This document shows, piece after piece, positions 1 to 56,030 of a stretch of 56,030 nucleotides of DNA. The translations under genes and the position numbers were made by a program. The stretch spans positions 1-56,030 of the IMG/VR virus record IMGVR_UViG_3300012953_000002; one strand, written 5' to 3'. This DNA comes from a virus (taxonomy: Duplodnaviria > Caudoviricetes). Numbering within the stretch: the first letter of the stretch is position 1; every line of letters starts with the position of its first letter. The notes under the pieces are model-generated. The model saw nothing but the letters and a program-made list of their open reading frames with translations. It did no database searches and was not told the origin of the DNA.

Positions 1-123
1 ACGTTTTAATATATCTTCCCATTGCTTGCTAGTCATTTTGCCATCAAATTTCTCATTCATCATGTCTTTAAAACGAGGATTTTTAGCTAATTCTGTCCAC
101 ATTTTATAAAAACCTACTTTATA
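1..123. repeat. Terminal direct repeat, copy 1 (circular assembly overlap)
   Basis: 1-123 is identical to 55908-56030 and lies inside a CDS. Confidence 0.97.
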
Positions 124-1932
124 AGTACTTTCTCTATTAAAGTTCTCAATACCTCTCATTATAAACCCTGATCTACCAGCTAAAAAGCTTGTACCATCAG
201 CAAATTGACTTAATTTACTTGGTTTTGTAAATTCTATTTGATTATTATCGTTTAATGTAATGTTTTGTTTGAATGCCTTAGAACCTTTATAATCTAATAA
301 TTCGGGGTTATCTATAGTAAACTTTAATCCAGACTCTCTCATTGATTCCTCAACATACACTTTCATTTGAGGATCTAAATTATAAAAATTTCTAGATTTA
401 TTCATCATTATAGGACCAAATTCTACTAAATTTAATAAATACTGAGTTGAGTTTTTTGCAGCAGATCTAATATTAAGACCTAGTTTTGATGCAAATTCTA
501 AATTTAATAAACCTCTAGAAAGATTGTTCCACCATTGAGAACCAGTAACATCTCTAGTTCCAGTTTGAGCATGATGTAAATCCATTACCATTTCAACAAA
601 TTGACGACCATATCCTTCCAAATCTTTACCTTTTTTAAAAGCTTTAGAAGCATCATTTAAAACTTTTCTAGTAACTAATTGAGTGTGAGCAATAAAATTA
701 AATCTATTAATTTCATCTAAATACCTTTTTACAGTAACAGGGAAATTCATAGAATATAATTTATCATCTAAATTCTTTGTTCTTGGTTTAATTCTTTTTG
801 ATAAGTATGTGTTAATATCACCAACTGCAGCTTCAAATAAATCAACTGTATCTATAGCTCCTTTAACGCCTTGTTCTGATCCAAATGCACTATCTGATGA
901 TAATTTCTGCAATTTAGGCATTAAACCATCTAAAAAATCAACATTTAAATCATATCTAAAATGAGGATAATATCCTATTTTCTCATCAGGAAGTAATTTC
1001 TTTCTTAATGTAGTTTCAACTTGTTTTAATTTTTCAATATTAGTAATACCTTTTGCAGCCATACCTTCTTTTACAGCATTAATATATGCTTCTACTCCCA
1101 ATTCTAAAGTGTGATAACTTTTATGCATCATTTCTATATAATTAGTTAATGCATCTGCCATTTGTGGAGTTTTTGTAAGCCCTGAATTATGAATAGAATT
1201 TTTAATTTTAATCATATCTTTTTCAGTTAATACTCTTCCTTCAGGACGCTTTGCTTTATCAACAAGTATATCCATAACTCCAGGTATTGACCTAATACCT
1301 TTTGTTTTGCTCTCAATCATAGTTATAAATTCTTTAAATACAACACCTTCACCTTCATTTAAAAATTTATCCATTCTAGCTTCAGATTCAGCAATTTGAC
1401 GATTAACATTCTTTCCATTAGCTTGATCAATTCTTAAATTTTCAATTTCTTGTTGATATTTTGTTGCTAATCTTTGCGACTTAACAATTGATTTTGTTGA
1501 TGGCAATAAACCTTCAATAGTTCCAGCTTCTGCTAAATAATTCATCATATTACTAAATTTTTCAGTATCATAACCTTGTCTACCTTTAAATTCATAATTA
1601 ATAGTTAAAAAATTGTTATATAATTCAGCTAAATGAGGATTACGCCTTACAACTCCTGACGTAGTATATAAATTTGAACCAAAAATACCTCCAATTTTAC
1701 CTTTTTTAATATGTTTTAACATATATTTCAATTCACCTTGAAATAGCTTTACTTGGGGTTTTGTTAGTTCAAAATTTTTCCATTCACTTGGAAGATGTCC
1801 AAATAATTGAGCAAACTTTTTTACTATAAGATCACTTGGATTTTTAAAGATTTTTTTAACTGAGGGATGTGACATAAAACGATTCCCTGCTTTATAGACT
1901 TCCATATAGTTTTTAGAAGGATTACAAGCCAT
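1..1932 (-). CDS. N-terminal part of a ~914-aa large virion/ejection-type protein continuing across the junction (missing from the ORF track)
   Basis: ATG at 1932 overlaps the upstream stop (TAATG). Reads open MACNPSKNYMEVYK...YKVGFYKMWTELAK, in frame with the 55095..56009 ORF (56009 = position 102; 1932-102 = 610 codons). Confidence 0.9.
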   Translation of the reverse strand, partial: MACNPSKNYMEVYKAGNRFMSHPSVKKIFKNPSDLIVKKFAQLFGHLPSEWKNFELTKPQVKLFQGELKYMLKHIKKGKIGGIFGSNLYTTSGVVRRNPHLAELYNNFLTINYEFKGRQGYDTEKFSNMMNYLAEAGTIEGLLPSTKSIVKSQRLATKYQQEIENLRIDQANGKNVNRQIAESEARMDKFLNEGEGVVFKEFITMIESKTKGIRSIPGVMDILVDKAKRPEGRVLTEKDMIKIKNSIHNSGLTKTPQMADALTNYIEMMHKSYHTLELGVEAYINAVKEGMAAKGITNIEKLKQVETTLRKKLLPDEKIGYYPHFRYDLNVDFLDGLMPKLQKLSSDSAFGSEQGVKGAIDTVDLFEAAVGDINTYLSKRIKPRTKNLDDKLYSMNFPVTVKRYLDEINRFNFIAHTQLVTRKVLNDASKAFKKGKDLEGYGRQFVEMVMDLHHAQTGTRDVTGSQWWNNLSRGLLNLEFASKLGLNIRSAAKNSTQYLLNLVEFGPIMMNKSRNFYNLDPQMKVYVEESMRESGLKFTIDNPELLDYKGSKAFKQNITLNDNNQIEFTKPSKLSQFADGTSFLAGRSGFIMRGIENFNRESTYKVGFYKMWTELAKNPRFKDMMNEKFDGKMTSKQWEDILKR

Positions 1933-4900
1933 TAACATTCTCCTTTCAATACATCGAGAGGTTGTTGTATTTCTTTAAATTCTGTTTCCCAATGATTTTC
2001 ATTTGTTTCTATCATATCTTTAGTTTGTCTTATTAAATTCTTCATTTTACTTCTTGATGTAGAACTCATTGCCTTATAAGGGTTTAAGCTAATAGATGAT
2101 CCTGTCAATCCATCTCCTCCAAGTAATACATGCATTGGATTATTAAACAAATCAAAAGGACGTAAAGGCTTAGCTTCACCTGTACGAATATCTATTGATG
2201 CAGGATATGCCTGGGACATAATAGGATCTAGTTTTGAATGAGCATCTGCCATTAAAGCTATAACTTTTTGTGGTAATAAATAACCATTTTCCATCATTAA
2301 TTGATTTGTATAAGATAAAACACCAGCTCCTTGATCAAATTGTTGACCACTAACTTTTTCATTTAAATTAGATAATGCTCTAAAAAATTGTATTTGCTGA
2401 TCGTATCTTCTACCCATTCCAAATGGATTAAATTCATCTATATGCTTTGTAGCTTTTATATCAGTATATTTGCTAAACATATTATCCATTTTCCAGTTAA
2501 ATCTAGGTGCACCATATGCTAGCATTTTATTTAATTCAAATACGTCTGAAGGTAGATTTTTACCTTTACCTGAAAATAATTGCCTATATTGAAAGTCTAC
2601 TTGAGCTAGATGTTGTAAAACTTTTGTAAATGTACTTGCTTCATATCTACCACCATGAGCTACATAAAATCCCTCTGGTAATTGATTAGCGTGAGCATCT
2701 AATAACCATCTTACAGCTCTTTTATAATTACCACTAGCTTTAATAGCCATTGGCATAACATTACCTTTATATCTACCAATATAATTCTGAATATGAGCAT
2801 TGGATGGCATTGCAAAGTCCCATAACCAAGTTAATCCATGCTCATTTACATTTCTAGTAATTGTTTCATGTATTCTTGTTTCAATATCTGTAATATCAGA
2901 AGTTTTTGAAAGAACTTTCATTGTTTCAGTATTGAAAATTGATCTTTTACCATAACCTTGACCATGCAGTTCGTTTAAATAAGCATATTCTTTTCCTACC
3001 ATTTTTCTTGCTTCTAACACACTTGAACGATAGCCAGGCTTATTATTCATTTCTCCATGAACACCTCTTGCAAAAGTTAATGCAAAATATGATGTTGTTC
3101 CAGCTATATAATTTTTATCGCTTTGAATATCAACTACTTCTAAATTCTTAATATCTTTAGTTTTTTTCCATTTACCTGCTTCATCTACTAATAAAGGTTT
3201 AATTTTATTCTGCATTTCGTTAATTTCTTCTTTAAGTTTTTTCAATTTTGCTGCTTTATTTTTAGCTCTAGATTTTTTAACAAAATACATTTGTTTTTTC
3301 AGTCTTTTAATTATATCTATATCATTTTTAATTTCACCTAATAGTTTAGGCATAAAATTATTCATTTCTGTAACATCAAATTCAGGATTATTTATTAATT
3401 CATGTACTAATTGATTTTCTCTTAATAAAGTTTCATTTGTTAATACTTTATTGTCAAGATGAAGTCTGTTAAATAAATCTGATTTAATAGCAAATAAAGA
3501 TTTTTCAGCAATACCACCAGCTCTTCCTTCAGAAATATCATTTAATTTAGATAATACATCTGGATGAAAAGGATTTCTTGTGCTGTATTTTTTATATCTA
3601 TATGGTATTTTATCTGTTTGACCAGTTGTTTTGTTATATTTATTATATGTCTGTGGTAAATAACCAAAATAATCCTTCAATATAGCTGCATTTGGACCTT
3701 TTTGCAATGAATATGATGCTTCTCCTGTATCAGGATGGAAATTTTGAGATTGCCATAATCCTTTAAACATATAATTTTGGAAATTAGCAGAATTTAAATA
3801 ATTAAAATAACGATTAGAAGCATTAAGCATTTGTTCATAAGTAGCTTTTTTAGGCTCTGCTTGAGAATAAACTTTTCTTCCAGGCATTACTTCTAATATT
3901 TTAGAATATTCAGACATTAATTTTTTAATAGATCTAATGTCTACTTCATTTAAATCTATTTCTCTTTCAATAGTTTCACCTTTTTCTTTTATATATTCTA
4001 CTTTTCTAAATAGTCTTACTCTTTTATCTTTATATGCTCCTATACCATTGTTTTTACTATCAAGAAACATTCTTAGATTATTAGTATTATAAGTTCCATC
4101 ACCTGTTTTAAATGTCTCTTTAGATATAGAATTATCTATTTTAGGGAATAAAAAGTCTGTCATCCAATCTCTAGTAGTACGTAATATTTTAGGATCTGGA
4201 GCAGAAGCATCAAGTAATATTTGACCTTCTAAAGCTTGTCTTAAATGAAAATCTGCATTATCCCAGTCCATTCTAATTTCCCAGTAGCCAACTTTACCTT
4301 CTGTTGTTTGATTATTTCTCATTAATACTTTTCTTGGTAAACCTTGAGAATCTCTAACAGTTGCAGCAATATTGTCAATATATTTTACTTTTGCTGATGT
4401 TGCCTGGACTACTCCACGTAAATTAGCAATTGATCTTTTATTTCCATTTAATTCTGACCATGCTTCATTATTTTTTCTTGCATTAGTAGACAATAGCTTT
4501 ATATTAGGTAAAACTTCTTTAGCTGTTTGAACGTCTGCAGTTGGTACAAATACTTTTTGTTGTCTTAGTATATTTTCAATCCAAGCATCACTACTTCCCC
4601 AGAAAAAATCAACTGTATCTATATCATAATCACCTTCAAATATATGATAAACATCATTAGAATTAACTATAGATTGATGACCACTACCTTTTACAAATCC
4701 TCTTAATCTTAATAAATGTAAATCATTCGGTCTTGTTCTTGGATAACGCAATGTTGATATACCTATATCATATCTAACCTTATCTGCGCCAGTAGTTGTA
4801 TTAAAAAAATCAAATACAGATTGCATAGGTTTTCCTGAAGTGACCATATGATTCCAAGATTTTTCAATTGTAGCATCTAATTTTTCTTTAGGCACATCTG

Positions 4901-7900
4901 CAAATATATCTTTCATGATTTTCTTATGTATATCTTTTGCATTAGATATTTCATTATTTTTAGTATTAATTACCCTTACATTAAAATTTCTACCATCAAA
5001 AACAGCATCAAATTCTCCGATAGTTTCAGGTATCATAATTTCACCATAACGCTCTATTTTACCTGTTTCATTGTTAAATAATGTCCCTTGCAAATCAGTG
5101 TCAGCTTTTTGACCAATAACAGATTTAGAACCAAATCTAATACGTTTACTATTAAAAGTGTACTCAGAAGTAGGAGCTAAAGCAGTATCTAAATATTTAC
5201 TTTTAAAAATATTCATTTTAGTAGGTTCACCAAATATATCTAAAGAAGCATAAGGCGATAATTTTAACCATTCTAATTGAGCACTCATATGATAATCTGT
5301 TCCATCTAACATTTCTAAAGCTTCATGATCGCCTTTAGACATTTTATCTTTAATTGTTCTTAATAATTCATTTTCTATAAATGGATTATTCATTGTACTT
5401 CTTATAGTTTTTAAATTTTCACCTAATTGTGGTGCAAAATAATCATTATATAATCTTTGCGCTAAATCAATATCAGTATGATTATTAATAATACTAGGTG
5501 CAATTTTACTAGGAGCATGATAATCAGGTATTTTTTGAACTCCTATAGAATTTAATGGAACTTTTATAATATTAGCATCATTTATTTTACCCATTTTATA
5601 TAAATCATTTTTTGCAACTTCTATCATTTTATCTCCAGCAACTTTTAGTTTGTCAGCTGAAGAAGCCATTAATATATCAAGATTAGGATTGGATTTAAAA
5701 AAAGGTTCTAATTTAGGATCATATACAAAAGCTGTTTTACCATACATTAAATTAGCATTTCCTTGAGAACTGATTATCGGTTTAAATATTTTAGAACCAG
5801 GAGCTGCATAATAAAAACCTAGAAAATCTGCCATTTCTTTAGAAATAAAAGTAATACTATCAAAAGCAGATTCATTTAATCTATCTGCGTAATAATCTTC
5901 CCATTTTTTACCTTTATTATGGAGTTCAAAACTTTCTTTTACACTCCAACCACCATTAGTAACTCCATCGTTAAACACACCTATTCCAAATTCTTTTGCT
6001 TTAGAATATTTTTTAGCAGCTTCTATTCCATCTACATCTATATCTTTGCCTGTTGTTGTTTTAATTATATCATTTAGTTTGGGATGAGCTTGAACCATTG
6101 CATCAACTAATTCACTATTAATTCTTTTAAATTTAGAAGTATTAAACATAGTTTGTCTACCTACAAGAAATTTATTTAAATCAGCTTCATTCATCGATAG
6201 ATAATCTGTAAATAAAGACTTATCTTTACCTTTAATCATAGATTCTGCCATAATAGCTCTAAATACCTGTTGAACTTCAGGATCAAATGTAGTAGAATTT
6301 TCAAGATTATTTTTAACAGTTTTTAACAAAGTTTCATTATCAGTACCTTTAACTTTGTCTATATTTTCTTTATATATTCTATCAAACTCTGTTCTAATTT
6401 TATCTATAACAGCACTATCTTTACCTATAATTAAAGATAATTTCATTCCAGGCATTTCCATTATTTGAATACCATTTTCAAATCCTTTAGCATTAGTTTT
6501 TTTAGCTAATAAATCCATAAACATTGCTTTTCTATCACTCATGATAGCTTTATCATAATTATTTTGTATTCTTGAATCTGCTTGGAATATATCAAACATA
6601 TCATATCTCAATCGAGAACTGTCTCCAACAAATCCCCAATCATATGTAATTCCATCTACTAAAGCAAATTTGATACCCATTTTATCTAATGCTTTATAAT
6701 AAGGATTATCATAAGCATGCATATGGGAGTCTTTACTTTGAACTTTTCCATTGCTAAAAAAATACACTGTTTTAGGTTTAGACTCAATGTGATTTGATAC
6801 AACTTGCATTAAACGATGATATGCTTCACGAGCTTCTCCATTGGGAATTGATAATCTATTAAAAGCATCAATAATACCATCAAATCCTTTAAATTTCATG
6901 TCAAATGTATATAATGTCTCATTTAAAAAATTTAACATTTTTTCAGGAGTAGGATTAATTTCGACATTTCCTTGATCCTTAGGTTTGTATAGTTTAAAAA
7001 ACTCAGGTAATGGCATGCTTGATTTATGATCACCAAGACCATATGAGTCTTCCATATATGATTCAACAGCTTTTTTACCTTGTTCCACCATTAAATCTAA
7101 TGAATCTAAATTAATACCATACTTTTCAACAAATAGTCTTAATTGTGTTTGAGTAGATTCTAGATTAAACTTTTCTTGATTAATTTCATACTTATAAGTG
7201 CCTTCTGTTTTACCATCACCTTTTTTAACTTCCAATGCACCTGTATTAATAAGCAATCTAACTAATTTAGAAGCTTTATTTGGGTATGCAGTTAAAAAAG
7301 TTAAGCCAGCATCTGCACCTGTTACATTTTCAGCAGAACTTAAAAAGAAAGCATTTAATTCTGTAACTGCTGTTCGATTCGCAGACAATTGTGCATCTTG
7401 TAAAACTGATTTTATAACATGAAAAGTAGAAGGATCAGTAATAGTGTAGGTATCACCCATAGCTACAACATTGTCTTTTAACCCAACTTTACCACTAATA
7501 TGCATTTCTGTAACATAGTTATTAAAATCATTTACTATTTCTCTGATTTCTGTATCAGTGCCTAAATATTCAATTTTATGAACCATCATACCAGTTGCTC
7601 TTTTACCACCAGGTTTATGCCAATGCATTAAAGAAAATGATTCACCTTCTTTAGGTGTTCCTAAGTTCATAAATTGCTGAAATACGTTTTTTTGCTCTGG
7701 ATTTAATTGAGAATTTTTAAAATTTTCATATACAACTCTTTGGACAATTTGATTTGAAAAATCTTGCAACAGATTTGATTCTACATTAATTCCTAAAGAA
7801 TTAAACATATTTTTTAATGATTGTATTTTGCTAGGATCTATATATATATCACCAACTTTTGTAGTTTGATATTGATTTTTTGTTCCAATAATTTCTAGTA

Positions 7901-10634
7901 ATGCACTAATAAATATTTTATTTTCATCAACTATTTTTTTATCTTTAATAACTTTTCTGTTTTTATCAATAAACTTAATTTGGTCTACACTTTCAATTAA
8001 CTTTAACCCAAGTCTTAATTCTGATTTTTCGCTTCTTAAAATACCCGCATCTATTAATAAAGATACAATTTCTTTATTACTAGGATGGCTAGCATCAAAT
8101 AAAGATGAAAACTTTGTAATCCTTTTATTTAAAATTCTATTTTGCATATACCCTAATAATTCATCAACACGAGAAAAAGAAAATGCATTGTTAGCTGTTT
8201 TATTTAAACCTAGCTCAACATTAATTGCACTTTCCATTGATTGTATTCTTCTGGCCAATGCTTCTAATCTAGCAATACCAGTATCTTCATTTTTCAAAAA
8301 TGCTGCTTGATTAATTTGTCGTTTATTTGCTTTTTGCAATTCTATTGTTGTTTTAAATATATTATCAACTTTATCTCTTAACTCATATAAAGCAGATTCT
8401 TGATTGTCTGGTTTTACATTTTTAAAATAATCAATTACTTCACCTAATTTTCCTTGTCTTGCAAGGCTAAAGAAATGAGAATCTATAACTAACATATTTG
8501 GTATTTCACCAATAGAACCATCACTAGAAGAAGCTTTTAATCTAAGTCCTTCTACTATTTCAACAACATCTAAAGCACTTTTTACTATTTCTGTTTCAAA
8601 TTTTTCACCTACAGTATCTGCAACTTTACGCAAATGATTTGAAAACTTGGTTATATCTCCATATTCCTTTAAAAGTAAATCATTAAATTCTTTTGCAGTT
8701 TTTTCAGAAATAGAATCTAAACTTTTAGTATATTTTTTTGCAGAAGCTCCTTGTAAAAACCTATAAAAATGATGGAACAAATCTAAACGTTCAGTAGATT
8801 GCGTAACAGATTTTTCACCTCCTATTTCCATTTTAAACACACCAGGTCTATTACCAACAGGACGTTCTATAGGAGTACTAAGAGCGTCAAAACTATTTGT
8901 AGTTAAACCTAAATTTTCTGCACGTTGTACAAAAGAATTTAATATAGGGTCTGAAGCAAAAGGATTTAAATTAGAACTTATAGCTGGATCTAAAGTAGGG
9001 ATTCTTCCTATAGGATTTGTAGTAATATATTTAGGAGGCAATAAATTCATAGTATGCAATTGACGTCTTAATCTTTGCATTTGTTCAGGAAACATATCTT
9101 GTCTTCTTGCTAAACCTTTTCTATTTAAAGCAGCTCCAAGTATAAAATTAACAGCTAAGTCTTCGCCACTAGTTTCTACACCATTCATCATATCATAAAA
9201 TCCTCTAGCATTCATTGCGGCACCACCTAGTACCATTTTAGGCCAATTGTCTTTTATATTTGCCCAAGAATTTTTTGTTGTCCATTTTAATAAATCATTC
9301 CCAACTTGATTTGCAGTTTTTTCAAATACTCTTCCTACAATTTCTTTTTTAGCATTATCTGTAACACTAATATTTAAATCATCTAATATTCTGATTGCTT
9401 CAGATTCAGGCTTACTTAAATCAAATCTATATTTTTTACCTTTATATTTAAAGTTTTGAATATTCATTCCTAATGGTCTTAAATCTGCAGCTAATAACGT
9501 AGATTGATGTCTAACATTAGCATAAGATGAATTAGCTATAATGTTTTTATGATTTGCTAATTTACCTCTAAGAGCAGAATAAAAATCTAATTTTCCTTGA
9601 CTAGATTTACCTGCTGAAGGTAACCATTTTAATGCACCAAAAAGACCACCAACTACTACTCCCCATTTTGGATGATCTAAATCATACTTATGTTCACCAT
9701 CAGATATAGCAACATGCAAGCCTTCTCTAGTTGCATCTAATACTCCAAACATAAACCCTTCATTAATAATAGATCCAATACCGTAAGCAAGTTTTTTGTT
9801 TGTCATAACTTCTGTAAAATAATCTGTAACACTAGTTATTGGTCTGTCTTTTAAGTATTTTAAATATACTTCACTTAATTGATCTCCTATTTTTGCATTA
9901 ATTAATCCTGATTTTACTCCATCATCAATACTTGTTTTTAATGATGTTTCAATTGCCTCTTTATAAGCATCTGCACTATTTAATTTTCCAGGTTTATGAG
10001 CCTTAGAAACTACTTCACCTAAATTATTATGTATACTTCTTCCATATACTTTTGCTCCAACATCATCCATTCCTTTGATTGCTGCAACATCTGTTCCAAT
10101 TTTTTTAAAGGCAGCTTCACGAGTTTCTCTACCCATCATTTTAGCAGTAGCAGTTTTAGTAAGCCAATTAATTCCTTTTAATCCAACTTTAGCAGGAGCA
10201 CCCGCTATAAATCCAGCAACAGTACCAGCTCCTGAAGCTAGTTTACCTGCAAAGTTTTCTGGACCTCCATAAAATTCTATTTCTTTACCAGTTTCAGGGT
10301 CAATTCCAGTTTGTTTTTCTTGACCTGTTAACCCAGTTCTTGCCTGTTCTAAATATTTATCTCCTTCTTCTCCAAGCCATTCATATTCATCTGCAAATCC
10401 TAAAGCTCCCAAACTTGCTTCATCCATAGCTGACCATAAAAAATTACCAAAAATATTTTGAGACCAATGAGTATCATCCATTGGTTGTCCTACAGCTTCT
10501 AATACAGATGAAGTGCCTGTTGTGCCTTTTTCAAAGCCAGGTCTAGCGGGGGTTCTTGCTGGTTGTTTCCCTAAACTTGTTTTACGATTTTCTTCTGCCG
10601 ACAAAAAGGCTTGAAGTTCTCTTTCTAAGCTCAT
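1932..10634 (-). CDS. Giant virion protein, putative single-chain two-barrel (DPBB) virion RNA polymerase
   Basis: 2900 aa. RYP at aa ~1963 then FEGDYDIDT (DxDxD at aa 2002-2006, nt 4617-4631). Upstream FDSITFIS, FKPIIS, YGKTAF and SSADK segments. Sits at the end of the structural module. Confidence 0.75.
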   Translation of the reverse strand: MSLERELQAFLSAEENRKTSLGKQPARTPARPGFEKGTTGTSSVLEAVGQPMDDTHWSQNIFGNFLWSAMDEASLGALGFADEYEWLGEEGDKYLEQARTGLTGQEKQTGIDPETGKEIEFYGGPENFAGKLASGAGTVAGFIAGAPAKVGLKGINWLTKTATAKMMGRETREAAFKKIGTDVAAIKGMDDVGAKVYGRSIHNNLGEVVSKAHKPGKLNSADAYKEAIETSLKTSIDDGVKSGLINAKIGDQLSEVYLKYLKDRPITSVTDYFTEVMTNKKLAYGIGSIINEGFMFGVLDATREGLHVAISDGEHKYDLDHPKWGVVVGGLFGALKWLPSAGKSSQGKLDFYSALRGKLANHKNIIANSSYANVRHQSTLLAADLRPLGMNIQNFKYKGKKYRFDLSKPESEAIRILDDLNISVTDNAKKEIVGRVFEKTANQVGNDLLKWTTKNSWANIKDNWPKMVLGGAAMNARGFYDMMNGVETSGEDLAVNFILGAALNRKGLARRQDMFPEQMQRLRRQLHTMNLLPPKYITTNPIGRIPTLDPAISSNLNPFASDPILNSFVQRAENLGLTTNSFDALSTPIERPVGNRPGVFKMEIGGEKSVTQSTERLDLFHHFYRFLQGASAKKYTKSLDSISEKTAKEFNDLLLKEYGDITKFSNHLRKVADTVGEKFETEIVKSALDVVEIVEGLRLKASSSDGSIGEIPNMLVIDSHFFSLARQGKLGEVIDYFKNVKPDNQESALYELRDKVDNIFKTTIELQKANKRQINQAAFLKNEDTGIARLEALARRIQSMESAINVELGLNKTANNAFSFSRVDELLGYMQNRILNKRITKFSSLFDASHPSNKEIVSLLIDAGILRSEKSELRLGLKLIESVDQIKFIDKNRKVIKDKKIVDENKIFISALLEIIGTKNQYQTTKVGDIYIDPSKIQSLKNMFNSLGINVESNLLQDFSNQIVQRVVYENFKNSQLNPEQKNVFQQFMNLGTPKEGESFSLMHWHKPGGKRATGMMVHKIEYLGTDTEIREIVNDFNNYVTEMHISGKVGLKDNVVAMGDTYTITDPSTFHVIKSVLQDAQLSANRTAVTELNAFFLSSAENVTGADAGLTFLTAYPNKASKLVRLLINTGALEVKKGDGKTEGTYKYEINQEKFNLESTQTQLRLFVEKYGINLDSLDLMVEQGKKAVESYMEDSYGLGDHKSSMPLPEFFKLYKPKDQGNVEINPTPEKMLNFLNETLYTFDMKFKGFDGIIDAFNRLSIPNGEAREAYHRLMQVVSNHIESKPKTVYFFSNGKVQSKDSHMHAYDNPYYKALDKMGIKFALVDGITYDWGFVGDSSRLRYDMFDIFQADSRIQNNYDKAIMSDRKAMFMDLLAKKTNAKGFENGIQIMEMPGMKLSLIIGKDSAVIDKIRTEFDRIYKENIDKVKGTDNETLLKTVKNNLENSTTFDPEVQQVFRAIMAESMIKGKDKSLFTDYLSMNEADLNKFLVGRQTMFNTSKFKRINSELVDAMVQAHPKLNDIIKTTTGKDIDVDGIEAAKKYSKAKEFGIGVFNDGVTNGGWSVKESFELHNKGKKWEDYYADRLNESAFDSITFISKEMADFLGFYYAAPGSKIFKPIISSQGNANLMYGKTAFVYDPKLEPFFKSNPNLDILMASSADKLKVAGDKMIEVAKNDLYKMGKINDANIIKVPLNSIGVQKIPDYHAPSKIAPSIINNHTDIDLAQRLYNDYFAPQLGENLKTIRSTMNNPFIENELLRTIKDKMSKGDHEALEMLDGTDYHMSAQLEWLKLSPYASLDIFGEPTKMNIFKSKYLDTALAPTSEYTFNSKRIRFGSKSVIGQKADTDLQGTLFNNETGKIERYGEIMIPETIGEFDAVFDGRNFNVRVINTKNNEISNAKDIHKKIMKDIFADVPKEKLDATIEKSWNHMVTSGKPMQSVFDFFNTTTGADKVRYDIGISTLRYPRTRPNDLHLLRLRGFVKGSGHQSIVNSNDVYHIFEGDYDIDTVDFFWGSSDAWIENILRQQKVFVPTADVQTAKEVLPNIKLLSTNARKNNEAWSELNGNKRSIANLRGVVQATSAKVKYIDNIAATVRDSQGLPRKVLMRNNQTTEGKVGYWEIRMDWDNADFHLRQALEGQILLDASAPDPKILRTTRDWMTDFLFPKIDNSISKETFKTGDGTYNTNNLRMFLDSKNNGIGAYKDKRVRLFRKVEYIKEKGETIEREIDLNEVDIRSIKKLMSEYSKILEVMPGRKVYSQAEPKKATYEQMLNASNRYFNYLNSANFQNYMFKGLWQSQNFHPDTGEASYSLQKGPNAAILKDYFGYLPQTYNKYNKTTGQTDKIPYRYKKYSTRNPFHPDVLSKLNDISEGRAGGIAEKSLFAIKSDLFNRLHLDNKVLTNETLLRENQLVHELINNPEFDVTEMNNFMPKLLGEIKNDIDIIKRLKKQMYFVKKSRAKNKAAKLKKLKEEINEMQNKIKPLLVDEAGKWKKTKDIKNLEVVDIQSDKNYIAGTTSYFALTFARGVHGEMNNKPGYRSSVLEARKMVGKEYAYLNELHGQGYGKRSIFNTETMKVLSKTSDITDIETRIHETITRNVNEHGLTWLWDFAMPSNAHIQNYIGRYKGNVMPMAIKASGNYKRAVRWLLDAHANQLPEGFYVAHGGRYEASTFTKVLQHLAQVDFQYRQLFSGKGKNLPSDVFELNKMLAYGAPRFNWKMDNMFSKYTDIKATKHIDEFNPFGMGRRYDQQIQFFRALSNLNEKVSGQQFDQGAGVLSYTNQLMMENGYLLPQKVIALMADAHSKLDPIMSQAYPASIDIRTGEAKPLRPFDLFNNPMHVLLGGDGLTGSSISLNPYKAMSSTSRSKMKNLIRQTKDMIETNENHWETEFKEIQQPLDVLKGEC

Positions 10635-10644
10635 AATACTCCTA

Positions 10645-12108
10645 TTATCTTGGCAACTCTAATTGCTCTATATCAGTATTTAAAAATGTTTCAAGATTAT
10701 CGCTTTCTTGAATTTCATTTGATAAAATATTTAATAACTCATCAAAATTACTTGTTCTATCTTCATCAGATAATTTATTAATTTCTTCATTTAAAGCATC
10801 AACAGATATTTGATTTAATGTTTGAGAAATGCTATATTTTTCATTATGGTCAAATTGATATGCTTTCATAACATTATGAATCTCTTCTTTTTTATTTAAA
10901 ATAAAATCTAAATCTTTGTTTCCATGATCATCTAAGTCTAAAATTTCACTAGACCATTGAGAACTATATTCAGGAAACATTTCTTGAAGTTCTGCATATC
11001 TATCATATAATTTATCATTGCTATAAATTCTCATACCTATATCATATATCTCATTAACATATTTTTGTAAATTTTTACGCATATTCTTTTGAACAAATTC
11101 AGGCATTTCCTTTAATTTTTTATGAAATTCTAAATAAGAATCAGTATTACCTGTGCCTATTAAAGCTCTTTCATTTGCATAAAACCAATCTCTTCCATTG
11201 TTTTTAAATTGTAATGCTTCTTGCAATATAATACTTTTCATAGTTTGCATATTAAAACCTTCTTTAAGACCTTCTACAAAATCACCTTCAGTATCTAAAT
11301 CAAATTCATCTAAAGCATCATAAAATCCAGGAATTTTTTCTGTATCAGATATTTTTTGACCATAAATTAAATTATGTATTTCAGGATTACTTGCAACTAT
11401 TCTACTTTTAGTAACATTTTCAAGGCTTAAATCTGCTTTTCCAATAGTAGTATCATCCAAAGAAGAAGATAACTGTATAGGACCAGCATCTAAACCTTCT
11501 TCTCTTGCAATCGATTGAGGCATATCTACCTCAACTAAAGAACCGTCTTCTGTGATTTCAGGGAATGTTACAATATTATCTTTAACATTTGATAATGGAG
11601 ACATAGCATTAGCCCAAATTAAATCTAATTTATTCCTATTTGAAAAAGTTAATCTCCTAGGGTCATCAGTTATATTTCCATACTCTGGAGTAATCATCAT
11701 TCCTCCAGCATACTGCACATCTTCACTCATACCATTAAAAGACTTATGTAGATCATGTATTTGATTTCTTACATCAATATATTCATTAAAATCCTCATTA
11801 GCATTGGTTTTAGCTTCATGTAATACTAATTCTCGGCTTAAATTTAGTAATTCCTGGTCATATTCTTGTTTAGTAGGGGTATAGTTTGCATTTGGTGCAA
11901 TAAGGCTTAAATGACCCTTATCTTTGATTTCTTTATGTAATTTTGCTAATTTAAGAGAATCTTCTTTTGCAGTTTTCAAACTATCAGCTACTCTTAAACT
12001 ATCAGCTACTCTTAAACTATCAGCTAATTTTGTGCTATCAGCTAAATTTATAGATTCTTGCAATTCTTTTTCTTGTTGTACTGCTTTGTTTAAAAATATA
12101 CTACTCAT
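10645..12108 (-). CDS. Putative ejection/internal virion protein with ADSLRV repeats
   Basis: 487 aa, acidic, coupled to neighbours, adjacent to the giant protein. Confidence 0.55.
   Translation of the reverse strand: MSSIFLNKAVQQEKELQESINLADSTKLADSLRVADSLRVADSLKTAKEDSLKLAKLHKEIKDKGHLSLIAPNANYTPTKQEYDQELLNLSRELVLHEAKTNANEDFNEYIDVRNQIHDLHKSFNGMSEDVQYAGGMMITPEYGNITDDPRRLTFSNRNKLDLIWANAMSPLSNVKDNIVTFPEITEDGSLVEVDMPQSIAREEGLDAGPIQLSSSLDDTTIGKADLSLENVTKSRIVASNPEIHNLIYGQKISDTEKIPGFYDALDEFDLDTEGDFVEGLKEGFNMQTMKSIILQEALQFKNNGRDWFYANERALIGTGNTDSYLEFHKKLKEMPEFVQKNMRKNLQKYVNEIYDIGMRIYSNDKLYDRYAELQEMFPEYSSQWSSEILDLDDHGNKDLDFILNKKEEIHNVMKAYQFDHNEKYSISQTLNQISVDALNEEINKLSDEDRTSNFDELLNILSNEIQESDNLETFLNTDIEQLELPR
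11978..12044. repeat. 18-bp tandem repeat encoding ADSTKL-ADSLRV-ADSLRV-ADSL
   Basis: aaactatcagctactctt twice, plus partial copies. Confidence 0.9.
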
Positions 12109-13615
12109 TTGGATTCCCTTGTAATTCTATTAATAATTTAGACATTGGAATACCAGTCGCTCTGGTAATCGGTAAAGAACTATCAGTATACATACCTAAA
12201 AATTCTAAAGCATATTGGTCATTTTGGTCAATATATTTTTGCTCTAAAGATAATAAAGAGTTAAATAACTTGTTTTGTGCATCAGGACCTAAATTTTCTA
12301 TAGCTACTTCATTAAATATTATAGGATCTAAAGTTTGTAAATCATCTAATACAGTATTTCGACCATATCCCATTATTTTAGCATCGTTCATAAAGCCCAT
12401 TTGAGTTACGGTTATACCTTCATTAATTCTTTGTCGATTAATATCTTCAAAATCTCTAACTTGTTGTAAAAAATGTTTTTCAATTCTAGGCAAATAACTT
12501 AATTCTTCTGCTAATTGTTGATTAAACCCTACATACATTACTCCTTGATCATCTTGTTGGGGTGTACTAGTGTAAAATTTATAAGCATCTTCAAATCTTT
12601 GATAACCTTCAAAGTATAAACTATATACATTAGGAAAGCTATCTTTAAATTCTTCTATGGTAAAATCAGTTTCTTGCATTAATTCAGGTCTACTTGCATC
12701 ATTAGTTACATCTACAGTAAGACCTTTATCAGAAAAATGAGCTTTATTTTTAAGCATCCCACCAAATTCGTCTTTATCGCTATAAGCACTTTCAGCAATT
12801 TTTCTCCAATTTTCAGTATTTTCAAACTTGTTTTTCCATCCTGCATCACTTCTAAGTTCTGCATCCCTTTCTCTAATAAGTTTATTTTGCTCTTGAATCA
12901 TTTTAGTTACTTCACCAGGACCAACAATATTATTTTTTTGAATTATATTGCCTTGAGCATCTCTTATGGTAGCTCCTGCAAGACCTTCTTTAAAATAACC
13001 ATATGTTTTCTTTAATTCTGATATATCACTTGTACTTAAAGCATAAAAACCATCTTCTGTTAATGGAATATTACCTACAAGCTTTTTTTCATGTAAATCT
13101 AAATATTCATCTTCAGATAATAATACATTCCCATGATAAGGAGAATTTTCATCCTTTACAGGTTTTAATAAACCTCCCCAATTATGTCTATTAGCAATCT
13201 TTAAAGCTTCACCTGTTGCTTGATCTCCAAATAAATACGCATCATACTGGTCTATATCTTCATAAGAAATTAAACCTGGAGTATAATCTAAATCGTATCC
13301 TCCATATGTAAATAACCTATCTTCAGCATGTGGTGATAAAGTACCTTCATTAGGAACATATTCTTCACCGCTTCTTCTTGATTTATAAGCATGCATAACA
13401 TCATTTTGATAATCTTTAAATGCATCTGGGTCATTAATAACATCTCCATAGTCATAATGATTTATTTCTGGAGCAAAATTAGATACACGGTCTAATTCAG
13501 ATATTCTAAATCTTCTATTAAATTGTTCGTCTTTTTCAATTCTTTCACTATCAGCTTGGTATTTACCTGCGCTAATAATCATAAGTTTATTAAATGCACT
13601 ATTTAAATCTGCCAT
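12101..13615 (-). CDS. Putative ejection/internal virion protein
   Basis: 504-aa ORF; call rests on position and coupling only. Confidence 0.5.
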   Translation of the reverse strand: MADLNSAFNKLMIISAGKYQADSERIEKDEQFNRRFRISELDRVSNFAPEINHYDYGDVINDPDAFKDYQNDVMHAYKSRRSGEEYVPNEGTLSPHAEDRLFTYGGYDLDYTPGLISYEDIDQYDAYLFGDQATGEALKIANRHNWGGLLKPVKDENSPYHGNVLLSEDEYLDLHEKKLVGNIPLTEDGFYALSTSDISELKKTYGYFKEGLAGATIRDAQGNIIQKNNIVGPGEVTKMIQEQNKLIRERDAELRSDAGWKNKFENTENWRKIAESAYSDKDEFGGMLKNKAHFSDKGLTVDVTNDASRPELMQETDFTIEEFKDSFPNVYSLYFEGYQRFEDAYKFYTSTPQQDDQGVMYVGFNQQLAEELSYLPRIEKHFLQQVRDFEDINRQRINEGITVTQMGFMNDAKIMGYGRNTVLDDLQTLDPIIFNEVAIENLGPDAQNKLFNSLLSLEQKYIDQNDQYALEFLGMYTDSSLPITRATGIPMSKLLIELQGNPNE

Positions 13616-14509
13616 TTATTCTCCCATGCTCCAGTTTGCACATGCTTCTTCATCATATAAATCATGTTCAGGATCGCAAACTACCATACCTTGGGCTATA
13701 TTTTGTACTTGATTTGCTTCATTTTCTAATGTAGTATAGCAAAATTCTTGTTCAGTTACACTAGCTGCACTTTCAAGGCATGATTCATAATTTTGATATG
13801 CTGTCACTGTTCCACTTGACCAAAAATCACTAACTGCAGAATTATCCTGATAACTTCCCCATTCCACATCCCATCCCAATCCCAAATCAGTCATATCCAT
13901 ATCACCACCGTCGCTTACAAAAATGTTTTCAAATGTAGAACCTTGAAATCCTTCTTCTGTACAACATGATACGGAAAATCCACCATCTGGGCATGGACAT
14001 GGACTTCCAAAATCTTGATCTACATTTATATCTCCCGATTCATACTCTGCTAACCATGCATCTGCTTCTCCTGGACTCATTTCTTGCATCCCTGGACTAT
14101 ATTCTTCATCATATCCTCCTGCTGATGCAACATAGCCTAGCATATCATAAACTCCTTTTCTATGTTTACGTCTATATTTAGAAATATCGGATAATTTTTT
14201 CATTTCTTTTAATTGAAGATCAGTTCCAATAGTATCTAACATGCTTGATTGCAATGTATCTGATTGATTAGTAGCAAAGCCTAATTTACCCATTTTTTTA
14301 TTAGCTTTTTGCAATTCATCATAACCTGATAAAAGAGTATCAGCTTGTAAAATATTATGCTCAGCGGTAGCAATTAATTCGTTAGATTGGTCATATTCAT
14401 CAAGATACATTCCATATTCATTCATAAAAACATTTGGATTATATGCTAATTGTCCATCTTCTTCTAAAGTAGGAATAATATACTGCATATTATCATATTG
14501 ATTTGGCAT
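13616..14509 (-). CDS. Acidic Cys-containing hypothetical virion protein
   Basis: 297 aa, AGGAG RBS, CPCPDGGFSVSCC motif. Confidence 0.55.
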   Translation of the reverse strand: MPNQYDNMQYIIPTLEEDGQLAYNPNVFMNEYGMYLDEYDQSNELIATAEHNILQADTLLSGYDELQKANKKMGKLGFATNQSDTLQSSMLDTIGTDLQLKEMKKLSDISKYRRKHRKGVYDMLGYVASAGGYDEEYSPGMQEMSPGEADAWLAEYESGDINVDQDFGSPCPCPDGGFSVSCCTEEGFQGSTFENIFVSDGGDMDMTDLGLGWDVEWGSYQDNSAVSDFWSSGTVTAYQNYESCLESAASVTEQEFCYTTLENEANQVQNIAQGMVVCDPEHDLYDEEACANWSMGE

Positions 14510-14521
14510 ATTTTCTCCTTA

Positions 14522-15178
14522 TTAAGTACATACAGGTCCCATTGGGAAACCACTTACTATATCTAAACATTGATCTCCACTTACAACTCCACCACCATAA
14601 CAGTTGCAATGAGCTACACCTGGTTCTACTTCCCAGTCTAAACCACCTTGCTCTGCTATATCTTCTAATGTATCGTAAATTGATTCTCCCTGGTCTTCAT
14701 AAATTTCATTTTGAGCATCTTGATATTGTAAATTTAAAGCTGCACTAGAGCCGACATATTTGCTCCATAAATCATCTAATGTGTTTTGATAAGCTCCACT
14801 ACTAGCAAAACCTGTTTTACCTATTGCTCCTAGTTCTTGTGACCTACTAACTCCAAATTGTGTAGATGCTTGAGATTGACCTAAATCTCTAATTCTTTTT
14901 TCTCTACCTAAAGAAGTTAGTCCAGATTCAATATCTAAATTAAACATAGATCCATATTCATTCCACCATTCTTCTCTATCAGCCCATCCTTGTGAATAAT
15001 CAATTGGAGCACTAGGATTTGCTTCATAAGCAAACCAAGAAGCATCTGGATTAATCCATTCACTTAATAAATTATCCCAAAACCCACTGAATTGATTATC
15101 GTCAACGTGAGTATAAAACTCTTCTCCTAATTGAGTTGAAGTATATCCTGAATATGGCTCATCATAAATTCCTGGCAT
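14522..15178 (-). CDS. Hypothetical (ejection/pilot-type) protein
   Basis: 218 aa, TAATG coupling, GKTGFASSG segment, Cys-rich C-terminus. Confidence 0.5.
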   Translation of the reverse strand: MPGIYDEPYSGYTSTQLGEEFYTHVDDNQFSGFWDNLLSEWINPDASWFAYEANPSAPIDYSQGWADREEWWNEYGSMFNLDIESGLTSLGREKRIRDLGQSQASTQFGVSRSQELGAIGKTGFASSGAYQNTLDDLWSKYVGSSAALNLQYQDAQNEIYEDQGESIYDTLEDIAEQGGLDWEVEPGVAHCNCYGGGVVSGDQCLDIVSGFPMGPVCT

Positions 15179-15903
15179 TATTTATTACCTCCAGGTCCTA
15201 CTTTTACATAATCACTATAGTCTCTAGTATAAGTTGGTGTCGGGAATAAATATTTAGCTAAATACTGTCCTATTGCTTGATCTACATTATCTGACATTAA
15301 ATATTGATTTAATATATTCTGATTAGTCATGCCTTTACCTACTGCATATGCAGGAGTTCCAGGAGATGCATTTATAAATTTACCAATACCTTCAAACAAT
15401 CCCGTTCCTGTAATATCGTCAGAACCTGAAAGCATAGCCATTTTTTCACCCATAGTATAATCTAATCCTTCTGCAGAACCTATTAATGAAGGATCTAATC
15501 TATCTCTATACATTTTGTTTGCAATTGAAGTTCCTATATCTGATATTATATTAGCATCTACATAATCATCTACATCGTCATATACTGTTTCTAAATTTTC
15601 TTGAAACTCTCTATTGAAAAACTTAAAATCTGGAATTTCTCTATCTTTTATTTTATTTAAAGCATTTTGTCCGTATCCATACTTTGCAATTTTACTACCC
15701 CAATCTGCATATTTTAAGGCTTTATCTATATTTCCTGTAGAAATACCAACACCAAGACCAATAACTTGACCAATCGTGCTAGCAATTCCAATATTACTTG
15801 TAGCAGATTCTAAATCATCTGCAATATCGTCTAGAATTTCTTTTTGTTCTAATTCAGTCTTATATAAATCTGCTTTAAATCTTACTCTGCCTGGTCCAGA
15901 CAT
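15178..15903 (-). CDS. Putative DNA pilot/ejection protein
   Basis: 241 aa, Gly-rich hydrophobic segment IGIASTIGQVIGLGVGIS, AGGAG RBS. Confidence 0.5.
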   Translation of the reverse strand: MSGPGRVRFKADLYKTELEQKEILDDIADDLESATSNIGIASTIGQVIGLGVGISTGNIDKALKYADWGSKIAKYGYGQNALNKIKDREIPDFKFFNREFQENLETVYDDVDDYVDANIISDIGTSIANKMYRDRLDPSLIGSAEGLDYTMGEKMAMLSGSDDITGTGLFEGIGKFINASPGTPAYAVGKGMTNQNILNQYLMSDNVDQAIGQYLAKYLFPTPTYTRDYSDYVKVGPGGNK

Positions 15904-15935
15904 TCTATCTCCTTTTTTCTAAAATCTTTCATTCT

Positions 15936-15964
15936 AATATATATCTTCTCCTTAATATATCCAA
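15936..15964 (-). promoter_or_regulatory. Sigma70-like promoter for the ejection/RNAP gene block
   Basis: TTGGAT-N17-TATATT in the gap upstream of 15903; same pattern at 48849. Confidence 0.45.
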
Positions 15965-15976
15965 TAGTTTTATTCA

Positions 15977-18070
15977 TTAAAAATTAGTTCCAAAAAATAC
16001 TGAATCATTTGCTGACGGTACAAACACATCAGTTGAATACTCTAAGTATGGTCTATATGCTGTAGTTAATGCATCAACCTGATTCATTGAATAATAATTT
16101 TGTTTTGTTGTTGTCAAACTCGTTAAAGTTGGATTTTCGTAAAAAATATCATGGTCATATAATCCTACAGTAAACTCGTTATCATTTGTTACGTCAGTTC
16201 TTGCAGTACTGTTTAATGTAATAAATGTATTTTCAGGACTTGTTGAATTATATGATGCATTTACATCAGCTGTAATACCTGTTTTTGACGAGTATTGAGT
16301 AACATCAGTATCATCCCAACCTGATGTATGTCCCACCATATTATTAAACTCATCAGTTCTATCAGATGCACTAGTTGAAGTTCCTGTGATACTTGATTTT
16401 AAAGCTATGATATTTACTTTTCTAACTCCATCTATAAGGTCTGTACAAACTCCTGTGCCTCTAAACCTAAGCGATACAGCTGTTACGGTATCAGTTACTC
16501 CTGACGTATCAAAATGAAAATTAGATTGAGTAAATCTCCATGTTTTTGTATATGTGGTTACTCCAGGACTATTTTGACTACCACCTGTCGTTGTAGATGT
16601 TGCTGAAAATGACCTTCCTACTGCTGTAGTAATAAAATCTTCATTAAAAATACCACCTTCACCTTGATTAGCTGCAGTTCCTGAAGTAGCATCTCTTATA
16701 ATCGTTAAATTTGCTTGAGTACGTGGATTAGGTAGTTGACTAGTATTTGATGTAGATACTTGGTAAAAAGGTATAGAATCTTCAACTTGGTCTATAGCCA
16801 AAGCAGTATCTAAGTATTGAGCTGTGTTTAAAAGTAGTGATTGCTTAGGCGTTAAAAGTTTCGTATACCTATAGCTACCGTCTTCATTCATAGTTAATGT
16901 ATGGTCAGTTGAATAATATAAATTTTCATAATTTTCATTAAAGGCTATAGGCGTTCCAATAACCATAGAATGTTTGTTAATTTTAAATTCAAAGCAGTTA
17001 CTTTCAAATGGCTTGTAATTATCGCTGTTAACTGTAATTTTTAAATCTTTATTAAACCTGCTTTTTATAGCTTCTTCAAATTCTGACACAGTAAAATCTA
17101 CATATGAAGTCTCTTGGAATGTCTTCCTTTTAAATAATGTTTTAATTTTATCAGGTATAGGCTGAGTATTAAAAAATGCAAAAAACGTATTATCATTTGA
17201 ATAAAATCCTCCAATTTTCTTATTATTTTTTGTAAAATATACACCTTTTCCTCCATCATTAAATATCTCATATCCATAAATATCACATATATGTGACGTT
17301 ATAATGCTTTCAAAATTATCTATATTTTGAGGTTTAACTGCAAATATAATTGCGTCTTTATAATAAACACTACTTCCACCTATGTACATTTGCTCAAGAG
17401 TATAATCTGAAAGATCATCATCACCAAATTCCTCGCTAATTGAATACTCACCTGTAGTTATATATTCATCTGTTATTTTTCCAACGTAACAATCTAAACT
17501 TGGAATATCGCTATTTTCAACGTTATAACTGTTATACATACCTAAAGTAGTAGAACCATTATTATCGCCTATATTGGTTATTTTAAAGCTATAATCGTAT
17601 AATGTAGTATCTGTTTCATATTTGGTATTTTGTAATTCTAAATTTTTAGCATATATATCAAATTCTATTTTACAGCTTTGAAAGCTTTTGTTTAATTTTA
17701 TCAATTGAAAAACTTTACTAGCTTTTAACTTTATTTCTAAATCATCTTCAACGTTAAATTCCTGTGAAATGCCATCTAATTCTACATTGACCAAACTAAA
17801 TTCTAATTGCTGAGTTCCTTCATGTTGATTATTATCAGGTCTTATGCCAACTACTTTATGAGGGTTATTTCCTTTTCTTTTACCTACACTAAGTACGCCT
17901 TTGTTCATTAAAGATATTTCACCAATATTTGATGTTGTATCTTGAAACGTATGGTCTATTTCTTCATATGTTCCTTCGCTTGTTTTATAAAATATGGGAG
18001 CTTGAAAGCAATAAGTTCTATATTTATTTTCAGCGTATTGTACTGTTGTTCTGTTTATTGGCTTGTTCAT
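15977..18070 (-). CDS. Tail-associated protein
   Basis: 697 aa, Thr/Ser-rich C-half, ends FFGTNF, similar to the adjacent fibre (ATVNF). Confidence 0.55.
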   Translation of the reverse strand: MNKPINRTTVQYAENKYRTYCFQAPIFYKTSEGTYEEIDHTFQDTTSNIGEISLMNKGVLSVGKRKGNNPHKVVGIRPDNNQHEGTQQLEFSLVNVELDGISQEFNVEDDLEIKLKASKVFQLIKLNKSFQSCKIEFDIYAKNLELQNTKYETDTTLYDYSFKITNIGDNNGSTTLGMYNSYNVENSDIPSLDCYVGKITDEYITTGEYSISEEFGDDDLSDYTLEQMYIGGSSVYYKDAIIFAVKPQNIDNFESIITSHICDIYGYEIFNDGGKGVYFTKNNKKIGGFYSNDNTFFAFFNTQPIPDKIKTLFKRKTFQETSYVDFTVSEFEEAIKSRFNKDLKITVNSDNYKPFESNCFEFKINKHSMVIGTPIAFNENYENLYYSTDHTLTMNEDGSYRYTKLLTPKQSLLLNTAQYLDTALAIDQVEDSIPFYQVSTSNTSQLPNPRTQANLTIIRDATSGTAANQGEGGIFNEDFITTAVGRSFSATSTTTGGSQNSPGVTTYTKTWRFTQSNFHFDTSGVTDTVTAVSLRFRGTGVCTDLIDGVRKVNIIALKSSITGTSTSASDRTDEFNNMVGHTSGWDDTDVTQYSSKTGITADVNASYNSTSPENTFITLNSTARTDVTNDNEFTVGLYDHDIFYENPTLTSLTTTKQNYYSMNQVDALTTAYRPYLEYSTDVFVPSANDSVFFGTNF

Positions 18071-21000
18071 TAGAAATTTACAGTTGCAACTCCATAAGCT
18101 ATCTCATTATCTGCGTCCCAAAAAAATGACAAAATATCAACTTTATTTGCAGTTGTTGTCAATGTTGGGTTAGCACCACCTGGAAATAGTACTGTTGAAC
18201 TTCCTGCCGCTGTTCCTGTACGGTCAAACGCTTTATAATTAGTTATTGCTCTTGAGCCTGAACCGTCTTGTTTTATTAATAAAGTATAATTACCTGAAGT
18301 TGGAGGAAAATATAAATTTAAATCTGTTATATTACCTGCTCCAAATGTTACAAACTGTTTATTTCCTGTTCTAAAATCTACATCAGTATCAGTAGCGTTA
18401 TATGTAGGAGTAACTAAATCAAACCCAACACCACAACCGTCAAATTCTACAAATCCTTGAATCTCCATATGCAAGTTTGCTAATTTTGTACCGTCATCAT
18501 CTACTGTAGCTAATGTTGTTTCTCCATTAGCAATAGTCCTCATACTAAAGTAATCACCTATATCTGCACTACTGTTTTGTCTATAATCTATTCCATCATT
18601 TGAAACTGTTTGTTGTATACCTATAGAACCTGTAGTACCATCTCCATTTTCCCCAACATTATTTATTATTCCATAATCAGCATCACCGCCTTTTATCAGA
18701 TTATACATTCCCATAGCAAAAGATGTGCCTGTTTTATTAGATATAACATTATTTTCAATGCCAACTGGATAATGACCTTGTACGTGTGTTGGAGCGTCAT
18801 CGTTAAGACTAATTCTCATTCCATACATTGAAATTGTTTGACCACCTGCAACTGCTCCTGTTTGGTCTAAATCTATATCAATACCATATACAGAACTTGA
18901 TGTTGTTGCTGTAGAATCTTTATCAATAGTTAATGTTCCTGCCATAGTATCATCAGCGTCATCTGTAACATAATTACTGCCTCCTCCACCACCGCCACCT
19001 GTTGTGTCAATCGAATCTTGAAGATTATCAAGTGTCATATATTTCCAAGCACTACCTGATTCATCCCATAATAATATTTTATCATCTGTTGCATCTGTGC
19101 TTTCATTAAGTTCTGATAAGTTAATAGGGTCATCAAGTGAAACAGTTACAGTATCAGTCGCTCCTACTGCTGTTACTATTGGCGAACTTCCTGCTATATC
19201 TAATGTATTACCATGTTGTATTGTTTGATTACTTCCACTATCTGCTGTTAATGTAAACGTAGTAAGTTGGTTTGTATTTGTATCAGTATCTGTTGGAGTT
19301 GCCCATGTACCATCTTTTTTTAAAAATGTAGCACCACTACCTCCACCTAAATTAGAAAGAGCAGCTCCACTTGATAAAGCAAAAGTAACAGTATCAGTTG
19401 AAGAAACTACTGTATCAATACCTGTACCACCTGTTAATTGAAGTGTGTTTCCATGAGCTATTGTTTCTGCTGTTCCTGAGTCTGCATCAACATCAAAAGT
19501 AGTAAGTTGATTAGTGTTTGTATCTGCAGTCATATCGTCTACTACTAAATTTATTTTACCTGCTCCTACTCCTCCATCTACATAAGTAGCTGCTATTCTT
19601 GTTTCTGTATTTGATGCAAACATTGCACCTACTATATCTTGAACTTCTTCTGTAGAAAGCTGTGTATTAGTGTCTGTTACTGTACTAGTAATAGTAACTG
19701 TTCCATCTGCAGTTGTTTCACAAGTTATACCTGTTCCTGCAGCAAACATTAAATCATCGCCTTGAGATATTGTTGTTGCATTACTATCAGTTGTAGCAGA
19801 TACTGTAAATGTTGTTAATTGATTTGTATTAGTGTCTGTATCTGTAGGAACAACCCAAGTCCCATCTTTTCTAAGAAATTGATTACTATGAGTTCCACTT
19901 CCTGCTGCAACTAATCCAGCTGCATAAGAATTACCAGATGCCATAACACTATAAGTTGTATCATTGTCAACATAATTACTAGCATGTATAGTACCTGCAC
20001 TTGATGCTGTCCAATCTATATGCTTATTAGCAGACCAATTGTTTAATGAATCGTGGTCTATTTCTGCAGGAACAGCCACAGCAGTTATTGTAGTACCACT
20101 ATTTGTTACTCCTACTCCACTAGAGCCTAGTATGGAAAAATCAGCAGAACCACCTGTATCTGAAGCTGCTGAACCACCTCCTGAATCTGTAGTTATTGTT
20201 ACCCCTGTAATATCTCCAGTATTTGCAGTTGCTCCATTGGCTACATTTAATAAAGCTCTAACAGAAGAAGCTGATAAAGCTATTGGTGCACCTGCATCGC
20301 CCTCATCGTGGCGACCTAATATTGTATTATCTGCTATATTTGCCATCTTAGCAAGAGTAATACCTGAATCTTTAACTCTCAATGTATCACTATTTGTTTC
20401 AATAGTAGAATCATCTACATTAACAGCTAGAGAAACACCACCTGAACTGCCTCCTCCTGATAGTCCATCTCCTGCAGTTACTCCTGTTATATCTCCTGAT
20501 GTAGTTGAATATCCATAAGCTTCTATTTTTTCTTTAATAGCTCCTGCTGTCATTAAAGATGTATCATTGTCTGTAAAACTACTACCTGTATGAACTGTTG
20601 TAATCCCTACTGTTCCACTTGTTGCATCATCAAATGTCCAAGTTCCTGTAGTTGTAAATCCTGCTGCAGTTATAGTTCCACTAGTTGTATCATCTTCATT
20701 ATCTCTTAAATAATTATTAGGTATAATTTGGTCACCTGTATTAGTTCCACTTAAATTACCTATATCTGTTAAATCTTGAGCTGATAAAGAACCACTACCA
20801 GTTATATAGCTTCCAGCAGCTTGAGCCCCTATATCAGACAATACTTCTGCTGGAGTTCTTTTTTTAACTACTCCACTTACTTCAACTAAATAATTATCTC
20901 CTGCTGTATCGGTATTAATAGTATTTATAGTTAATGTTCCTGATAAAACAGTACTAGCAGCATTAACATTTAAAGCTGTAGCAGCAGACGTTCCACTATC

Positions 21001-21570
21001 TCCTGCTCCTAATGTTATAGAACCATGAGATCCACTACCACCTGGTGCTTTTGTACCAGAAGAAAGTACTGTATCACCACCACTATTATTTCCTGAAGCA
21101 GAACCAGCTCCTAATATTTTTAAATCAGCTCCACTATCTCCATTTTCTAATTTTATTGTAGACCCAGTTGTTCCCCATGTAGGTTGTAGAGATATATCAC
21201 CTATTGATATTTTACTTACAGTATTGCTAGATGCTACATCAAAAACTTTAGAATCAATTGTTAAATAATCAATATTTGAAACACTAAATTTAGCTTTTTT
21301 CATATATAAATCATTATCAAGATTTAATTGACGTATATGATCGTCAGTTACTTTTTCTTTTAAAGCTGCTTTATTTCTATATCCAATTGTTTTACCATGA
21401 CCAAAATTATACCACTTACCACTTATTTTACCAAATAATATGTTTACACCTTTTACAGTAGTTAATCTTAAATCCCCATCTCTACCTTCTGAATTAGAAG
21501 GTAATTTAGTTTGTACGGATAATTTATCAGAACTAATTCTTTGTCTTATTTTTGTATTAATATTACTCAT
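18070..21570 (-). CDS. Tail fibre protein with internal repeats
   Basis: 1166 aa, Gly/Thr/Ser/Asp-rich; three DTNTNQLTTF and two FLxKDGTW repeats; C-terminal LLIKQDGSGSR...FPGGANPTLT...DILSF fibre-type module. Confidence 0.8.
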   Translation of the reverse strand: MSNINTKIRQRISSDKLSVQTKLPSNSEGRDGDLRLTTVKGVNILFGKISGKWYNFGHGKTIGYRNKAALKEKVTDDHIRQLNLDNDLYMKKAKFSVSNIDYLTIDSKVFDVASSNTVSKISIGDISLQPTWGTTGSTIKLENGDSGADLKILGAGSASGNNSGGDTVLSSGTKAPGGSGSHGSITLGAGDSGTSAATALNVNAASTVLSGTLTINTINTDTAGDNYLVEVSGVVKKRTPAEVLSDIGAQAAGSYITGSGSLSAQDLTDIGNLSGTNTGDQIIPNNYLRDNEDDTTSGTITAAGFTTTGTWTFDDATSGTVGITTVHTGSSFTDNDTSLMTAGAIKEKIEAYGYSTTSGDITGVTAGDGLSGGGSSGGVSLAVNVDDSTIETNSDTLRVKDSGITLAKMANIADNTILGRHDEGDAGAPIALSASSVRALLNVANGATANTGDITGVTITTDSGGGSAASDTGGSADFSILGSSGVGVTNSGTTITAVAVPAEIDHDSLNNWSANKHIDWTASSAGTIHASNYVDNDTTYSVMASGNSYAAGLVAAGSGTHSNQFLRKDGTWVVPTDTDTNTNQLTTFTVSATTDSNATTISQGDDLMFAAGTGITCETTADGTVTITSTVTDTNTQLSTEEVQDIVGAMFASNTETRIAATYVDGGVGAGKINLVVDDMTADTNTNQLTTFDVDADSGTAETIAHGNTLQLTGGTGIDTVVSSTDTVTFALSSGAALSNLGGGSGATFLKKDGTWATPTDTDTNTNQLTTFTLTADSGSNQTIQHGNTLDIAGSSPIVTAVGATDTVTVSLDDPINLSELNESTDATDDKILLWDESGSAWKYMTLDNLQDSIDTTGGGGGGGSNYVTDDADDTMAGTLTIDKDSTATTSSSVYGIDIDLDQTGAVAGGQTISMYGMRISLNDDAPTHVQGHYPVGIENNVISNKTGTSFAMGMYNLIKGGDADYGIINNVGENGDGTTGSIGIQQTVSNDGIDYRQNSSADIGDYFSMRTIANGETTLATVDDDGTKLANLHMEIQGFVEFDGCGVGFDLVTPTYNATDTDVDFRTGNKQFVTFGAGNITDLNLYFPPTSGNYTLLIKQDGSGSRAITNYKAFDRTGTAAGSSTVLFPGGANPTLTTTANKVDILSFFWDADNEIAYGVATVNF

Positions 21571-24500
21571 TATTTAGGTCTTTTTATTCTGTATACAAAA
21601 CTTATATCATTAATGTCAAATATTTTAGCTACATTTGTACTTTCAAATTTTAATGCAAATGAATATATATTATTTCCTCCTGTTCCAAATGTAATTTCAC
21701 CTCTTGTATATTCTGTGCTATGAAGCAATGTATTATCTGTTGTTGAGTTTTCTACAGTAGCTAATGTAAATGATCCGCTTTGATTTGCTTGATAATATAC
21801 TTTTATATCAGAGTCTGCTTTATATGTTATATATGCTTTATATATCTTTTTTCTTACATTGGGTTGTTCAAAATCAAAATCTTTAGTTTCTAGTAAAGCT
21901 TTGTTTAAATCACTTTCAGCATCACTTTCCCATCTTAATATTGAACCATTAGTACCTCCAGTTGCATATGCATTAATTGCCGTATCTGAATATGAAGAAA
22001 AAGGTGAGCTTGATTTCATTGTCATTGTAAAATATTTTAAATTATTAGTTCCTGTTACACTTCCATCGGAATCAGTAGCTATTGCACCAAAATTAAAATG
22101 GTCATTTAAATTAATTGTTCCTGAATACGGATCTGTCAAAGTATTGTTTTGTAAAAATTCATGTATATTAGTTATTAATGCATTACTATTATTTAAATTG
22201 GTTTCCCCTGCATCAGAATCATTAGAATAATTTGAACTAGTTGCAGCATTATATAAATTTGCAGGATTAGTCGATGTAATGTAATGTGTTTTCATAGTTC
22301 TTGATTCAAATGAATCGTTTCCAGTACTAATTCCATATTGTATTTCAATAGTGTATTCTGTTCCAGAATTAGATTTGTTTCCTCTATCAGCATATATTTG
22401 CCATACTCCATAAGTATTGTCAGTACCAGCTTGGTTTTGCATAATAGTAAAATTAGTCAAATCTCCAATTGCAATATTACCCTCAGTTCCATCATCACTT
22501 AATGCCCATGGAGTAGACCCATAATCTCCTTTAGATTCAGCATTTAAAGTATAACTAGCTCCAACATATCTAGCCAATGCAGTTACTAAAAAACTATCAT
22601 TACTACTTAAATAACTCATACTATGAATGTAATCAGAATTATTTACTCCTAATGTATTAGATTTTTCAAGAAATAAAGGGATCAATAGATTTGCTGCTTC
22701 TTCATCATCAGATAAATTTAATGACTCATTAAAAGCAGTATTATTAATTTTTGTCCATGTAGAACCTTTGTGAAGCATTAAATATTTATTACCCGTACCT
22801 CCTAAACTATTGTTATGGCTTGAATTATTAATTTTAAATGATAGCACAACTCTAGCTTTATTACCTAATACAAATGCCGTACTATTATTAGCATGGAATG
22901 ATTCACCATCTCCACTTGCATCTTTTACACTTAAATACAATTTATTATTTGAAATAACTCCTTTTGAATATTGAGAACCACCAATAACAGAAGGACTACT
23001 TTTAAAATAAAGACCTGCTGTAGCAATATTTATAACCCAAACATGTTGGTCGTATAAGGAATTTCCCACATCTTTATATCTACTAAATATTAATAACAAA
23101 TTATCCTGAGGTTCATATTCAATATGAGTAAATGGGTTATATATTTTTTGTACCCATTCATCAGTAGGTATCATATTTTTTATAATATTTACAGGAGGAT
23201 TTTCCATATCCATAGCATAAACACCTTGACTATTTACCCAGTAAATAGCATTAGGAGTTGAACATACTGCAGTAGGAGAAGATATTCCTACTCCTCTATG
23301 TGTTGATTCTAAATATTCAATTTCTCCTGAACAATCAATTACAAATAAATCATCATTTTTAAAAACTAATAACTTTTGATTAAATGAAACTAATTTAACA
23401 ATATCCTGACCATCATTATTAGTAATATCTAAGAAACTTGAAGATGGTAATATATCAAATTTATTAACAGGGGATCTTAATATTCTATCAGGAAAAACAT
23501 TTGGAGAATCACTATCATCTAAATTTATTTCTTTATCTTTATAATATGCTACATTTCCAGCATATAATCTTCGATTAACAATAGCGTGTGTTTTATACCA
23601 TGCATGAATGTTATCTGTATGTTTATATCCATTTTTTAAACTATATGTTAATACAGGCACTGTTGGAATACCTTTAATAAACTGATGCCTTACTGTATAT
23701 CCTTCACTACTTGCATACCAATCTTCTGATGTTGACTCTACTTCAATTCCATCATGAGAAAAACTTTTTTTAGTGTTTTCAAAGCTAATTGTAGCTAACC
23801 ACAATGGATCGTCAATAGCTCCTTCATTATTATATGTAAGCCAAACATTAGCTCCTACAATTCTTGGATTCCATTGTCCCCAATTTGAAAAACCTTCATT
23901 CATATCAGAACCTCTAAATTCTGCTACTGATGTAGGATATTGGAAAGTACTAGATAATTCTTTTTGATTACTTGTGTGTGTATCATCTCCTTGATATACT
24001 TTCCAATATAAAAATAAAGCTTTATCGTTTTCTCCACTAATAGTAATTGTATTAGCATTAGCTGAAGTAATTAAAGGACTAATTAATGATTCAGATGGAT
24101 TTTCAATATTATCATATAAAAAAGAAATTCCTAATCCAATCGTTCTATGCTCTTGATCTGTATCAAACTGCCAATCTCCAGATATAGAATTATTTCCAGT
24201 TCCTACTCCAACTGCAAATTGATGTGGAATTTTTGTAGAACTTAAATAACCAACACCTACAGGACTTTCAACTTGAGCATCCCAGTCAGTTAATGTAGCA
24301 GCAGTTGCATGATGTATAATAGAACCTGCTCCATTAAAATTTGTACCTTTATTAACTGAAGTTATATTGGTTGTTGCATTATGATATTCTTCTGGACTTA
24401 AACAATGAGACCTTAATGGATACCATCCTTGAAATATTTTTGAAGTACCAAATCTTGTAGAATTATTTATTGCATATAGTCCTATAGGGCGTACAAATCT

Positions 24501-25325
24501 TCCATAATTATAATTATTTGGAAAATCTAATAATAATCTAAATACGCCACTTTCATAAAATCCATCAAGTACTTTAGTTTGATTAATATTCCCTTGATTT
24601 AAAAGCTCTCTATTATCTTGTTTCCAATCCCATAAATATTTTGTATCAAAATGCCAAGGATCATTACTAAAATGATTGGAATATCCTTCATCTGACCTTC
24701 CGTACCAATGTCTAAAACTACCTATATTATAAAATCCAAACTTACCATATTGAGTGGCTTTAAAAAAATATTTATTATCATCATAATTAGTTGTGCTAAT
24801 AGAGTTTAATATTTCATTTGAATCATATTGAGCGTTTAAAGCATAATAAATTAATCCATTAGTACTCATTCCAGTTGAATCATCTGCTTTAAAGCTTGTA
24901 TTGTTAACAATCTCTGTAACAATTAAATTTTTACCTAAAAACTGACTATCAGTGTTTGTCTTTATTACTGTTAATTTTGCTCCTAAATCTAAAGAATGAT
25001 AGGCAGTTCCTGGCTCTACCGTATAAGTTCCAGTAGTGCCAGAAACACCTGTACATTTAGCTTTTCCAAAAATACGAAATCCAAACTCAGGAAATATACC
25101 ATATAAATTAGGAATTCCTTCTGATATATACTGAGATGAAAAGCTACCAGTATTTTCATTAAGTCCTGGTATAGTATTTAAACACCCTTTAAGCGTTAAT
25201 CTCCCTGCACGATAACTCATTAAGCCGTCTGAATCAACAATTTGCTTTAATTCTATATCACGTTTATCTACTGCCTTGTTTATACCGCCAGAAAAATCTA
25301 CTATATTTAAGACTTGCTTTGCCAC
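21570..25325 (-). CDS. Tail tubular/nozzle (stabilisation-type) protein
   Basis: 1251 aa, GTG start; N-terminal DFSGGIN, propeller-like middle, C-terminal ETKDFDF...RKKIYK typical of podovirus tail hub proteins. Confidence 0.7.
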   Translation of the reverse strand: MAKQVLNIVDFSGGINKAVDKRDIELKQIVDSDGLMSYRAGRLTLKGCLNTIPGLNENTGSFSSQYISEGIPNLYGIFPEFGFRIFGKAKCTGVSGTTGTYTVEPGTAYHSLDLGAKLTVIKTNTDSQFLGKNLIVTEIVNNTSFKADDSTGMSTNGLIYYALNAQYDSNEILNSISTTNYDDNKYFFKATQYGKFGFYNIGSFRHWYGRSDEGYSNHFSNDPWHFDTKYLWDWKQDNRELLNQGNINQTKVLDGFYESGVFRLLLDFPNNYNYGRFVRPIGLYAINNSTRFGTSKIFQGWYPLRSHCLSPEEYHNATTNITSVNKGTNFNGAGSIIHHATAATLTDWDAQVESPVGVGYLSSTKIPHQFAVGVGTGNNSISGDWQFDTDQEHRTIGLGISFLYDNIENPSESLISPLITSANANTITISGENDKALFLYWKVYQGDDTHTSNQKELSSTFQYPTSVAEFRGSDMNEGFSNWGQWNPRIVGANVWLTYNNEGAIDDPLWLATISFENTKKSFSHDGIEVESTSEDWYASSEGYTVRHQFIKGIPTVPVLTYSLKNGYKHTDNIHAWYKTHAIVNRRLYAGNVAYYKDKEINLDDSDSPNVFPDRILRSPVNKFDILPSSSFLDITNNDGQDIVKLVSFNQKLLVFKNDDLFVIDCSGEIEYLESTHRGVGISSPTAVCSTPNAIYWVNSQGVYAMDMENPPVNIIKNMIPTDEWVQKIYNPFTHIEYEPQDNLLLIFSRYKDVGNSLYDQHVWVINIATAGLYFKSSPSVIGGSQYSKGVISNNKLYLSVKDASGDGESFHANNSTAFVLGNKARVVLSFKINNSSHNNSLGGTGNKYLMLHKGSTWTKINNTAFNESLNLSDDEEAANLLIPLFLEKSNTLGVNNSDYIHSMSYLSSNDSFLVTALARYVGASYTLNAESKGDYGSTPWALSDDGTEGNIAIGDLTNFTIMQNQAGTDNTYGVWQIYADRGNKSNSGTEYTIEIQYGISTGNDSFESRTMKTHYITSTNPANLYNAATSSNYSNDSDAGETNLNNSNALITNIHEFLQNNTLTDPYSGTINLNDHFNFGAIATDSDGSVTGTNNLKYFTMTMKSSSPFSSYSDTAINAYATGGTNGSILRWESDAESDLNKALLETKDFDFEQPNVRKKIYKAYITYKADSDIKVYYQANQSGSFTLATVENSTTDNTLLHSTEYTRGEITFGTGGNNIYSFALKFESTNVAKIFDINDISFVYRIKRPK

Positions 25326-25472
25326 CTATTTTTTAATCTTATCTATAATAGGTTTTAATATCATATCAAAAACTACGTCATCTTTTTTAGAAGGACTTAG
25401 TTTTACTGCTTTTTCTAGGACATATAAGCCTAATAAGACCCATTCCCAGTTTGCTGTAATAAATGACATCAT
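25326..25472 (-). CDS. Small membrane protein (holin-like), 48 aa
   Basis: MMSFITANWEWVLLGLYVLEKAVKLSPSKKDD..., AGGAG RBS. Confidence 0.6.
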   Translation of the reverse strand: MMSFITANWEWVLLGLYVLEKAVKLSPSKKDDVVFDMILKPIIDKIKK

Positions 25473-25484
25473 AGTATTTCTCCT

Positions 25485-25700
25485 TTATTTGTTTTTCGTT
25501 TTAGCTATTCTACATCCACAGTTTTTACAACATACATATTCTTGCGGTGGATGCGAATCTTTTTTTAATTCTTTGACTTCGTTTTCTAGTTCTTTAATTC
25601 TATTATGATGATCACGAGCAATCTTTTTATCTGAAATTTTTTCAATTGCTTTAATAGTTTGATTAACTAATAATTTTAATGCTGCTTTCTTTAATAACAT
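25485..25700 (-). CDS. Small coiled-coil protein with CCxxCxC
   Basis: Likely start MLLKK at 25700 (TAATG coupling). Confidence 0.6.
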   Translation of the reverse strand: MLLKKAALKLLVNQTIKAIEKISDKKIARDHHNRIKELENEVKELKKDSHPPQEYVCCKNCGCRIAKTKNK

Positions 25701-25831
25701 TACCAATCCTCTCCTTCAGTGAAATCATCAAGATAAAAATCAAAAAATTTATCACTTAATATATAAAATCCTATACCAAATACTATAGAAAAACCTAACA
25801 GAAAATATAATATACTAAGAGCATGATACAT
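25700..25831 (-). CDS. Small single-TM protein, 43 aa
   Basis: MYHALSILYFLLGFSIVFGIGFYILSDKFF..., coupled on both sides. Confidence 0.55.
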   Translation of the reverse strand: MYHALSILYFLLGFSIVFGIGFYILSDKFFDFYLDDFTEGEDW

Positions 25832-25980
25832 TAGTAACCTATATTCCTTGTTATGTTATAGTTTTTTTTGTTAGATTTTTTACTTTTAACTATTTTCTTA
25901 CCTGTTCTTTTAGCATATTTTTTAGCAGCAGCTTTACCTGCTTTACTATAGCTAAATTTCTTTGTTCCAACTTTAGGCAT
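25831..25980 (-). CDS. Very basic 49-aa peptide
   Basis: MPKVGTKKFSYSKAGKAAAKKYAKRTGKK..., AGGAG RBS. Confidence 0.65.
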   Translation of the reverse strand: MPKVGTKKFSYSKAGKAAAKKYAKRTGKKIVKSKKSNKKNYNITRNIGY

Positions 25981-26000
25981 AATATCTCCTTTATTTTATT

Positions 26001-26459
26001 TTATACGCTTGCTACAAATATTTCTAAATTACATGAACCAGTGTCAGCTTGAGCATATATATTTGTTAAATCAGCTATTTGCCCAGAACTTGCAGTTCCT
26101 GCTGAATTAGCATCAAATGTATCAACTACTCCACCAGCTGTATCAGCATTGTAAATAAATGATTGTCCTTTATCAAGCTTTACTGCAAACTCATCATTGC
26201 TTTCGTTTTTAAAAAACAATACTACATGGTTAGTTCCATCAAGATTAGAAATCCTGATATATCTAATATCAGCCTCAATAAAACTACCTCTATCTGTACC
26301 TGAACCTACTGCAGCAAATAATTCGTTTCTATCAGTAGTACAAGCTACAATATGCTTAAATGATTCATTAATACCAGTAATTGTAAATGTATTAGTTCCG
26401 CCTTGAGCTGTTCCATTTAATGTTAATGTTTCAGTTATTTGCGATGTTAATGTTGCCAT
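26001..26459 (-). CDS. Putative virion structural protein
   Basis: 152 aa, beta-rich, RBS. Confidence 0.55.
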   Translation of the reverse strand: MATLTSQITETLTLNGTAQGGTNTFTITGINESFKHIVACTTDRNELFAAVGSGTDRGSFIEADIRYIRISNLDGTNHVVLFFKNESNDEFAVKLDKGQSFIYNADTAGGVVDTFDANSAGTASSGQIADLTNIYAQADTGSCNLEIFVASV

Positions 26460-26638
26460 TATTTTACTCCTTTTATTTTAGTATATATCGTCATTATTCC
26501 TATGCTTATTCCTATAGTAAGTGATATAAAACTTAATATAGGGTTTAAAACTCCCAACCAATGTATTACACCTGAACCTAAACTACTAGTTATTCCTAGT
26601 TCAGGGTAATTACTTAAAATTTTTAATGTATCCTGCAT
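26459..26638 (-). CDS. Small membrane protein (holin candidate), 59 aa
   Basis: MQDTLKILSNYPELG...ILSFISLTIGISIGIMTIYTKIKGVK; hydrophobic with basic tail. Confidence 0.55.
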   Translation of the reverse strand: MQDTLKILSNYPELGITSSLGSGVIHWLGVLNPILSFISLTIGISIGIMTIYTKIKGVK

Positions 26639-26998
26639 TTAATCCTCACAGTCATCCCATTTTTTTAAATCTAGCATTGGTAAAGGCTTTTCTATTAAAT
26701 GGTCTTTTAGTTTATCATTTTGTATAGCGACTTTATTTCCACCTTTAACTATTGCTTTACCATTAGCACATCCGACTTCGTATACAAAAAGTATTGTTTT
26801 CCATAATCCCACTCGAACAACTCGAGCAGGTCTTCCATCAAAGATAATTACATCATCTGTATTTAAATCATCTCCAGCAAAAACCTTAATGGCTTCAATT
26901 AGAGATTCAATTGTATTACGTCCTATTAAGAACAAGAATGCTACTGCAGCCATCCAGCCATATTCGCCTATTAAATTTTCTATTGTTTCTTGTTCCAT
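26639..26998 (-). CDS. Membrane protein, TM plus small beta domain
   Basis: 119 aa, N-terminal TM, DDVIIFDGRPARVVRVG resembles an MscS-type beta domain. Confidence 0.45.
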   Translation of the reverse strand: MEQETIENLIGEYGWMAAVAFLFLIGRNTIESLIEAIKVFAGDDLNTDDVIIFDGRPARVVRVGLWKTILFVYEVGCANGKAIVKGGNKVAIQNDKLKDHLIEKPLPMLDLKKWDDCED

Positions 26999-27011
26999 TA
27001 TTCTCCATAAA

Positions 27012-27782
27012 TTATCCCTTTATAAGTTGTCCCCATAAAGTTGTCTTTCCGTTAATAATTTCTACTACTTCAACATTAAAATTACCATTTGTAAAAAAAT
27101 TAACTATAGCAAATCCGTGATTCCAGTTAGTTAAACTGCCTCTTAACCAATCTTCATCTGCTTCTATATCTTTTAAGCAACCTAAACTCCAGGCACTTAT
27201 TGTACCGCCTCTATGAGTTTTAGTATGTCTTTGTAAATCATGAGTATGTCCATACATAATACTTTCACCATATACATCTAAATGTTTAAAAGAATGATAT
27301 TTAGAAGTAAATTTTCCATGAGTAAAATTAAGTTTTCCTATTTTTAAACCTTGCTGTCTATTATAGGGATGATACTCGTAACCTCTTTCTTCTAATTTTA
27401 AAGCATTATAAGTCATATATTGATCTAAGTAAGGATACCTTGTAACAAATTTATCTAACCATACCTCATGATTACCTTGAACAAAATGCCTTTCTTGACA
27501 ATTGACCTTATCTAATACTTTGTCAATTTGATTCATACCTTTATTAACAGCTTTTACATCTTTATCTAGCAATGGTATTAAATCTTCCATTGGTTTAGCA
27601 GATCGTCCTTTCCAGTAATGAGTACTAAAGTATTCCCATTCACCAGTATCCCCTAAATCTATATATGCATTAGGCTTTACAATTTCAATTGCCTGACATA
27701 CTACATTAATGGCTTTTTGGTCATGCAATGGAAAATGCTTATCTGGCGTTACTATTGCTGTTTTTACAATTTTATTCATCAT
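27012..27782 (-). CDS. Calcineurin-like metallophosphoesterase
   Basis: PDKH, DLGD, GNHE, THG and GHTH motifs. Confidence 0.9.
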   Translation of the reverse strand: MMNKIVKTAIVTPDKHFPLHDQKAINVVCQAIEIVKPNAYIDLGDTGEWEYFSTHYWKGRSAKPMEDLIPLLDKDVKAVNKGMNQIDKVLDKVNCQERHFVQGNHEVWLDKFVTRYPYLDQYMTYNALKLEERGYEYHPYNRQQGLKIGKLNFTHGKFTSKYHSFKHLDVYGESIMYGHTHDLQRHTKTHRGGTISAWSLGCLKDIEADEDWLRGSLTNWNHGFAIVNFFTNGNFNVEVVEIINGKTTLWGQLIKG

Positions 27783-28218
27783 TAGCCTCCATAAAATGTT
27801 TTATAGTTCCTTTTCCAAGGTGAGTATTATATACTCTTTTCCAACATTCAGCTTGAGCTTTTAAATCATTAGCTTTTGGTAGTGGATATTTGTCTCTTCT
27901 ATATTTTAAGCGACAAAATGCTGCTTGTAAGGCTAAATTACCCATTACCCTTACTTCCATATCCCTTTTATCAAAACCTAACGATTTGAGGCGTTTTTCA
28001 AGCTTAGGACGATATTTCACGTAATTATCTATTATGTCAATAAGCGTTGCAGGTTCTACTTGCCAGAACCCAATTGCTGGACCACCTCCCATTTGTTTTA
28101 AATGCCTATATCCTGTTTCGGCATTCCCTGTTTTGTAGACCAAGTCTACTGCATCTTCTGAATAGAGATCCATTTCTTTTAGACTCCATTCAATAATTTC
28201 CCTAATCTGTTTTTTCAT
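27772..28218 (-). CDS. Lysozyme-fold endolysin/transglycosylase
   Basis: AETG (catalytic Glu), GPAIGFWQVEP, WKRVYNT; next to membrane proteins. Confidence 0.7.
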   Translation of the reverse strand: MKKQIREIIEWSLKEMDLYSEDAVDLVYKTGNAETGYRHLKQMGGGPAIGFWQVEPATLIDIIDNYVKYRPKLEKRLKSLGFDKRDMEVRVMGNLALQAAFCRLKYRRDKYPLPKANDLKAQAECWKRVYNTHLGKGTIKHFMEANDE

Positions 28219-28366
28219 TGTCTTCTCTTTTTATTTCCTCAAGAACTTCTATTGCTCCTTGAATCTTATCAAATAGACGACTCAATTCCTTTTGTTGATT
28301 TTTCAATCCTTCTATCCTAGAATCTATTGTAACTTTTTTTTGAGCTTCCTTTTCTGTTTTTTTCAT
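28202..28366 (-). CDS. Small coiled-coil protein, 54 aa
   Basis: MKKTEKEAQKKVTIDSRIEGLKNQQKELSRLFDKIQGAIEVLEE..., GGGAG RBS. Confidence 0.6.
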   Translation of the reverse strand: MKKTEKEAQKKVTIDSRIEGLKNQQKELSRLFDKIQGAIEVLEEIKREDNEKTD

Positions 28367-28381
28367 TACTACTCCCTTTAT

Positions 28382-28603
28382 TTAAATTAAACTATCTCTA
28401 CCTAACCAAAAATTTAAATCTTTTTCTATCTCAGAATGAAATTCATTCACATTTAACTTGTCATAACTGTTTAATGCATCAGGTATTTCTGAATTTTCAT
28501 AAAACATTATAACTGATTTACTTTTATCAATGCTTTCAAAGACTCTTTTAGAACCTTCTGTCATTTCACTTGTAATGTCTGATGTGTTTATTATTATATA
28601 CAT
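28382..28603 (-). CDS. Hypothetical protein
   Basis: 73 aa, coupled start. Confidence 0.55.
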   Translation of the reverse strand: MYIIINTSDITSEMTEGSKRVFESIDKSKSVIMFYENSEIPDALNSYDKLNVNEFHSEIEKDLNFWLGRDSLI

Positions 28604-29607
28604 TATCTAGTTCCTACAGCTTGTTTATTAGCAGGGTCAAGAAAACTAATTATTGCAGCTGGACCACTACATGTTAAGGGTTTATCTCCTTCAGAACCAG
28701 TATCGTTAATTCTTCCTGTTCCATCTGCTATATATCCTTTTGGAGCTCTAGTATTATCATCACTATCAACTCTTTTTACACTAGTAAAATCCCATTGATG
28801 ATGAGGTTGAGTACAGCTAATATTTGCAAATTTAACATTACTACTTCCAAAAAACCTTGACCTATCTCTAAAACAATCAACACCCATAACAGCATTTACT
28901 CCAGACTCACTATATGATGAAGGAGCACCATATCCACATAATCTGTAAAGTTCATTGTTTGTAATTTTTTGTTTCCAAAACATTATTTTATTTACTTTTA
29001 AACCTTTACTTACATAATCTAAATCCCACATAGAATTTACACCATCGCATATTCTTATTTCAGAACCACTAACACTTATATCTCCAGTATTATCAACATC
29101 AATATCTGTAGTTTTTCTTAAAACTGACCTACTACTAAAATAAAAGTCTTGATATTCATCGCCTGCGTCTGTAGTATCTCCAAAAGTTTGAGCTACTGCA
29201 AAAGTACTTGAAGATGAACCTACCCATGTATCATTAACATTATGATTAGCCCAAAGATTTGCTTGTGAACCACCTAGATTTACATTTTGATTATTTGTGG
29301 TTGCACCACTGCCATCATATTTACGCATAACAATACTATCTGTACCTGCGTACCATGTAAATTCAGCACCCATTCCAACATTAGTAGTTCCAATAGAAAG
29401 CGCAGCAGGAAAATGTGTATTGCTTAAAGTTTGATACCTTCCACCTGTATCTTCAAGAAAAATTAAAAAAGTATAGCCTGTAAGATTATCAAAATCAGTA
29501 TCTCCAGTTCCTATAGTTCTTAAAAACCTAGTATCCTGAGCCATATTATAACCACAAACTTTGTTAGGTTCTTGACTTGTTTTGATCCTATTACCTAAGC
29601 CTAACAT
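28603..29607 (-). CDS. Virion/tail protein, possible lectin-like beta-sandwich
   Basis: 334 aa, MLGLGN N-terminus, IMFWKQKITNNEL resembles LamG-type C-termini. Confidence 0.5.
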   Translation of the reverse strand: MLGLGNRIKTSQEPNKVCGYNMAQDTRFLRTIGTGDTDFDNLTGYTFLIFLEDTGGRYQTLSNTHFPAALSIGTTNVGMGAEFTWYAGTDSIVMRKYDGSGATTNNQNVNLGGSQANLWANHNVNDTWVGSSSSTFAVAQTFGDTTDAGDEYQDFYFSSRSVLRKTTDIDVDNTGDISVSGSEIRICDGVNSMWDLDYVSKGLKVNKIMFWKQKITNNELYRLCGYGAPSSYSESGVNAVMGVDCFRDRSRFFGSSNVKFANISCTQPHHQWDFTSVKRVDSDDNTRAPKGYIADGTGRINDTGSEGDKPLTCSGPAAIISFLDPANKQAVGTR

Positions 29608-29963
29608 TATTTACCCAGGTAAAGAACTACAATACCACTATCATCATTAACTTCTACGGTTGTCCATCTACCATATAATACTGTACCTGCTGGAAATATT
29701 GTTGATGTTCCTATTTTATCACCAGTTTCACCAGGGTTATGTGAATTGTCATTACCTGCTCCTGTTCCAATACCTGTATGTGGATCTTCTGCTAATAATT
29801 GAGCAAAACTTGTATCTTGTATTACTTGAACAGCTATTACAACTAATCCATTTGCTATGGATTCAAATGCAGTCCCTGAATCTAAATATGCAGAAGGGCA
29901 TTGACCCATCTGTATATTTTGAGCTTCTTGAACTGTGAAGTTATGTATTTTATATCCTGCCAT
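29607..29963 (-). CDS. Putative virion structural protein
   Basis: 118 aa, FPAGTVLYGRWT, AGGAGG RBS. Confidence 0.55.
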   Translation of the reverse strand: MAGYKIHNFTVQEAQNIQMGQCPSAYLDSGTAFESIANGLVVIAVQVIQDTSFAQLLAEDPHTGIGTGAGNDNSHNPGETGDKIGTSTIFPAGTVLYGRWTTVEVNDDSGIVVLYLGK

Positions 29964-29975
29964 GTTTACCTCCTA

Positions 29976-30003
29976 CCCTAAGCACTGGCTGTGCGTGAAT
30001 GGG
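29976..30003 (-). promoter_or_regulatory. Leader RNA motif, copy B (CCC-AUUCAC-GCAC-AGCCA-GUGC-UUA-GGG)
   Basis: Abuts the SD of 29963; covaries with copy A. Confidence 0.6.
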
Positions 30004-30017
30004 CTTGTTTATTATTG

Positions 30018-30668
30018 TTATTTTATTGCATTAGAACTTGTAGCTATAACTCTAAATCCTGCAATTTTTGCATTATTATGTCTTTCTACTTGTTCTAAAA
30101 ACAAAGTTTCAAAATATTCTCTTTTTTCTAAATCACCTAAATCCTCAAAAAATTTAGATTTTATATAATAAATTAATGCTTTTTGTAAATATGTTGGTAA
30201 ATCTATTTCAAATGATTCATCTTGCAACACAGATACATCTATTGACATTGTACCAGCATTAGTTACATCTGGGCCATTATATTTAGTTTCTAATATATAA
30301 TAATCAGAATGTAATGTTTTTACTTTATGTAAACCGTTAAAATTGTCTAATCCTTCTATAACAATATGAGTTATAGATGCAGAAGTAGATAAACTACCTC
30401 CTGTTACTTTTAACAAACCTGTTCCTTCTTCCTCATATCCAGTAATAGCTTGAGTATCACTTGCATCATTAATTCTATAGTCAGGAACATAACTATATTG
30501 CAACTCAAGACCATCAGTTACACTTTCTAATGGAGATTTCCATAATATTTTATCTGCATCTGGTCCATAATTTCTGGAATTAACATCATTATCAAATGAA
30601 ATATCTTTTTGAACAATAGCAATTTTATTGCCTTCTATATAATATCCGTATTCTTTAACTTCTGCCAT
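30018..30668 (-). CDS. Head-tail adaptor-like protein
   Basis: 216 aa, IDLPTYLQKALIYYI adaptor-type C-terminus. Confidence 0.55.
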   Translation of the reverse strand: MAEVKEYGYYIEGNKIAIVQKDISFDNDVNSRNYGPDADKILWKSPLESVTDGLELQYSYVPDYRINDASDTQAITGYEEEGTGLLKVTGGSLSTSASITHIVIEGLDNFNGLHKVKTLHSDYYILETKYNGPDVTNAGTMSIDVSVLQDESFEIDLPTYLQKALIYYIKSKFFEDLGDLEKREYFETLFLEQVERHNNAKIAGFRVIATSSNAIK

Positions 30669-30670
30669 AA

Positions 30671-30952
30671 TTATACTCCGTCCGCATCTTTAACTAAAGG
30701 TTTATGTATTAATCTAGAAATAGATCTGTATTCATCTTTAGAATTTAAATGATTTTTTACTCTTACATCTTTTATTTGAATAACATGATTAGGTATATCA
30801 TATAATCTTTGATCTTTAGCTAAACTTATTTTTGAAGTTGTAATATGTGTTTCAGACCTTACATTAATCTCTTCTAATGCATCTTTTATATATGCAACAG
30901 CTCGACCTGTTTCTGTTAATCCAACTCTTTCCATAATTTGCTTAATAGTCAT
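30671..30952 (-). CDS. Head-tail connector-like protein
   Basis: 93 aa, YIKDALEEI and YDIP segments. Confidence 0.5.
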   Translation of the reverse strand: MTIKQIMERVGLTETGRAVAYIKDALEEINVRSETHITTSKISLAKDQRLYDIPNHVIQIKDVRVKNHLNSKDEYRSISRLIHKPLVKDADGV

Positions 30953-31629
30953 TATTGTCTTTCACTTTCTGCTTGACGTGGTCGTCTTTCTTGTTGAGGT
31001 GTTTTTACTAATAATCCTTCATTATATTGTTTTCCTAAAGATGCTATATTTAACCCTAAAGATTGAGCTAATTCACTATCTTCTTCAGTTATAGTATATT
31101 CTGCCATTTTTGATTCTAAAGATTTCATTGAGGCATAAATAACAACTAAATATTCAAATTCATCTGGAAAATTAATAATAGTCGATTCTAAATATGTTGT
31201 AGAGGGATAAGTAACTTGAGTTACAATTAAATCATTATTACCAGAAGCAGAAGCTGGAACAGAAAATATTTTACCATCTAATATGTAATAACCTGGATTG
31301 TATGCAGATCTATATTTAATACTATTAACATCTGTAGCTTCATATCTATCTTGAGATGAAATTAATGTACATGGTCGTAATATAGAAGTACTATCATGTT
31401 CTCTTACTATAGCAATTGATTTACCTGTAATAACAATACCATTATTTTCTGCATCATGAGTTGTTGCTGTAAATTTTGCAGTTTCTGCAGGAGATATTTC
31501 AATTAATTTATTGATAACATCTTTTATTCCATCTTTTAGAAATTGACTAGCTTCATCTTGCGTAGGAGTAGTTCCTGTACTTGATATAGTCAATCCTGTT
31601 AAACTTTCTATTTGTTCCTCAAACGTCAT
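30952..31629 (-). CDS. Head-tail adaptor protein
   Basis: 225 aa, FPDEFEYLVVIYA; follows the capsid genes. Confidence 0.55.
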   Translation of the reverse strand: MTFEEQIESLTGLTISSTGTTPTQDEASQFLKDGIKDVINKLIEISPAETAKFTATTHDAENNGIVITGKSIAIVREHDSTSILRPCTLISSQDRYEATDVNSIKYRSAYNPGYYILDGKIFSVPASASGNNDLIVTQVTYPSTTYLESTIINFPDEFEYLVVIYASMKSLESKMAEYTITEEDSELAQSLGLNIASLGKQYNEGLLVKTPQQERRPRQAESERQ

Positions 31630-31642
31630 TTATTTCCTTCCT

Positions 31643-31671
31643 CTCTAAGGGTATGACTACCCGTGAATGAG
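31643..31671 (-). promoter_or_regulatory. Leader RNA motif, copy A (CUC-AUUCAC-GGGU-AGUCAU-ACCC-UUA-GAG)
   Basis: Abuts the SD of 31629; covaries with copy B. Confidence 0.6.
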
Positions 31672-31690
31672 ATCGTTATTGTTAAATTCA

Positions 31691-31736
31691 GGAACTGCGA
31701 CTACAGGGAGGGGAAGCTCTCCGCAGTCACAGCCCC
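31691..31736 (-). terminator. Long hairpin after the capsid operon (terminator/stabiliser)
   Basis: 16-bp stem GGGGCUGUGACUGCGG/CUGUAGUCGCAGUUCC with G-U pairs on the minus strand; no clear U-tract. Confidence 0.55.
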
Positions 31737-31753
31737 CAAATGTTTACTAGCTA

Positions 31754-32284
31754 TTATTCACCTATAACGTATTGTAGCCAGACATTAAGCTTACCAGCTG
31801 TAAAAGCATCAGTTGCTATAGTAGCAGTGATCTCTCTTGCAGCAGTACACTTAATTGCTGTGGCTCCAGTACCTGCTGGTACAATACTATGTATACCAGC
31901 ATCCCATATATTACTACCGCCAGATATGGCAGTAGCAGTAACAAGGTCATTTGCAGTTTGTATATGCAAAGCCATAGTACCAGAGTCATCTGAACTAGTA
32001 CATGTTGTAACTACTTCAACAAAACCACCAGTAACGATAGCATTATCAGGTATAGTTACACCAAGACCAATTGCGCTAATAGCGCCACCGTCTACAGCAA
32101 AGTCATACTCAGCTTTAGCCCATCTACTTAAAGACATAGGACCATCAGCTGGTTCAGTATTACTAGCGTCTAACATATTTAACTCTGCTAAACTAACTGT
32201 AGTTGCTGAAAGCTCTTCTAACTTTTGTGCCTCGGCATCAGTAACTTCGCTATTAGGATTATTAGCTATCCAGTATTTACTCAT
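31754..32284 (-). CDS. Capsid-associated/decoration protein
   Basis: 176 aa, beta-rich, AGGAGG RBS, downstream of MCP. Confidence 0.6.
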   Translation of the reverse strand: MSKYWIANNPNSEVTDAEAQKLEELSATTVSLAELNMLDASNTEPADGPMSLSRWAKAEYDFAVDGGAISAIGLGVTIPDNAIVTGGFVEVVTTCTSSDDSGTMALHIQTANDLVTATAISGGSNIWDAGIHSIVPAGTGATAIKCTAAREITATIATDAFTAGKLNVWLQYVIGE

Positions 32285-32296
32285 TTAACTATCCTC

Positions 32297-32734
32297 CTAA
32301 CTTGTAACAGGAACAGCACCTAATAGAACAATCTTACAGTGTACAGGTGTAGTCGAGTTGTTAGATGTTACAGTTATTACTACATCTTCTCCTGAAGCCT
32401 CATACGATGGAGCATCCAAACCATAAATTCCATTAGCACTAATAGCTTCTTGGAATATTGTTAAATGATTTGTATGACCAAAGTCAAGATCTAAAGTAGC
32501 ACCAGGACTCATTCCTTTTACTTCGATGTAACCACCCCAGATTTGAATGTTTGCATTCCCTGAGGCAGGCATAGCATCTACAAAGGTTTTATCGTCTGTA
32601 CTTGCAGCAGATATAGTATGCTCTAGTTTATTAAGAGCTAAACTAGCACCACCTGGCTTACCATAAGCCAATATTCTACCTAAGTCAGATAATACTTCAT
32701 CTACCTTATTTTGTCCATAAATTGGATTTGCCAT
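32297..32734 (-). CDS. Capsid-associated protein
   Basis: 145 aa, MANPIYGQNK, directly after MCP. Confidence 0.55.
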   Translation of the reverse strand: MANPIYGQNKVDEVLSDLGRILAYGKPGGASLALNKLEHTISAASTDDKTFVDAMPASGNANIQIWGGYIEVKGMSPGATLDLDFGHTNHLTIFQEAISANGIYGLDAPSYEASGEDVVITVTSNNSTTPVHCKIVLLGAVPVTS

Positions 32735-32749
32735 AATTTATCTCCTTAT

Positions 32750-34318
32750 TTACGAAGCGGAATTAACCCACAGTGCATGCGATTCAGGCATTTCCCACTG
32801 CATTCCAGCTTCAGTTAAGATCATGTCTACTCGTCTGTCGACCCCAGAGTTTTCAAGTGTTTGCACACCAACATAGACGGATGTATCTCTATTTAAACCA
32901 TTTCCAACTAATGGACGATAAGCACAATGTTTCATATTAACACCTAGCATAGCAATATTAGTGCCATCTAAGTGAATATTTCTAACAACGTTCATATCAC
33001 CATATACTGTTGAAATAGTTGTAGTATCTAAGCCAAGAACTTTTTTTCTGCCTGTTACAGCTAAATCAGCTCTAAAGTTAGTTGAAATTTCCAAATTATT
33101 TTGGAAGTATCCACCTAATTTATGTAACCAATTATAAACTGCAGTAGAGCAGAAAAATACATTAGCTTTACTATTATTGTATCTTGGATCTAATAAATTA
33201 GAAAGATCATCTAAAAAGCTATCAGCTGTTTTAGAATTGATATTCAATTGAAAAGAATTACCATAAGTAGAAATCCAATCTACAGCTCCTTGTGTATAGT
33301 TTACACCAGATGCATCAGAATATTGAGAACCAAATAATAATGATTGTTCAATATCATACTTATGCTCAATTAACTTTTCTTTCCAGACCCTAGCCCACTC
33401 ATTTGATTCATATTTCAATGCAGTTGCTCTCGCAGTGTTTGTCATTGCACATGAAGTTTTCCATATTTGAGTTTGACCTTGTCCAGTTGAATAAGGTTGA
33501 TCTTTCCAAGTTTCTGGATAACCAGATCCTTCAGCAAAAGCAGAACCAATAACATAAGAACGTAAAGCTTCTAATTTACCAGCAACACTTTCACTTGAAA
33601 CAACATTTGATCCACCAGAAGCTCCTGTACTAAAACCAGTATCAAGGATATATGAAGCAAGTTCATTATCACTAGCTTTTTTTACTACAGTACCTGTAAT
33701 TAATTTACATTCTGCATTATCATTATCTACACCCATATTACTGGAAAGATCTTCAGTTTCTACATTTGTAATTTTAACTACATGGTATCCAGTTGTTTCA
33801 TGTGTAGCAGTACCTTCAGCTCTCACAGGAACTTTAATTAACTGACCTTCTAATAAAAACTCAGGTCTAGTTCCAGCTCCACCAACATTTACAGCTCCAC
33901 TACTAGCGCCATAAACACTACTTAGGTTACCTGCTGACAAGTAATCTGTTGCCATGTACAACTTAACTGTTCCACCAACAGCAACAGCACTAGCAGTGCT
34001 TGTATCATCGATTTCAGCATTATGTGGTTCAGCTGAACCAGATACTTTTTGTGCTACTACATAGGCATATCTTTTATGCCATGAAGGTCTCTTCTCAGTA
34101 AATTTAAAACTTGGATCATCAGTAGATTTTTTAGATACTTTACTTACAAATCTAAAAAACGGATCCTGAGCTATTGATAACTCAGAAACTCTGTCACCAA
34201 AGTTAAATTTTCTACGAAGATCACCAGTGTCAAGACCCGCACCATATCTACTACCTGACGTAACGCCAGAACTCGATGTGGTATCTGAATAAGTCTCTAC
34301 ATTAAATATATCAGACAT
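32750..34318 (-). CDS. Major capsid protein
   Basis: 522 aa after scaffold; TQIWKT, EHKYDIEQSLLFG, TVYGDMNVV and ILTEAGM fit HK97-fold podovirus MCPs. Confidence 0.85.
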   Translation of the reverse strand: MSDIFNVETYSDTTSSSGVTSGSRYGAGLDTGDLRRKFNFGDRVSELSIAQDPFFRFVSKVSKKSTDDPSFKFTEKRPSWHKRYAYVVAQKVSGSAEPHNAEIDDTSTASAVAVGGTVKLYMATDYLSAGNLSSVYGASSGAVNVGGAGTRPEFLLEGQLIKVPVRAEGTATHETTGYHVVKITNVETEDLSSNMGVDNDNAECKLITGTVVKKASDNELASYILDTGFSTGASGGSNVVSSESVAGKLEALRSYVIGSAFAEGSGYPETWKDQPYSTGQGQTQIWKTSCAMTNTARATALKYESNEWARVWKEKLIEHKYDIEQSLLFGSQYSDASGVNYTQGAVDWISTYGNSFQLNINSKTADSFLDDLSNLLDPRYNNSKANVFFCSTAVYNWLHKLGGYFQNNLEISTNFRADLAVTGRKKVLGLDTTTISTVYGDMNVVRNIHLDGTNIAMLGVNMKHCAYRPLVGNGLNRDTSVYVGVQTLENSGVDRRVDMILTEAGMQWEMPESHALWVNSAS

Positions 34319-34418
34319 TTAATCATCTCCTTTAACCATCACTCAGCTGTATATATCATTATATACCTTCGGTCAGGTTTGTTATTATTGCGCTCGGTAG
34401 ATGATCTAAAATTAGTAT

Positions 34419-35321
34419 CTATCCGAACAAGTTATCTACATCACCATCAAGACTTAGCATATTATCAAACAGTTTATTATCTGGTGATTTCTGCGAATTG
34501 CCTTGATTGTTTGAGTCAGAAGCACTTGCTGGAATATTACGTACATTTTTCATTTGTTTAAGCATATCTTGCTTAGTATTATTTGCAACATTTTTATTAG
34601 CTTTATCTTTATTTAAAATATAGTATGCATCATCAAGAGTCATTTTTCTTTGTGATGCAGCAGATTTAAATTGATCAAACTCTTCAGCAGTCATTCCATG
34701 TCTTTTAACAAACTCTTCTTGCTGCTTTTTAAGACCTATTTTTTGTTGCATTTGAGATGCAGCCTTTTTCTCCCTAGACAAAACTTGATTAACTCTACTT
34801 TGAACAAGACTATCAATATGAGCTTGTTGAACTTTAGCTGAATCAGATTTTGGATCTGTAACAGCTTCATTCGCATCATAAACAAAGTCTTCAGGTAAAT
34901 TTAATTTATTTTGAATAGTTTGATTTGGAACACCTCCATTTTTCAAATATCCACGTACGTGATCAACAAGACCACTGTCTCTTTTCATTGCTTCAAGAAC
35001 TGGTACGAAGGGTTTCAAGTCTCTAAGCTCTTCATACATTTTCGTAGCTTCTCTACTTGAATCCGTGTATCTTTTTTTATATGGGTTGCTCTCATTGTCC
35101 CAGTCCACTTGTTCGGATCCTTGTGATTTAGCGTGGGTTACCTTTGCGGGGCCACTATCATTAGGGGTTACCTCTTGTGGGGTAATTGGTTCTTCTCCCT
35201 CTGTCTGCATTCCATTAACGGAACTTTCCAGATTTTCAAAGAAATTGTCAGAGTCAAAAACAGCATCTTCAGCCTGAGCTTCTGTCGCTGGAATTGAGTT
35301 ACTTCCTTCTTCTTTTATCAT
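34419..35321 (-). CDS. Capsid scaffolding protein
   Basis: Acidic N-terminus, YKKRYTDSSREA, helical; lies between portal and MCP. Confidence 0.75.
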   Translation of the reverse strand: MIKEEGSNSIPATEAQAEDAVFDSDNFFENLESSVNGMQTEGEEPITPQEVTPNDSGPAKVTHAKSQGSEQVDWDNESNPYKKRYTDSSREATKMYEELRDLKPFVPVLEAMKRDSGLVDHVRGYLKNGGVPNQTIQNKLNLPEDFVYDANEAVTDPKSDSAKVQQAHIDSLVQSRVNQVLSREKKAASQMQQKIGLKKQQEEFVKRHGMTAEEFDQFKSAASQRKMTLDDAYYILNKDKANKNVANNTKQDMLKQMKNVRNIPASASDSNNQGNSQKSPDNKLFDNMLSLDGDVDNLFG

Positions 35322-35356
35322 TATCTCTCCTTTATGTTAAGAAATTTGAGTATAAT

Positions 35357-37656
35357 CTAATTCTTTTCAGTATTAGATTGCAAGTTTTTTATTATATTAT
35401 CTGCTTCCATTTTAATTCTTTCTTTTTGCTGGTTAGCTTCATCTATGACAACTTTTTGTGCAAGTTTTTGTTTTGCTTGAGTTTCAAGAAACTCTTTTTT
35501 AGTGTCTGTATCAACTTGAGATTTTTGTTTAGCTATTTCAACTTCTGCTTTATTCACTTTATCTTTTATACCAGCTTGAACTAATTGTCTTTCTAATGTT
35601 TCAATAGTTCCAGTTTGTTTTTTAAGTTGTTCTTCCATTCCTTGAACTTGACCTTGTAGCTGAGAATATACACTTTTTCTTTTAGCAATTTGTTCTTTAT
35701 TTTTTAAATCAGTTTCTGCTAATACAGCTATATCATCAACAATACCCATTTGCATCATATCTTTTAATTCAGCCAAATATGCCCACCTATTAACAGGCAT
35801 TGTAGAACCTGCAACTATTCTAATATCAAATTTAGCTGATGCATAATCTTTTAATTTACCTACAGCTTCACCTAAATCATTATATATAGGAATATTAATT
35901 TCAATTTCTCTTTGTTCTTGAATAGCACTAGGCTGAACAATTCTAAATACTTTATGAGCAGTATAAACAGATTGAGTAAATTGTTTCACAACTAACCCAA
36001 TTTGTTTTAATCCAGGCTCTAAAGCATTTTGCATCCATTGTTTAATTCTTCTAGTACCATATTCATCCATAGCCAACATACCTCTATATGTTTCATGTTG
36101 AGATCCAGTATCTCCCATCATAGAAGAATATATTCCTGCTAAATATTCCATATCTCCTTTTGCATTTTGTACAATATTAAAAAATGCACTATTTAATGGA
36201 GCTGGTTGAATAGCTTGTGGAGCTTGAGAACCAGGTCTTATTGGTAACAATGCTCCTGGAGAACTTGCATATTTTTCCCAATAATCAGTATCAATACTTC
36301 CTTCTTCATGCATCCATCTTAAAGAACTACCTAGTGAAGCATTATGTATAAGTAATTGATGAGACTTATTAACTTCTCTTTGTTTGCCTATTAATGGAGA
36401 AACTGCCGATATTGGATATGGAGTTCCTGTCCATTTATAATGTAATGGTACAATAGGATATTCTGTAATCCCTTCTGGTAAAATTTTTGTAAATAATGTT
36501 TTATCTCCAGCAATGCAACATTTTTGTATTCTTGTTCCATGAAATTCAACTGCATCAACAATTTTATCTTTAAAAGCAGTATCTTTTACCATTATTTGAT
36601 ATTCTTTATCACTAATAACAACGTTCTGAACTATACTAGCATTTTTTTGTAATTCAGCAGTCATCTGTTCTTGAGCTTGTTGTAATTGCATTTGCATATT
36701 TTGTTGTAATTTTTGTATTTCTAATTCATATCTTTCTGGAATCATTTCTCCAGATTGGACTGCCATTTCCATAGCTTTTTGCTGTTCTAAAAATCCTACT
36801 TCTAATTCAGCTTGCATTTCTTGCATTTTTACTGAAACTTGTTGTTGTATTTGTTGCAATACTTCTTTAGTTAATGGTTCTTGATAAATACATTAACATA
36901 TTTAATTTTAATTTTTTCATACATTTCAAAATATTCTATAGCTTCTTCTCTATCTCCTTCTAAAGTAGATGTATCTGAAGAGTCAATATCTTTATAACCA
37001 AAATCTTTCATAGTAGTAGATCTAGATTTTTCACTATAATCATATTCATTATCATTTAATGAACCAGCTTTTTTAATTTTATTTTTATAATCAGGATAAA
37101 TAGAAATTAAATGATCTTTAGGTAAAATTTTTCTAATTAAAATAAATGAAGCATCTCTAAATAATAAATCTCTTGATTTTGGATCTACAAAAACATCAAA
37201 TGGTTCTGGATTTTTAATAACAACATCCCCCATCCCATTATCTGAATCAGTATCTACTGTAATATGTAGATAGCCTACTCCTTTTGTAACTGCATCATTA
37301 ACAGCATTAGCATAAAGAGAGGATCCATCAGAATTGTCCCATATATAATCGGCCATATCAGAAAATACAGCAGCAACATCAATGTCACTACCTTCTGCGC
37401 CAATGGCTTGCCATCTAGGTTTGTTAGCTGTGGCGTAAAAATTTAACATTTCTACTACAGGCATAATGCGGTTGATTGTGAATGTTGGCATGCCTTGTTC
37501 TTCTAATGCAACCCTCTCTTCATCAGTTAGTTGATTATCATTAGCAAAATCTACACCTTTTTGATTAACATATTCCCATTGGGCTCTATATTCACCATTT
37601 GCTATTTCAAATATATCTTTTATTCGTAATGCATTTTTATCTGTTCTTTTTGCCAT
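35357..37656 (-). CDS. Portal protein (P22-like), split by a 1-nt frameshift near 36886-36888
   Basis: TINRI and EPFDVFVDP in the first part; YPIVP and QREVNK in the second. Adding one T gives ...VFYQEPLTKEVLQQ..., 766 aa. Confidence 0.85.
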
Positions 37657-37669
37657 TTAATCTCCTTAA

Positions 37670-38368
37670 TTAATAAACATCGATGCTTTTTGATTCATCG
37701 TATACTTTATGAACTTTTTTTAAAAATTGCTTAGGTAATCCCTTTTCCCATATAGGCATGCCAAGATATGTTCCAGCTTCATCATACAAATCATCTATTG
37801 TTCTTAATGCCTGTTTACCCCAAGCATTTAATGCATTTTTTAAAACATAAGATTCAGGTACTTCAAATTCTAATATTATACCATCTTTATGTCCTTGTGC
37901 ATAATGCATTGCTTGTTCTTTATCAGTAGCAGTATATAAAACTTTTTGACGCTCACCTCTTACCATTCTCATACTTCTTTCTCCACTAGATACAAAATGA
38001 TCATTTTTTATCATTGATCCAGGATACCAATCTCTATATCCTCTATATATTTTAACTAAAGGCTCACCACTTTGCTTTAATACTTTTTGAGTTTTTCTTA
38101 TTTCATTAATAGCAGGTAGTATAGACGCAAATGATATAGCAGCTTTTCCATAATTTCCTTCAACAGTATATAAAGCAGCATTAAGTGCATCTGCCCCTGG
38201 AAAAACAATTCCCATATCGCTAAAAACTTTATGAATTCCTTCTAAAGTACCAGCATCTTCTGGCCTATTAACATATTTGTTTAAATAATAATCAGCATTA
38301 GCTCCTGTATAATCAATTTCAGGATCTACATTATTTATTGCATCAAATATCTGATTATTAGAAGCCAT
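37670..38368 (-). CDS. Putative polymorphic-toxin-like protein (pre-toxin helix pair plus ART-like domain)
   Basis: ADALNAALYTVEGNYGKAAISFASILP, then IYRG...LYTATDKEQAMHYA...ILEFEVP. Confidence 0.5.
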   Translation of the reverse strand: MASNNQIFDAINNVDPEIDYTGANADYYLNKYVNRPEDAGTLEGIHKVFSDMGIVFPGADALNAALYTVEGNYGKAAISFASILPAINEIRKTQKVLKQSGEPLVKIYRGYRDWYPGSMIKNDHFVSSGERSMRMVRGERQKVLYTATDKEQAMHYAQGHKDGIILEFEVPESYVLKNALNAWGKQALRTIDDLYDEAGTYLGMPIWEKGLPKQFLKKVHKVYDESKSIDVY

Positions 38369-38553
38369 TAATACATTTTTTTCTTATTATTTCTTCTTCC
38401 TGTTAAAATATTACCTATTGTTGGAGTTCCCATTCTTCTAGAACCTCCAGATCCTGGTTTTCTTTTCATTCTCATTCCAGGCTTTTGTCCCATTCCAAGT
38501 TTATTATTAGACTTTATTCGAGGGAACATTTTACTCATTGTTTTTTTGAACAT
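38368..38553 (-). CDS. Small basic protein
   Basis: 61 aa, K/R/M/G-rich, AGGAG RBS. Confidence 0.6.
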   Translation of the reverse strand: MFKKTMSKMFPRIKSNNKLGMGQKPGMRMKRKPGSGGSRRMGTPTIGNILTGRRNNKKKMY

Positions 38554-38562
38554 TATATCTCC

Positions 38563-40116
38563 TTACGCTACTACCCAGCTTTTTGCTGAGGGTTTATGTT
38601 TATACCAATCTCCATTTTTTCTTTTCTTCATGGATTTTGGTGGATGAGCATACTTACAAGCATAAGCCAAAGCATCAATTGTATCATCATGTCCCATACG
38701 TGGTCCAAAAATTAAAATCTCATGTTGCAATTCATATTGTTCTTTTTTTAAATGAACGCTACCTATTGAGAATCTTTGCGCCAGAATTTCTTGAATTCTA
38801 TCACGTTTCGACATTCTTGTGCCAGGTTTTTCCGCATTATATTTAACGCTAAAGTCGTTTCGTCTACGCATTTCTGATACCAACGCTTGGAAAACTGGTT
38901 TGGACATACTTGTATCCTCAATCGTATGTATGGAAGGGTGATATGTTTTGTTATAATCAAAAATATAATCCACAATCCCTTTTTTACTTTCTCCAGGAAT
39001 CCCAAGAACAGGTATCGAACGCTTGCGAACGTAATCAAGCACATATACATTATTATTGCCATCAACTGCGACATACAATAAAACACTGAAGTCAGTATCG
39101 CGCCTAGTACTATCAGTGGCGGGATCAACACCTGCAAAAACATTGACAGGTATTTCTTCACCTTTATTAATAACATATGATACTTCTGTATCTTCATCAT
39201 ACCGAAAGCTTCCTTCCCAATATTTTATATGATCTCTGGTAAATATAGAATCTTCTTTGCTTTGAACTTCCATCATATATTCTTGATAGAACTTCTGCGG
39301 TTGACCAGAATCAGAATAAAACTTTTTCTTCCTCTCCATTTCTTTTTCACCAAACCACGAAGGCCATAACGGTGTACCATCTTCTAGTATAGCTTTATAT
39401 GTAACTACATCCCAACTAAATTTTTCACCACGTTTTTTAGCTTGGTCATGGCCAACCAATATATTTTGTATAAAAGCATCAAAATGAACAGGAGTCCCGT
39501 TGATCCTAAGACGACCAGTACCAGGTTCAAGAGCAGGAAATACAACAGCTGTAACAAGATTACTGATTTTAGCTCTAGACTCAGGCGTAACGGTATTATT
39601 TTCATCTTCAAAGTCATCCAAGACGATAAGATCATACCTCTTGTGTAACTTAGCGCCTCCTCTAATTCCTGATAAGTTGGACTTACTAATAAGTTTGCAA
39701 CCATTCTTAAGCTCAATATCATCTTCTGTCCATTTTCTTCCTTTTAAATTACCGAAATAATACAAAAACTTATCGTTATATTCCAAATGATATTTAATAT
39801 AGTCGAGATTGGGAACCGAAATTTTAGAAGAGGCTGCAACCCAACCATAAAATAATGGATCTTTAGTGAAAGCAAAATCGTGAAGTATATTGCATTTTGT
39901 AAGTACTGTTTTTCCATGACCCCTAGGTAAAATAATTGCTGTTTGTTTAATATCTTTGTTAGAAATAATATCTGCTACTTGATAATGAAAGAATGGTGTT
40001 TCTGACCTCATAAAATCATCTGCTAAAAATAATTTACCAAATGCTATCATATCTTTTTTTGCTAATTCTAAAGTCTCTTCTTCTTTTGATATATTATGTT
40101 TATTAATATTAGCCAT
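38563..40116 (-). CDS. terL: Terminase large subunit
   Basis: Walker A PRGHGKT, Walker B IVLDDFE, nuclease GVDPA and HDDTIDALAY; likely ATG at 40116. Confidence 0.95.
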   Translation of the reverse strand: MANINKHNISKEEETLELAKKDMIAFGKLFLADDFMRSETPFFHYQVADIISNKDIKQTAIILPRGHGKTVLTKCNILHDFAFTKDPLFYGWVAASSKISVPNLDYIKYHLEYNDKFLYYFGNLKGRKWTEDDIELKNGCKLISKSNLSGIRGGAKLHKRYDLIVLDDFEDENNTVTPESRAKISNLVTAVVFPALEPGTGRLRINGTPVHFDAFIQNILVGHDQAKKRGEKFSWDVVTYKAILEDGTPLWPSWFGEKEMERKKKFYSDSGQPQKFYQEYMMEVQSKEDSIFTRDHIKYWEGSFRYDEDTEVSYVINKGEEIPVNVFAGVDPATDSTRRDTDFSVLLYVAVDGNNNVYVLDYVRKRSIPVLGIPGESKKGIVDYIFDYNKTYHPSIHTIEDTSMSKPVFQALVSEMRRRNDFSVKYNAEKPGTRMSKRDRIQEILAQRFSIGSVHLKKEQYELQHEILIFGPRMGHDDTIDALAYACKYAHPPKSMKKRKNGDWYKHKPSAKSWVVA

Positions 40117-40117
40117 T

Positions 40118-40300
40118 TTACCACTTTCCAATTGGACACTTTGCAGGTCCAAGTAATGTTTTTATTTTCATAAAACACCCACATTGAGTGCATCGAAAAT
40201 TTTTAGTTAAAAAAGGACATGTACTACATTCTTTTATTCTACTTTTAACTATATCAGAGTCTGCTTTAACATAATCTTTAAATGTACTAAAAAAACTCAT
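40118..40300 (-). CDS. Small Cys-rich Zn-binding protein
   Basis: CSTC...CTQCGC...KCPIGKW. Confidence 0.7.
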   Translation of the reverse strand: MSFFSTFKDYVKADSDIVKSRIKECSTCPFLTKNFRCTQCGCFMKIKTLLGPAKCPIGKW

Positions 40301-41028
40301 TTTTCTATTTCTTTTGGTCTTTTTATTTCTTCTAAAGCATTTTCCCCAAAACCTTTAAAGACTGCGCCTGATATTTGTGTAACCTTAGTTTGACCTTTAT
40401 CCTCTAAGTCCATTATATCAGATAATTTAAATAAAGCTTTTAATCTAGTATCAGACTTCTCAGCCGTCTCAGCCTCTGATTTAATACCTTTAAGTATATA
40501 TTCTTCATTTACACCTAATTCTTCTAATACTGGTTTTAATTCTTCTTTCATAGCTGTCTTAATCCTTTCAGTTTTTACTAGACTACTTGATTTTTCTACT
40601 GCATATCTAATATTATTAGTAGGAAATGCTTTTAAGTAGGCTTGTTCTGGTTTCATACCTTGAGAAAGGTATAAAACGAAGACAGATTCAGCCTTGGTCA
40701 GATTTTTACGGTCTAAGAGAATATTATCTGGGCTTTTACTCCCCCCGAATGAGTATATATTAGCCCTTTTAGATGCATCCATCTTTACACGGGGTCCTAT
40801 AGGAAATGTACCAGTGCACGTTCCTATGTATTCTCTGACCTTATCTCTACCTTTCGAGCGTAACATCTGCCCTCGTCTTAATACTTGAATGACGCACTCA
40901 TCATCAGTTCTTACCCAGTCGCCTACTTCACCATCCCTCCAGTCGCTAATTACTTTAAGACTTTGCGGCAGCTGGTCTTCTGGTTCGAACACGTGATGAA
41001 CCAGCTTTTTTATCTTGTAGCTTCTCAT
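40297..41028 (-). CDS. Probable terminase small subunit
   Basis: Upstream of terL; HTH-like EQAYLKAFP and helical RLKALFKL segment. Confidence 0.6.
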   Translation of the reverse strand: MRSYKIKKLVHHVFEPEDQLPQSLKVISDWRDGEVGDWVRTDDECVIQVLRRGQMLRSKGRDKVREYIGTCTGTFPIGPRVKMDASKRANIYSFGGSKSPDNILLDRKNLTKAESVFVLYLSQGMKPEQAYLKAFPTNNIRYAVEKSSSLVKTERIKTAMKEELKPVLEELGVNEEYILKGIKSEAETAEKSDTRLKALFKLSDIMDLEDKGQTKVTQISGAVFKGFGENALEEIKRPKEIEK

Positions 41029-41170
41029 CTTTCTTCACCTCTTTCTGTTTAACCTCTTTTTTCTTAGTTAAAACAGATAGGTACTCCTCCATATGTTTTA
41101 TTCGAGCTTTTAATTGCTTGAGTTCTTTCGCTTGCGCTCTATACTTCTCGCCCAATGTCCATACATCCAT
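40955..41170 (-). CDS. Hypothetical coiled-coil protein
   Basis: 71 aa, GGGAG RBS. Confidence 0.55.
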   Translation of the reverse strand: MDVWTLGEKYRAQAKELKQLKARIKHMEEYLSVLTKKKEVKQKEVKKDEKLQDKKAGSSRVRTRRPAAAKS

Positions 41171-41216
41171 TATTATCTCCCTGGTTATTAACGAGGCCGC
41201 GCCAGCGGCCGCTTAC

Positions 41217-41402
41217 TTATGCTTCTGCTAAATCATCGGTTAAGCAAGCTATATCCGTGTCACTAAAGTACTTATCCATTTCTACCTCGTATATTATTCG
41301 TTTAGTATCAGAGGTATCATCAATAATTTTCTCTTCAATGTATTCGCAATTATCTCCGTTATCATCATACTCAATAGTTAATACATACTTTTTTAATGCC
41401 AT
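41217..41402 (-). CDS. Small acidic protein, first gene of the minus arm
   Basis: 61 aa, AGGAGG RBS. Confidence 0.65.
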   Translation of the reverse strand: MALKKYVLTIEYDDNGDNCEYIEEKIIDDTSDTKRIIYEVEMDKYFSDTDIACLTDDLAEA

Positions 41403-41778
41403 AACTATAACCTCCTTTTCTAAATTTATTATATCATATATTATATACTTTTATTTAAAAAATCAAGAATTATTTTAGAGCTGTAAGTTACTTAAATATA
41501 AGGACTTACGAGTTTTACATACTAACTAGTCGGTTTTGTGTAAGCAATCCTAGATTTTGTCGAAGAGGGTGGTGAAATATTATGTTAGGTTCACGAAGAG
41601 AAAAGGTTTCAAAATTGTAGCATTTTATCGTGTGGTCTTTTTGATTATAACCGCCCTATCGGGCGGATTTCCAAAAGGAAATTTTAGTTAAAAATCATAT
41701 AGATTTTTTTAATATATATAATATATAAAATATAATGTAGTAATAAAATATAATGTAATAATAATGGAGGTAGTAATC
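41403..41778. promoter_or_regulatory. Divergent control region
   Basis: Non-coding gap between arms. Minus-strand TTGATT (41461-41466) with TATAAT-like boxes; GC hairpin 41651-41666; TAAAATATAATGTA twice. Confidence 0.6.
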
Positions 41779-42039
41779 ATGACTGATGAAAAGATGATGT
41801 ATATGAATGAAATCAAGAAAGTGTTTAGAACCTTTCGTCCTAAAATAGCTGCTGCTCCTGCAAAAGCGGGTTATAACCAAATATTGAAATGTAAGATACC
41901 TTCTCAATATGATCTTAAAAGACAGAGAGATACTGTTATACAAGATATTGTTGATGAAGCTAGAATATTTGGAGTTGATCTACAGATTGGGACTGAAGCA
42001 GAGTATGTTAGCCCTTTCGATAAACCTAAAGATGAGTAG
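41779..42039 (+). CDS. Hypothetical early protein
   Basis: GGAGG at 41766 favours ATG 41779. Confidence 0.65.
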   Translation: MTDEKMMYMNEIKKVFRTFRPKIAAAPAKAGYNQILKCKIPSQYDLKRQRDTVIQDIVDEARIFGVDLQIGTEAEYVSPFDKPKDE

Positions 42040-42053
42040 TTCTTTAGGTTTTT
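42022..42053 (+). terminator. Hairpin over the stop codon, possible terminator
   Basis: AAACCTAAAGA/TCTTTAGGTTT 11-bp stem ending in a T-run. Confidence 0.4.
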
Positions 42054-42152
42054 AGGTAAAGATTGACTTTATTGTAGTAATTGAGTAAGACTCGGAGAAT
42101 TATATGCGCTTGGCAACAGAAAAGCATATCACTACTATCGGTGCTTTACTTA
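42053..42152 (+). ncRNA. Structured RNA candidate 1
   Basis: UAGGUAAAG/CUUUACUUA closing stem, GUAGU/ACUAC, GAGU-AAG-ACUC, AUAUGC/GCAUAU with a UG-GCAA-CA tetraloop. Confidence 0.5.
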
Positions 42153-42277
42153 TTATATAGTATAAACTTACACTAAACCATCTGTAATAGAATCAACCCA
42201 ATAAATCTAATCTGGGGTAATGTATTCGTTGATGTAAGTAAGTTGAATTTTCATTAAATTAAACGAGGAGAGTAATT

Positions 42278-42493
42278 ATGTTACCATATGAAATTAAAGT
42301 TGAATGGTATACCCAGATGTATTATAACAATAAACAAGTTGCTACTGAAGTTATGGGTAGTAAAGTATTTTATGATAAATCACCTGAGTATGTTGCTGGT
42401 TATTGTCAGCATTTTGCTGATAAAGGATATGGAGTATGTATAATTGATGTTAATATCAAGCGTACTCAAATATATCCAAGTGTAGTTAAATAA
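42278..42493 (+). CDS. Hypothetical protein
   Basis: 71 aa, GAGGAG RBS. Confidence 0.65.
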   Translation: MLPYEIKVEWYTQMYYNNKQVATEVMGSKVFYDKSPEYVAGYCQHFADKGYGVCIIDVNIKRTQIYPSVVK

Positions 42494-42499
42494 TTCAAG

Positions 42500-42570
42500 C
42501 GCGGAGGAGTGAAACGGCTCACGCTAGCCTCATAAGCTAGAAACATCGGGTTCGACTCCCGTCTCCGCAA
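42500..42570 (+). tRNA. tRNA with CAT anticodon (Met/fMet/Ile2 unresolved)
   Basis: Acceptor GCGGAG/CTCCGC, D stem GTGA/TCAC, anticodon arm CTAGC-CTCATAA-GCTAG, T arm CGGG-TTCGACT-CCCG; CCA not encoded. Confidence 0.9.
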
Positions 42571-42600
42571 CAAAGATGAGCTAATGCTCTGCTCGCGACC

Positions 42601-42718
42601 AGTGTGGTGGTGTATAATGGAAGTAATGAATCCGTTGATATAATGTGTATTGCCGTCATGATTAGCTAGGTGTAAGCCCTAGGTGACAATAATAGCACAA
42701 TATCTATGCTACCATACT
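42601..42718 (+). ncRNA. Structured RNA candidate 2
   Basis: 14-bp closing stem with 4 G-U pairs; internal AAUGGA/UCCGUU, GUCAU/GUGAC and CUAGG/CCUAG helices. Confidence 0.6.
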
Positions 42719-42730
42719 AAAGATTTAAAT

Positions 42731-43216
42731 TTGTGGTGTATAATGATAGGTAATGGTCTGATCTACCATTATTGAAGTATTATACTAAATGGTAAACCTG
42801 TGGGAGTAACCGTAAGATTATTATAGGCTTAGCGGCTATTATAATAATCGAGAAGTGCTCATGCCCTGTACGATAAAGGGGCGCAGGTAACATATTTAAG
42901 GGATATGCCCTGATATGTCTATTGAATAATAGATATATGGTTTTAGCGAACTAAATATGTGTAGGTGCAACGGGATAACAATAAAAATAAGGAGAAATCC
43001 ATGTTATTTATTGTCGGCACTAATCTATACTAATATACAACCCGTAGTTTCGATATGTATAGAGAATGATATTTTCATAGTGAGATCTTATGATGTAATA
43101 GGCGTCAACCTATTATAAGTAAGGTAGTGACAGCTATTATCATTCGTGTCGTGAGGTGGCAACACCCATAGAAGCAAAGTACTTTAGAGGTATAACAAAC
43201 CCTCTACCAGCCACAG
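42731..43216 (+). ncRNA. ROOL-like large ornate ncRNA
   Basis: About 490 nt with no long ORF, near a tRNA, closed by UGUGGU/GCCACA, many helices; ordered blocks match my recollection of ROOL. Confidence 0.7.
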
Positions 43217-43220
43217 TTCA

Positions 43221-43255
43221 TTACACTAAACTAATTAAGGAGAAATACAATGAAA
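43221..43255 (+). repeat. 35-nt leader repeat, copy 1
   Basis: 32/35 identical to 44545-44579. Confidence 0.85.
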
Positions 43256-43876
43256 GATAAAGAAGCAGCAATAATATGTGATTTAGATGGTACTATAGCA
43301 CTTATGAATGGTAAAAGGTCGCCATTTGAGTTCTTAAAATGTGATCAAGATGACCCTAATCTACCTGTAATAGATGTATTAGAAACTATGGTAAAAGCAA
43401 AAGATTGGGTTACTATATTTACTACAGCAAGAATGAATGTTCCAATACCTAAAGATATGTATAGACGTATGACTGCTTACAGTAAATGTGCAGAATATGA
43501 TATAATTGCATGTACTGATATAGAAGAATTAAAAGAATGTGAATCTTATGATAAGTCTTTACAATGTCACATTCATCCTTGTTTAAAACAAGATAATCCT
43601 AATAAAATAATATTTATTCATCTTACAGATGTTTATTCATTAACATTATTATGGCTTCTTCAACATGTTAATCTACATTGGAAATATTTTAGAATGTTTA
43701 TCAGAGAAAATAATAATAATGATAAAGATAGATATGTAAAGCTTAAACTATATGAAGAACAGATTAAGCCTAACTATGATGTTAAACTGGTGCTGGATGA
43801 TAGAAATCAAGTTGTAGAAATGTGGAGATGGGGTGCTAAACTACCTTGCCTTCAAGTAGCAGATGGTAATTTTTAA
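43250..43876 (+). CDS. HAD phosphatase (T4 PseT/PNKP 3'-phosphatase-like)
   Basis: CDLDGT, FTTAR, K and LDDRNQVVEMWR...CLQVADGNF. Confidence 0.85.
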   Translation: MKDKEAAIICDLDGTIALMNGKRSPFEFLKCDQDDPNLPVIDVLETMVKAKDWVTIFTTARMNVPIPKDMYRRMTAYSKCAEYDIIACTDIEELKECESYDKSLQCHIHPCLKQDNPNKIIFIHLTDVYSLTLLWLLQHVNLHWKYFRMFIRENNNNDKDRYVKLKLYEEQIKPNYDVKLVLDDRNQVVEMWRWGAKLPCLQVADGNF

Positions 43877-43880
43877 TAAT

Positions 43881-44163
43881 TATGTAGGGATACGTTTAAT
43901 AGCTTGGTCGCTGCTTATTCTTAACGGATGAGATGATCTAAACTATTGATACGGGGGCACCTGTTGATATAGGCAACGAACCTAACGTCATTTCTGAAAA
44001 ATGTATACCTACATATAAACTTAAGCTCAACGTGCATGGGCGATGTGTGGAATATATCTGGATGACCCTCTGGCGCCTCCATGGTAACAGTAGATATAAT
44101 CAATGCACACGGGGGACGACACGTAGATCACTCAACAGGCTCGGAAATAACTGTGGTTCGCCC
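43881..44163 (+). ncRNA. Structured RNA candidate 3 (two domains with cross-pairing)
   Basis: Stems 43881/44015 and GGGCGA/UCGCCC 44038/44163; GC-richer than its surroundings; no credible ORF. Confidence 0.6.
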
Positions 44164-44217
44164 CAAAGAATTGACTTATAATCATAATAAAATACACACA
44201 ACAAAGTGGAGGTTATT

Positions 44218-44382
44218 ATGGCTAGATCATTAAAAGTTTCTCGCGTCATTAGCTTTGGTAAGTCTGGTAATACAGCTCAAATAGTAGTTTCTACTAAGAA
44301 GGGCTTAAAAACTAGACATATCAGGTTAGTTAATGGTGTGTGGAAATGTAAAAATGGACACATATACTCTATTGAAGGATAG
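44218..44382 (+). CDS. Small basic protein, 54 aa
   Basis: GGAGG RBS, MARSLKVSRVISFGKSG...HIYSIEG. Confidence 0.65.
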   Translation: MARSLKVSRVISFGKSGNTAQIVVSTKKGLKTRHIRLVNGVWKCKNGHIYSIEG

Positions 44383-44396
44383 ATTATAAGTCTTAT

Positions 44397-44540
44397 TTGG
44401 AGAGATTGATATAAGATGTTTTGCAATTTCACAGAATAGGCTGGAGTTGCAGGTTATTTTGATAGACTAGTTACGACTACCTACGAATAACTAATGAACC
44501 TGCGCAGCGCTCAAATAAAGAGCAATATTAATCTCTCTAA
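44397..44540 (+). ncRNA. Structured RNA candidate 4 (rod with central bubble)
   Basis: 16-bp closing stem with 2 G-U pairs; GCUG/CAGC, GCAGGUU/AACCUGC, UAGUUA/UAACUA and a GCUC/GAGC side hairpin. Confidence 0.6.
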
Positions 44541-44544
44541 AAAT

Positions 44545-44579
44545 TTACAATAAACTAACTAAGGAGAAATATAATGAAA
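44545..44579 (+). repeat. 35-nt leader repeat, copy 2
   Basis: 32/35 identical to 43221-43255. Confidence 0.85.
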
Positions 44580-44780
44580 TTTAAATTATGTGATTTGGTA
44601 AGTAAAATAGTATATAGTGACAAAAGTAATGATGAGATAGTAACATCAATTGTCCAGAATACTAAAAATAATAAGGAATTGACCCTTATTAAAAATGATA
44701 AATCCTCTGGAAAGAATGCTAAGTTCTGGACTAAGTATTCTGACAGTAAACTTAATGGCATATTAAGGAGGTCTAAATAA
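44574..44780 (+). CDS. Hypothetical protein
   Basis: 68 aa, AAGGAG RBS. Confidence 0.65.
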   Translation: MKFKLCDLVSKIVYSDKSNDEIVTSIVQNTKNNKELTLIKNDKSSGKNAKFWTKYSDSKLNGILRRSK

Positions 44781-44929
44781 TGGGTGTACATTTTAGAAAT
44801 ATTCGTGATGTATTGCAAATATTGAGAGATACTTATACATATATCGCTATACAACATAAAAACGATGAACTAGGCAGTAAAATTATGGATAGAATTAATA
44901 TAATATTAAAAGATAATGAGGAGGATTAA
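44780..44929 (+). CDS. Hypothetical protein, 49 aa
   Basis: AAGGAGG RBS, TAATG coupling, MGVHFRNIRDVLQ... Confidence 0.6.
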   Translation: MGVHFRNIRDVLQILRDTYTYIAIQHKNDELGSKIMDRINIILKDNEED

Positions 44930-44931
44930 AC

Positions 44932-45459
44932 ATGGGATTTGATATACATGGGATAAAACCCAAAATAAATGTAAAACTAGATGATACTACAGTTTATGGT
45001 ATGATAGAGTCAATTGATGATTTTGCAGAAAGATGGTCAATACAAGATAAGTTAGGTAAAAATGATCGTAAAAAGTATTGGAAAGAGATGGAAAAACATC
45101 ATGATGATAATCCAGGTATATATTTTCGAAATAATGTATGGTGGTGGCGTCCTTTATGGGATTATGTATGTGATACATGTAAAGAGATTCTTAATGATGA
45201 AGATGTAAATGCTGGTTTTTATAATGATTTAAAAACAATCTCTAGTGAAAAAGCTATAAAAATAGCAAATGTATTATTTGAAAAGATAAAATCTGGACAT
45301 ACTGATAAATATGCAAAGCAATTTGAAAAAGACAGAAAAAAGTTAGAGAAAAATGAGGATAAAGACAGTCAATTTATGTCAAGTTATCCCTTTGATACTA
45401 AAAATGTTAAAAGATTTGCTGAATTTTGCAAAGAATCAGGAGGTTTTGAGATATGTTAA
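44932..45459 (+). CDS. Conserved-looking phage protein of unknown function
   Basis: 175 aa, MGFDIHG, YFRNNVWWWRPLW, FCKESGGFEIC. Confidence 0.75.
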   Translation: MGFDIHGIKPKINVKLDDTTVYGMIESIDDFAERWSIQDKLGKNDRKKYWKEMEKHHDDNPGIYFRNNVWWWRPLWDYVCDTCKEILNDEDVNAGFYNDLKTISSEKAIKIANVLFEKIKSGHTDKYAKQFEKDRKKLEKNEDKDSQFMSSYPFDTKNVKRFAEFCKESGGFEIC

Positions 45460-45608
45460 AAGTAAAAGTAATTAGATTAGATAAAACTGGTAATCTTCAA
45501 GAATATACTATGAATTTTAAGGATACTAAGAGTAATAATCTAGAAATAGAAAAATTAGCTGATATAGCAGAAGATTGTTATGTTGATCAGTTAAATAGCT
45601 GGAAATAG
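45453..45608 (+). CDS. Hypothetical protein, 51 aa
   Basis: AGGAGG upstream, MLKVKVIRLDKTG... Confidence 0.5.
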   Translation: MLKVKVIRLDKTGNLQEYTMNFKDTKSNNLEIEKLADIAEDCYVDQLNSWK

Positions 45609-45637
45609 TTAACTAAATACAGAATAGGAGGCCAATT

Positions 45638-45853
45638 ATGGCAAATGTTAGAACAATAAGATGGTTAGCAGGTGGTGGTTTTGTTGATAAGGAAGTATCA
45701 TCAACAACAGTAGCTCAATTAAGAGCTGAGTTAGATATTAGCCCTGGTGCTGATATTGCAGTTAATGGAACTAATGTGGCGGATACGCATGAACTTACAG
45801 ATGGTTCCGTGGTAGCAGCTGTTCAGAATAACAAATCTGGCGGTAGCTACTAG
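45638..45853 (+). CDS. Ubiquitin-like (beta-grasp) modifier
   Basis: 71 aa; TVAQLR, IAVNG, LTDGSVV; ends KSGG-SY. Confidence 0.85.
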   Translation: MANVRTIRWLAGGGFVDKEVSSTTVAQLRAELDISPGADIAVNGTNVADTHELTDGSVVAAVQNNKSGGSY

Positions 45854-45868
45854 TTTAGTGTAAACACA

Positions 45869-45924
45869 GAAGAATGGGGGATGATCCACACTTACAATCC
45901 TACTCAAATTATCCCCTTTTCTTC
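45869..45924 (+). promoter_or_regulatory. Intercistronic hairpin between Ubl and E2-like genes
   Basis: GAAGAAUGGGGGAUGAU/AUUAUCCCCUUUUCUUC. Confidence 0.6.
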
Positions 45925-45943
45925 GTAACATAGGAGAGATACA

Positions 45944-47254
45944 ATGCAAACAAATTTATTTGAATTAAATCCAGATTTGAGAACCTTAATAGAAAATATT
46001 CAATTAGGACCTCAAGCTGAAGTATTAGAGTTAATTGATCAATTTAATACTAGATACGTACAAGGTGAAAATCATATAGCAAGGCCTTATAATTTACATG
46101 CACCTACCAAACCTCTTGGTATTACTAAGAAATTTTATTGGAAGCCAGGAGCTTATGATACTATAAAAGATGTAATATGGTATCAAGGTGAAATGCATAA
46201 GAAAGCAGCTTCACTAGGAAAAGTTGTACAAAGAGTTAAAGATAATGCTAATTGGAGATTAAGAGGTATTAAAAATGAACTACAAAGCATTGAAGATATA
46301 TTAACTAGATTTAGACAACAAGGCTTAATAATGCAAGATAATACTGATGATGTAATTGAGTCATGGGAGATAATAAAAGCTCATTTATATCAACAATATG
46401 AAATGTCTGATGGTGCTTTTGGTTTAAAATTAGAAGAAGTAATAGTTAATGATGTTATTGTTAATTATTATTTGGATGTTATATATACTTACTCAGATAT
46501 TAAGATTAATTATAGACATTTTGATAATCCAGATAGTATAGCAGAAATTAACTTACCTGGACAAGGTCATATAACAATTAGACTATCTATAGTAAAATTA
46601 ATAAATAGTTTAATATCTGCAAAATTGAATATTAATAATATATCACGAAGTAATGTTAGAATAGCTAATGGTCATAGTGGTAATAAAAATTGGTTTTATG
46701 CTATAGGTGGTAGATGGTTTGGAAGTTATGAAGGATTACAACATCCATTTATATCTAATAACAGCTATTCATACAATTATCAAGGATTATTTAGCGATAA
46801 CTTCAGATATACTTGTGTAGGAGGAATGAGTCAAGAATTTCAATCTTGTGTTGAATCATTAGACTTTATATCTCTAAAAGTATTCGTTGAAAGATTACTA
46901 ACGCATTATGATACTAATACAGGTCCGTTAAATCAAATTAGCCAATCTTATCATGGACAACCTAATTTCTTAGAAGGGTTAGATGAATATAATAATATAG
47001 TTGGTAGAAAACCAGCTGATCAATGTGGCTATAGAGGTATAGTTCAAGGTTATGCTGAAGAAGGAATAAACATTGAAGAAGATTCTTATTGTGCTGAATT
47101 CTGTGCAATTAAAGACAAATGTGCATCTTATAAAGCTGCTGTAATATTATATAAAGATGAACCTGTAGAAGTTTCGCCTACAAACACAAACGCTGAAAGA
47201 GAAGCTCTGGAAGCATTAACATTAAATCTAGTAAATAATAGGAGGAATCAATAA
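45944..47254 (+). CDS. Putative E2-like conjugating enzyme with long N-terminal extension
   Basis: HPFIS (H267) then YTCVG (C291), fitting the HP..C(L/V)G E2 signature; lies between Ubl and JAB. Confidence 0.6.
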   Translation: MQTNLFELNPDLRTLIENIQLGPQAEVLELIDQFNTRYVQGENHIARPYNLHAPTKPLGITKKFYWKPGAYDTIKDVIWYQGEMHKKAASLGKVVQRVKDNANWRLRGIKNELQSIEDILTRFRQQGLIMQDNTDDVIESWEIIKAHLYQQYEMSDGAFGLKLEEVIVNDVIVNYYLDVIYTYSDIKINYRHFDNPDSIAEINLPGQGHITIRLSIVKLINSLISAKLNINNISRSNVRIANGHSGNKNWFYAIGGRWFGSYEGLQHPFISNNSYSYNYQGLFSDNFRYTCVGGMSQEFQSCVESLDFISLKVFVERLLTHYDTNTGPLNQISQSYHGQPNFLEGLDEYNNIVGRKPADQCGYRGIVQGYAEEGINIEEDSYCAEFCAIKDKCASYKAAVILYKDEPVEVSPTNTNAEREALEALTLNLVNNRRNQ

Positions 47255-48210
47255 TGGAAGTATTTATAGAAAAGAAAGACTGGGATAAGATAATTAATTA
47301 TGCCAGATGTGCTTCAGATAAATGGAGTACAGAAATAGGTGGTATGGCAGTAACTATTCAAGATGAGGATGGTGATTGGCATATTGCAGATCCAGTAATA
47401 ATGAAACAAGAAGTATCTGCAGCATTATGCGAATTAGATAAAACTGAATTAGCAGCATATTATAGTAAAATGGCTATGAAGTATAAGAAAAAGAATATTC
47501 GTTTCTGTTGGTGGCATTCTCACGCTAAAATGGATGCTTTTTGGAGTGGTACTGATACAAATACTATAGATGAGTATGAAGATGGCGACTTAAGCTTTGC
47601 TTTAGTAGTTAATGTAAAAGAAGAGTATAAATGTAGAGTATCAGTATGGAAACCTTTCACAATGCATAAAGATGTTGAACTTAATATCTTAAATGATGAG
47701 AAAGAATTTAAGATACCTAAGAAAATCAATGATGAAGTAGAAAAGTTCTGTACTAAACCAGCTACTAATTGGTATAATTCTGGTAGTAATTGGAGTAAAT
47801 GGACTAACAAAGGAGTAACAACTGGAACTGTTATCCCTGGAGTAAATCAAACTACTTTATTTAACGCACAACTTAGTAAAGATAGTGAAATGAATATAGT
47901 AAGGACAGCATGGATACAACTACTAGAAAAAGTAGATAGTGTAAATTCTTCATTTATAGCTGGTGAATTTGACTATGAAAAGTATGCTAATAAAATAAAA
48001 GATATAAACAGAAGATTAACAAATGCTAAGATGCCTTTAAGCGTAGAATTAATAGAGAAATGTGATTTTGACACTCTATTAGAACTACATTCTTGGGATT
48101 TAATCGTTTGTGATCCTGGTTATGAGGAATTAGATCCTTATATGGACTATGCTGATGAACAAAGTTGGAATGAAAGTTATTTAACAGGAGGAATCAATGG
48201 ACAAAAATAG
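47254..48210 (+). CDS. JAB/MPN+ metalloprotease
   Basis: E27...WWH88-S-H90-x7-S98-x2-D101 JAMM motif. Confidence 0.92.
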   Translation: MEVFIEKKDWDKIINYARCASDKWSTEIGGMAVTIQDEDGDWHIADPVIMKQEVSAALCELDKTELAAYYSKMAMKYKKKNIRFCWWHSHAKMDAFWSGTDTNTIDEYEDGDLSFALVVNVKEEYKCRVSVWKPFTMHKDVELNILNDEKEFKIPKKINDEVEKFCTKPATNWYNSGSNWSKWTNKGVTTGTVIPGVNQTTLFNAQLSKDSEMNIVRTAWIQLLEKVDSVNSSFIAGEFDYEKYANKIKDINRRLTNAKMPLSVELIEKCDFDTLLELHSWDLIVCDPGYEELDPYMDYADEQSWNESYLTGGINGQK

Positions 48211-48859
48211 TAGATTCAGTGATATTGTTAGTAATATGAATGACTATTCTTACCATATACTTGGTTGCGGGGCTATCGGTAGCTCTGCAGCCATACAATT
48301 GGCAAGAATGGGAGCTGAAAGCTTTAGTTTATACGATAATGATAGTGTTGAGCAACCAAATATAGGTGTGAGTCAGTATAACATAAAAGATGTCGGTAAA
48401 AGTAAAGTTGAATGTTTGTATCATCATATAATAAATATCACTGGGAACAAGAAAACGGTCGATAAATATTTCGGTAAATTTCCAGAAAACAATGAGTATA
48501 TACCTATGAGTCAGCATAACGATATAGTTATACTGGGCTTTGATAGTATGCAATCTAGATTAGATGCAGTAACTCATATATCTAAAAGCAGAATTAAACC
48601 TTTTGCAATTATTGATGGTCGTATGGGAGCTGAACATTATCAGCAATATGTATTACCAAAGCCAACATTGAAAAGTTATCTCACAACATGGTATCCTGAT
48701 GGAGATTCTGATCCTGAACCATGTACAATGAAGGCAACAAGTTATTGTAGTAATATGAGTGGAAGTTTTATTTGTAATGCTGTTAGGAAGTTAATAACTA
48801 ACCAGCCTTATGATAAGAAATTCTCATTTAACTTTCCTACAATGATACTTGGAAAATAG
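48197..48859 (+). CDS. E1/ThiF-family activating enzyme
   Basis: GCGAIGS, YDNDSVEQPN..SQ, GKSKV, GFDS, IDGRMG, candidate catalytic Cys176 (EPCT); no CxxC pairs. Confidence 0.92.
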   Translation: MDKNSRFSDIVSNMNDYSYHILGCGAIGSSAAIQLARMGAESFSLYDNDSVEQPNIGVSQYNIKDVGKSKVECLYHHIINITGNKKTVDKYFGKFPENNEYIPMSQHNDIVILGFDSMQSRLDAVTHISKSRIKPFAIIDGRMGAEHYQQYVLPKPTLKSYLTTWYPDGDSDPEPCTMKATSYCSNMSGSFICNAVRKLITNQPYDKKFSFNFPTMILGK

Positions 48860-48877
48860 AAATAAAATATGTAAATT
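48849..48877 (+). promoter_or_regulatory. Sigma70-like promoter for the replication block
   Basis: TTGGAA-N17-TAAATT upstream of erf. Confidence 0.45.
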
Positions 48878-48925
48878 ATAACCCCCATCTAGGGATAATA
48901 AAAACACAAAACAGAGGGAGGATTC

Positions 48926-49408
48926 ATGGAAGCAATTCAAGAACCCAAGGGTATTTCTGACCCTATAAATAGAAGAAAAACCGAATGGATGTCACCTAAA
49001 ATTGATAAATTGGCTGGAGCGTTAGCTAAAGCTCAATCTGAAATTAGAGGTGCTAAGAAAAGTAGTACTAATCCATTCTTCAAGTCTGATTATGCTGATT
49101 TAGATACTGTAATTAAATCATGCTTTCCACAATTAACTAAAAATGGTTTATCCGTAATACAGGGAAATGATACCTGTGATAAAGGTAGTTTTTATGTAAC
49201 TACTATGTTATTACATGAATCAGGTCAATGGATTAAATCTAAGTTAAAGATGCCTATTGGTGGTAAACAAGACGCTCAAGCTGTAGGTGCAACAATAACA
49301 TATGCAAGAAGATTTTCTTTATCTGCTATGGTAGGTATCGCACAAACAGATGATGATGGTAATTCAATTTCAGATAAAGCTATAAACAAAGGAGTAAACA
49401 ATGGCTAG
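48926..49408 (+). CDS. erf: ERF-family ssDNA annealing protein
   Basis: ALAKAQ, NPFFKSDYADL, GATITYARRFSL...DDDG. Confidence 0.92.
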   Translation: MEAIQEPKGISDPINRRKTEWMSPKIDKLAGALAKAQSEIRGAKKSSTNPFFKSDYADLDTVIKSCFPQLTKNGLSVIQGNDTCDKGSFYVTTMLLHESGQWIKSKLKMPIGGKQDAQAVGATITYARRFSLSAMVGIAQTDDDGNSISDKAINKGVNNG

Positions 49409-49958
49409 AACAATGACAGTAAGTAAAGGTGGCGGAACAAGTTATGGTGAAGGTTGGAAAACTGCAACTATATCTAGAGCAGCATATGGAGTATATAATG
49501 ATGCTAAATATATAGATGTATGGTTTGAAGGCTATCCTGAAAACTTTAACGCTAGAATCTATGCTAATATTAGTAATGGTGAAGAGTGGGCTATAGGCCA
49601 AGTATTCAGATTTGCTAATGCTGGTATAACTGGTGGATTAGAAAGTGACAATGGGAAGGTTGTTATTAAAATGGATGATGATCCTGCTCATTTAGCTGGA
49701 AAGCAAGTTCATATATTCTTATATAAAGATGGTAAATATAGTAGAATATTAAAGCAAATTGCACCAACTGCATTTGAAAATGTGGCTGAAAAGTTCACAG
49801 ATGATGACGTAGTATATTGGAAAGGTAGAGCAGAGAAGTATTACAACGAATTTGTGAAACCTAAGTTAACAAAAACAGAGGGTGAAGCAGATACATTTGT
49901 ATCCTCCACTACGACTAATGAGACAAGTACAACATCAAATGATGAAATACCGTTTTAA
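49401..49958 (+). CDS. Putative single-stranded DNA-binding protein
   Basis: Beta-rich core, acidic DEIPF tail, next to erf. Confidence 0.7.
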   Translation: MARTMTVSKGGGTSYGEGWKTATISRAAYGVYNDAKYIDVWFEGYPENFNARIYANISNGEEWAIGQVFRFANAGITGGLESDNGKVVIKMDDDPAHLAGKQVHIFLYKDGKYSRILKQIAPTAFENVAEKFTDDDVVYWKGRAEKYYNEFVKPKLTKTEGEADTFVSSTTTNETSTTSNDEIPF

Positions 49959-49970
49959 TTAGTTAATGTG

Positions 49971-50053
49971 ATAAGGGGTACAACAACTGGTCCTATAAGT
50001 CCATAACCTGACACTGCGATGGTGAGGCAAAGGAATATGTGAGTACCCCTTAT
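49971..50053 (+). other. Structured intergenic element upstream of primase-helicase
   Basis: Perfect 11-bp inverted repeat ATAAGGGGTAC/GTACCCCTTAT enclosing TCCT/AGGA and CCAT/ATGG helices. Confidence 0.6.
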
Positions 50054-50072
50054 ATAACCAAAAGGAGAGGAT

Positions 50073-51821
50073 ATGATTAAAGAATTTGCGTTCGGATTAT
50101 CAAATAGACATCATTTTCAAGATGCTGATGATATAGAAGGATGGGAAGGAATAGAGAATGATACGTTTTGTTCTCTATATGATTATGATGAAGATGTAAA
50201 GAACTATTATAGTGATAATAAATCTTTATCAGGCTTTGATGGTAAGATATATATACCCAATGAATTCTTACTTGATGTAGATGGTGAAAATACACCAGAT
50301 GCAAGAGATAAATTAGGTGGTTTACTTGAACTCCTAAAACAACTAGATGTTCCCAGTAAAGTTTATTTTAGTGGAACTGGCTTTCATGTTGGGATACATC
50401 AAAGTGCATTTAAATGGGAAGCTCATAAAGATTTACACATAGCTGTAAAAAAAGAGTTAACAGATAAAGGTATATTTAATATAGCTGACCCTTCAGTAAC
50501 AGATAAGACTAGAATTATTAGAATAAATAATACTAGAAATAGTAAATCTGGTTTATTTAAAGTACAAATAAAGGATGATTTTATTGATAAAATGATGAAT
50601 TGTGACGAAGAAGACTTTAAAGAGTTTATTAAAAATTACGCTTCAGAACAAAAAGAAGTTGAACCTGTAGATCCTGTAGATAATCCTGTATTTGATGTTA
50701 TAGTTAAAGAAGTATCTAAACCTCAAGTTTCTCAAGTAAAAATACATGATAGTGCACATCATACATGCATTCAAAAAATGATGGAAGGAGCTCCAAGAGG
50801 TAAAAGACATATGGTAGCATTAAGAATTGCTTCATATCTTAGATGGAGATTCCCTGAAGATATTGTGTATATGATCATGGAAAACTGGAGACAAAAAGTA
50901 AGTATTGAAAGTCCATTTAAAGAAGAAGAAATGATTAATATAATAAAAGGTTGTTATACTGGTCATGGTGGTCAAGGATATACTTATGGATGGGATGACC
51001 CTATAATTAAATTCTATTGTGATAGTACATGTAAATTGCATAGAGGTAGAAAAAGTTTAAGAACAGAAACTGTTATGAGCGCTTCTGCTATGGAAAAAGA
51101 ATTAATTGAATTCTATGCTAAAGATCATGACCCTATTAATATAGGACATTTATATGGACAAGACTTTCCTATTTATCCAGGTGAAGTAGTTATTATACAA
51201 GCTCCACCTGCTAGTATGAAGACAATGTTATTACAGAACTGGATAGTTGCATTAAAGAAACCAACATATTTTATTGAAATGGAAATGTCTCCAAGACAAA
51301 TATGGTCTAGATTTGTAATGATAGAAAATAAATGGACTCACGAGCAATTAGAACAACATTATAGTCAATTACAAAATGGACAAGAAGATAAGTTTGATTA
51401 TCTTACTGTAGATTACTCTTCTCCGTATCCTAGTGATATAGAAAAGAAAATATCTATGATGGAAAACAAACCTGAACTTGTTGTTGTTGATCATATGGGT
51501 CTATTTAAGAGTAAACGTCAAGATAATAACATGAAAGTAGAAGAAGCATCTCAAGCTCTTATGGAACTTGCAGTTAAATACAACGTAGTTGTATTTGCTG
51601 TTAGTGAAATAAGTAAATCTGCTTTTAAAGAAGGCATGGATATATCATCTTCTAGAGGTTCATTCCGTGTAGCATATAATGCTAATAAGCTATTATCATT
51701 AACACCATATAGAAATAAAGAAACAAATCTTATAGAAATGATACATGTTAAAAGTGATAAAAACAGAGAGAAAGAGTTTCTTAATGTTAGATTAAATGTA
51801 AATAACGTGAGGATAGAATGA
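50073..51821 (+). CDS. AEP primase-polymerase fused to PriCT and DnaB-like helicase
   Basis: LLDVD, FSGTGFHV, RIIRINNT; RHMVALRIASYL; APPASMKT, IEMEM, VVVDH. Confidence 0.85.
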   Translation: MIKEFAFGLSNRHHFQDADDIEGWEGIENDTFCSLYDYDEDVKNYYSDNKSLSGFDGKIYIPNEFLLDVDGENTPDARDKLGGLLELLKQLDVPSKVYFSGTGFHVGIHQSAFKWEAHKDLHIAVKKELTDKGIFNIADPSVTDKTRIIRINNTRNSKSGLFKVQIKDDFIDKMMNCDEEDFKEFIKNYASEQKEVEPVDPVDNPVFDVIVKEVSKPQVSQVKIHDSAHHTCIQKMMEGAPRGKRHMVALRIASYLRWRFPEDIVYMIMENWRQKVSIESPFKEEEMINIIKGCYTGHGGQGYTYGWDDPIIKFYCDSTCKLHRGRKSLRTETVMSASAMEKELIEFYAKDHDPINIGHLYGQDFPIYPGEVVIIQAPPASMKTMLLQNWIVALKKPTYFIEMEMSPRQIWSRFVMIENKWTHEQLEQHYSQLQNGQEDKFDYLTVDYSSPYPSDIEKKISMMENKPELVVVDHMGLFKSKRQDNNMKVEEASQALMELAVKYNVVVFAVSEISKSAFKEGMDISSSRGSFRVAYNANKLLSLTPYRNKETNLIEMIHVKSDKNREKEFLNVRLNVNNVRIE

Positions 51822-51958
51822 TGAAAAAAATGAGTGAAGCTAAAAAGAAAAGAATGCTTGATTGGTTTAAAAAACATCCTCAAAAAGATAAAGGTAGAAA
51901 TAAAAAACCAGCAATGACTAATAAATGGGGAATTGTTAGAAAGGGGAAGTTGAAATGA
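51818..51958 (+). CDS. Small basic protein, 46 aa
   Basis: ATGA coupling at both ends. Confidence 0.5.
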   Translation: MMKKMSEAKKKRMLDWFKKHPQKDKGRNKKPAMTNKWGIVRKGKLK

Positions 51959-52341
51959 AACACAGAGAAATGATAACTTTAATAGATTCAATACTTGATA
52001 GTGTTAAAACTATGCATACTGAAGGTCAAAAAGAATATGCTATGAACAAAGATAATGTATTTGCTAATTTTGAAAGAATAGCTAATCAAACAGGGAATGC
52101 ACAGGAGATGGTTCTTTGGATATATCTTATGAAGCATATAGATGGTATTGCATCTTATATTAAAGGTCATGTATCACAAAGAGAAAATGTAAAAGGTAGA
52201 TTAACAGACGCTATAGTATATTTATGTATACTCTGGGGAATGATAGAATCTAAAGAAGAAATGGAAGCTTTAAATAAGCAACAAGCTGAAGATATGTTAA
52301 AACAAAGCAAGGAGGTACAAAATGGCACGAGTTACGTCTAG
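51955..52341 (+). CDS. All-alpha protein, possibly nucleotide-modification-associated (DUF1599-like)
   Basis: KEYA...FANFE, LMKHID, RLTDAIVYL. Confidence 0.5.
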   Translation: MKHREMITLIDSILDSVKTMHTEGQKEYAMNKDNVFANFERIANQTGNAQEMVLWIYLMKHIDGIASYIKGHVSQRENVKGRLTDAIVYLCILWGMIESKEEMEALNKQQAEDMLKQSKEVQNGTSYV

Positions 52342-52606
52342 AATAGCCTATAAACAAATTAATGAAGATGGTACAGTAGTATCGCAAAGTGATTATATTA
52401 AATCATTTGTGTATGCTATACCTCATCAAAGTAAAGACTTTGGCATAACACTTCGAGAGTTGACTAGAGATACAGGATTCGACATTAATGCCGTATCAGG
52501 TAGAGTTAATGAACTTAAGAAGAATGGTGTTGTTGAAGAATGTCAGAAGCGTAGGTGTCGGATCACAGGTCGTTTAGTTACGCCAGTGACTTACGTAACT
52601 GATTAA
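52322..52606 (+). CDS. Winged-HTH DNA-binding protein
   Basis: TLRELTRDTGFDINAVSGRVNELKKNG. Confidence 0.75.
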   Translation: MARVTSRIAYKQINEDGTVVSQSDYIKSFVYAIPHQSKDFGITLRELTRDTGFDINAVSGRVNELKKNGVVEECQKRRCRITGRLVTPVTYVTD

Positions 52607-52614
52607 TTGCTAAT

Positions 52615-52652
52615 ATAATAGGGGAGTCAGTGCTTAGAGGCTCCCTTATTAT
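52615..52652 (+). terminator. Intergenic hairpin
   Basis: ATAATAGGGGAGTC/GGCTCCCTTATTAT. Confidence 0.5.
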
Positions 52653-52669
52653 GAAACAAAGGGGAAGAT

Positions 52670-53533
52670 ATGAAATATGTAAATAGAAAGGCAATGAAGA
52701 TTAGAGAATCAGGGCGTAGTAGTGATTTTATTACTCCTAGCTTTGGTTTTGGTTGTTTATACAAGTGTACGTATTGTTATATGCGTAGACATGTTCCAAA
52801 TGGGCTTACAATAGCTCAAAATCCTGAAGATATACTTATAGCTATAGAAAACCATAGTAATGAACTTAAATGGCCTAAAAAGCCTAATCAAACACATGAA
52901 GAATATTATAGTTATGATTTTAGTTGCAATGAAGACTTTGTATTACATTCTAGGTATCATGATTGGAGACTTGTATTTGATTATTTTAAATATCATGAAA
53001 AAGCTATGGGTACTGCTGCTACTAAATATGTTAATAAAGATTTATTAGATTATGATGCAGATAGAAAAATACGAATTAGGTTTAGTATTATGCCTCAACA
53101 ATTAGCTGATAAATTAGAACCTGGGACATCTAAAATACTAGATAGAATTAAAGCTGTAAATGATTTTTATGAAGCAGGTTATGATGTTCATTTAAATTAT
53201 TCTCCAGTAATAGTACATAAAGATTCTAGAGATATGTATATAGATTTATTTGAGGCTGTTGATAAGTATGTTGATAATAGTATTAAAGATAAAGTAAAAT
53301 GTGAAGTAATATTCTTAACACATAATAAACAAATGCATCAATATAATTTAGATAACAATAAAACAGAACAAGAAGAGTTATTATGGAAGCCTAACATACA
53401 AGAAACTAAAATATCTCAATATGGTAATACTAATATTAGATATAAGTATGATTATAAATGGCGTTGTATATCAAAGTTTAAAGAATTACATAACTTTGTA
53501 TTGCCATGGCAAGAAATAAGATACATATTCTAG
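52670..53533 (+). CDS. splB: Spore photoproduct lyase-family radical SAM enzyme
   Basis: GCLYKCTYCY (CxxxCxxC), ATKYVN, RIRFS, EPGTS...RIKAVN...GYDVHLNYSPVI. Confidence 0.85.
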   Translation: MKYVNRKAMKIRESGRSSDFITPSFGFGCLYKCTYCYMRRHVPNGLTIAQNPEDILIAIENHSNELKWPKKPNQTHEEYYSYDFSCNEDFVLHSRYHDWRLVFDYFKYHEKAMGTAATKYVNKDLLDYDADRKIRIRFSIMPQQLADKLEPGTSKILDRIKAVNDFYEAGYDVHLNYSPVIVHKDSRDMYIDLFEAVDKYVDNSIKDKVKCEVIFLTHNKQMHQYNLDNNKTEQEELLWKPNIQETKISQYGNTNIRYKYDYKWRCISKFKELHNFVLPWQEIRYIF

Positions 53534-53541
53534 GAGGTAGT

Positions 53542-53685
53542 ATGACAGAAAAAAAGAAAAGTGTTTTTCCTAAAATGACTAGTGTAGGTCGAATAAAGTA
53601 TAAAAAGAAAAATACTAAGAAAATTAAGAAAATTGAAGAAGATAGAAAAAAGCGTGAAATAGAATGGAGAAAATGGTGGTCATGA
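53542..53685 (+). CDS. Small basic protein, 47 aa
   Basis: AGGAGG RBS. Confidence 0.55.
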   Translation: MTEKKKSVFPKMTSVGRIKYKKKNTKKIKKIEEDRKKREIEWRKWWS

Positions 53686-53843
53686 GAGTTACTGAATACA
53701 TACATTTTATTACACGTAAAGATTTGCATTTAGGTAGAAACCCAAGAGATAAAGATTATACACACTTTACACCTTGGAATATACATAAACGTCAAAGATA
53801 CTATTATCAATGTAAATTAAAGGGAAAGGAGCCCGTATTATGA
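53682..53843 (+). CDS. Hypothetical protein, 53 aa
   Basis: ATGA coupling at both ends. Confidence 0.5.
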   Translation: MRVTEYIHFITRKDLHLGRNPRDKDYTHFTPWNIHKRQRYYYQCKLKGKEPVL

Positions 53844-54010
53844 GTTATATAAAACAATTATTTGATGATATTGATAAAACAAATGATGAAACTGTTGTTG
53901 AATTAGTTAAATATAGATATGCTTACGATATATTTATGGAATACTGGGAAAGTATGCCAGAAGATAAAAGAACAGAAGCTAACAAAAGACTTGAAGGACT
54001 TGGTCTTTGA
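53840..54010 (+). CDS. Hypothetical protein, 56 aa
   Basis: AAGGAG RBS, coupling. Confidence 0.55.
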   Translation: MSYIKQLFDDIDKTNDETVVELVKYRYAYDIFMEYWESMPEDKRTEANKRLEGLGL

Positions 54011-54213
54011 TATTTGGAGTAGTCAAATATTTAGGTAAAGTTAATGAAAAGTGTAATATGTGCCATGACATAAAATATACTGACAGATATTTATGGATTG
54101 GCTTTATTACTGAACAAGAACTAAGAATATGCGCTAAATGTGCAGAAAGGGAAGGAGGTAGAAAGATATGGAAAGAAAAAAGCCAACAATTAAAGAAGTT
54201 GTCGCAAAAGTAG
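54007..54213 (+). CDS. Small Zn-finger protein
   Basis: CNMC...CAKC, TTG start. Confidence 0.55.
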   Translation: MIFGVVKYLGKVNEKCNMCHDIKYTDRYLWIGFITEQELRICAKCAEREGGRKIWKEKSQQLKKLSQK

Positions 54214-54398
54214 AATCATTAACAAGAATTAATAATATTGCTATAGAAATGATTGATAACCTTGGTAACTTTTTAAAACAGTATATAGAATTTAAGGGAG
54301 ATGCTAAAGATTTTCATGAATATCAAAAAGAAATTTTAGAAGCTAGTGCTAAATTGAAAGGAGAATCAAATGGAACAAAAATCATTGAACCCAAATAG
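54168..54398 (+). CDS. Hypothetical protein
   Basis: 76 aa, AGGAGG RBS. Confidence 0.6.
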   Translation: MERKKPTIKEVVAKVESLTRINNIAIEMIDNLGNFLKQYIEFKGDAKDFHEYQKEILEASAKLKGESNGTKIIEPK

Positions 54399-54621
54399 GG
54401 ATTTATGGTTTACATGTAATGTATGTGGAACAGAATATGATGAGCACTGTGAAGAAATAGTTCCAAAACAAGACATAAGAGGTACTATTGAATGGGCTAA
54501 TACACCTACATTAGATGCTAATAAATGGGATGCTATAACTAAATCAACTATAAGGGGAAAATATGAAAGTAAAGAGTGCGAAAGCAAAGGGACGGAATCT
54601 ACAAAATTTAGTAAGGGATAA
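54370..54621 (+). CDS. Hypothetical protein with CxxC
   Basis: 83 aa, AGGAG RBS. Confidence 0.55.
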   Translation: MEQKSLNPNRDLWFTCNVCGTEYDEHCEEIVPKQDIRGTIEWANTPTLDANKWDAITKSTIRGKYESKECESKGTESTKFSKG

Positions 54622-54931
54622 GCTTAGATCTATCTTCGTTGATCTGTGGACTAAAATGCCACGGCTCGAGTATGATGATATTAAGTCACAGACTATGGGA
54701 ATGGGAGGCGAAGATATTGTACTATCTCCAATAGCAAAAAAGCTTATTCCTTACAGCTTTGAATGTAAGAATACAGAAAGACTAAACTTGTGGGGGTCTT
54801 TAAAACAATGTGAAGATAACTGTGAAGATAGAGAACCAGTATTAATAATTAAAAGAAATAGATCGGAAGTGTATGCAGTTATCAAATTTGATTCATTTCT
54901 TAATAACATAAAGGAGAAACATGGAAAATAA
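54563..54931 (+). CDS. PD-(D/E)xK Holliday junction resolvase-like nuclease
   Basis: KAKGRNLQ, GGEDI, SFECKN. Confidence 0.8.
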   Translation: MKVKSAKAKGRNLQNLVRDKLRSIFVDLWTKMPRLEYDDIKSQTMGMGGEDIVLSPIAKKLIPYSFECKNTERLNLWGSLKQCEDNCEDREPVLIIKRNRSEVYAVIKFDSFLNNIKEKHGK

Positions 54932-55109
54932 ACCAATGAGAAAGTCAATAGATACAGTTAAAGTTCTACAACAATTAATATATAAAATGGAAGAAAGAAA
55001 AGAAGAGAATCCTGAATATATAATAAGGAACATTCAATTAATTGATAAAATAGGAGAAATATTAAATAACTTTAAAGAAGAAATGAAACAATCTTTAATA
55101 AAGACTTAA
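54921..55109 (+). CDS. Hypothetical protein, last gene of the plus arm
   Basis: 62 aa; its end overlaps the stop of the converging minus-strand gene. Confidence 0.55.
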   Translation: MENKPMRKSIDTVKVLQQLIYKMEERKEENPEYIIRNIQLIDKIGEILNNFKEEMKQSLIKT

Positions 55110-55907
55110 TACATTTTCTGCTTTACTAGAAACAGAGGCACGTTTGTTGCCTCTTTTTCTTCTTTCATCTAACCAATCTAATGCATCTAAAACTGGATCA
55201 GGAGCATAATCTTCTATAATTTCATCTTTCATTTCTTTATATAATTTTGCTTTTTTAGTAGGGAAAATATTAAGTTCATATGCCAACGCTCTTTCAGGAT
55301 AACCACTAAATGCCATATCTGATGTTTTATACAAACTTCTTTGCAATTGTATATTAGCAATGCTCATTAGTTTTGCAGCTTTTTGATCATTATCTAGTGC
55401 TGCTGCATCACTATAACCAACTAATAATGTTGTCCAATCCTCATCTTCTAATTCCCATAATTCAGCTAATTCTCCAAGAGTTAAAAAATCAGATAATACT
55501 GGAGCTCCAATTAAAGCACCAAGAGCACCTCTTCCATAACTAGCTTGTTTAACTTCTTCTTCATCTCCAGTAAAAAATTGAAACCAATTAGCTATTCTTT
55601 TAGCACTCTCATGTTCAATAAATCTAAACATATCTCTTTCAGTAAATGCAGTTACTAATGCAGGTGCTCCAAAATAAACTAAACCCATTCTAAATGCTTT
55701 CCCAATATTACCATCTAACTCAAAAGATGAAGCACTATGCCTAGCTTCTCTGCCAAGTTTTAAATTATACTCTAAAAATTTATGTGAATAATGTTGGAAC
55801 TGAAACATAAATCTTCCTACATCAGTTCGCATTAATTTAGATTTTGATACAGAAGAATAATCAAAATGCAATAAATTAACCATATTTTCTGCATATGCTT
55901 TAGATTT
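55095..55907 (-). CDS. C-terminal part of the same ~914-aa protein; resembles large polyvalent protein C-terminal regions
   Basis: In-frame continuation through the repeat. The segment HFDYS...GRFMFQFQHY resembles LPD38-type regions (by eye only). Confidence 0.8.
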   Translation of the reverse strand, partial: KSKAYAENMVNLLHFDYSSVSKSKLMRTDVGRFMFQFQHYSHKFLEYNLKLGREARHSASSFELDGNIGKAFRMGLVYFGAPALVTAFTERDMFRFIEHESAKRIANWFQFFTGDEEEVKQASYGRGALGALIGAPVLSDFLTLGELAELWELEDEDWTTLLVGYSDAAALDNDQKAAKLMSIANIQLQRSLYKTSDMAFSGYPERALAYELNIFPTKKAKLYKEMKDEIIEDYAPDPVLDALDWLDERRKRGNKRASVSSKAENVLSLY

Positions 55908-56030
55908 ACGTTTTAATATATCTTCCCATTGCTTGCTAGTCATTTTGCCATCAAATTTCTCATTCATCATGTCTTTAAAACGAGGATTTTTAGCTAATTC
56001 TGTCCACATTTTATAAAAACCTACTTTATA
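55908..56030. repeat. Terminal direct repeat, copy 2
   Basis: Identical to 1-123. Confidence 0.97.

What the first reader, a model, noticed from the sequence alone, without database searches (positions are those of the whole stretch)
1932..10634. 2900-aa virion protein with a two-barrel RNA polymerase active site in a 56-kb phage
Seen: R-Y-P about 39 aa before G-D-Y-D-I-D, plus upstream Asp- and Lys-bearing segments. Known: crAss-like virion RNAPs are single-chain DPBB enzymes with a DFDID motif, encoded among large ejected proteins in genomes of roughly 100 kb. Inference: this is a divergent virion RNAP in a much smaller phage with no DNA polymerase and strong SD usage, so possibly a lineage outside classical Crassvirales.
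Basis: partly seen in the sequence, partly recalled or inferred. Interest (0 to 1): 0.82.

Follow-up and report, generated by a model that had tools for sequence, protein, structure and literature searches.

The report
Giant two-barrel RNA polymerase, small marine phage
A complete 56-kb marine phage encodes a 2,900-residue protein whose core folds like the RNA polymerase that crAss-like gut phages inject into their hosts, although it shares no detectable sequence similarity with it and sits in a much smaller, different kind of phage.

Summary
The ORF at 1932-10634 (minus strand) encodes 2,900 aa, with R-Y-P at 1963-1965 and G-D-Y-D-I-D at 2001-2006. No Pfam, PHROG, PDB-sequence or cultured-phage match exists. 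About 240 representative clusters of marine viral proteins of about 2,800-3,100 aa are homologous, and the Asp triad is kept in 62 of 62 long representatives.

An AlphaFold2 model of aa 1470-2270 (pLDDT 84) finds the phi14:2 crAss-like virion RNA polymerase gp66 as its top solved structure. QDE-1, RDR2 and cellular RNAP large subunits follow.

The phage is complete (55,907 bp plus a 123-bp terminal repeat) and uses Shine-Dalgarno sites like coliphage N4, unlike phi14:2. Its TerL, portal and capsid proteins fall in other PHROG families than phi14:2's, so it lies outside Crassvirales by the sequence tests run here.

An unexpected find bears on packaging. The protein has a single cysteine, its last residue. 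The conserved downstream 914-916-aa protein has a single cysteine at residue 3-5. The same terminal-cysteine pattern runs through gp67, gp66 and gp65 of phi14:2 and their crAss001 counterparts.

Verdict: a new, sequence-unrelated family of single-chain two-barrel RNA polymerases. Packaging and ejection are inferred, not shown.

The parts
1932..10634 (-). Gene for the 2,900-aa protein (P0001), a candidate virion RNA polymerase. The stop codon is at 1932-1934.
   Evidence: Homologues: 25 proteins, 80 loci, and 240 representative clusters at E<=1e-3.
3825..6227 (-). aa 1470-2270, the modelled polymerase core holding both predicted double-psi beta-barrels.
   Evidence: AlphaFold2 on the 66-sequence alignment A2 gave pLDDT 84.0 and pTM 0.84. 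The Foldseek PDB top hit is 6vr4_A at E 1.4e-7, then QDE-1, RDR2 and Pol I. BFVD gave crAss-like phage proteins.
5520..5867 (-). aa 1590-1705, the first barrel (beta-subunit-like, DPBB-B). It holds the invariant K1618 (5781-5783), K1633 (5736-5738) and K1662 (5649-5651).
   Evidence: The model shows six strands and two helices here, with pLDDT blocks of 71-96. The lysines are invariant in 20 of 20. This is the most conserved 50-aa window together with 1951-2000. The K-to-K spacing of 15 equals that of gp66 K1012/K1027.
4590..4772 (-). aa 1955-2015, the second barrel (beta-prime-like, DPBB-A). It holds R-Y-P (4740-4748), N1970-D1971 and the metal-binding D-Y-D-I-D (4617-4631).
   Evidence: A windowed hhalign puts R-x-P, N-D, G and D[YF]DxDK in register with the gp66 family at E 0.037, against 0.27 for control windows.
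1935..1937 (-). Codon of C2900, the only cysteine of the protein and its last residue.
   Evidence: A cysteine lies within the last 12 residues in 69 of 69 loci with a complete 3' end and is the sole Cys in 68 of 69. 54 of 54 representatives over 2,700 aa have exactly one Cys, in the last 15 residues. It is the only invariant column of the C-terminal 300 aa.
1..1938 (-). 5' part of the conserved downstream gene (914-916 aa). The likely start is the ATG at 1930-1932, overlapping the upstream stop as TAATG. The gene runs across the terminal repeat and ends at 55095. Its only cysteine is residue 3 (or 5 from the first ATG).
   Evidence: A homologue stands next to the polymerase gene in 66 of 80 loci. 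An N-terminal Cys is present in 62 of 66, and in the other 4 once an in-frame TTG or GTG start is taken. C3 is invariant in A6.
55095..55907 (-). 3' part of the same downstream gene, the last gene of the minus-strand operon.
   Evidence: The frame is continuous across the 123-bp terminal repeat.
10645..13615 (-). Two upstream genes (487 aa and 504 aa) whose products have no cysteine. They are candidate further ejected proteins.
   Evidence: They have no Pfam or PHROG match and are found by tblastn in only 4 of 80 loci.
21570..25325 (-). Gene for a 1,251-aa protein, conserved upstream in the family and carrying 5 Cys. It is probably a tail component, not part of the cysteine-free set.
   Evidence: tblastn hits in 55 of 80 loci. 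Cysteine count. No family match.
27012..27782 (-). Metallophosphoesterase gene inside the structural operon.
   Evidence: phrog_221 at E 4.5e-24. This is the same PHROG and the same relative place as g075 of phi14:2.
32750..41028 (-). Head and packaging module: TerS 40297-41028, TerL 38563-40152, portal 35357-37656 (split by a frameshift) and major capsid protein 32750-34318.
   Evidence: PHROG matches. The portal is a single frame of 766-777 aa in 4 of 5 related genomes; the fifth is cut by the contig end.
1..123 (.). Direct terminal repeat, identical to 55908-56030. The unique genome is 55,907 bp.
   Evidence: IMG/VR classes the record as having direct terminal repeats and as 100% complete.

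Best explanation
The 2,900-aa protein is a single-chain two-barrel (double-psi beta-barrel) RNA polymerase. [quoted passage not shown] The first barrel (about aa 1590-1705) supplies invariant lysines. The second (about aa 1955-2015) supplies the R-x-P...N-D...D-Y-D-x-D loop, whose three aspartates bind the catalytic Mg2+.

I infer the following mechanism. The protein is made late, as the second-to-last gene of the structural operon. It is packed into the capsid together with its downstream 914-916-aa partner and probably the two cysteine-free proteins upstream. It is pushed through the tail and the periplasm ahead of the DNA. It then transcribes the early genes on the plus strand (about 41.7-55 kb) without needing the host polymerase.

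Shown here: the fold, the conservation of the active-site residues, the gene's position, and the near-total lack of cysteine. Inferred: RNA synthesis, the DNA template, packaging and ejection.
For: FOLD
- The model of aa 1470-2270 has pLDDT 84.0 and pTM 0.84.
- Foldseek against the PDB gave 14 matches at E<=0.001. Listed ranks 1-12 are gp66 of phi14:2 (6vr4_A, E 1.4e-7, probability 1.00, 562 columns), QDE-1 (E 3.7e-6 to 1.6e-5) and plant RDR2. Cellular, ASFV, AR9 and phiKZ RNAP large subunits follow.
- BFVD gave 23 matches at E<=0.001. After two close relatives these are mostly unnamed viral proteins and large proteins of crAss-like phages (cr272_1, cr118_1, cr50_1 and others).

ACTIVE SITE
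- R1963, P1965, D1971, D2002, D2004, D2006, K1618, K1633 and K1662 are invariant in 20 of 20 homologues at 19-47% identity.
- The Asp triad is present in 62 of 62 representatives over 2,000 aa.
- Conservation peaks exactly at aa 1601-1650 and 1951-2000. The gp66 preprint says the same of gp66: all strictly conserved residues lie around DFDID (passages).
- The R-to-D spacing is 39 here, 40 in 49 of the 54 representatives with the regex motif, and 39 in gp66 (R1322, D1361).
- The fourth motif residue is never Gly: A in 51, V in 20, I in 6, Y in 2 and F in 1 of 80 loci. gp66 has DFDID there as well.

POSITION
- The gene order is TerL, portal, MCP, metallophosphoesterase, large proteins, polymerase, last large protein.
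- phi14:2 has the same order, and g065-g067 there are annotated as found in virions by MS/MS.

EJECTION SIGNATURE
- The four adjacent proteins (504, 487, 2,900 and 916 aa) hold 2 Cys in 4,807 residues. The other 32 proteins hold 100 in 10,917. Binomial P = 6e-17.
- Cysteine suppression is described as a conserved feature of the ejected proteins of N4-like phages (PMC11445570, passages). N4 gp50, gp51 and gp52 have none.
Against: - There is no sequence-level link to any polymerase. Pfam, PHROGs, PDB by sequence and by profile, and tblastn against 50,697 phage records all found nothing.
- hhalign of the family profile against gp66 alone, and against a 26-sequence gp66-family profile, gave probabilities of 0.1% and 1.5%.
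- The windowed hhalign that puts the motifs in register is weak: E 0.037 against 0.27 for unrelated windows.
- The same approach did not support my by-eye assignment of a bridge helix and trigger loop.
- Foldseek TM-scores are low (0.32 normalised to the query, rmsd 10 A).
- No residue-level structural alignment could be obtained because the VIA libraries were absent. That DYDID superposes on DFDID is therefore inferred from motif and spacing.
- No proteomic, transcript or biochemical data exist for this phage.
- No phage-specific early promoter motif was found. The one candidate occurs twice against 2.3 expected.
Confidence: 0.75

Rival explanations
1. It is an active two-barrel RNA polymerase but is not packaged. 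It would be made in the cell and transcribe middle or late genes, like the non-virion polymerases of phiKZ, AR9 or P23-45 gp64.
For: No virion proteomics exist for this phage. AR9 and phiKZ non-virion RNAP subunits are among the weaker fold hits (E 4e-3 to 8e-3).
Against: - The gene is second to last in the structural operon, far from the early and replication genes on the other strand.
- A 2,900-aa protein with one cysteine, flanked by cysteine-free or single-cysteine proteins, fits passage through the periplasm.
- The closest structure, gp66, is virion-packaged.
Confidence: 0.08
2. The two-barrel core has another template or product. It could be an RNA-dependent RNA polymerase like QDE-1 and RDR2, a primase-like enzyme, or a PolD-like DNA polymerase that makes up for the missing DNA polymerase gene.
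For: - QDE-1 and RDR2 are as good fold matches as gp66 within about one order of magnitude.
- No DNA polymerase was found among the ORFs scanned. Only a primase-helicase, Erf and a polynucleotide kinase turned up.
Against: - No PolD chain appears among the 50 listed fold hits.
- The gene sits among structural genes, not replication genes.
- gp66, the best match and the only phage member with biochemistry, is a DNA-dependent RNA polymerase (passages).
Confidence: 0.07
3. It is mainly a structural or ejection (channel-forming or cargo) protein that keeps a polymerase-like fold without catalysis.
For: About 2,100 of the 2,900 residues lie outside the modelled core and match nothing. Atlas leads for the N-terminal 1,470 aa were weak, scoring 0.81-0.87: LPD domains and P22 gp16.
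Against: An inactive relic would not keep all three aspartates in 62 of 62 representatives, nor the lysines, over sequences down to 19% identity while the rest diverges.
Confidence: 0.05
4. The motif is a chance match and the ORF is an unrelated giant protein.
For: A DxDxD match is expected 0.75 times by chance in this protein, and a second, unconserved one exists.
Against: Fold hits are restricted to two-barrel polymerases, with a probability of 0.99 or more for each single-chain polymerase listed (ranks 1-12 and rank 22). The motif is invariant.
Confidence: 0.01

Closest known systems
gp66 of Cellulophaga phage phi14:2 (PDB 6VR4), the virion RNA polymerase of crAss-like phages
   Same: - It is the best structural match.
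- It is a single chain with two barrels.
- It has R-x-P 39 residues before D-[FY]-D-I-D, N-D after the R-x-P, and two invariant lysines 15 residues apart in the first barrel.
- A non-Gly residue stands at motif position 4.
- The gene is second to last in the structural operon and is followed by a large protein with an N-terminal cysteine.
- It is nearly cysteine-free, with a cysteine at the extreme C-terminus.
   Different: - There is no detectable sequence similarity, even profile against profile.
- The window's protein is 2,900 aa against 2,180 aa.
- It lacks the N-terminal cysteine that 115 of 120 gp66-family proteins carry.
- There is no gp67-like upstream partner ending in cysteine.
- The downstream partner lacks the HExxH that gp65 has.
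- The phage is 56 kb against 100 kb, uses Shine-Dalgarno sites, and has TerL, portal and MCP of other PHROG families.
QDE-1 (Neurospora) and RDR2 (plants), the eukaryotic RNAi polymerases
   Same: They share the single-chain two-barrel fold and are the second-best group of structural matches (E 4e-6 to 3e-4).
   Different: They are cellular enzymes of about 900-1,100 ordered residues with a DxDGD motif. They have no virion context and no cysteine suppression.
N4 gp50 and the Schitoviridae virion RNA polymerases
   Same: - They are giant (about 3,400-3,500 aa) cysteine-free proteins encoded at the end of the late operon and ejected into the host.
- The window's TerL is in the same PHROG as N4 gp68 (phrog_38) and aligns at 23% identity over 364 aa, E 1e-8.
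- N4's portal has a secondary match to the window's portal family phrog_156.
- TerS, TerL and portal have similar sizes.
   Different: By recalled knowledge, N4 gp50 has a T7-like single-subunit polymerase domain, not a two-barrel fold. The window's core hits only two-barrel enzymes. N4 gp50 has no cysteine at all. The MCP family differs: phrog_1357 against phrog_1328.
Flavobacterium phage Fpv3 gp32, a 4,287-aa fusion of the gp67-like and gp66-like parts
   Same: It carries the identical motif DYDID (at 3116). It has one cysteine in the whole protein, the penultimate residue. The next protein, gp33, has Cys3.
   Different: It is detectably related to gp66 (tblastn E 5e-22), unlike the window's protein. 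Its genome is 88 kb and its host is a Flavobacterium.

Membership tests
Single-chain two-barrel RNA polymerases (gp66 / QDE-1 kind) | Two double-psi beta-barrels in one polypeptide | tested here: met
   The AF2 model has pLDDT 84. All 14 PDB matches at E<=0.001 are two-barrel polymerases, with gp66 first. Around aa 1594-1701 the model has six strands and two helices. The P23-45 paper legend gives that composition for a DPBB (passages).
Single-chain two-barrel RNA polymerases (gp66 / QDE-1 kind) | Invariant DxDxD metal-binding triad in the beta-prime-like barrel | tested here: met
   D2002, D2004 and D2006 are invariant in 20 of 20. The triad is present in 62 of 62 long representatives.
Single-chain two-barrel RNA polymerases (gp66 / QDE-1 kind) | Conserved basic residues in the beta-like barrel | tested here: met
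   K1618, K1633 and K1662 are invariant. Their equivalence to gp66 K1012 and K1027 rests only on the equal spacing of 15.
Single-chain two-barrel RNA polymerases (gp66 / QDE-1 kind) | Bridge helix and trigger loop after the second barrel | tested here: inconclusive
   A 38-residue helix (aa 2052-2089) and further helices follow the second barrel in the model. hhalign did not align them to gp66's annotated elements, and no structural superposition was available.
Single-chain two-barrel RNA polymerases (gp66 / QDE-1 kind) | Mg2+-dependent, template-dependent RNA synthesis | not testable with these tools
   This needs biochemistry.
crAss-like virion RNAP family (gp66 orthologues) | Detectable sequence homology to gp66 | tested here: not met
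   phmmer and profile searches against the PDB found nothing. hhalign gave probabilities of 0.1% and 1.5%. None of the 120 listed gp66 relatives belongs to the window's family.
crAss-like virion RNAP family (gp66 orthologues) | Encoded at the end of the structural operon beside large virion proteins | tested here: met
   Gene order, compared.
crAss-like virion RNAP family (gp66 orthologues) | Presence in virions | not testable with these tools
   There is no cultured member. Cysteine suppression is indirect support.
Order Crassvirales | Orthologous MCP, portal and TerL | tested here: not met
   The window has phrog_1328, phrog_156 and phrog_38. phi14:2 has phrog_11589, phrog_6547 and phrog_6681. 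BLASTP of MCP and portal against phi14:2 gave E 0.27 and 0.37; TerL matched only 41 aa at E 0.003. Against this, a low-confidence MCP model (pLDDT 48.8) had crAss001 MCP as its only PDB hit at E<=1e-3.
Order Crassvirales | IHF gene in the conserved structural block (review PMC10136315, passages) | tested here: not met
   Pfam found no DNA-binding family in 10 small ORFs between 25.4 and 32.8 kb, nor in the larger ORFs. A divergent IHF could be missed.
Order Crassvirales | Genome of about 90-190 kb and a Bacteroidota host | tested here: not met
   The genome is 55,907 bp and complete. Related complete genomes are 54-57 kb. Shine-Dalgarno use is 36 of 51, like N4 (14 of 20) and unlike phi14:2 (4 of 43). 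The host itself is unknown.
Schitoviridae (N4-like phages) | Virion RNAP with a T7-like single-subunit polymerase domain | tested here: not met
   There is no Pfam or PHROG polymerase match. The modelled core matches two-barrel enzymes only. That N4's domain is T7-like is recalled, not tested here.

The most novel reading that the evidence does not exclude
The terminal cysteines are the coupling points of a redox-sensitive train of ejected proteins.

The proposed mechanism:
- In the oxidising world outside the cell, the C-terminal Cys of one cargo protein is disulfide-bonded (or otherwise thiol-linked) to the N-terminal Cys of the protein encoded next.
- The chain here would be 2,900-aa polymerase ~ 914-aa partner. 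In phi14:2 it would be gp67 ~ gp66 ~ gp65, and in crAss001 gp47 ~ gp50 ~ gp49.
- The unfolded proteins are then pulled through the tail in a fixed order.
- The link is cut by reduction once they reach the cytoplasm.
- Gene fusions in some phages and disulfides in others would be two ways of making the same chain.

Evidence:
- Every internal cysteine has been purged and only these termini keep one (69 of 69 and 66 of 66 loci; 54 of 54 representatives; 99 of 120 gp66 relatives have exactly the two terminal Cys).
- Donors and acceptors are matched in adjacent genes.
- In Fpv3 the gp67-gp66 fusion has lost exactly the junction pair.
- In crAss001 the pattern survives an inversion that separates gp47 from gp50.

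If true, the pattern is also a shared derived trait. It would tie this marine lineage's polymerase module to that of crAss-like phages despite the absence of sequence similarity.
Probability: 0.3. Interest if true: 0.85.

Novelty: new variant of a known kind. Interest (0 to 1): 0.8.

Why it matters
Single-chain two-barrel RNA polymerases carried in virions have so far been described for crAss-like phages of Bacteroidota, with genomes of about 90-190 kb, and as a tape-measure fusion in Thermus phage P23-45.

This case shows a large family with the same core fold and active site: 240 clusters at 50% identity, from marine viral contigs. It has no sequence similarity to the crAss enzymes. It occurs in 50-57-kb phages whose packaging genes look more like those of N4-type podophages and whose translation signals point to hosts outside Bacteroidota.

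Three consequences follow.
- It widens the known range of this polymerase class.
- It gives a second, independent sample for asking which residues and elements are essential.
- It bears on the proposal that eukaryotic RNAi polymerases descend from a phage enzyme.

The family evolves fast. The polymerase is 22-56% identical across genomes whose capsid protein is 54-71% identical.

The terminal-cysteine rule, seen here and in crAss-like phages, was not found in the papers searched. It suggests a directly testable mechanism for ordered protein ejection.

Tried and rejected
SEARCHES THAT FOUND NOTHING FOR THE 2,900-AA PROTEIN
- Pfam (one chance hit at E 0.66) and PHROGs.
- PDB by phmmer and by profile.
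- tblastn against 50,697 phage records.
- ESM Atlas for aa 1-1470 and 2330-2900. Best scores were 0.87 and 0.76, below the tool's own 0.9 line.

PROFILE-PROFILE COMPARISON WITH THE GP66 FAMILY
- It was not significant.
- In narrowed windows it gave E 0.037 for the DPBB-A window and 0.13 for the DPBB-B window, against 0.27 in two control windows.
- I assigned a bridge helix (about aa 2052-2089) and a trigger-loop helix (about aa 2126-2142) by eye from similar-looking consensus strings. hhalign did not reproduce this, so I drop it.
- I first took the R-to-D spacing of 39 as identical to gp66. Across the family the usual spacing is 40 (49 of 54), so it is only near-equal.

EARLY PROMOTERS
- Repeats in 41-46 kb gave a candidate motif.
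- It occurs twice in the window against 2.34 expected. Rejected.

HOST
- MCP relatives in genome bins sit in MAGs labelled Dehalococcoidia, Poseidoniales (two) and Roseobacter.
- These are inconsistent and probably mis-binned, so they give no host.

PLACEMENT BY CAPSID FOLD
- The MCP model was poor (pLDDT 48.8).
- Its single PDB hit at E<=1e-3, the crAss001 capsid protein, is a lead only.
- The MCP sequence profile instead hit the 399-aa capsid protein of podophage VP1 at E 3.8e-6.
- Portal BLASTP against N4 and phi14:2 was not significant for either.

DOWNSTREAM 916-AA PROTEIN
- Only a sub-threshold FokI-domain hit, no HExxH, and no BLASTP similarity to gp65.

PREDICT_COMPLEX
- The C-terminal 300 aa of the polymerase with the N-terminal 300 aa of the downstream protein gave a score of 0.11 against a mark of 0.32.
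- The tool's verdict was 'no answer'. This is neither for nor against binding.

LITERATURE
- Searches found no description of this roughly 56-kb marine family.
- Searches, plus word searches for 'cysteine' and 'disulfide' in the gp66 preprint and the crAss001 atlas, found no mention of terminal cysteines.
- The journal version of the gp66 paper and all supplements, including its table of conserved residues, could not be seen and may bear on both points.


Full report
WHAT IS THERE

The window is a complete phage genome. Its first and last 123 bases are identical, leaving 55,907 unique bases. The source record is classed as having direct terminal repeats and as 100% complete. GC content is about 30%.

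Genes from about 1 to 41 kb lie on the minus strand. In the direction of transcription they read as follows:
- TerS (40297-41028)
- TerL (38563-40152, phrog_38)
- a 232-aa gene
- portal (phrog_156, split into two ORFs)
- a 300-aa gene
- major capsid protein (32750-34318, phrog_1328)
- small genes
- a metallophosphoesterase (27012-27782, phrog_221)
- proteins of 1,251, 1,166 and 697 aa
- five proteins of 218-504 aa
- the 2,900-aa protein (1932-10634)
- a last gene of 914-916 aa that runs across the terminal repeat

The plus strand (about 41.7-55 kb) holds a tRNA-Met, a polynucleotide kinase, a ThiF/JAB pair, Erf, a primase-helicase and a radical-SAM protein like spore photoproduct lyase. No DNA polymerase or second RNA polymerase was seen among the ORFs scanned.

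THE OBSERVATION

R-Y-P is at aa 1963-1965 and G-D-Y-D-I-D at aa 2001-2006.

A DxDxD match alone is expected 0.75 times by chance in this protein. A second, unconserved one is present at 1531. The weight therefore lies in conservation and fold.

HOMOLOGUES

A word-indexed search gave 25 proteins of 2,131-2,989 aa from marine metagenomes. None had a Pfam domain or a functional name.

An exhaustive profile search gave 240 representative clusters at E<=1e-3, 174 at E<=1e-10 and 112 at E<=1e-30. IMG/VR gave 92 confirmed loci, of which 80 were kept. Many lie on contigs of 48-57 kb, and five related genomes of 54-57 kb are rated 99-100% complete.

In 20 full-length homologues (19-47% identical), the invariant residues include K1618, P1619, K1633, T1634 and K1662. 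They also include R1963, P1965, R1966, T1967, P1969, D1971, E2000, G2001, D2002, Y2003, D2004, D2006 and D2009.

Conservation peaks at aa 1601-1650 and 1951-2000. All 62 representatives over 2,000 aa keep D-x-D-x-D. Seven distant ones read DHDxD; the two whose upstream context was printed carry R-N-P-H-T-K-P-D.

FOLD

I cut aa 1470-2270 and the matching parts of 65 loci into alignment A2. AlphaFold2 gave pLDDT 84.0 and pTM 0.84.

The model shows six strands and two helices around the invariant lysines (aa 1594-1701). A second barrel-like unit lies at aa 1955-2011. R-x-P sits just after its first strand, and DYDID sits in the loop before its fourth strand.

Foldseek against the PDB ranked phi14:2 gp66 first (6vr4_A, E 1.4e-7, probability 1.00). 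QDE-1, RDR2 and the largest subunits of cellular, ASFV, AR9 and phiKZ polymerases followed. Nothing else reached E<=0.001.

Against predicted viral structures, two close relatives came first. The matches after them were mostly unnamed viral proteins and giant proteins of crAss-like phages.

TM-scores are low (0.32), as expected for a multi-domain piece. No residue-level superposition could be had.

RELATION TO GP66

No sequence method links the two families. At motif level they agree on several points:
- R-x-P lies 39-40 residues before D-[YF]-D-x-D.
- An invariant N-D follows the R-x-P in both.
- Two invariant lysines lie 15 residues apart in the first barrel in both.
- A non-glycine residue stands at motif position 4.

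A windowed hhalign puts these in register but only at E 0.037, against 0.27 for control windows. My attempt to name the bridge helix and trigger loop failed the same test.

IS IT PACKAGED AND EJECTED?

This is inferred from two things.

The first is position. phi14:2 has the same operon order, down to a phrog_221 metallophosphoesterase in the middle and one more large gene after the polymerase. Its g065, g066 and g067 products are annotated as found in virions by MS/MS.

The second is cysteine. The 2,900-aa protein has one cysteine, the 916-aa protein has one, and the 487-aa and 504-aa proteins upstream have none. The other 32 proteins of the phage average 0.92%, giving P = 6e-17 for the four together. 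N4 gp50, gp51 and gp52 have none. Suppression of cysteine is described as a conserved feature of the ejection operon of N4-like phages, thought to reflect passage through the periplasm (PMC11445570, passages).

THE TERMINAL CYSTEINES

The one cysteine of the 2,900-aa protein is its last residue. The one cysteine of the downstream protein is residue 3 if the ATG that overlaps the upstream stop (TAATG) is the start.

This holds throughout the family:
- 69 of 69 loci with a complete 3' end have a Cys within the last 12 residues. It is the sole Cys in 68 of them.
- 54 of 54 representatives over 2,700 aa have exactly one Cys, in the last 15 residues.
- 62 of 66 downstream proteins have exactly one Cys, at residues 3-19. 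The other four gain it at residue 5 if an in-frame TTG or GTG start, preceded by a Shine-Dalgarno site in the two I examined, is used.
- In the C-terminal 300 aa (49 sequences, 12-63% identical) the cysteine is the only invariant column.

The same rule runs through crAss-like phages:
- phi14:2: gp67 has 1 Cys, its last residue. gp66 has Cys3 and Cys2179. gp65 has 1 Cys, Cys3.
- crAss001: gp47 has 1 Cys, at 2339 of 2,341. gp50 has Cys5, Cys1334 and Cys2404 of 2,412. gp49 has 1 Cys, Cys5.
- Fpv3: the gp67-gp66 fusion gp32 has 1 Cys in 4,287 aa, the penultimate residue. gp33 has Cys3.
- Of 120 gp66 relatives, 99 have exactly two Cys, one in the first 12 and one in the last 12 residues. Another 13 have both plus one or two more. 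Eight lack one of them.
- crAss002 fits less well: gp32 ends in Cys, but gp33 has 7 Cys and none near its annotated start.

I found no mention of this pattern in the texts I could search. A head-to-tail thiol link between successive cargo proteins is my reading of it. It is untested. The complex prediction gave no answer.

WHICH PHAGE LINEAGE?

The evidence points in more than one direction:
- TerL belongs to phrog_38, like N4 gp68, and aligns with it at 23% identity over 364 aa (E 1e-8). With phi14:2 TerL it shares only the Walker A stretch.
- Its best cultured relatives, at 23-26% identity, are Alicyclobacillus phage MMB025, N4-like Vibrio, Erwinia and Burkholderia phages, and Lentibacter, Roseobacter and Celeribacter podophages.
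- The portal family phrog_156 is also N4's second-best portal family.
- The MCP has one weak tblastn hit among cultured phages and a profile hit to the capsid protein of podophage VP1. A poor MCP model pointed to crAss001 instead.
- No IHF was found.
- Shine-Dalgarno motifs precede 36 of 51 ORFs against a 10% background. The same script gives 4 of 43 for phi14:2 (equal to background) and 14 of 20 for N4.

The lineage is therefore outside Crassvirales as that order is recognised by sequence. It probably infects hosts outside Bacteroidota. It nevertheless shares with crAss-like phages the operon layout, the polymerase fold and the terminal-cysteine rule. Whether that reflects deep common descent or exchange of the polymerase module is open.

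VERDICT

The protein is best described as the founding example of a new, sequence-unrelated family of giant single-chain two-barrel RNA polymerases. Fold and active site are established with high confidence; packaging and ejection are inferred. The family belongs to a widespread marine group of phages of about 50-57 kb.

Noticed in passing
window 36860-36870 (between ORFs 36871-37656 and 35357-36859, minus strand): The portal gene is split into two ORFs in different frames. In 4 of 5 related complete genomes it is one open frame of 766-777 aa; the fifth is cut by the contig end. This is either an assembly error or a real frameshift.
   Followed up: partly
window 47254-48859 (+): Adjacent genes encode a JAB-like protein (weak, E 0.0036) and a ThiF-family E1-like protein (E 1.4e-16). 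Together they look like a ubiquitin-like conjugation or deconjugation pair in the early region.
   Followed up: no
window 52670-53533 (+): A radical-SAM protein matches the spore photoproduct lyase family (PF20903, E 1.7e-23). This is unusual for a marine phage and may be a UV-damage repair function.
   Followed up: no
window 27012-27782 (-); L081 18229-19152: A metallophosphoesterase of the same PHROG (221) sits in the middle of the structural operon both here and in phi14:2 (g075). It is the only protein of the two phages that shares a PHROG family among those scanned.
   Followed up: partly
L021, L098, L099 (IMG/VR contig of 104,488 bp): The one roughly 104-kb contig among the relatives carries two capsid genes about 57 kb apart. 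It is probably two related genomes joined in assembly, not a double-sized phage.
   Followed up: partly
loci L001-L080 versus L084-L163: Across the same group of phages the capsid protein stays 54-71% identical while the polymerase falls to 22-56%. One example is the 56,748-bp contig of L007 and L096, at 25% against 66%. The polymerase evolves much faster.
   Followed up: no
L175 4123-16986 (Flavobacterium phage Fpv3 gp32): This 4,287-aa fused protein carries the identical DYDID motif at residue 3116. Fpv3 is listed under Caudoviricetes; Fipvunavirus, without an order, although it is usually counted as crAss-like.
   Followed up: partly
window 1930-1950 (-): The last codons of the polymerase gene (AAA GGA GAA TGT TAA) contain the Shine-Dalgarno site of the next gene, and the stop overlaps its start (TAATG). 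The two genes are probably translationally coupled.
   Followed up: no
L169-L172: Close relatives of the capsid gene sit in metagenome bins labelled Dehalococcoidia, Poseidoniales (archaea, two bins) and Roseobacter. These are most likely viral contigs binned by mistake.
   Followed up: no
window 42501-42569 (+): A tRNA-Met (CAT) gene lies at the start of the plus-strand region.
   Followed up: no

What the first reader, a model, noticed from the sequence alone, without database searches (positions are those of the whole stretch)
42731..43216. ROOL-like giant ncRNA next to a tRNA
Seen: an ORF-free, helix-rich ~490-nt region. Its ordered blocks are GUAUAAU...AUUAUACUAA, AACCUGUG, CAUGCCCUGU...GCGCAG, UGAAUAAUAGAUAUAUG...CGAAC, GUGUAG, CUAUACUAAUAUA, GUGAC and AUUCGUGUCGUGAGGUG. 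From memory these follow the ROOL motif order; ROOL is phage- and tRNA-associated and of unknown function. Inference: a compact variant in a phage unlike the Firmicutes-type contexts usually reported.
Basis: partly seen in the sequence, partly recalled or inferred. Interest (0 to 1): 0.8.

Follow-up and report, generated by a model that had tools for sequence, protein, structure and literature searches.

The report
New large folded marine-phage RNA
This gene-free stretch of an uncultured marine phage encodes a real, roughly 484-base, elaborately folded RNA that turns up as a discrete molecule in ocean RNA libraries; it is not a ROOL RNA but an uncatalogued family that sits beside a tRNA and an RNA-end phosphatase gene.

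Summary
Window 42730-43213 (+) has no open frame and folds far better than shuffles (z -4.98).

The ROOL reading fails. Rfam's ROOL and GOLLD models give no match even at E<=10. The same scan found ROOL at 130 bits in a known carrier.

Homologues occur in three subfamilies: four phage genomes and five further contigs. The 3' core (43008-43160) is shared by all and shows compensatory changes in 20 of 44 pairs. The 5' domains differ between subfamilies.

The RNA lies next to tRNA-Met and/or a stand-alone PNK-type 3'-phosphatase gene in most carriers. The closest relative genome lacks exactly the RNA-plus-phosphatase block. One carrier has the RNA with neither neighbour.

Best reading: a new family of stable, tRNA-linked phage RNA, like GOLLD/ROOL in context but not homologous. 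Its function is unknown; I infer a trans-acting role in RNA-end metabolism or counter-defence. Earlier notes of this scan describe the same "RNA island" here and in a related genome.

The parts
42730..43213 (+). The RNA itself, about 484 nt, as seen in RNA-library contigs
   Evidence: the X1 contig (487 nt) lies on 42730-43213 with 0 differences. X4 (452 nt) lies on 42763-43214 with 0 differences. X6 (478 nt) lies on 42754-43213 and then runs into 17 loose letters that I recall as the start of an Illumina adapter. Fold z -4.98. No open frame.
42732..42737 (+). 5' strand of the closing helix P1 (UGUGGU); pairs with 43210-43215 (GCCACA)
   Evidence: MFE and RNAalifold (columns 5-10 with 515-520). 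The equivalent helix in the distant homologue L085 is GGAGGGU/ACCCUCC.
42738..42786 (+). 5' hairpin (GUAUAAUG.../...UAUUAUAC). The TATAAT here is helix, not a promoter.
   Evidence: pairs 11-19 with 53-61, with a compensatory change (UA to CG). The helix lies inside the RNA-library contig that starts at 42730.
42789..42888 (+). Domain 1: three-way junction (ACCUGU/GCAGGU stem enclosing two hairpins)
   Evidence: Model R2 finds it only in the window subfamily (window, L245) and not in L085.
42890..42960 (+). Domain 2: stem ACAUAUUU/AAAUAUGU enclosing hairpins. The hairpin at about 42898-42938 is replaced by a longer, unrelated one in L010 and in the X7 contig.
   Evidence: Alignment; pairs; insertions listed, table 4.
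42961..43010 (+). Domain 3: hairpin region. It carries a Shine-Dalgarno-like AAGGAG (42989-42994) and an AUG (43001) heading a 10-codon frame. Its pairing is uncertain.
   Evidence: Read. The two alifold runs disagree on its pairing. The mini-frame differs in length in L004/L006/L245 and is absent in L085.
43008..43160 (+). Domain 4: the conserved 3' core shared by all three subfamilies. Conserved unpaired CGGYA, UAA, GACA and UCGUGAG.
   Evidence: Models R1/R3: window 182.6 bits, L085 37.5 then 75.8 bits, L103/L052 about 21 then 108 bits. Covariation on 8 sequences: 94.1% of cells paired, 20 of 44 pairs changed on both sides, 0 of 500 shuffles as high.
43155..43166 (+). Short hairpin with a GCAA (GNRA-type) loop. 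GAAA loops in L085 and L103; CAAAA in L004/L245.
   Evidence: Read and alignment A9.
43186..43205 (+). 3' hairpin AGAGG/CCUCU. It is GGAGG/CCUCC in L004/L245, GUAGG/CCUAC in L085 and GCAGG/CCUGU in L103.
   Evidence: Read from alignment A9. Not formally counted, because MAFFT shifts the register between subfamilies.
42500..42570 (+). tRNA-Met (anticodon CAU), 160 nt upstream of the RNA
   Evidence: Rfam tRNA 47 bits; ARAGORN. In L004/L006 the same tRNA ends about 5 nt before the RNA's P1. In L103 a tRNA-Met starts about 9 nt after the RNA.
42571..42729 (+). Spacer element between tRNA and RNA. It holds a second copy of GTGGTGTATAATG (42607). Conserved in L010 and G001, absent in L004/L006.
43221..43247 (+). 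Leader with a ribosome-binding site, between the RNA's 3' end and the phosphatase gene. Repeated at 44545-44571.
   Evidence: 93% identity over 27 nt. Two copies also in G001.
43250..43876 (+). Stand-alone PNK-type HAD 3'-phosphatase gene (208 aa, DxDxT motif intact), gained or lost together with the RNA
   Evidence: PF25109 HAD_PNKP 121 bits; phrog_505; invariant D11/D13/T15. G001 lacks exactly 42728-43877.

Best explanation
Window 42730-43213 (+) is the gene of a stable, compactly folded non-coding RNA of about 484 nt. It belongs to an uncatalogued family carried by a few uncultured marine phages.

Anatomy. The two ends pair with each other (P1). Inside lie a 5' hairpin, a three-way-junction domain, a domain with a swappable hairpin, a purine-rich hairpin, and a conserved 3' core of about 200 nt. 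That core comprises domain 4, a GNRA-type hairpin and a 3' hairpin. The 3' core is shared by all family members; the 5' domains differ between subfamilies.

How it most likely works (inferred). It is made at the start of the phage's rightward arm as part of a multi-RNA precursor with tRNA-Met. It is cut out with the help of the host's tRNA-processing enzymes: RNase P, or 3'-trailer cleavage where the tRNA abuts it. Its paired ends and tight fold then let it accumulate as a discrete particle. It travels with a stand-alone PNK-type 3'-phosphatase gene but is not a leader of that gene. I therefore infer that it acts in trans, as a decoy or scaffold in RNA-end metabolism, or in counter-defence against host RNA-cutting systems.

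Shown: non-coding, structured on the + strand, conserved with compensatory changes, present as a discrete contig in RNA libraries, not ROOL or GOLLD by model, cassette-like linkage with tRNA-Met and the phosphatase.

My own odds:
- real stable RNA of a new family: about 0.9
- tRNA-linked processing: about 0.5
- functional coupling to the phosphatase: about 0.35
- any particular molecular target: below 0.2

The confidence figure given for this explanation (0.7) is for the core claim, a real and stable structured RNA of a new, non-ROOL family, together with the trans-acting reading. It is not for a particular target.
For: - Non-coding in all six frames.
- Fold z -4.98 on +, against -3.34 on -.
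- 21-24 of 153 consensus pairs are G-U on the + strand, which would be A-C mismatches on the other strand.
- RNA-library contigs. From study P1, X1 and X4 end at 43213/43214. From study P3, X6 ends at 43213 and then runs into adapter-like letters. X1 starts at 42730. These ends coincide with helix P1. A fourth contig (X7, study P4) is a relative with the L010-type hairpin insertion.
- Close homologues: L010 at 83%, L006 and L004 at 79%, G002 at 81% nucleotide identity. This is about as conserved as the neighbouring coding gene: 89 vs 84% and 82 vs 83%.
- RNAalifold: 16 of 122 pairs (4 sequences) and 20 of 153 pairs (5 sequences) keep pairing through changes on both sides.
- Distant homologues found by covariance model: L085/L008 (E 3.6e-7) and L103/L052 (E about 6e-4 in a small search; 108 bits after one iteration). 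L085's region folds with z -5.11 and its own closing helix.
- Core covariation on 8 sequences: 94.1% paired against 78.6% shuffled; 20 of 44 pairs changed on both sides against 11.1; slid controls give at most 6 pairs.
- Context. tRNA-Met then RNA then phosphatase in the window, L010, L004 and L006. RNA then tRNA-Met then phosphatase in L103/L052. Phosphatase then RNA in L085/L008.
- G001, whose terminase is 95% identical, lacks exactly 42728-43877.
- The phosphatase is otherwise rare in this phage group: 1 of 25 records.
Against: - No raw reads were available. Logan contigs cannot show strand, true ends or level, and the tool warns that DNA can be present in RNA libraries.
- One contig (X7) runs on into the phosphatase gene, so read-through or precursor forms (or DNA) exist.
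- The family is small and effectively three lineages. One covariation measure (further pair types, 29 vs 28.0, 204 of 500 shuffles as high) is not significant. Alignment A7 was fitted to the model's structure.
- The 5' domains are not conserved in the distant subfamilies, so 'one RNA' could be a core plus accessory modules.
- Domain 3 pairing is ambiguous, and three listed variant substitutions break the predicted pairs there.
- Linkage to the phosphatase is partly an ascertainment effect: six of the carrier contigs were fetched through that gene. G002 carries the RNA with no phosphatase in the genome and no tRNA in the locus examined (L245).
- No promoter or terminator could be assigned.
- No experiment bears on function.
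Confidence: 0.7

Rival explanations
1. It is not one RNA but a string of independent modules. Only the 3' core of about 200 nt (43008-43215) is the conserved functional RNA, and the 5' hairpin and domains 1-3 are separate or accessory small RNAs that happen to be co-assembled.
For: - The domain-1 model R2 finds nothing in L085 even with filters off.
- Only the 3' core is shared across the three subfamilies.
- Modules in this island shuffle between relatives.
Against: - Single RNA-library contigs span the whole 42730-43213.
- P1 joins the extreme 5' and 3' ends, and an equivalent closing helix exists in L085.
- GOLLD is described as having the same layout, a variable 5' part and a conserved 3' part, within one RNA (passage read).
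Confidence: 0.15
2. It is a long cis-acting 5' leader that controls translation or stability of the downstream phosphatase mRNA.
For: - It ends 36 nt before the phosphatase start codon.
- RNA and phosphatase are gained or lost together in the G000 vs G001 comparison.
- The X7 contig runs from the RNA into the gene.
Against: - In L085/L008 the homologue lies downstream of the phosphatase gene.
- In L103 a tRNA separates them.
- G002 has the RNA and no phosphatase.
- Contigs from two studies stop at 43213/43214, before the leader and ribosome-binding site.
Confidence: 0.07
3. It is a very divergent, compact ROOL or GOLLD homologue beyond the reach of the Rfam models.
For: - The context is the same: phage, next to a tRNA. 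A marine GOLLD is reported downstream of tRNA-Met, and GOLLD has a conserved 3' and a variable 5' region (passages read).
Against: - No ROOL or GOLLD match at E<=10 in the window or in relatives, with a ROOL positive control in the same run.
- Length is 484 nt, against an average of 581 nt for ROOL and over 800 nt for many GOLLDs.
Confidence: 0.05
4. It is a DNA-level element (replication origin, packaging or promoter hairpins), and the apparent RNA is incidental.
For: - It lies near the strand-switch point of the genome, where GC skew flips at about 41-42 kb.
- The region is AT-rich and hairpin-rich.
Against: - The + strand folds better than the - strand, with 21-24 G-U pairs.
- Compensatory changes preserve RNA-type pairs, including G-U.
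- RNA-library contigs match its limits.
- It is absent from most relatives that share the same backbone: R1 found it in 2 of 25 records, and R3 found confident hits in 3 of 34 records, plus one borderline hit in G022 (E 0.068).
Confidence: 0.03

Closest known systems
GOLLD RNA (Rfam RF02032)
   Same: Large, elaborately folded phage/prophage RNA, often beside tRNAs. A marine example lies downstream of tRNA-Met. It has a conserved 3' region and a variable 5' region. Function unknown (passages read).
   Different: No match to the GOLLD model at E<=10 in G000, G002 or G019, nor in cmscan. Length is about 484 nt against often over 800 nt. No evidence here for or against a 14-mer cage.
ROOL RNA (Rfam RF03087)
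   Same: Phage-associated, tRNA-proximal, abundant, multi-junction RNA of unknown function (passages read).
   Different: No match to the ROOL model, with a positive control in the same run. Length is 484 nt against an average of 581 nt. It comes from a marine uncultured phage, not a Lactobacillales or rumen context. ROOL's six junctions and three pseudoknots were not found or not tested.
Stable small RNAs of the phage T4 tRNA cluster (species 1 and 2, rnaC/rnaD). Recalled; the comparison also appears in earlier notes.
   Same: Phage-encoded stable RNAs of unknown function, encoded with tRNAs and released from a common precursor by host tRNA-processing enzymes.
   Different: Those RNAs are about 120-140 nt (recalled). 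This one is about 484 nt and multi-domain. No sequence relation was tested, because no model was available.
Y-RNA-like RNAs (YrlA) of bacterial Rsr/RtcB RNA-repair operons. Recalled.
   Same: A structured non-coding RNA genetically linked to RNA-end-repair enzymes, sometimes phage-encoded beside tRNAs.
   Different: No Ro/Rsr or RtcB gene was seen in the parts of this genome I annotated. No tRNA-like module was detected by ARAGORN in the RNA. Much larger.

Membership tests
ROOL (RF03087) | Match to the Rfam covariance model at or above 99.1 bits | tested here: not met
   No match at gathering level, at E<=10 on 42400-43400, or at E<=10 on the whole genome. In one search the same scan gave 130.4 bits on pMP118 (L256) and nothing on L001.
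ROOL (RF03087) | [quoted passage not shown] | tested here: inconclusive
   484 nt by contigs. The consensus folds show fewer junctions. Pseudoknots were not searched for.
ROOL (RF03087) | Phage or prophage location, often near tRNAs | tested here: met
   Complete phage genome. tRNA-Met lies 160 nt upstream.
ROOL (RF03087) | Homo-oligomeric nanocage (passage read) | not testable with these tools
   No RNA 3D or assembly tool was available.
GOLLD (RF02032) | Match to the Rfam covariance model at or above 150 bits | tested here: not met
   0 of 3 records at E<=10. Controls rang only below the cut-off, so there was no positive control for this model. cmscan of the window and relatives lists no GOLLD match.
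GOLLD (RF02032) | Conserved 3' region with a less conserved 5' region | tested here: met
   The 3' core is found in all three subfamilies. The domain-1 model finds only the window subfamily. This is a resemblance in layout, not homology.
GOLLD (RF02032) | Next to tRNAs in phages (a marine example lies downstream of tRNA-Met) | tested here: met
tRNA-cluster stable phage RNAs (T4 species 1/2 kind) | Co-transcribed with tRNAs and released by tRNA-processing enzymes | not testable with these tools
   Only spacing is seen. The tRNA ends about 5 nt before P1 in L004/L006. A tRNA begins about 9 nt after the RNA in L103. The spacer is 160 nt in the window.

The most novel reading that the evidence does not exclude
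This is a third, independent class of large 'ornate' phage RNA beside GOLLD and ROOL, and the first with a tied-in enzyme. Together with tRNA-Met and a stand-alone 3'-phosphatase it forms a mobile early cassette. In that cassette the RNA particle (possibly self-assembling) captures or mimics a host RNA-cutting or RNA-repair target, while the phosphatase edits the resulting RNA ends. If so, the cassette is a phage counter-defence that works through RNA-end chemistry.
Probability: 0.18. Interest if true: 0.85.

Novelty: new variant of a known kind. Interest (0 to 1): 0.62.

Why it matters
Large, complex-folded bacterial and phage RNAs are rare. The few known classes (GOLLD, ROOL, OLE, raiA) have drawn attention because they form unexpected RNA-only assemblies while their functions stay unknown.

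This RNA is a new family of that general kind. It comes from uncultured ocean phages, has direct RNA-library support, and has well-defined ends.

Unlike GOLLD and ROOL, it also has a recurrent protein-gene neighbour with a known chemistry: removal of RNA 3'-phosphates. That neighbour gives a concrete, testable handle on what tRNA-linked giant phage RNAs are for.

At about 484 nt with a conserved core of about 200 nt, the RNA is small enough for in-vitro transcription, chemical probing and cryo-EM.

Tried and rejected
- BLASTN of 42571-43249 against 50,697 GenBank phage records: no match.
- The repeated GTGGTGTATAATG as a phage promoter: only 2 matches in the genome against 1.58 expected. The second copy lies inside the RNA-library contig and forms a helix. 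Rejected.
- The sigma-70 and terminator scan of 41000-45000 was uninformative: 34 promoter-like sites against 23.2 +/- 4.2 expected. None of those near the RNA is conserved in relatives. There is no terminator near 43213.
- The 53-aa frame 42957-43118 and the 10-codon frame after the AAGGAG: broken by 1-nt indels, or different in length in L004/L006/L245, and absent in L085. Rejected as genes.
- Domain-1 model R2 in L085, L007 and L011: nothing credible.
- R1 on 42 shorter terminase-bearing viral contigs: 0 matches; 8 further loci were not held.
- R1 and R3 on 157-158 phosphatase loci: no members beyond those listed.
- G022 gave a borderline hit (14.7 bits, E 0.068) that I did not count.
- Pattern scans of viral contigs gave two extra loci (L253, L254). 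They have no R3 match, no tRNA and no phosphatase, so they are chance.
- An exact-pattern scan of 185,579 species' genomes: 0. No host clue.
- Terminase tblastn: the best cultured phages are below 26% identity, so no named relative.
- L245 gave sub-threshold manA (E 0.61) and DUF2693-RNA (E 0.07) hits, read as noise.
- In one search the flanking genes have almost no contigs in the four RNA runs.
- X6/X7 variant substitutions were mapped on the consensus fold. Most are kept or compensated. Three in domain 3 break pairs. Seven differences were not shown by the tool, and the replaced hairpin cannot be scored. This is weak evidence only.
- The tail hairpins could not be counted formally, because MAFFT shifts the register between subfamilies.
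- The supplements of PMC10690425 (10,006 viral candidate RNAs, each at most 151 bases by the passage read) are closed. Pieces of this RNA could be listed there.
- Literature searches found no description of this RNA. That covers only the held library.
Full report
WHAT THE WINDOW IS. The 56,030-base window is a complete IMG/VR virus record with direct terminal repeats.
- Genes run leftward from about 41 kb. They include terminase, portal and major head protein.
- Genes run rightward from about 41.1 kb. They include an ERF recombinase, a primase-helicase and a radical-SAM lyase-like protein.
- GC skew flips at the same place.
- The large terminase has at least 599 relatives in IMG/VR, the 80 kept all at 75% identity or more. 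It is below 26% identical to any cultured phage in GenBank.
- The finding lies 1.6 kb into the rightward arm.

THE OBSERVATION.
- Between the tRNA-Met at 42500-42570 and the next gene (43250-43876), no frame is open. Each of the six frames has 13-28 stops, and each uses all three stop codons.
- The + strand of 42731-43216 folds to -139.2 kcal/mol against -111.07 +/- 5.65 for shuffles (z -4.98). The - strand gives z -3.34.
- In the consensus fold, 21-24 of 153 pairs are G-U on the + strand.

IS IT AN RNA? One search for sequencing runs listed 24 RNA runs from 19 studies holding part of 42480-43900. The best held 0.31 of the sampled words. I laid four runs from three studies on 41000-46000. All are Logan contigs, so strand, level and true ends cannot be read, and DNA may be present in RNA libraries.
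- X1 gives a 487-nt contig on 42730-43213 with no difference.
- X4 (same study) gives a 452-nt contig on 42763-43214 with no difference.
- X6 (another study) gives a 478-nt contig on 42754-43213 with 15 differences. It then continues into 17 letters that I recall as the start of an Illumina adapter, meaning the sequenced insert ended there.
- X7 (third study) is a 672-nt contig of a relative, on 42726-43351, running into the next gene.
So contigs from two studies stop at 43213/43214 while the DNA goes on. The tool rates this as a weak hint. The adapter junction, and the fact that these ends are the two strands of the closing helix (42732-42737 with 43210-43215), make it stronger. I read the mature RNA as about 42730-43213, 484 nt.

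IS IT ROOL? No.
- Rfam 15 at gathering level finds only the tRNA in the whole window.
- At E<=10 on 42400-43400 the best non-tRNA hit is noise: PK-repZ at 20 bits against a threshold of 44. Neither ROOL nor GOLLD is listed.
- ROOL searched alone (574 positions, threshold 99.1 bits) gives nothing at E<=10. That run had no positive control.
- I therefore fetched the region of Ligilactobacillus salivarius pMP118 where the abundant lncRNA, later named ROOL, was mapped (passages read; locus L256). I scanned it together with window 41071-44749. ROOL was found at 130.4 bits, full length, in L256. Only the tRNA and noise were found in the window.
- GOLLD (RF02032, 416 positions, threshold 150 bits) gives nothing at E<=10 in the window's genome or in two relatives that carry the RNA. 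My first try used a wrong accession.
- Four relatives' loci also hit no Rfam family beyond tRNA.

RELATIVES.
- Through the downstream gene I found contigs with the same RNA: L010 (83% over the whole intergenic stretch), and L006 and L004 (79%).
- Through the terminase I found genome G002 (81%).
- In L004/L006 the tRNA-Met ends about 5 nt before the RNA, and the window's 160-nt spacer is missing.
- In L010 and in the X7 contig, one hairpin of domain 2 is replaced by a longer, unrelated one. This is typical of a variable stem in a structured RNA.
- RNAalifold on four and on five sequences predicts 122 and 153 pairs. Of these, 16 and 20 keep pairing through changes on both sides.
- The RNA is about as conserved at nucleotide level as the neighbouring coding gene.

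DISTANT RELATIVES AND THE CORE.
- A covariance model of domain 4 (R1, 43008-43160) found full-length matches in L085/L008 (37.5 bits, E 3.6e-7). There the match lies in the 460-nt gap directly downstream of the phosphatase gene.
- It also matched L103/L052 (about 21 bits). There the match lies in a 570-nt gap that ends at a tRNA-Met, with the phosphatase gene about 100 nt further on.
- After one iteration (R3) these score 75.8 and 108 bits. No further members appear in 158 phosphatase loci or in 34 viral records. In those 34, 4 matched at E<=0.1, one of them borderline.
- L085's region folds with z -5.11 and has its own closing helix.
- On the 8-sequence core alignment:
  - 94.1% of cells pair, against 78.6% after shuffling.
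  - 20 of 44 pairs change on both sides, against 11.1.
  - The covariation score is 0.460 against 0.190 (0 of 500 shuffles as high).
  - Sliding the partners gives at most 6 such pairs.
  - The count of further pair types is not significant (204 of 500).
  - The alignment was fitted to the model.
- Shared unpaired motifs are CGGYA, UAA, GACA and UCGUGAG. They are followed by a short hairpin with a GNRA-type or A-rich loop, and a 3' hairpin whose stem differs in every subfamily.
- The domain-1 model finds only the window subfamily.
So the family has a conserved 3' core and variable 5' domains.

CONTEXT AND LINKAGE. Four arrangements occur:
- tRNA-Met, RNA, phosphatase (window, L010, L004, L006)
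- RNA, tRNA-Met, phosphatase (L103/L052)
- phosphatase, RNA (L085/L008)
- ORF, RNA, ORF, with no phosphatase in the genome and no tRNA in the locus (G002)

Most of these contigs were fetched through the phosphatase gene, so adjacency to it is partly built in. Two less biased observations remain.
- G001, whose terminase is 95% identical, is collinear with the window up to 42727. It resumes at 43878. It therefore lacks exactly the RNA, the leader and the phosphatase gene.
- The phosphatase profile matches only 1 of 25 large related records. G019, the matching record, was added through the phosphatase search rather than the terminase search. The RNA occurs beside this rare gene in all but one (L007) of the close-clade contigs with enough flank.

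The protein is a stand-alone HAD phosphatase domain of the PNK type with its DxDxT motif intact. The RNA is not simply that gene's leader: it can lie downstream of the gene, be separated from it by a tRNA, or occur without it.

HOW IT LIKELY WORKS. Shown: a discrete, folded, conserved + strand RNA.

Inferred:
- It is made with the tRNA in a multi-RNA precursor.
- Where a tRNA abuts it, RNase P (L103) or tRNA 3'-trailer cleavage (L004/L006) would create one of its ends.
- The paired ends and compact fold then protect it.
- No promoter or terminator could be assigned.

Its recurrent company, a tRNA and an RNA 3'-end phosphatase, suggests a trans-acting role in RNA-end metabolism or in defence against host RNA-cutting systems. 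One form this could take is a decoy or a scaffold. I hold this at roughly one in three.

A GOLLD/ROOL-like self-assembly is possible but untested. An exposed AAGGAG in domain 3 occurs in two of the three subfamilies. It could touch ribosomes, and GOLLD is reported to bind ribosomes in pull-downs (passage read). This is only a lead.

COMPARISON WITH WHAT IS KNOWN.
- GOLLD. Same kind of context and layout: phage, next to tRNA, a marine example downstream of tRNA-Met, conserved 3' and variable 5' region (passages read). No model match.
- ROOL. Same context (passages read). No model match.
- The stable RNAs of the T4 tRNA cluster, and Y-RNA-like RNAs of RNA-repair operons, are functional analogies that I recall. 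They were not tested here.
- The large viral screen PMC10690425 reports candidates of at most 151 bases (passage read). Its supplements are closed, so fragments of this RNA may be listed there.
- My four literature searches found no description of it.

EARLIER NOTES OF THIS SCAN. They describe the same 'RNA island' on this window and a look-alike island in a related genome, with a tRNA, a giant RNA and a PNK-type phosphatase. I used them as leads only.

VERDICT.
- The feature is real and well delimited.
- The ROOL label is wrong.
- It is a new family within the loose kind of large tRNA-linked phage RNAs, with an unusual and testable tie to an RNA-end phosphatase.

Noticed in passing
window 43878-44172: More structured non-coding RNA follows the phosphatase gene. 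G001 has an 85% match to 43878-44017. L007 has an 85% match to 44017-44172. An RNA-library contig of a relative covers 44042-44151. These modules shuffle independently of the large RNA.
   Followed up: partly
window 42571-42729: The spacer between tRNA and RNA is itself conserved in L010 and G001, with an internal deletion of about 42646-42700. It carries a second copy of the RNA's first helix strand (GTGGTGTATAATG at 42607). It may be another small RNA, or a recombination scar of cassette exchange.
   Followed up: partly
window 43221-43247 and 44545-44571: A 27-nt leader with a ribosome-binding site is repeated (93% identity) in front of two unrelated genes, each just after a structured RNA. 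G001 has two copies as well. It is a possible processing site, phage promoter or cassette joint.
   Followed up: partly
window 42989-43033: Inside the RNA, AAGGAG is followed 6 nt later by AUG and a 10-codon hydrophobic frame. The frame has 7 codons in L004/L006/L245 and is absent in L085. It is probably not a gene but a possible ribosome-contact site.
   Followed up: partly
window 43211-43213; L004, L245, L085 equivalents: The RNA-library contigs end at ...GCCA. A CCA sits at the same place of the closing helix in L004 (GACCA), L245 (GCCA) and L085 (UCCA), but not in L103. This may be chance, or a tRNA-like end.
   Followed up: no
window 1932-10634 (-): A 2900-aa ORF, and the 1251-aa and 1166-aa ORFs nearby, match no PHROG family at E<=1e-5.
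   Followed up: no
L245 1129-1482 (-), genome G002: A further gene-free stretch of about 350 nt follows the RNA in G002. It has a sub-threshold DUF2693-RNA hit: 27.9 bits against a threshold of 81.3, E 0.07.
   Followed up: no
Here RF01998 turned out to be group-II-D1D4-1, and GOLLD is RF02032.
   Followed up: yes
window 52670-53533 (+) and 48926-49408 (+): A spore-photoproduct-lyase-like radical-SAM protein (PF20903, 83.5 bits) and an ERF recombinase (PF04404, 93.6 bits) lie in the rightward arm.
   Followed up: no

Follow-up and report, generated by a model that had tools for sequence, protein, structure and literature searches.

A putative ubiquitin-like conjugation cassette in the replication module of uncultured marine phages

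Does a bacteriophage genome encode a ubiquitin-like (Ubl) conjugation pathway of its own, and, if so, what would the phage use it for? The question is raised by a window of 56,030 nucleotides (the whole stretch of DNA analysed), which is the full 56-kb genome of a marine phage whose large terminase is less than 26% identical to that of any cultured phage. In a first-pass annotation, four co-oriented genes of this genome, the last three overlapping, had been read as a cassette for a Ubl, an E2-like protein, a JAB protease and an E1, present in an apparently lytic phage with no sulfur-transfer or cofactor genes nearby and with no evident E3. The elements of the locus are as follows.

45638..45853, plus strand: tag precursor (Ubl), 71 aa, Pfam ThiS match, C-terminus ...NNKSGGSY
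45869..45924, plus strand: RNA hairpin and U-rich run, predicted by RNA folding
45944..47254, plus strand: E2-like protein by predicted fold, 436 aa, contains ...LQHPFIS...RYTCVGG...
47254..48210, plus strand: JAMM/JAB (MPN+) metallopeptidase, 318 aa, by PADLOC JAB model and motif
48197..48859, plus strand: minimal E1-like adenylating enzyme, 220 aa, single ThiF-type Rossmann domain, by Pfam ThiF

The four open reading frames lie where they had been placed, the gene of the 436-aa protein overlapping the JAB gene by 1 base and the latter overlapping the E1 gene by 14 bases, and an AGGAG-type ribosome-binding site precedes the start of every cassette gene. Neighbouring genes are those of DNA metabolism, as judged by Pfam and PHROGs. 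The phage setting was borne out by terminase, portal and capsid genes in a complete virus genome, and no integrase is among the Pfam and PHROG matches of the 58 ORFs in the window. Among the Pfam matches of the same 58 ORFs there was no rhodanese, cysteine desulfurase, PP-loop ATPase, ThiG/ThiH, MoaE, CysM or cofactor-synthesis gene, the PHROG matches likewise contain no gene for sulfur transfer or cofactors, and no separate E3 was found in the window, both as the first-pass annotation had it.

The 71-aa product of the first gene, described earlier as a beta-grasp protein ending in GG-SY, does match Pfam ThiS (9.5e-5, 23.3 bits against a cut-off of 22.5), which is its sole profile match. All 11 aligned homologues keep both of its glycines, G68 and G69, while the residues past them vary (SY, C, CQ, SSC, LLV, KKA), and divergent relatives end in K-x-G-G plus 0-12 residues. 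A GG followed by such a variable tail of 0-12 residues is the pattern that would be expected of a protease-processed precursor.

A stable, G/C-rich hairpin (MFE -21.6 kcal/mol, z -3.9), followed by the U-rich run, separates the tag gene from the genes of the enzymes; its stability was equalled in 0 of 200 shuffles. A hairpin occupies the same position in all eight of the other loci that were folded (z -1.2 to -4.4), with stems of differing sequence; the element is absent from the list returned by a consensus terminator scan. Possibly, it acts as an attenuator, a terminator or a 3′ stabiliser that uncouples the level of the tag from that of the enzymes, in which case the tag would be made in excess.

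The 318-aa protein matches the PADLOC JAB model PDLC00905 (1.4e-6) and scores below the gathering threshold of Pfam Prok-JAB (PF14464; 17.6 versus 25 bits, 3.6e-3). The catalytic motif, Glu...His-x-His-x7-Ser-x2-Asp, is intact (E27 and WWHSHAKMDAFWSGTD), and none of the five catalytic residues (E27, H88, H90, S98 and D101) varies among the 44 relatives, in line with the intact JAMM protease claimed for this gene. The closest solved chain is an Rpn11-like protein, 6fjv (7.4e-4), presumably from Caldiarchaeum subterraneum, and the motif region is part of the alignment. The catalytic domain spans approximately residues 1-145 and is followed by an uncharacterised C-terminal half, the last 158 aa of which have no match in Pfam.

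The last gene, annotated as a ThiF/E1 with a candidate catalytic Cys, encodes a protein that is well above the cut-off of Pfam ThiF (PF00899; 1.4e-16, 60.8 bits versus 28.1). The GxGxxG motif (G23-C-G25-A-I-G28), D47, D116, R121, R142 and both C176, the candidate proposed earlier, and C184 are the same in all 43 sequences compared. Judged by its length and its single Pfam domain, this enzyme has neither a ubiquitin-fold domain nor a mobile Cys domain for E2 recruitment.

The remaining protein, of 436 aa, matched nothing in Pfam, PHROGs, PADLOC or NCBIfam. When 39 family members were searched with E values up to 10, none of UQ_con, Prok-E2_A-E, PRTRC_B or the PADLOC E2 models matched, and a profile search against the PDB retrieved no E2 family. 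The sole lead was an ESM Atlas cluster of which 26% of the members carry Prok-E2_D, the score of 0.77 being below the tool's 0.9 mark. The AlphaFold2 model (pLDDT 81.5, pTM 0.75) predicts a helical N-terminal domain (residues ~1-130), a UBC/UEV/RWD-like core (~134-340) and a Cys-rich C-terminal region. The modelled core is made up of alpha1, three long strands, a fourth strand, the HP dipeptide, Cys291 and two helices, with Cys291 between the strand 288-290 and the crossover helix 293-304, i.e., at the position of the active-site Cys of E2 enzymes. Among the matches listed for the core, 24 of 50 structural neighbours are E2, Ubc, UEV or RWD proteins (best Z 5.7), and the full-length model has ten further neighbours of these kinds (Z 4.4-4.8), values below 8 being ones that can reflect a common arrangement. 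Foldseek comparison of the model with the PDB gave nothing at E<=0.001, and the core folded on its own reached a pLDDT of 63.5, with the loop carrying HP and Cys291 under 50. The modelled topology is compatible with a UBC-like fold (a helix, a four-stranded antiparallel sheet, then helices), and hits to E2, UEV and RWD folds predominate in the two lists of structural neighbours.

The HPFIS...TCVG motif by which the protein had originally been picked out is present, and its Cys291 is the most conserved residue of the family, invariant both in 39 of 39 sequences that share ~20-25% identity and in a wider set of 51. The H267-P268 motif reads H-P-[FY]-[IV], with H in 34, F in 17 and P in 50 of the 51 sequences. 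Cysteines C361, C383, C387 and C393 of the C-terminal region are each found in 38-39 of the 39 sequences; in the wider set C387 alone is invariant and the other three are found in 41 of 51, a figure that alignment error may affect. With modest confidence, on the basis of the predicted fold and at low scores, we consider this protein to be a putative E2, in which Cys291 is the candidate catalytic residue. The E2 assignment made earlier therefore stands as a fold-level likeness to UBC/UEV/RWD proteins, whereas sequence profiles link the protein to no E2 family.

The same evidence can be read differently: the E1 alone may conjugate the tag, as happens in the E1-only systems of archaea (SAMP/UbaA) and Thermus (TtuB/TtuC), with the 436-aa protein being a non-catalytic adaptor of the UEV/RWD type, or the main substrate, and with Cys291 having a structural or metal-binding role. 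Consistent with this, the top neighbours of the core (rows 1-8, and several rows for the full-length model) are non-catalytic RWD/UEV proteins rather than active E2s, the HP motif is degenerate and in none of the 51 sequences followed by the Asn that would complete the HPN motif of E2s, and the E1 is small and without an obvious E2-docking domain. However, Cys291 has outlasted divergence to about 20% identity, it sits past strand 4 and immediately ahead of the crossover helix, as an E2 active-site Cys does, and the gene is strictly linked to, and translationally coupled with, those of the JAB and the E1. We consider E2-independent tagging unlikely.

Of 16 loci retrieved with the 436-aa protein as seed, all 16 have the tag gene; where the DNA extends far enough, the JAB gene was found in 15 of 15 and the E1 gene in 13 of 13. 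Among 48 loci seeded independently by the E1, a JAB gene is present in 45, the remaining three starting inside the E1 gene, and a member of the 436-aa family in 39, the remaining nine having no room for one. The tag HMM matches 21 of these 48 loci; in all eight HMM-negative loci that were inspected, an ORF of 96-115 aa with a C-terminal K-x-G-G lies directly upstream of the 436-aa-family gene. The synteny search proposed in the first-pass annotation thus found the four-gene order kept in dozens of uncultured phages and, since it recurs in all related loci, viral or metagenomic, whose DNA reaches far enough, the cassette is not a chance assembly. In public metagenomes the E1 is represented by 1,349 clusters (90% identity, E<=1e-5) and the 436-aa family, which is the fastest-evolving component, by 201 representatives at 50% identity. 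Throughout this abundant group of uncultured phages, the replication module includes the cassette as a fixed and conserved component.

One could suppose that the same chemistry serves here as a Bil-like anti-phage module, with which the phage would keep its competitors out of the infected cell rather than act against the host. Bacterial Bil operons and CBASS Cap2/Cap3 are anti-phage defences (PMC10557695, PMC11601596). The phage E1 matches PADLOC and NCBIfam models built for such systems, namely, the PADLOC E1-E2 models (to 1.1e-13, over the E1 part only) and 6A-MBL cap2_3 (1.4e-11), and the fast evolution of the 436-aa protein would suit an arms race. Yet a scan of 185,579 prokaryote species (one genome each, searched with two conserved motifs) brought up nothing related to the 436-aa family and hence no sign of a bacterial donor system. 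In addition, the replication module of all related phage loci has the cassette as a fixed part and not as a sporadic accessory island, and its E1, a single 220-aa domain, is unlike BilD (PMC10557695). We give this explanation little weight.

Another explanation is that the tag is a sulfur carrier: adenylated by the E1, it would acquire a C-terminal thiocarboxylate and pass sulfur to a nucleic-acid or small-molecule acceptor, with the 436-aa protein inserting the sulfur and the JAB only maturing the carrier. In the QbsCDE and CysO/Mec+ pathways a JAB does mature the carrier by trimming a short tail past the GG. The tag's match to ThiS, the best NCBIfam matches of the E1, which are ThiF-type sulfur-carrier adenylyltransferases (NF006395 ThiF, 63.9 bits, being the highest), its closest solved chains (MccB, Uba4 and PaaA), the C-terminal cysteines of the 436-aa protein, which could bind a metal or an Fe-S cluster, and the DNA-metabolism genes around the cassette can all be cited for it. 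It is nevertheless quite improbable, as the sulfur-handling enzymes listed above are missing from the Pfam matches (host enzymes could substitute), the E1 is far under the ThiF/MoeB equivalog cut-offs (63.9 versus 159 bits for NF006395, and below cut-off for all 19 NCBIfam models among the matches listed), C387 is the sole invariant C-terminal Cys in the 51-sequence set, and the folds that the core of the 436-aa protein is similar to are UBC/UEV/RWD folds rather than those of any known thiolation enzyme.

We return to conjugation, and consider that the cassette probably encodes a self-contained Ubl conjugation pathway that is expressed together with replication and recombination genes. Of the earlier reading as a conjugation cassette, the Ubl, JAB and E1 are upheld by profiles and invariant residues, whereas the E2 is upheld at the level of fold. 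By analogy with the respective families, the JAB would cut the variable tail (SY) off the 71-aa precursor, exposing the Gly-Gly; the 220-aa E1, probably a homodimer like ThiF/MoeB, would adenylate the C-terminal Gly of the tag and might, in addition, be linked to it as a thioester through C176 or C184; the tag would be handed to Cys291 of the UBC-like protein, which would move it onto lysines of one or more host or phage proteins; and the JAB may also undo the modification. The helical N-terminal domain and the Cys-rich C-terminal region would recognise a partner or the substrate and so replace a separate E3. Both the three-part architecture of the E2-like protein and its fast evolution are in keeping with the earlier suggestion that its extensions may do the targeting. 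Conjugation itself, and a role in host takeover, in counter-defence or in controlling replication of the phage itself, are put forward as putative functions.

To our knowledge, Ubl conjugation in bacteria has so far been described either as a means by which hosts fight phages (Bil, CBASS Cap2) or from candidate operons on mobile DNA. Our literature search (subscription-only papers and supplements being outside its scope) found no paper that describes a phage cassette of this kind. We tentatively suggest a wider picture, in which a large and abundant marine phage group, and possibly crAss-like gut phages and Flavobacterium phages as well, encode a complete Ubl conjugation machinery built around an unrecognised E2 family with its own substrate-recognition modules and use it offensively, during replication, on host or phage proteins. 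If true, this would be the first case of a bacterial virus with a ubiquitination-type system, and a mirror image of Bil defence, which tags phage proteins. Should the cassette conjugate, phages would be employing the chemistry of their hosts, either against them or in parallel with them, and the fast-evolving E2-like protein with its built-in extra domains would lend itself to the study of how substrates are chosen without an E3.

Several known systems share parts of this inventory. PRTRC (ParB-related, ThiF-related cassette; TIGR03735-TIGR03742) likewise combines a ThiF-type E1 with JAB-like, Ubl and E2-like proteins on mobile DNA, but membership was rejected, since every NCBIfam PRTRC model falls far short of its cut-off, PRTRC_ThiF (TIGR03736) scoring 26.3 against 144.75 bits and PRTRC_A (TIGR03735) 12.7 against 101.8; in NCBIfam, no PRTRC model matches the tag or the 436-aa protein, and no ParB-like gene is found among Pfam matches in the window. 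CBASS type II Cap2/Cap3 was also rejected, as the phage E1 and E2-like proteins are products of separate genes and Cap2 is an E1-E2 fusion; no CD-NTase or effector family of CBASS occurs among the Pfam matches of the window. The sulfur-carrier pairs ThiS/ThiF and MoaD/MoeB resemble the phage proteins in having a ThiS-type beta-grasp protein with a C-terminal GG and a small single-domain ThiF-type E1; in contrast to them, the phage cassette has no acceptor or sulfur-donor enzymes, misses the equivalog cut-offs and encodes, in addition, a UBC-like protein whose Cys is invariant. The Caldiarchaeum subterraneum operon (Ub, E1, E2, RING E3 and Rpn11; see PMC6043591 and PMC5654768) is similarly compact and has a precursor-processing JAB, whereas the phage cassette has no RING E3, an E2-like protein that is not recognisable as UBC by sequence, and a much smaller E1.

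The Bil systems (BilABCD, "ISG15-like", types I and II; classes 6d and 6c of Iyer et al. 2006) have the same parts list of beta-grasp Ubl, E2-like protein, JAB and E1. In BilA, the residues that come after a conserved Gly are not conserved, and BilC cleaves behind this Gly (PMC10557695); the phage tag has a conserved Gly and a non-conserved tail as well. A further likeness is that, in the E2, strand 4 is separated from the catalytic Cys by a long loop (PMC10557695, PMC1779556). The differences are as follows: Bil is found in bacterial genomes as a defence operon and the present cassette on a lytic-looking phage; BilD consists of inactive and active adenylation domains in tandem plus a mobile Cys domain (PMC10557695), whereas the phage E1 is a single 220-aa adenylation domain; and the phage E2-like protein, at 436 aa, is extended by additional modules at its N and C termini and is not detectably related in sequence to any E2 model. 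Class 6d is described without the His (PMC1779556), whereas the phage protein keeps a His-Pro N-terminal of the Cys.

The same gene order is seen in the replication module of crAss-like phages (crAss001 gp79-gp76; cr85_1, cr128_1 and bajarodcaudo virus 1) and of Flavobacterium phage FpV4 (gp53-gp50), where a 218-289-aa protein and a 371-444-aa protein are followed by a "metalloprotease" and a "ThiF"; other GenBank labels of these genes are "thiamine biosynthesis protein" and "hypothetical protein". In phmmer comparisons with cr85_1, the E1 of the phage cassette matches the ThiF (2.4e-23) and the JAB matches the metalloprotease (6.2e-6). The full-length model of the 436-aa protein matches a 373-aa "CrAss-like virus" protein (E 7.9e-3, prob 0.99) and a 435-aa cr128_1 protein (E 0.13, prob 0.41). 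The gene upstream of the cr128_1 metalloprotease also encodes 435 aa. Comparison by hhalign with this module gave no sequence-level support for the second gene (probability 0.2%) or the first (5.9%). The first gene is longer in crAss-like phages and FpV4, with a K-S-G-A/G motif ~90-95 alignment columns in and ~120-200 residues after it, and by eye its product reads as a fusion; the E1s of these phages are larger too, at 228-383 aa versus 220 aa. With their similarly ordered JAB-ThiF module, the culturable crAss001 and FpV4 offer a way into experiments.

The four genes that the first-pass annotation described are present as open reading frames at exactly the coordinates it gave, and the last three overlap, by 1 base and 14 bases. 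Each of the four is preceded by a strong AGGAG(G) Shine-Dalgarno sequence, and two further ORFs lie upstream.

Features of the cassette region
44932-45459, plus strand: 175-aa ORF, no family match
45453-45608, plus strand: 51-aa ORF, no family match
45638-45853, plus strand: tag gene (Shine-Dalgarno site, 45625-45637)
45944-47254, plus strand: 436-aa E2-like gene (Shine-Dalgarno site, 45930-45943)
47254-48210, plus strand: JAB gene (Shine-Dalgarno site, 47240-47253)
48197-48859, plus strand: E1 gene (Shine-Dalgarno site, 48186-48196)

The 71-aa tag passes the Pfam cut-off for ThiS (23.3 vs. 22.5 bits), in agreement with the β-grasp assignment, and a ThiF/E1 domain is clearly recognized in the 220-aa protein (60.8 bits). 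The JAMM motif is intact in the 318-aa protein, which is matched by PADLOC JAB models (1.4e-6) and, among solved chains, by an Rpn11-like one (7.4e-4), and which scores under the Pfam Prok-JAB cut-off. For the 436-aa protein, no match was found in Pfam, PHROGs, PADLOC, NCBIfam or PDB sequences. In line with the lack of sulfur-transfer genes nearby that had been noted, the Pfam matches of the 58 window ORFs include no sulfur donor or acceptor enzyme. We regard it as reasonably probable that the cassette is a phage-encoded ubiquitin-like conjugation pathway. Prediction of a complex of E1 and mature tag with the 436-aa partner gave no verdict (score 0.00 vs. a mark of 0.32, no control runs) and neither supports nor opposes binding.

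The synteny search proposed in the first-pass annotation was carried out in viral and metagenomic loci, where the same gene order recurs. Searches seeded by the 436-aa protein retrieved 38 unnamed metagenome or Tara proteins and, at the 50% identity level, 201 representatives, of which 77 have E ≤ 1e-10. No match to the 436-aa gene or JAB was obtained by DNA and protein searches of 50,697 GenBank phage records, and a motif scan of one genome from each of 185,579 prokaryote species retrieved no relative of the 436-aa protein. Loci were sought with alignment A1 and a degenerate DNA motif in place of alignments A2 and A6, which had diverged too far for this purpose; searching viral contigs with P0049, a distant family member, retrieved nothing. 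Sixteen viral or metagenomic loci obtained with the 436-aa seed were tabulated with HMMs. The tag gene is upstream in 16/16 and, where the DNA extends far enough, JAB is downstream in 15/15 and E1 in 13/13.

An independent seed, an E1 that is ~62% identical to that of the window, yielded 48 further viral loci. JAB immediately precedes E1 in 45 of these, the other three starting inside E1, and a member of the 436-aa family immediately precedes JAB in 39; the remaining nine, which lack it, begin inside E1 or no more than ~270 bases from JAB. The tag HMM matches 21/48 loci. Eleven others had room for a tag gene and gave no HMM match; eight of them were examined (L041, L043 and L073 were left out), and all eight have, just upstream, a 96-115-aa ORF ending in K-x-G-G plus 0-12 residues. 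A subgroup (L035, L037, L040, L054, L055, L057, L072 and L076) is characterized by longer E2-like proteins (~590-695 aa) and by 96-115-aa tags that the HMM misses, two of which end exactly at GG. In metagenomes the small E1 is itself abundant, with 1,349 clusters at E ≤ 1e-5; of the 120 clusters listed, nearly all have lengths of 214-232 aa.

Residues expected to be catalytic are fixed across these proteins. JAB residues E27, H88, H90, S98 and D101 are invariant in 44/44 distinct sequences, and C176, put forward as the candidate catalytic cysteine of E1, is invariant in 43/43, as are GxGxxG, D47, D116, R121, R142 and C184. In the tag, Gly-Gly (within K-S-G-G in the window) is invariant and the residues that follow differ (SY, C, CQ, SSC, LLV, KKA). 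This is the pattern of a peptidase-trimmed precursor; BilA is trimmed in this way by the BilC peptidase (PMC10557695).

Among close relatives, it is the 436-aa protein that has diverged furthest: in locus L001 it is 75% identical to its counterpart, vs. 92-95% for tag, JAB and E1. At L028, the most divergent viral-contig locus from the 436-aa family seed, identity is 22% for this protein, 51% for E1 and 48% for JAB. Two features set L028 apart from the window.

4432-4947 of L028: 171-aa ORF inserted after the tag gene and before the E2-like gene, no Pfam match
8211-8957 of L028: AAA_24 (Sak4-like) ATPase, in place of the window's ERF

The first-pass annotation called the 436-aa protein E2-like. 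An AlphaFold2 model based on a 27-sequence alignment (pLDDT 81.5, pTM 0.75) is tripartite, its N-terminal part (to residue ~130) being helical and followed by a core and then by a C-terminal region. In the core, a helix (134-154) leads into long strands (160-168, 171-191 and 198-215) and an inserted helix, after which come a strand (252-259), His267-Pro268, a strand (288-290), Cys291 and two helices (293-304 and 308-320). Cys361, Cys383, Cys387 and Cys393 lie in the C-terminal region and are present in 38-39 of 39 sequences of one alignment; in a wider alignment C387 is found in 51/51 and the others in 41/51. A Foldseek search of the PDB with the model gave no match at E ≤ 0.001, TSG101 UEV and Rad6 recurring among the weak rows. 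An independent aligner superposed residues ~135-337 on E2, UEV and RWD folds with Z of 4.4-4.8, the neighbours being E2 E1, UbcH5B, Ubc9, a Plasmodium E2, Pex4p, the UEV domains of TSG101 and VPS37A, FTS and RWD domains. Folded alone, the core gave a poorer model (pLDDT 63.5, below 50 in the HP-Cys loop) and an only slightly higher top Z of 5.7, yet E2, Ubc, UEV or RWD names account for 24 of the 50 neighbours listed for it. Since Z of 4.4-5.7 lies where the aligner warns of a possible common arrangement, the call is based on how consistent the list is, on the topology and on the invariant cysteine lying where expected, and on no single score.

The predicted core resembles UBC/UEV/RWD at the level of fold, with modest scores; the E2-like description finds support at that level and none from any sequence family. 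A profile of the 436-aa family matched PDB sequences at chance level alone (E 1.4), and neither Pfam searches of 80 distant members nor, at E up to 10, of 39 A2 members gave a consistent family. Cys291, the cysteine proposed for the E2, and Pro328 are invariant (51/51), and Asn330 is present in 50/51. The classical HPN motif is partial, with the proline in 50/51, the histidine in 34/51 and no asparagine.

In the 90-base gap that follows the tag gene, a strong hairpin (-21.6 kcal/mol, z -3.9) precedes a U-rich run; none of 200 shuffles folds as well. A hairpin is found at the same place in 8/8 other loci with differing stem sequences, although two of these have a z of just -1.2 and -1.7. The hairpin may act as an attenuator or stabiliser, allowing more tag than enzyme to be made. 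A σ70 promoter scan was uninformative, with 23 sites found, fewer than in shuffles (mean 32.4).

All 56,030 bases of the virus record make up the window, which has direct terminal repeats and a completeness rating of 100%. Its minus-strand arm (~1-41 kb) encodes the small and large terminase, a P22-type portal, an SU10-type major capsid protein and large unassigned proteins, while the plus-strand arm (~41-55 kb) encodes a polynucleotide kinase/phosphatase, an ERF annealing protein, a primase-helicase, a RusA/PDDEXK-type resolvase and a spore-photoproduct-lyase-like radical-SAM protein. The GC skew changes sign at ~42 kb, in agreement with this two-arm layout.

Other features of the window
1932-10634, minus strand: 2,900-aa ORF of the structural arm, no Pfam or PHROG match
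18070-21570 and 21570-25325: two ~1,200-aa ORFs of the structural arm, no Pfam or PHROG match
35357-36859 and 36871-37656, minus strand: portal gene (P22_portal) as two adjacent ORFs (261 + 500 aa)
52670-53533, plus strand: 287-aa protein, spore photoproduct lyase (PF20903, 1.7e-23), weakly Radical_SAM

On the P22_portal model the portal ORFs cover profile positions 22-212 (N-terminal part) and 245-593 (C-terminal part); a sequencing error, a frameshift or a genuine split could account for this. The 287-aa protein may be a UV-damage repair enzyme of a marine phage. Since Pfam and PHROG searches of the 58 ORFs matched no integrase family, the gene content is consistent with the phage being, as previously worded, apparently lytic. 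Among the first nine loci, the 51-aa ORF upstream of the cassette is present in seven and the 175-aa ORF in five, the latter at 57-74% identity and evolving about as fast as the E2-like protein; the two could be partners or targets of the cassette. The large terminase is less than 26% identical to that of any cultured phage, and host assignment gave no result.

Searching with the window E1 retrieved 82 GenBank phage records, 29 of Bacteroides (crAss-like) and 29 of Flavobacterium phages among them, with 25-31% identity among the full-length matches listed. AGGAG-type Shine-Dalgarno sites are rare in Bacteroidota, and because such sites precede all four cassette genes the host may lie outside this phylum despite the likeness of E1 to crAss-like and Flavobacterium phage proteins. 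In five of these phages the genes are ordered as 218-289-aa protein, 371-444-aa protein, JAB-like "metalloprotease" and "ThiF", adjoining primase and uracil-DNA glycosylase genes of the replication region.

Modules of crAss-like phages and FpV4 (positions within each locus)
1295-5705: crAss001 (L014, NC_049977)
1990-5705: cr85_1 (L012)
1153-5205: cr128_1 (L079)
1574-5705: bajarodcaudo virus 1 (L011)
1595-5606: FpV4 (L013, NC_041872)

JAB and E1 of this module are related to those of the window (6.2e-6 and 2.4e-23, respectively). By hhalign, the 436-aa family compared with four same-position crAss/FpV4 proteins gave a probability of 0.2%, and the tag family compared with the N-termini of the first gene 5.9%; we therefore do not claim homology of these two genes. 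They resemble those of the window only by position, by a K-S-G-A/G motif (by eye, ~90-95 alignment columns into the first gene) and by weak structure matches. In BFVD, the full-length 436-aa model matched an uncharacterised "CrAss-like virus" protein (E 7.9e-3, prob 0.99), a "Podoviridae sp." entry (1.2e-3), a 420-aa viral entry (4.8e-4) and a 435-aa cr128_1 protein (0.13). The last two have the same lengths as FpV4 gp52 and the gene upstream of the cr128_1 metalloprotease, respectively. The homologues listed for crAss001 gp78 are all at least 79% identical.

PRTRC (ParB-related, ThiF-related cassette) was rejected: the NCBIfam ThiF model scored 26.3 vs. 144.75 bits and protein A 12.7 vs. 101.8, and the tag and the 436-aa protein had no NCBIfam PRTRC match. 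Sulfur-carrier pathways have the tag type and the E1 type in common with the cassette. The scores lie far below their NCBIfam equivalog cut-offs. A search of full-text literature, supplements aside, yielded no description of a phage-encoded Ubl/E2/JAB/E1 cassette of this kind, and no paper covered contains both "crAssphage" and "ThiF". Bil and operon class 6d (Iyer et al. 2006; PMC1779556, PMC10557695) have the same parts list and the same precursor logic. In the window, E1 consists of one minimal domain, and the E2-like protein forms a new sequence family. What distinguishes the cassette is its phage setting, its abundance, the minimal E1 and a new, fast-evolving E2-like family.
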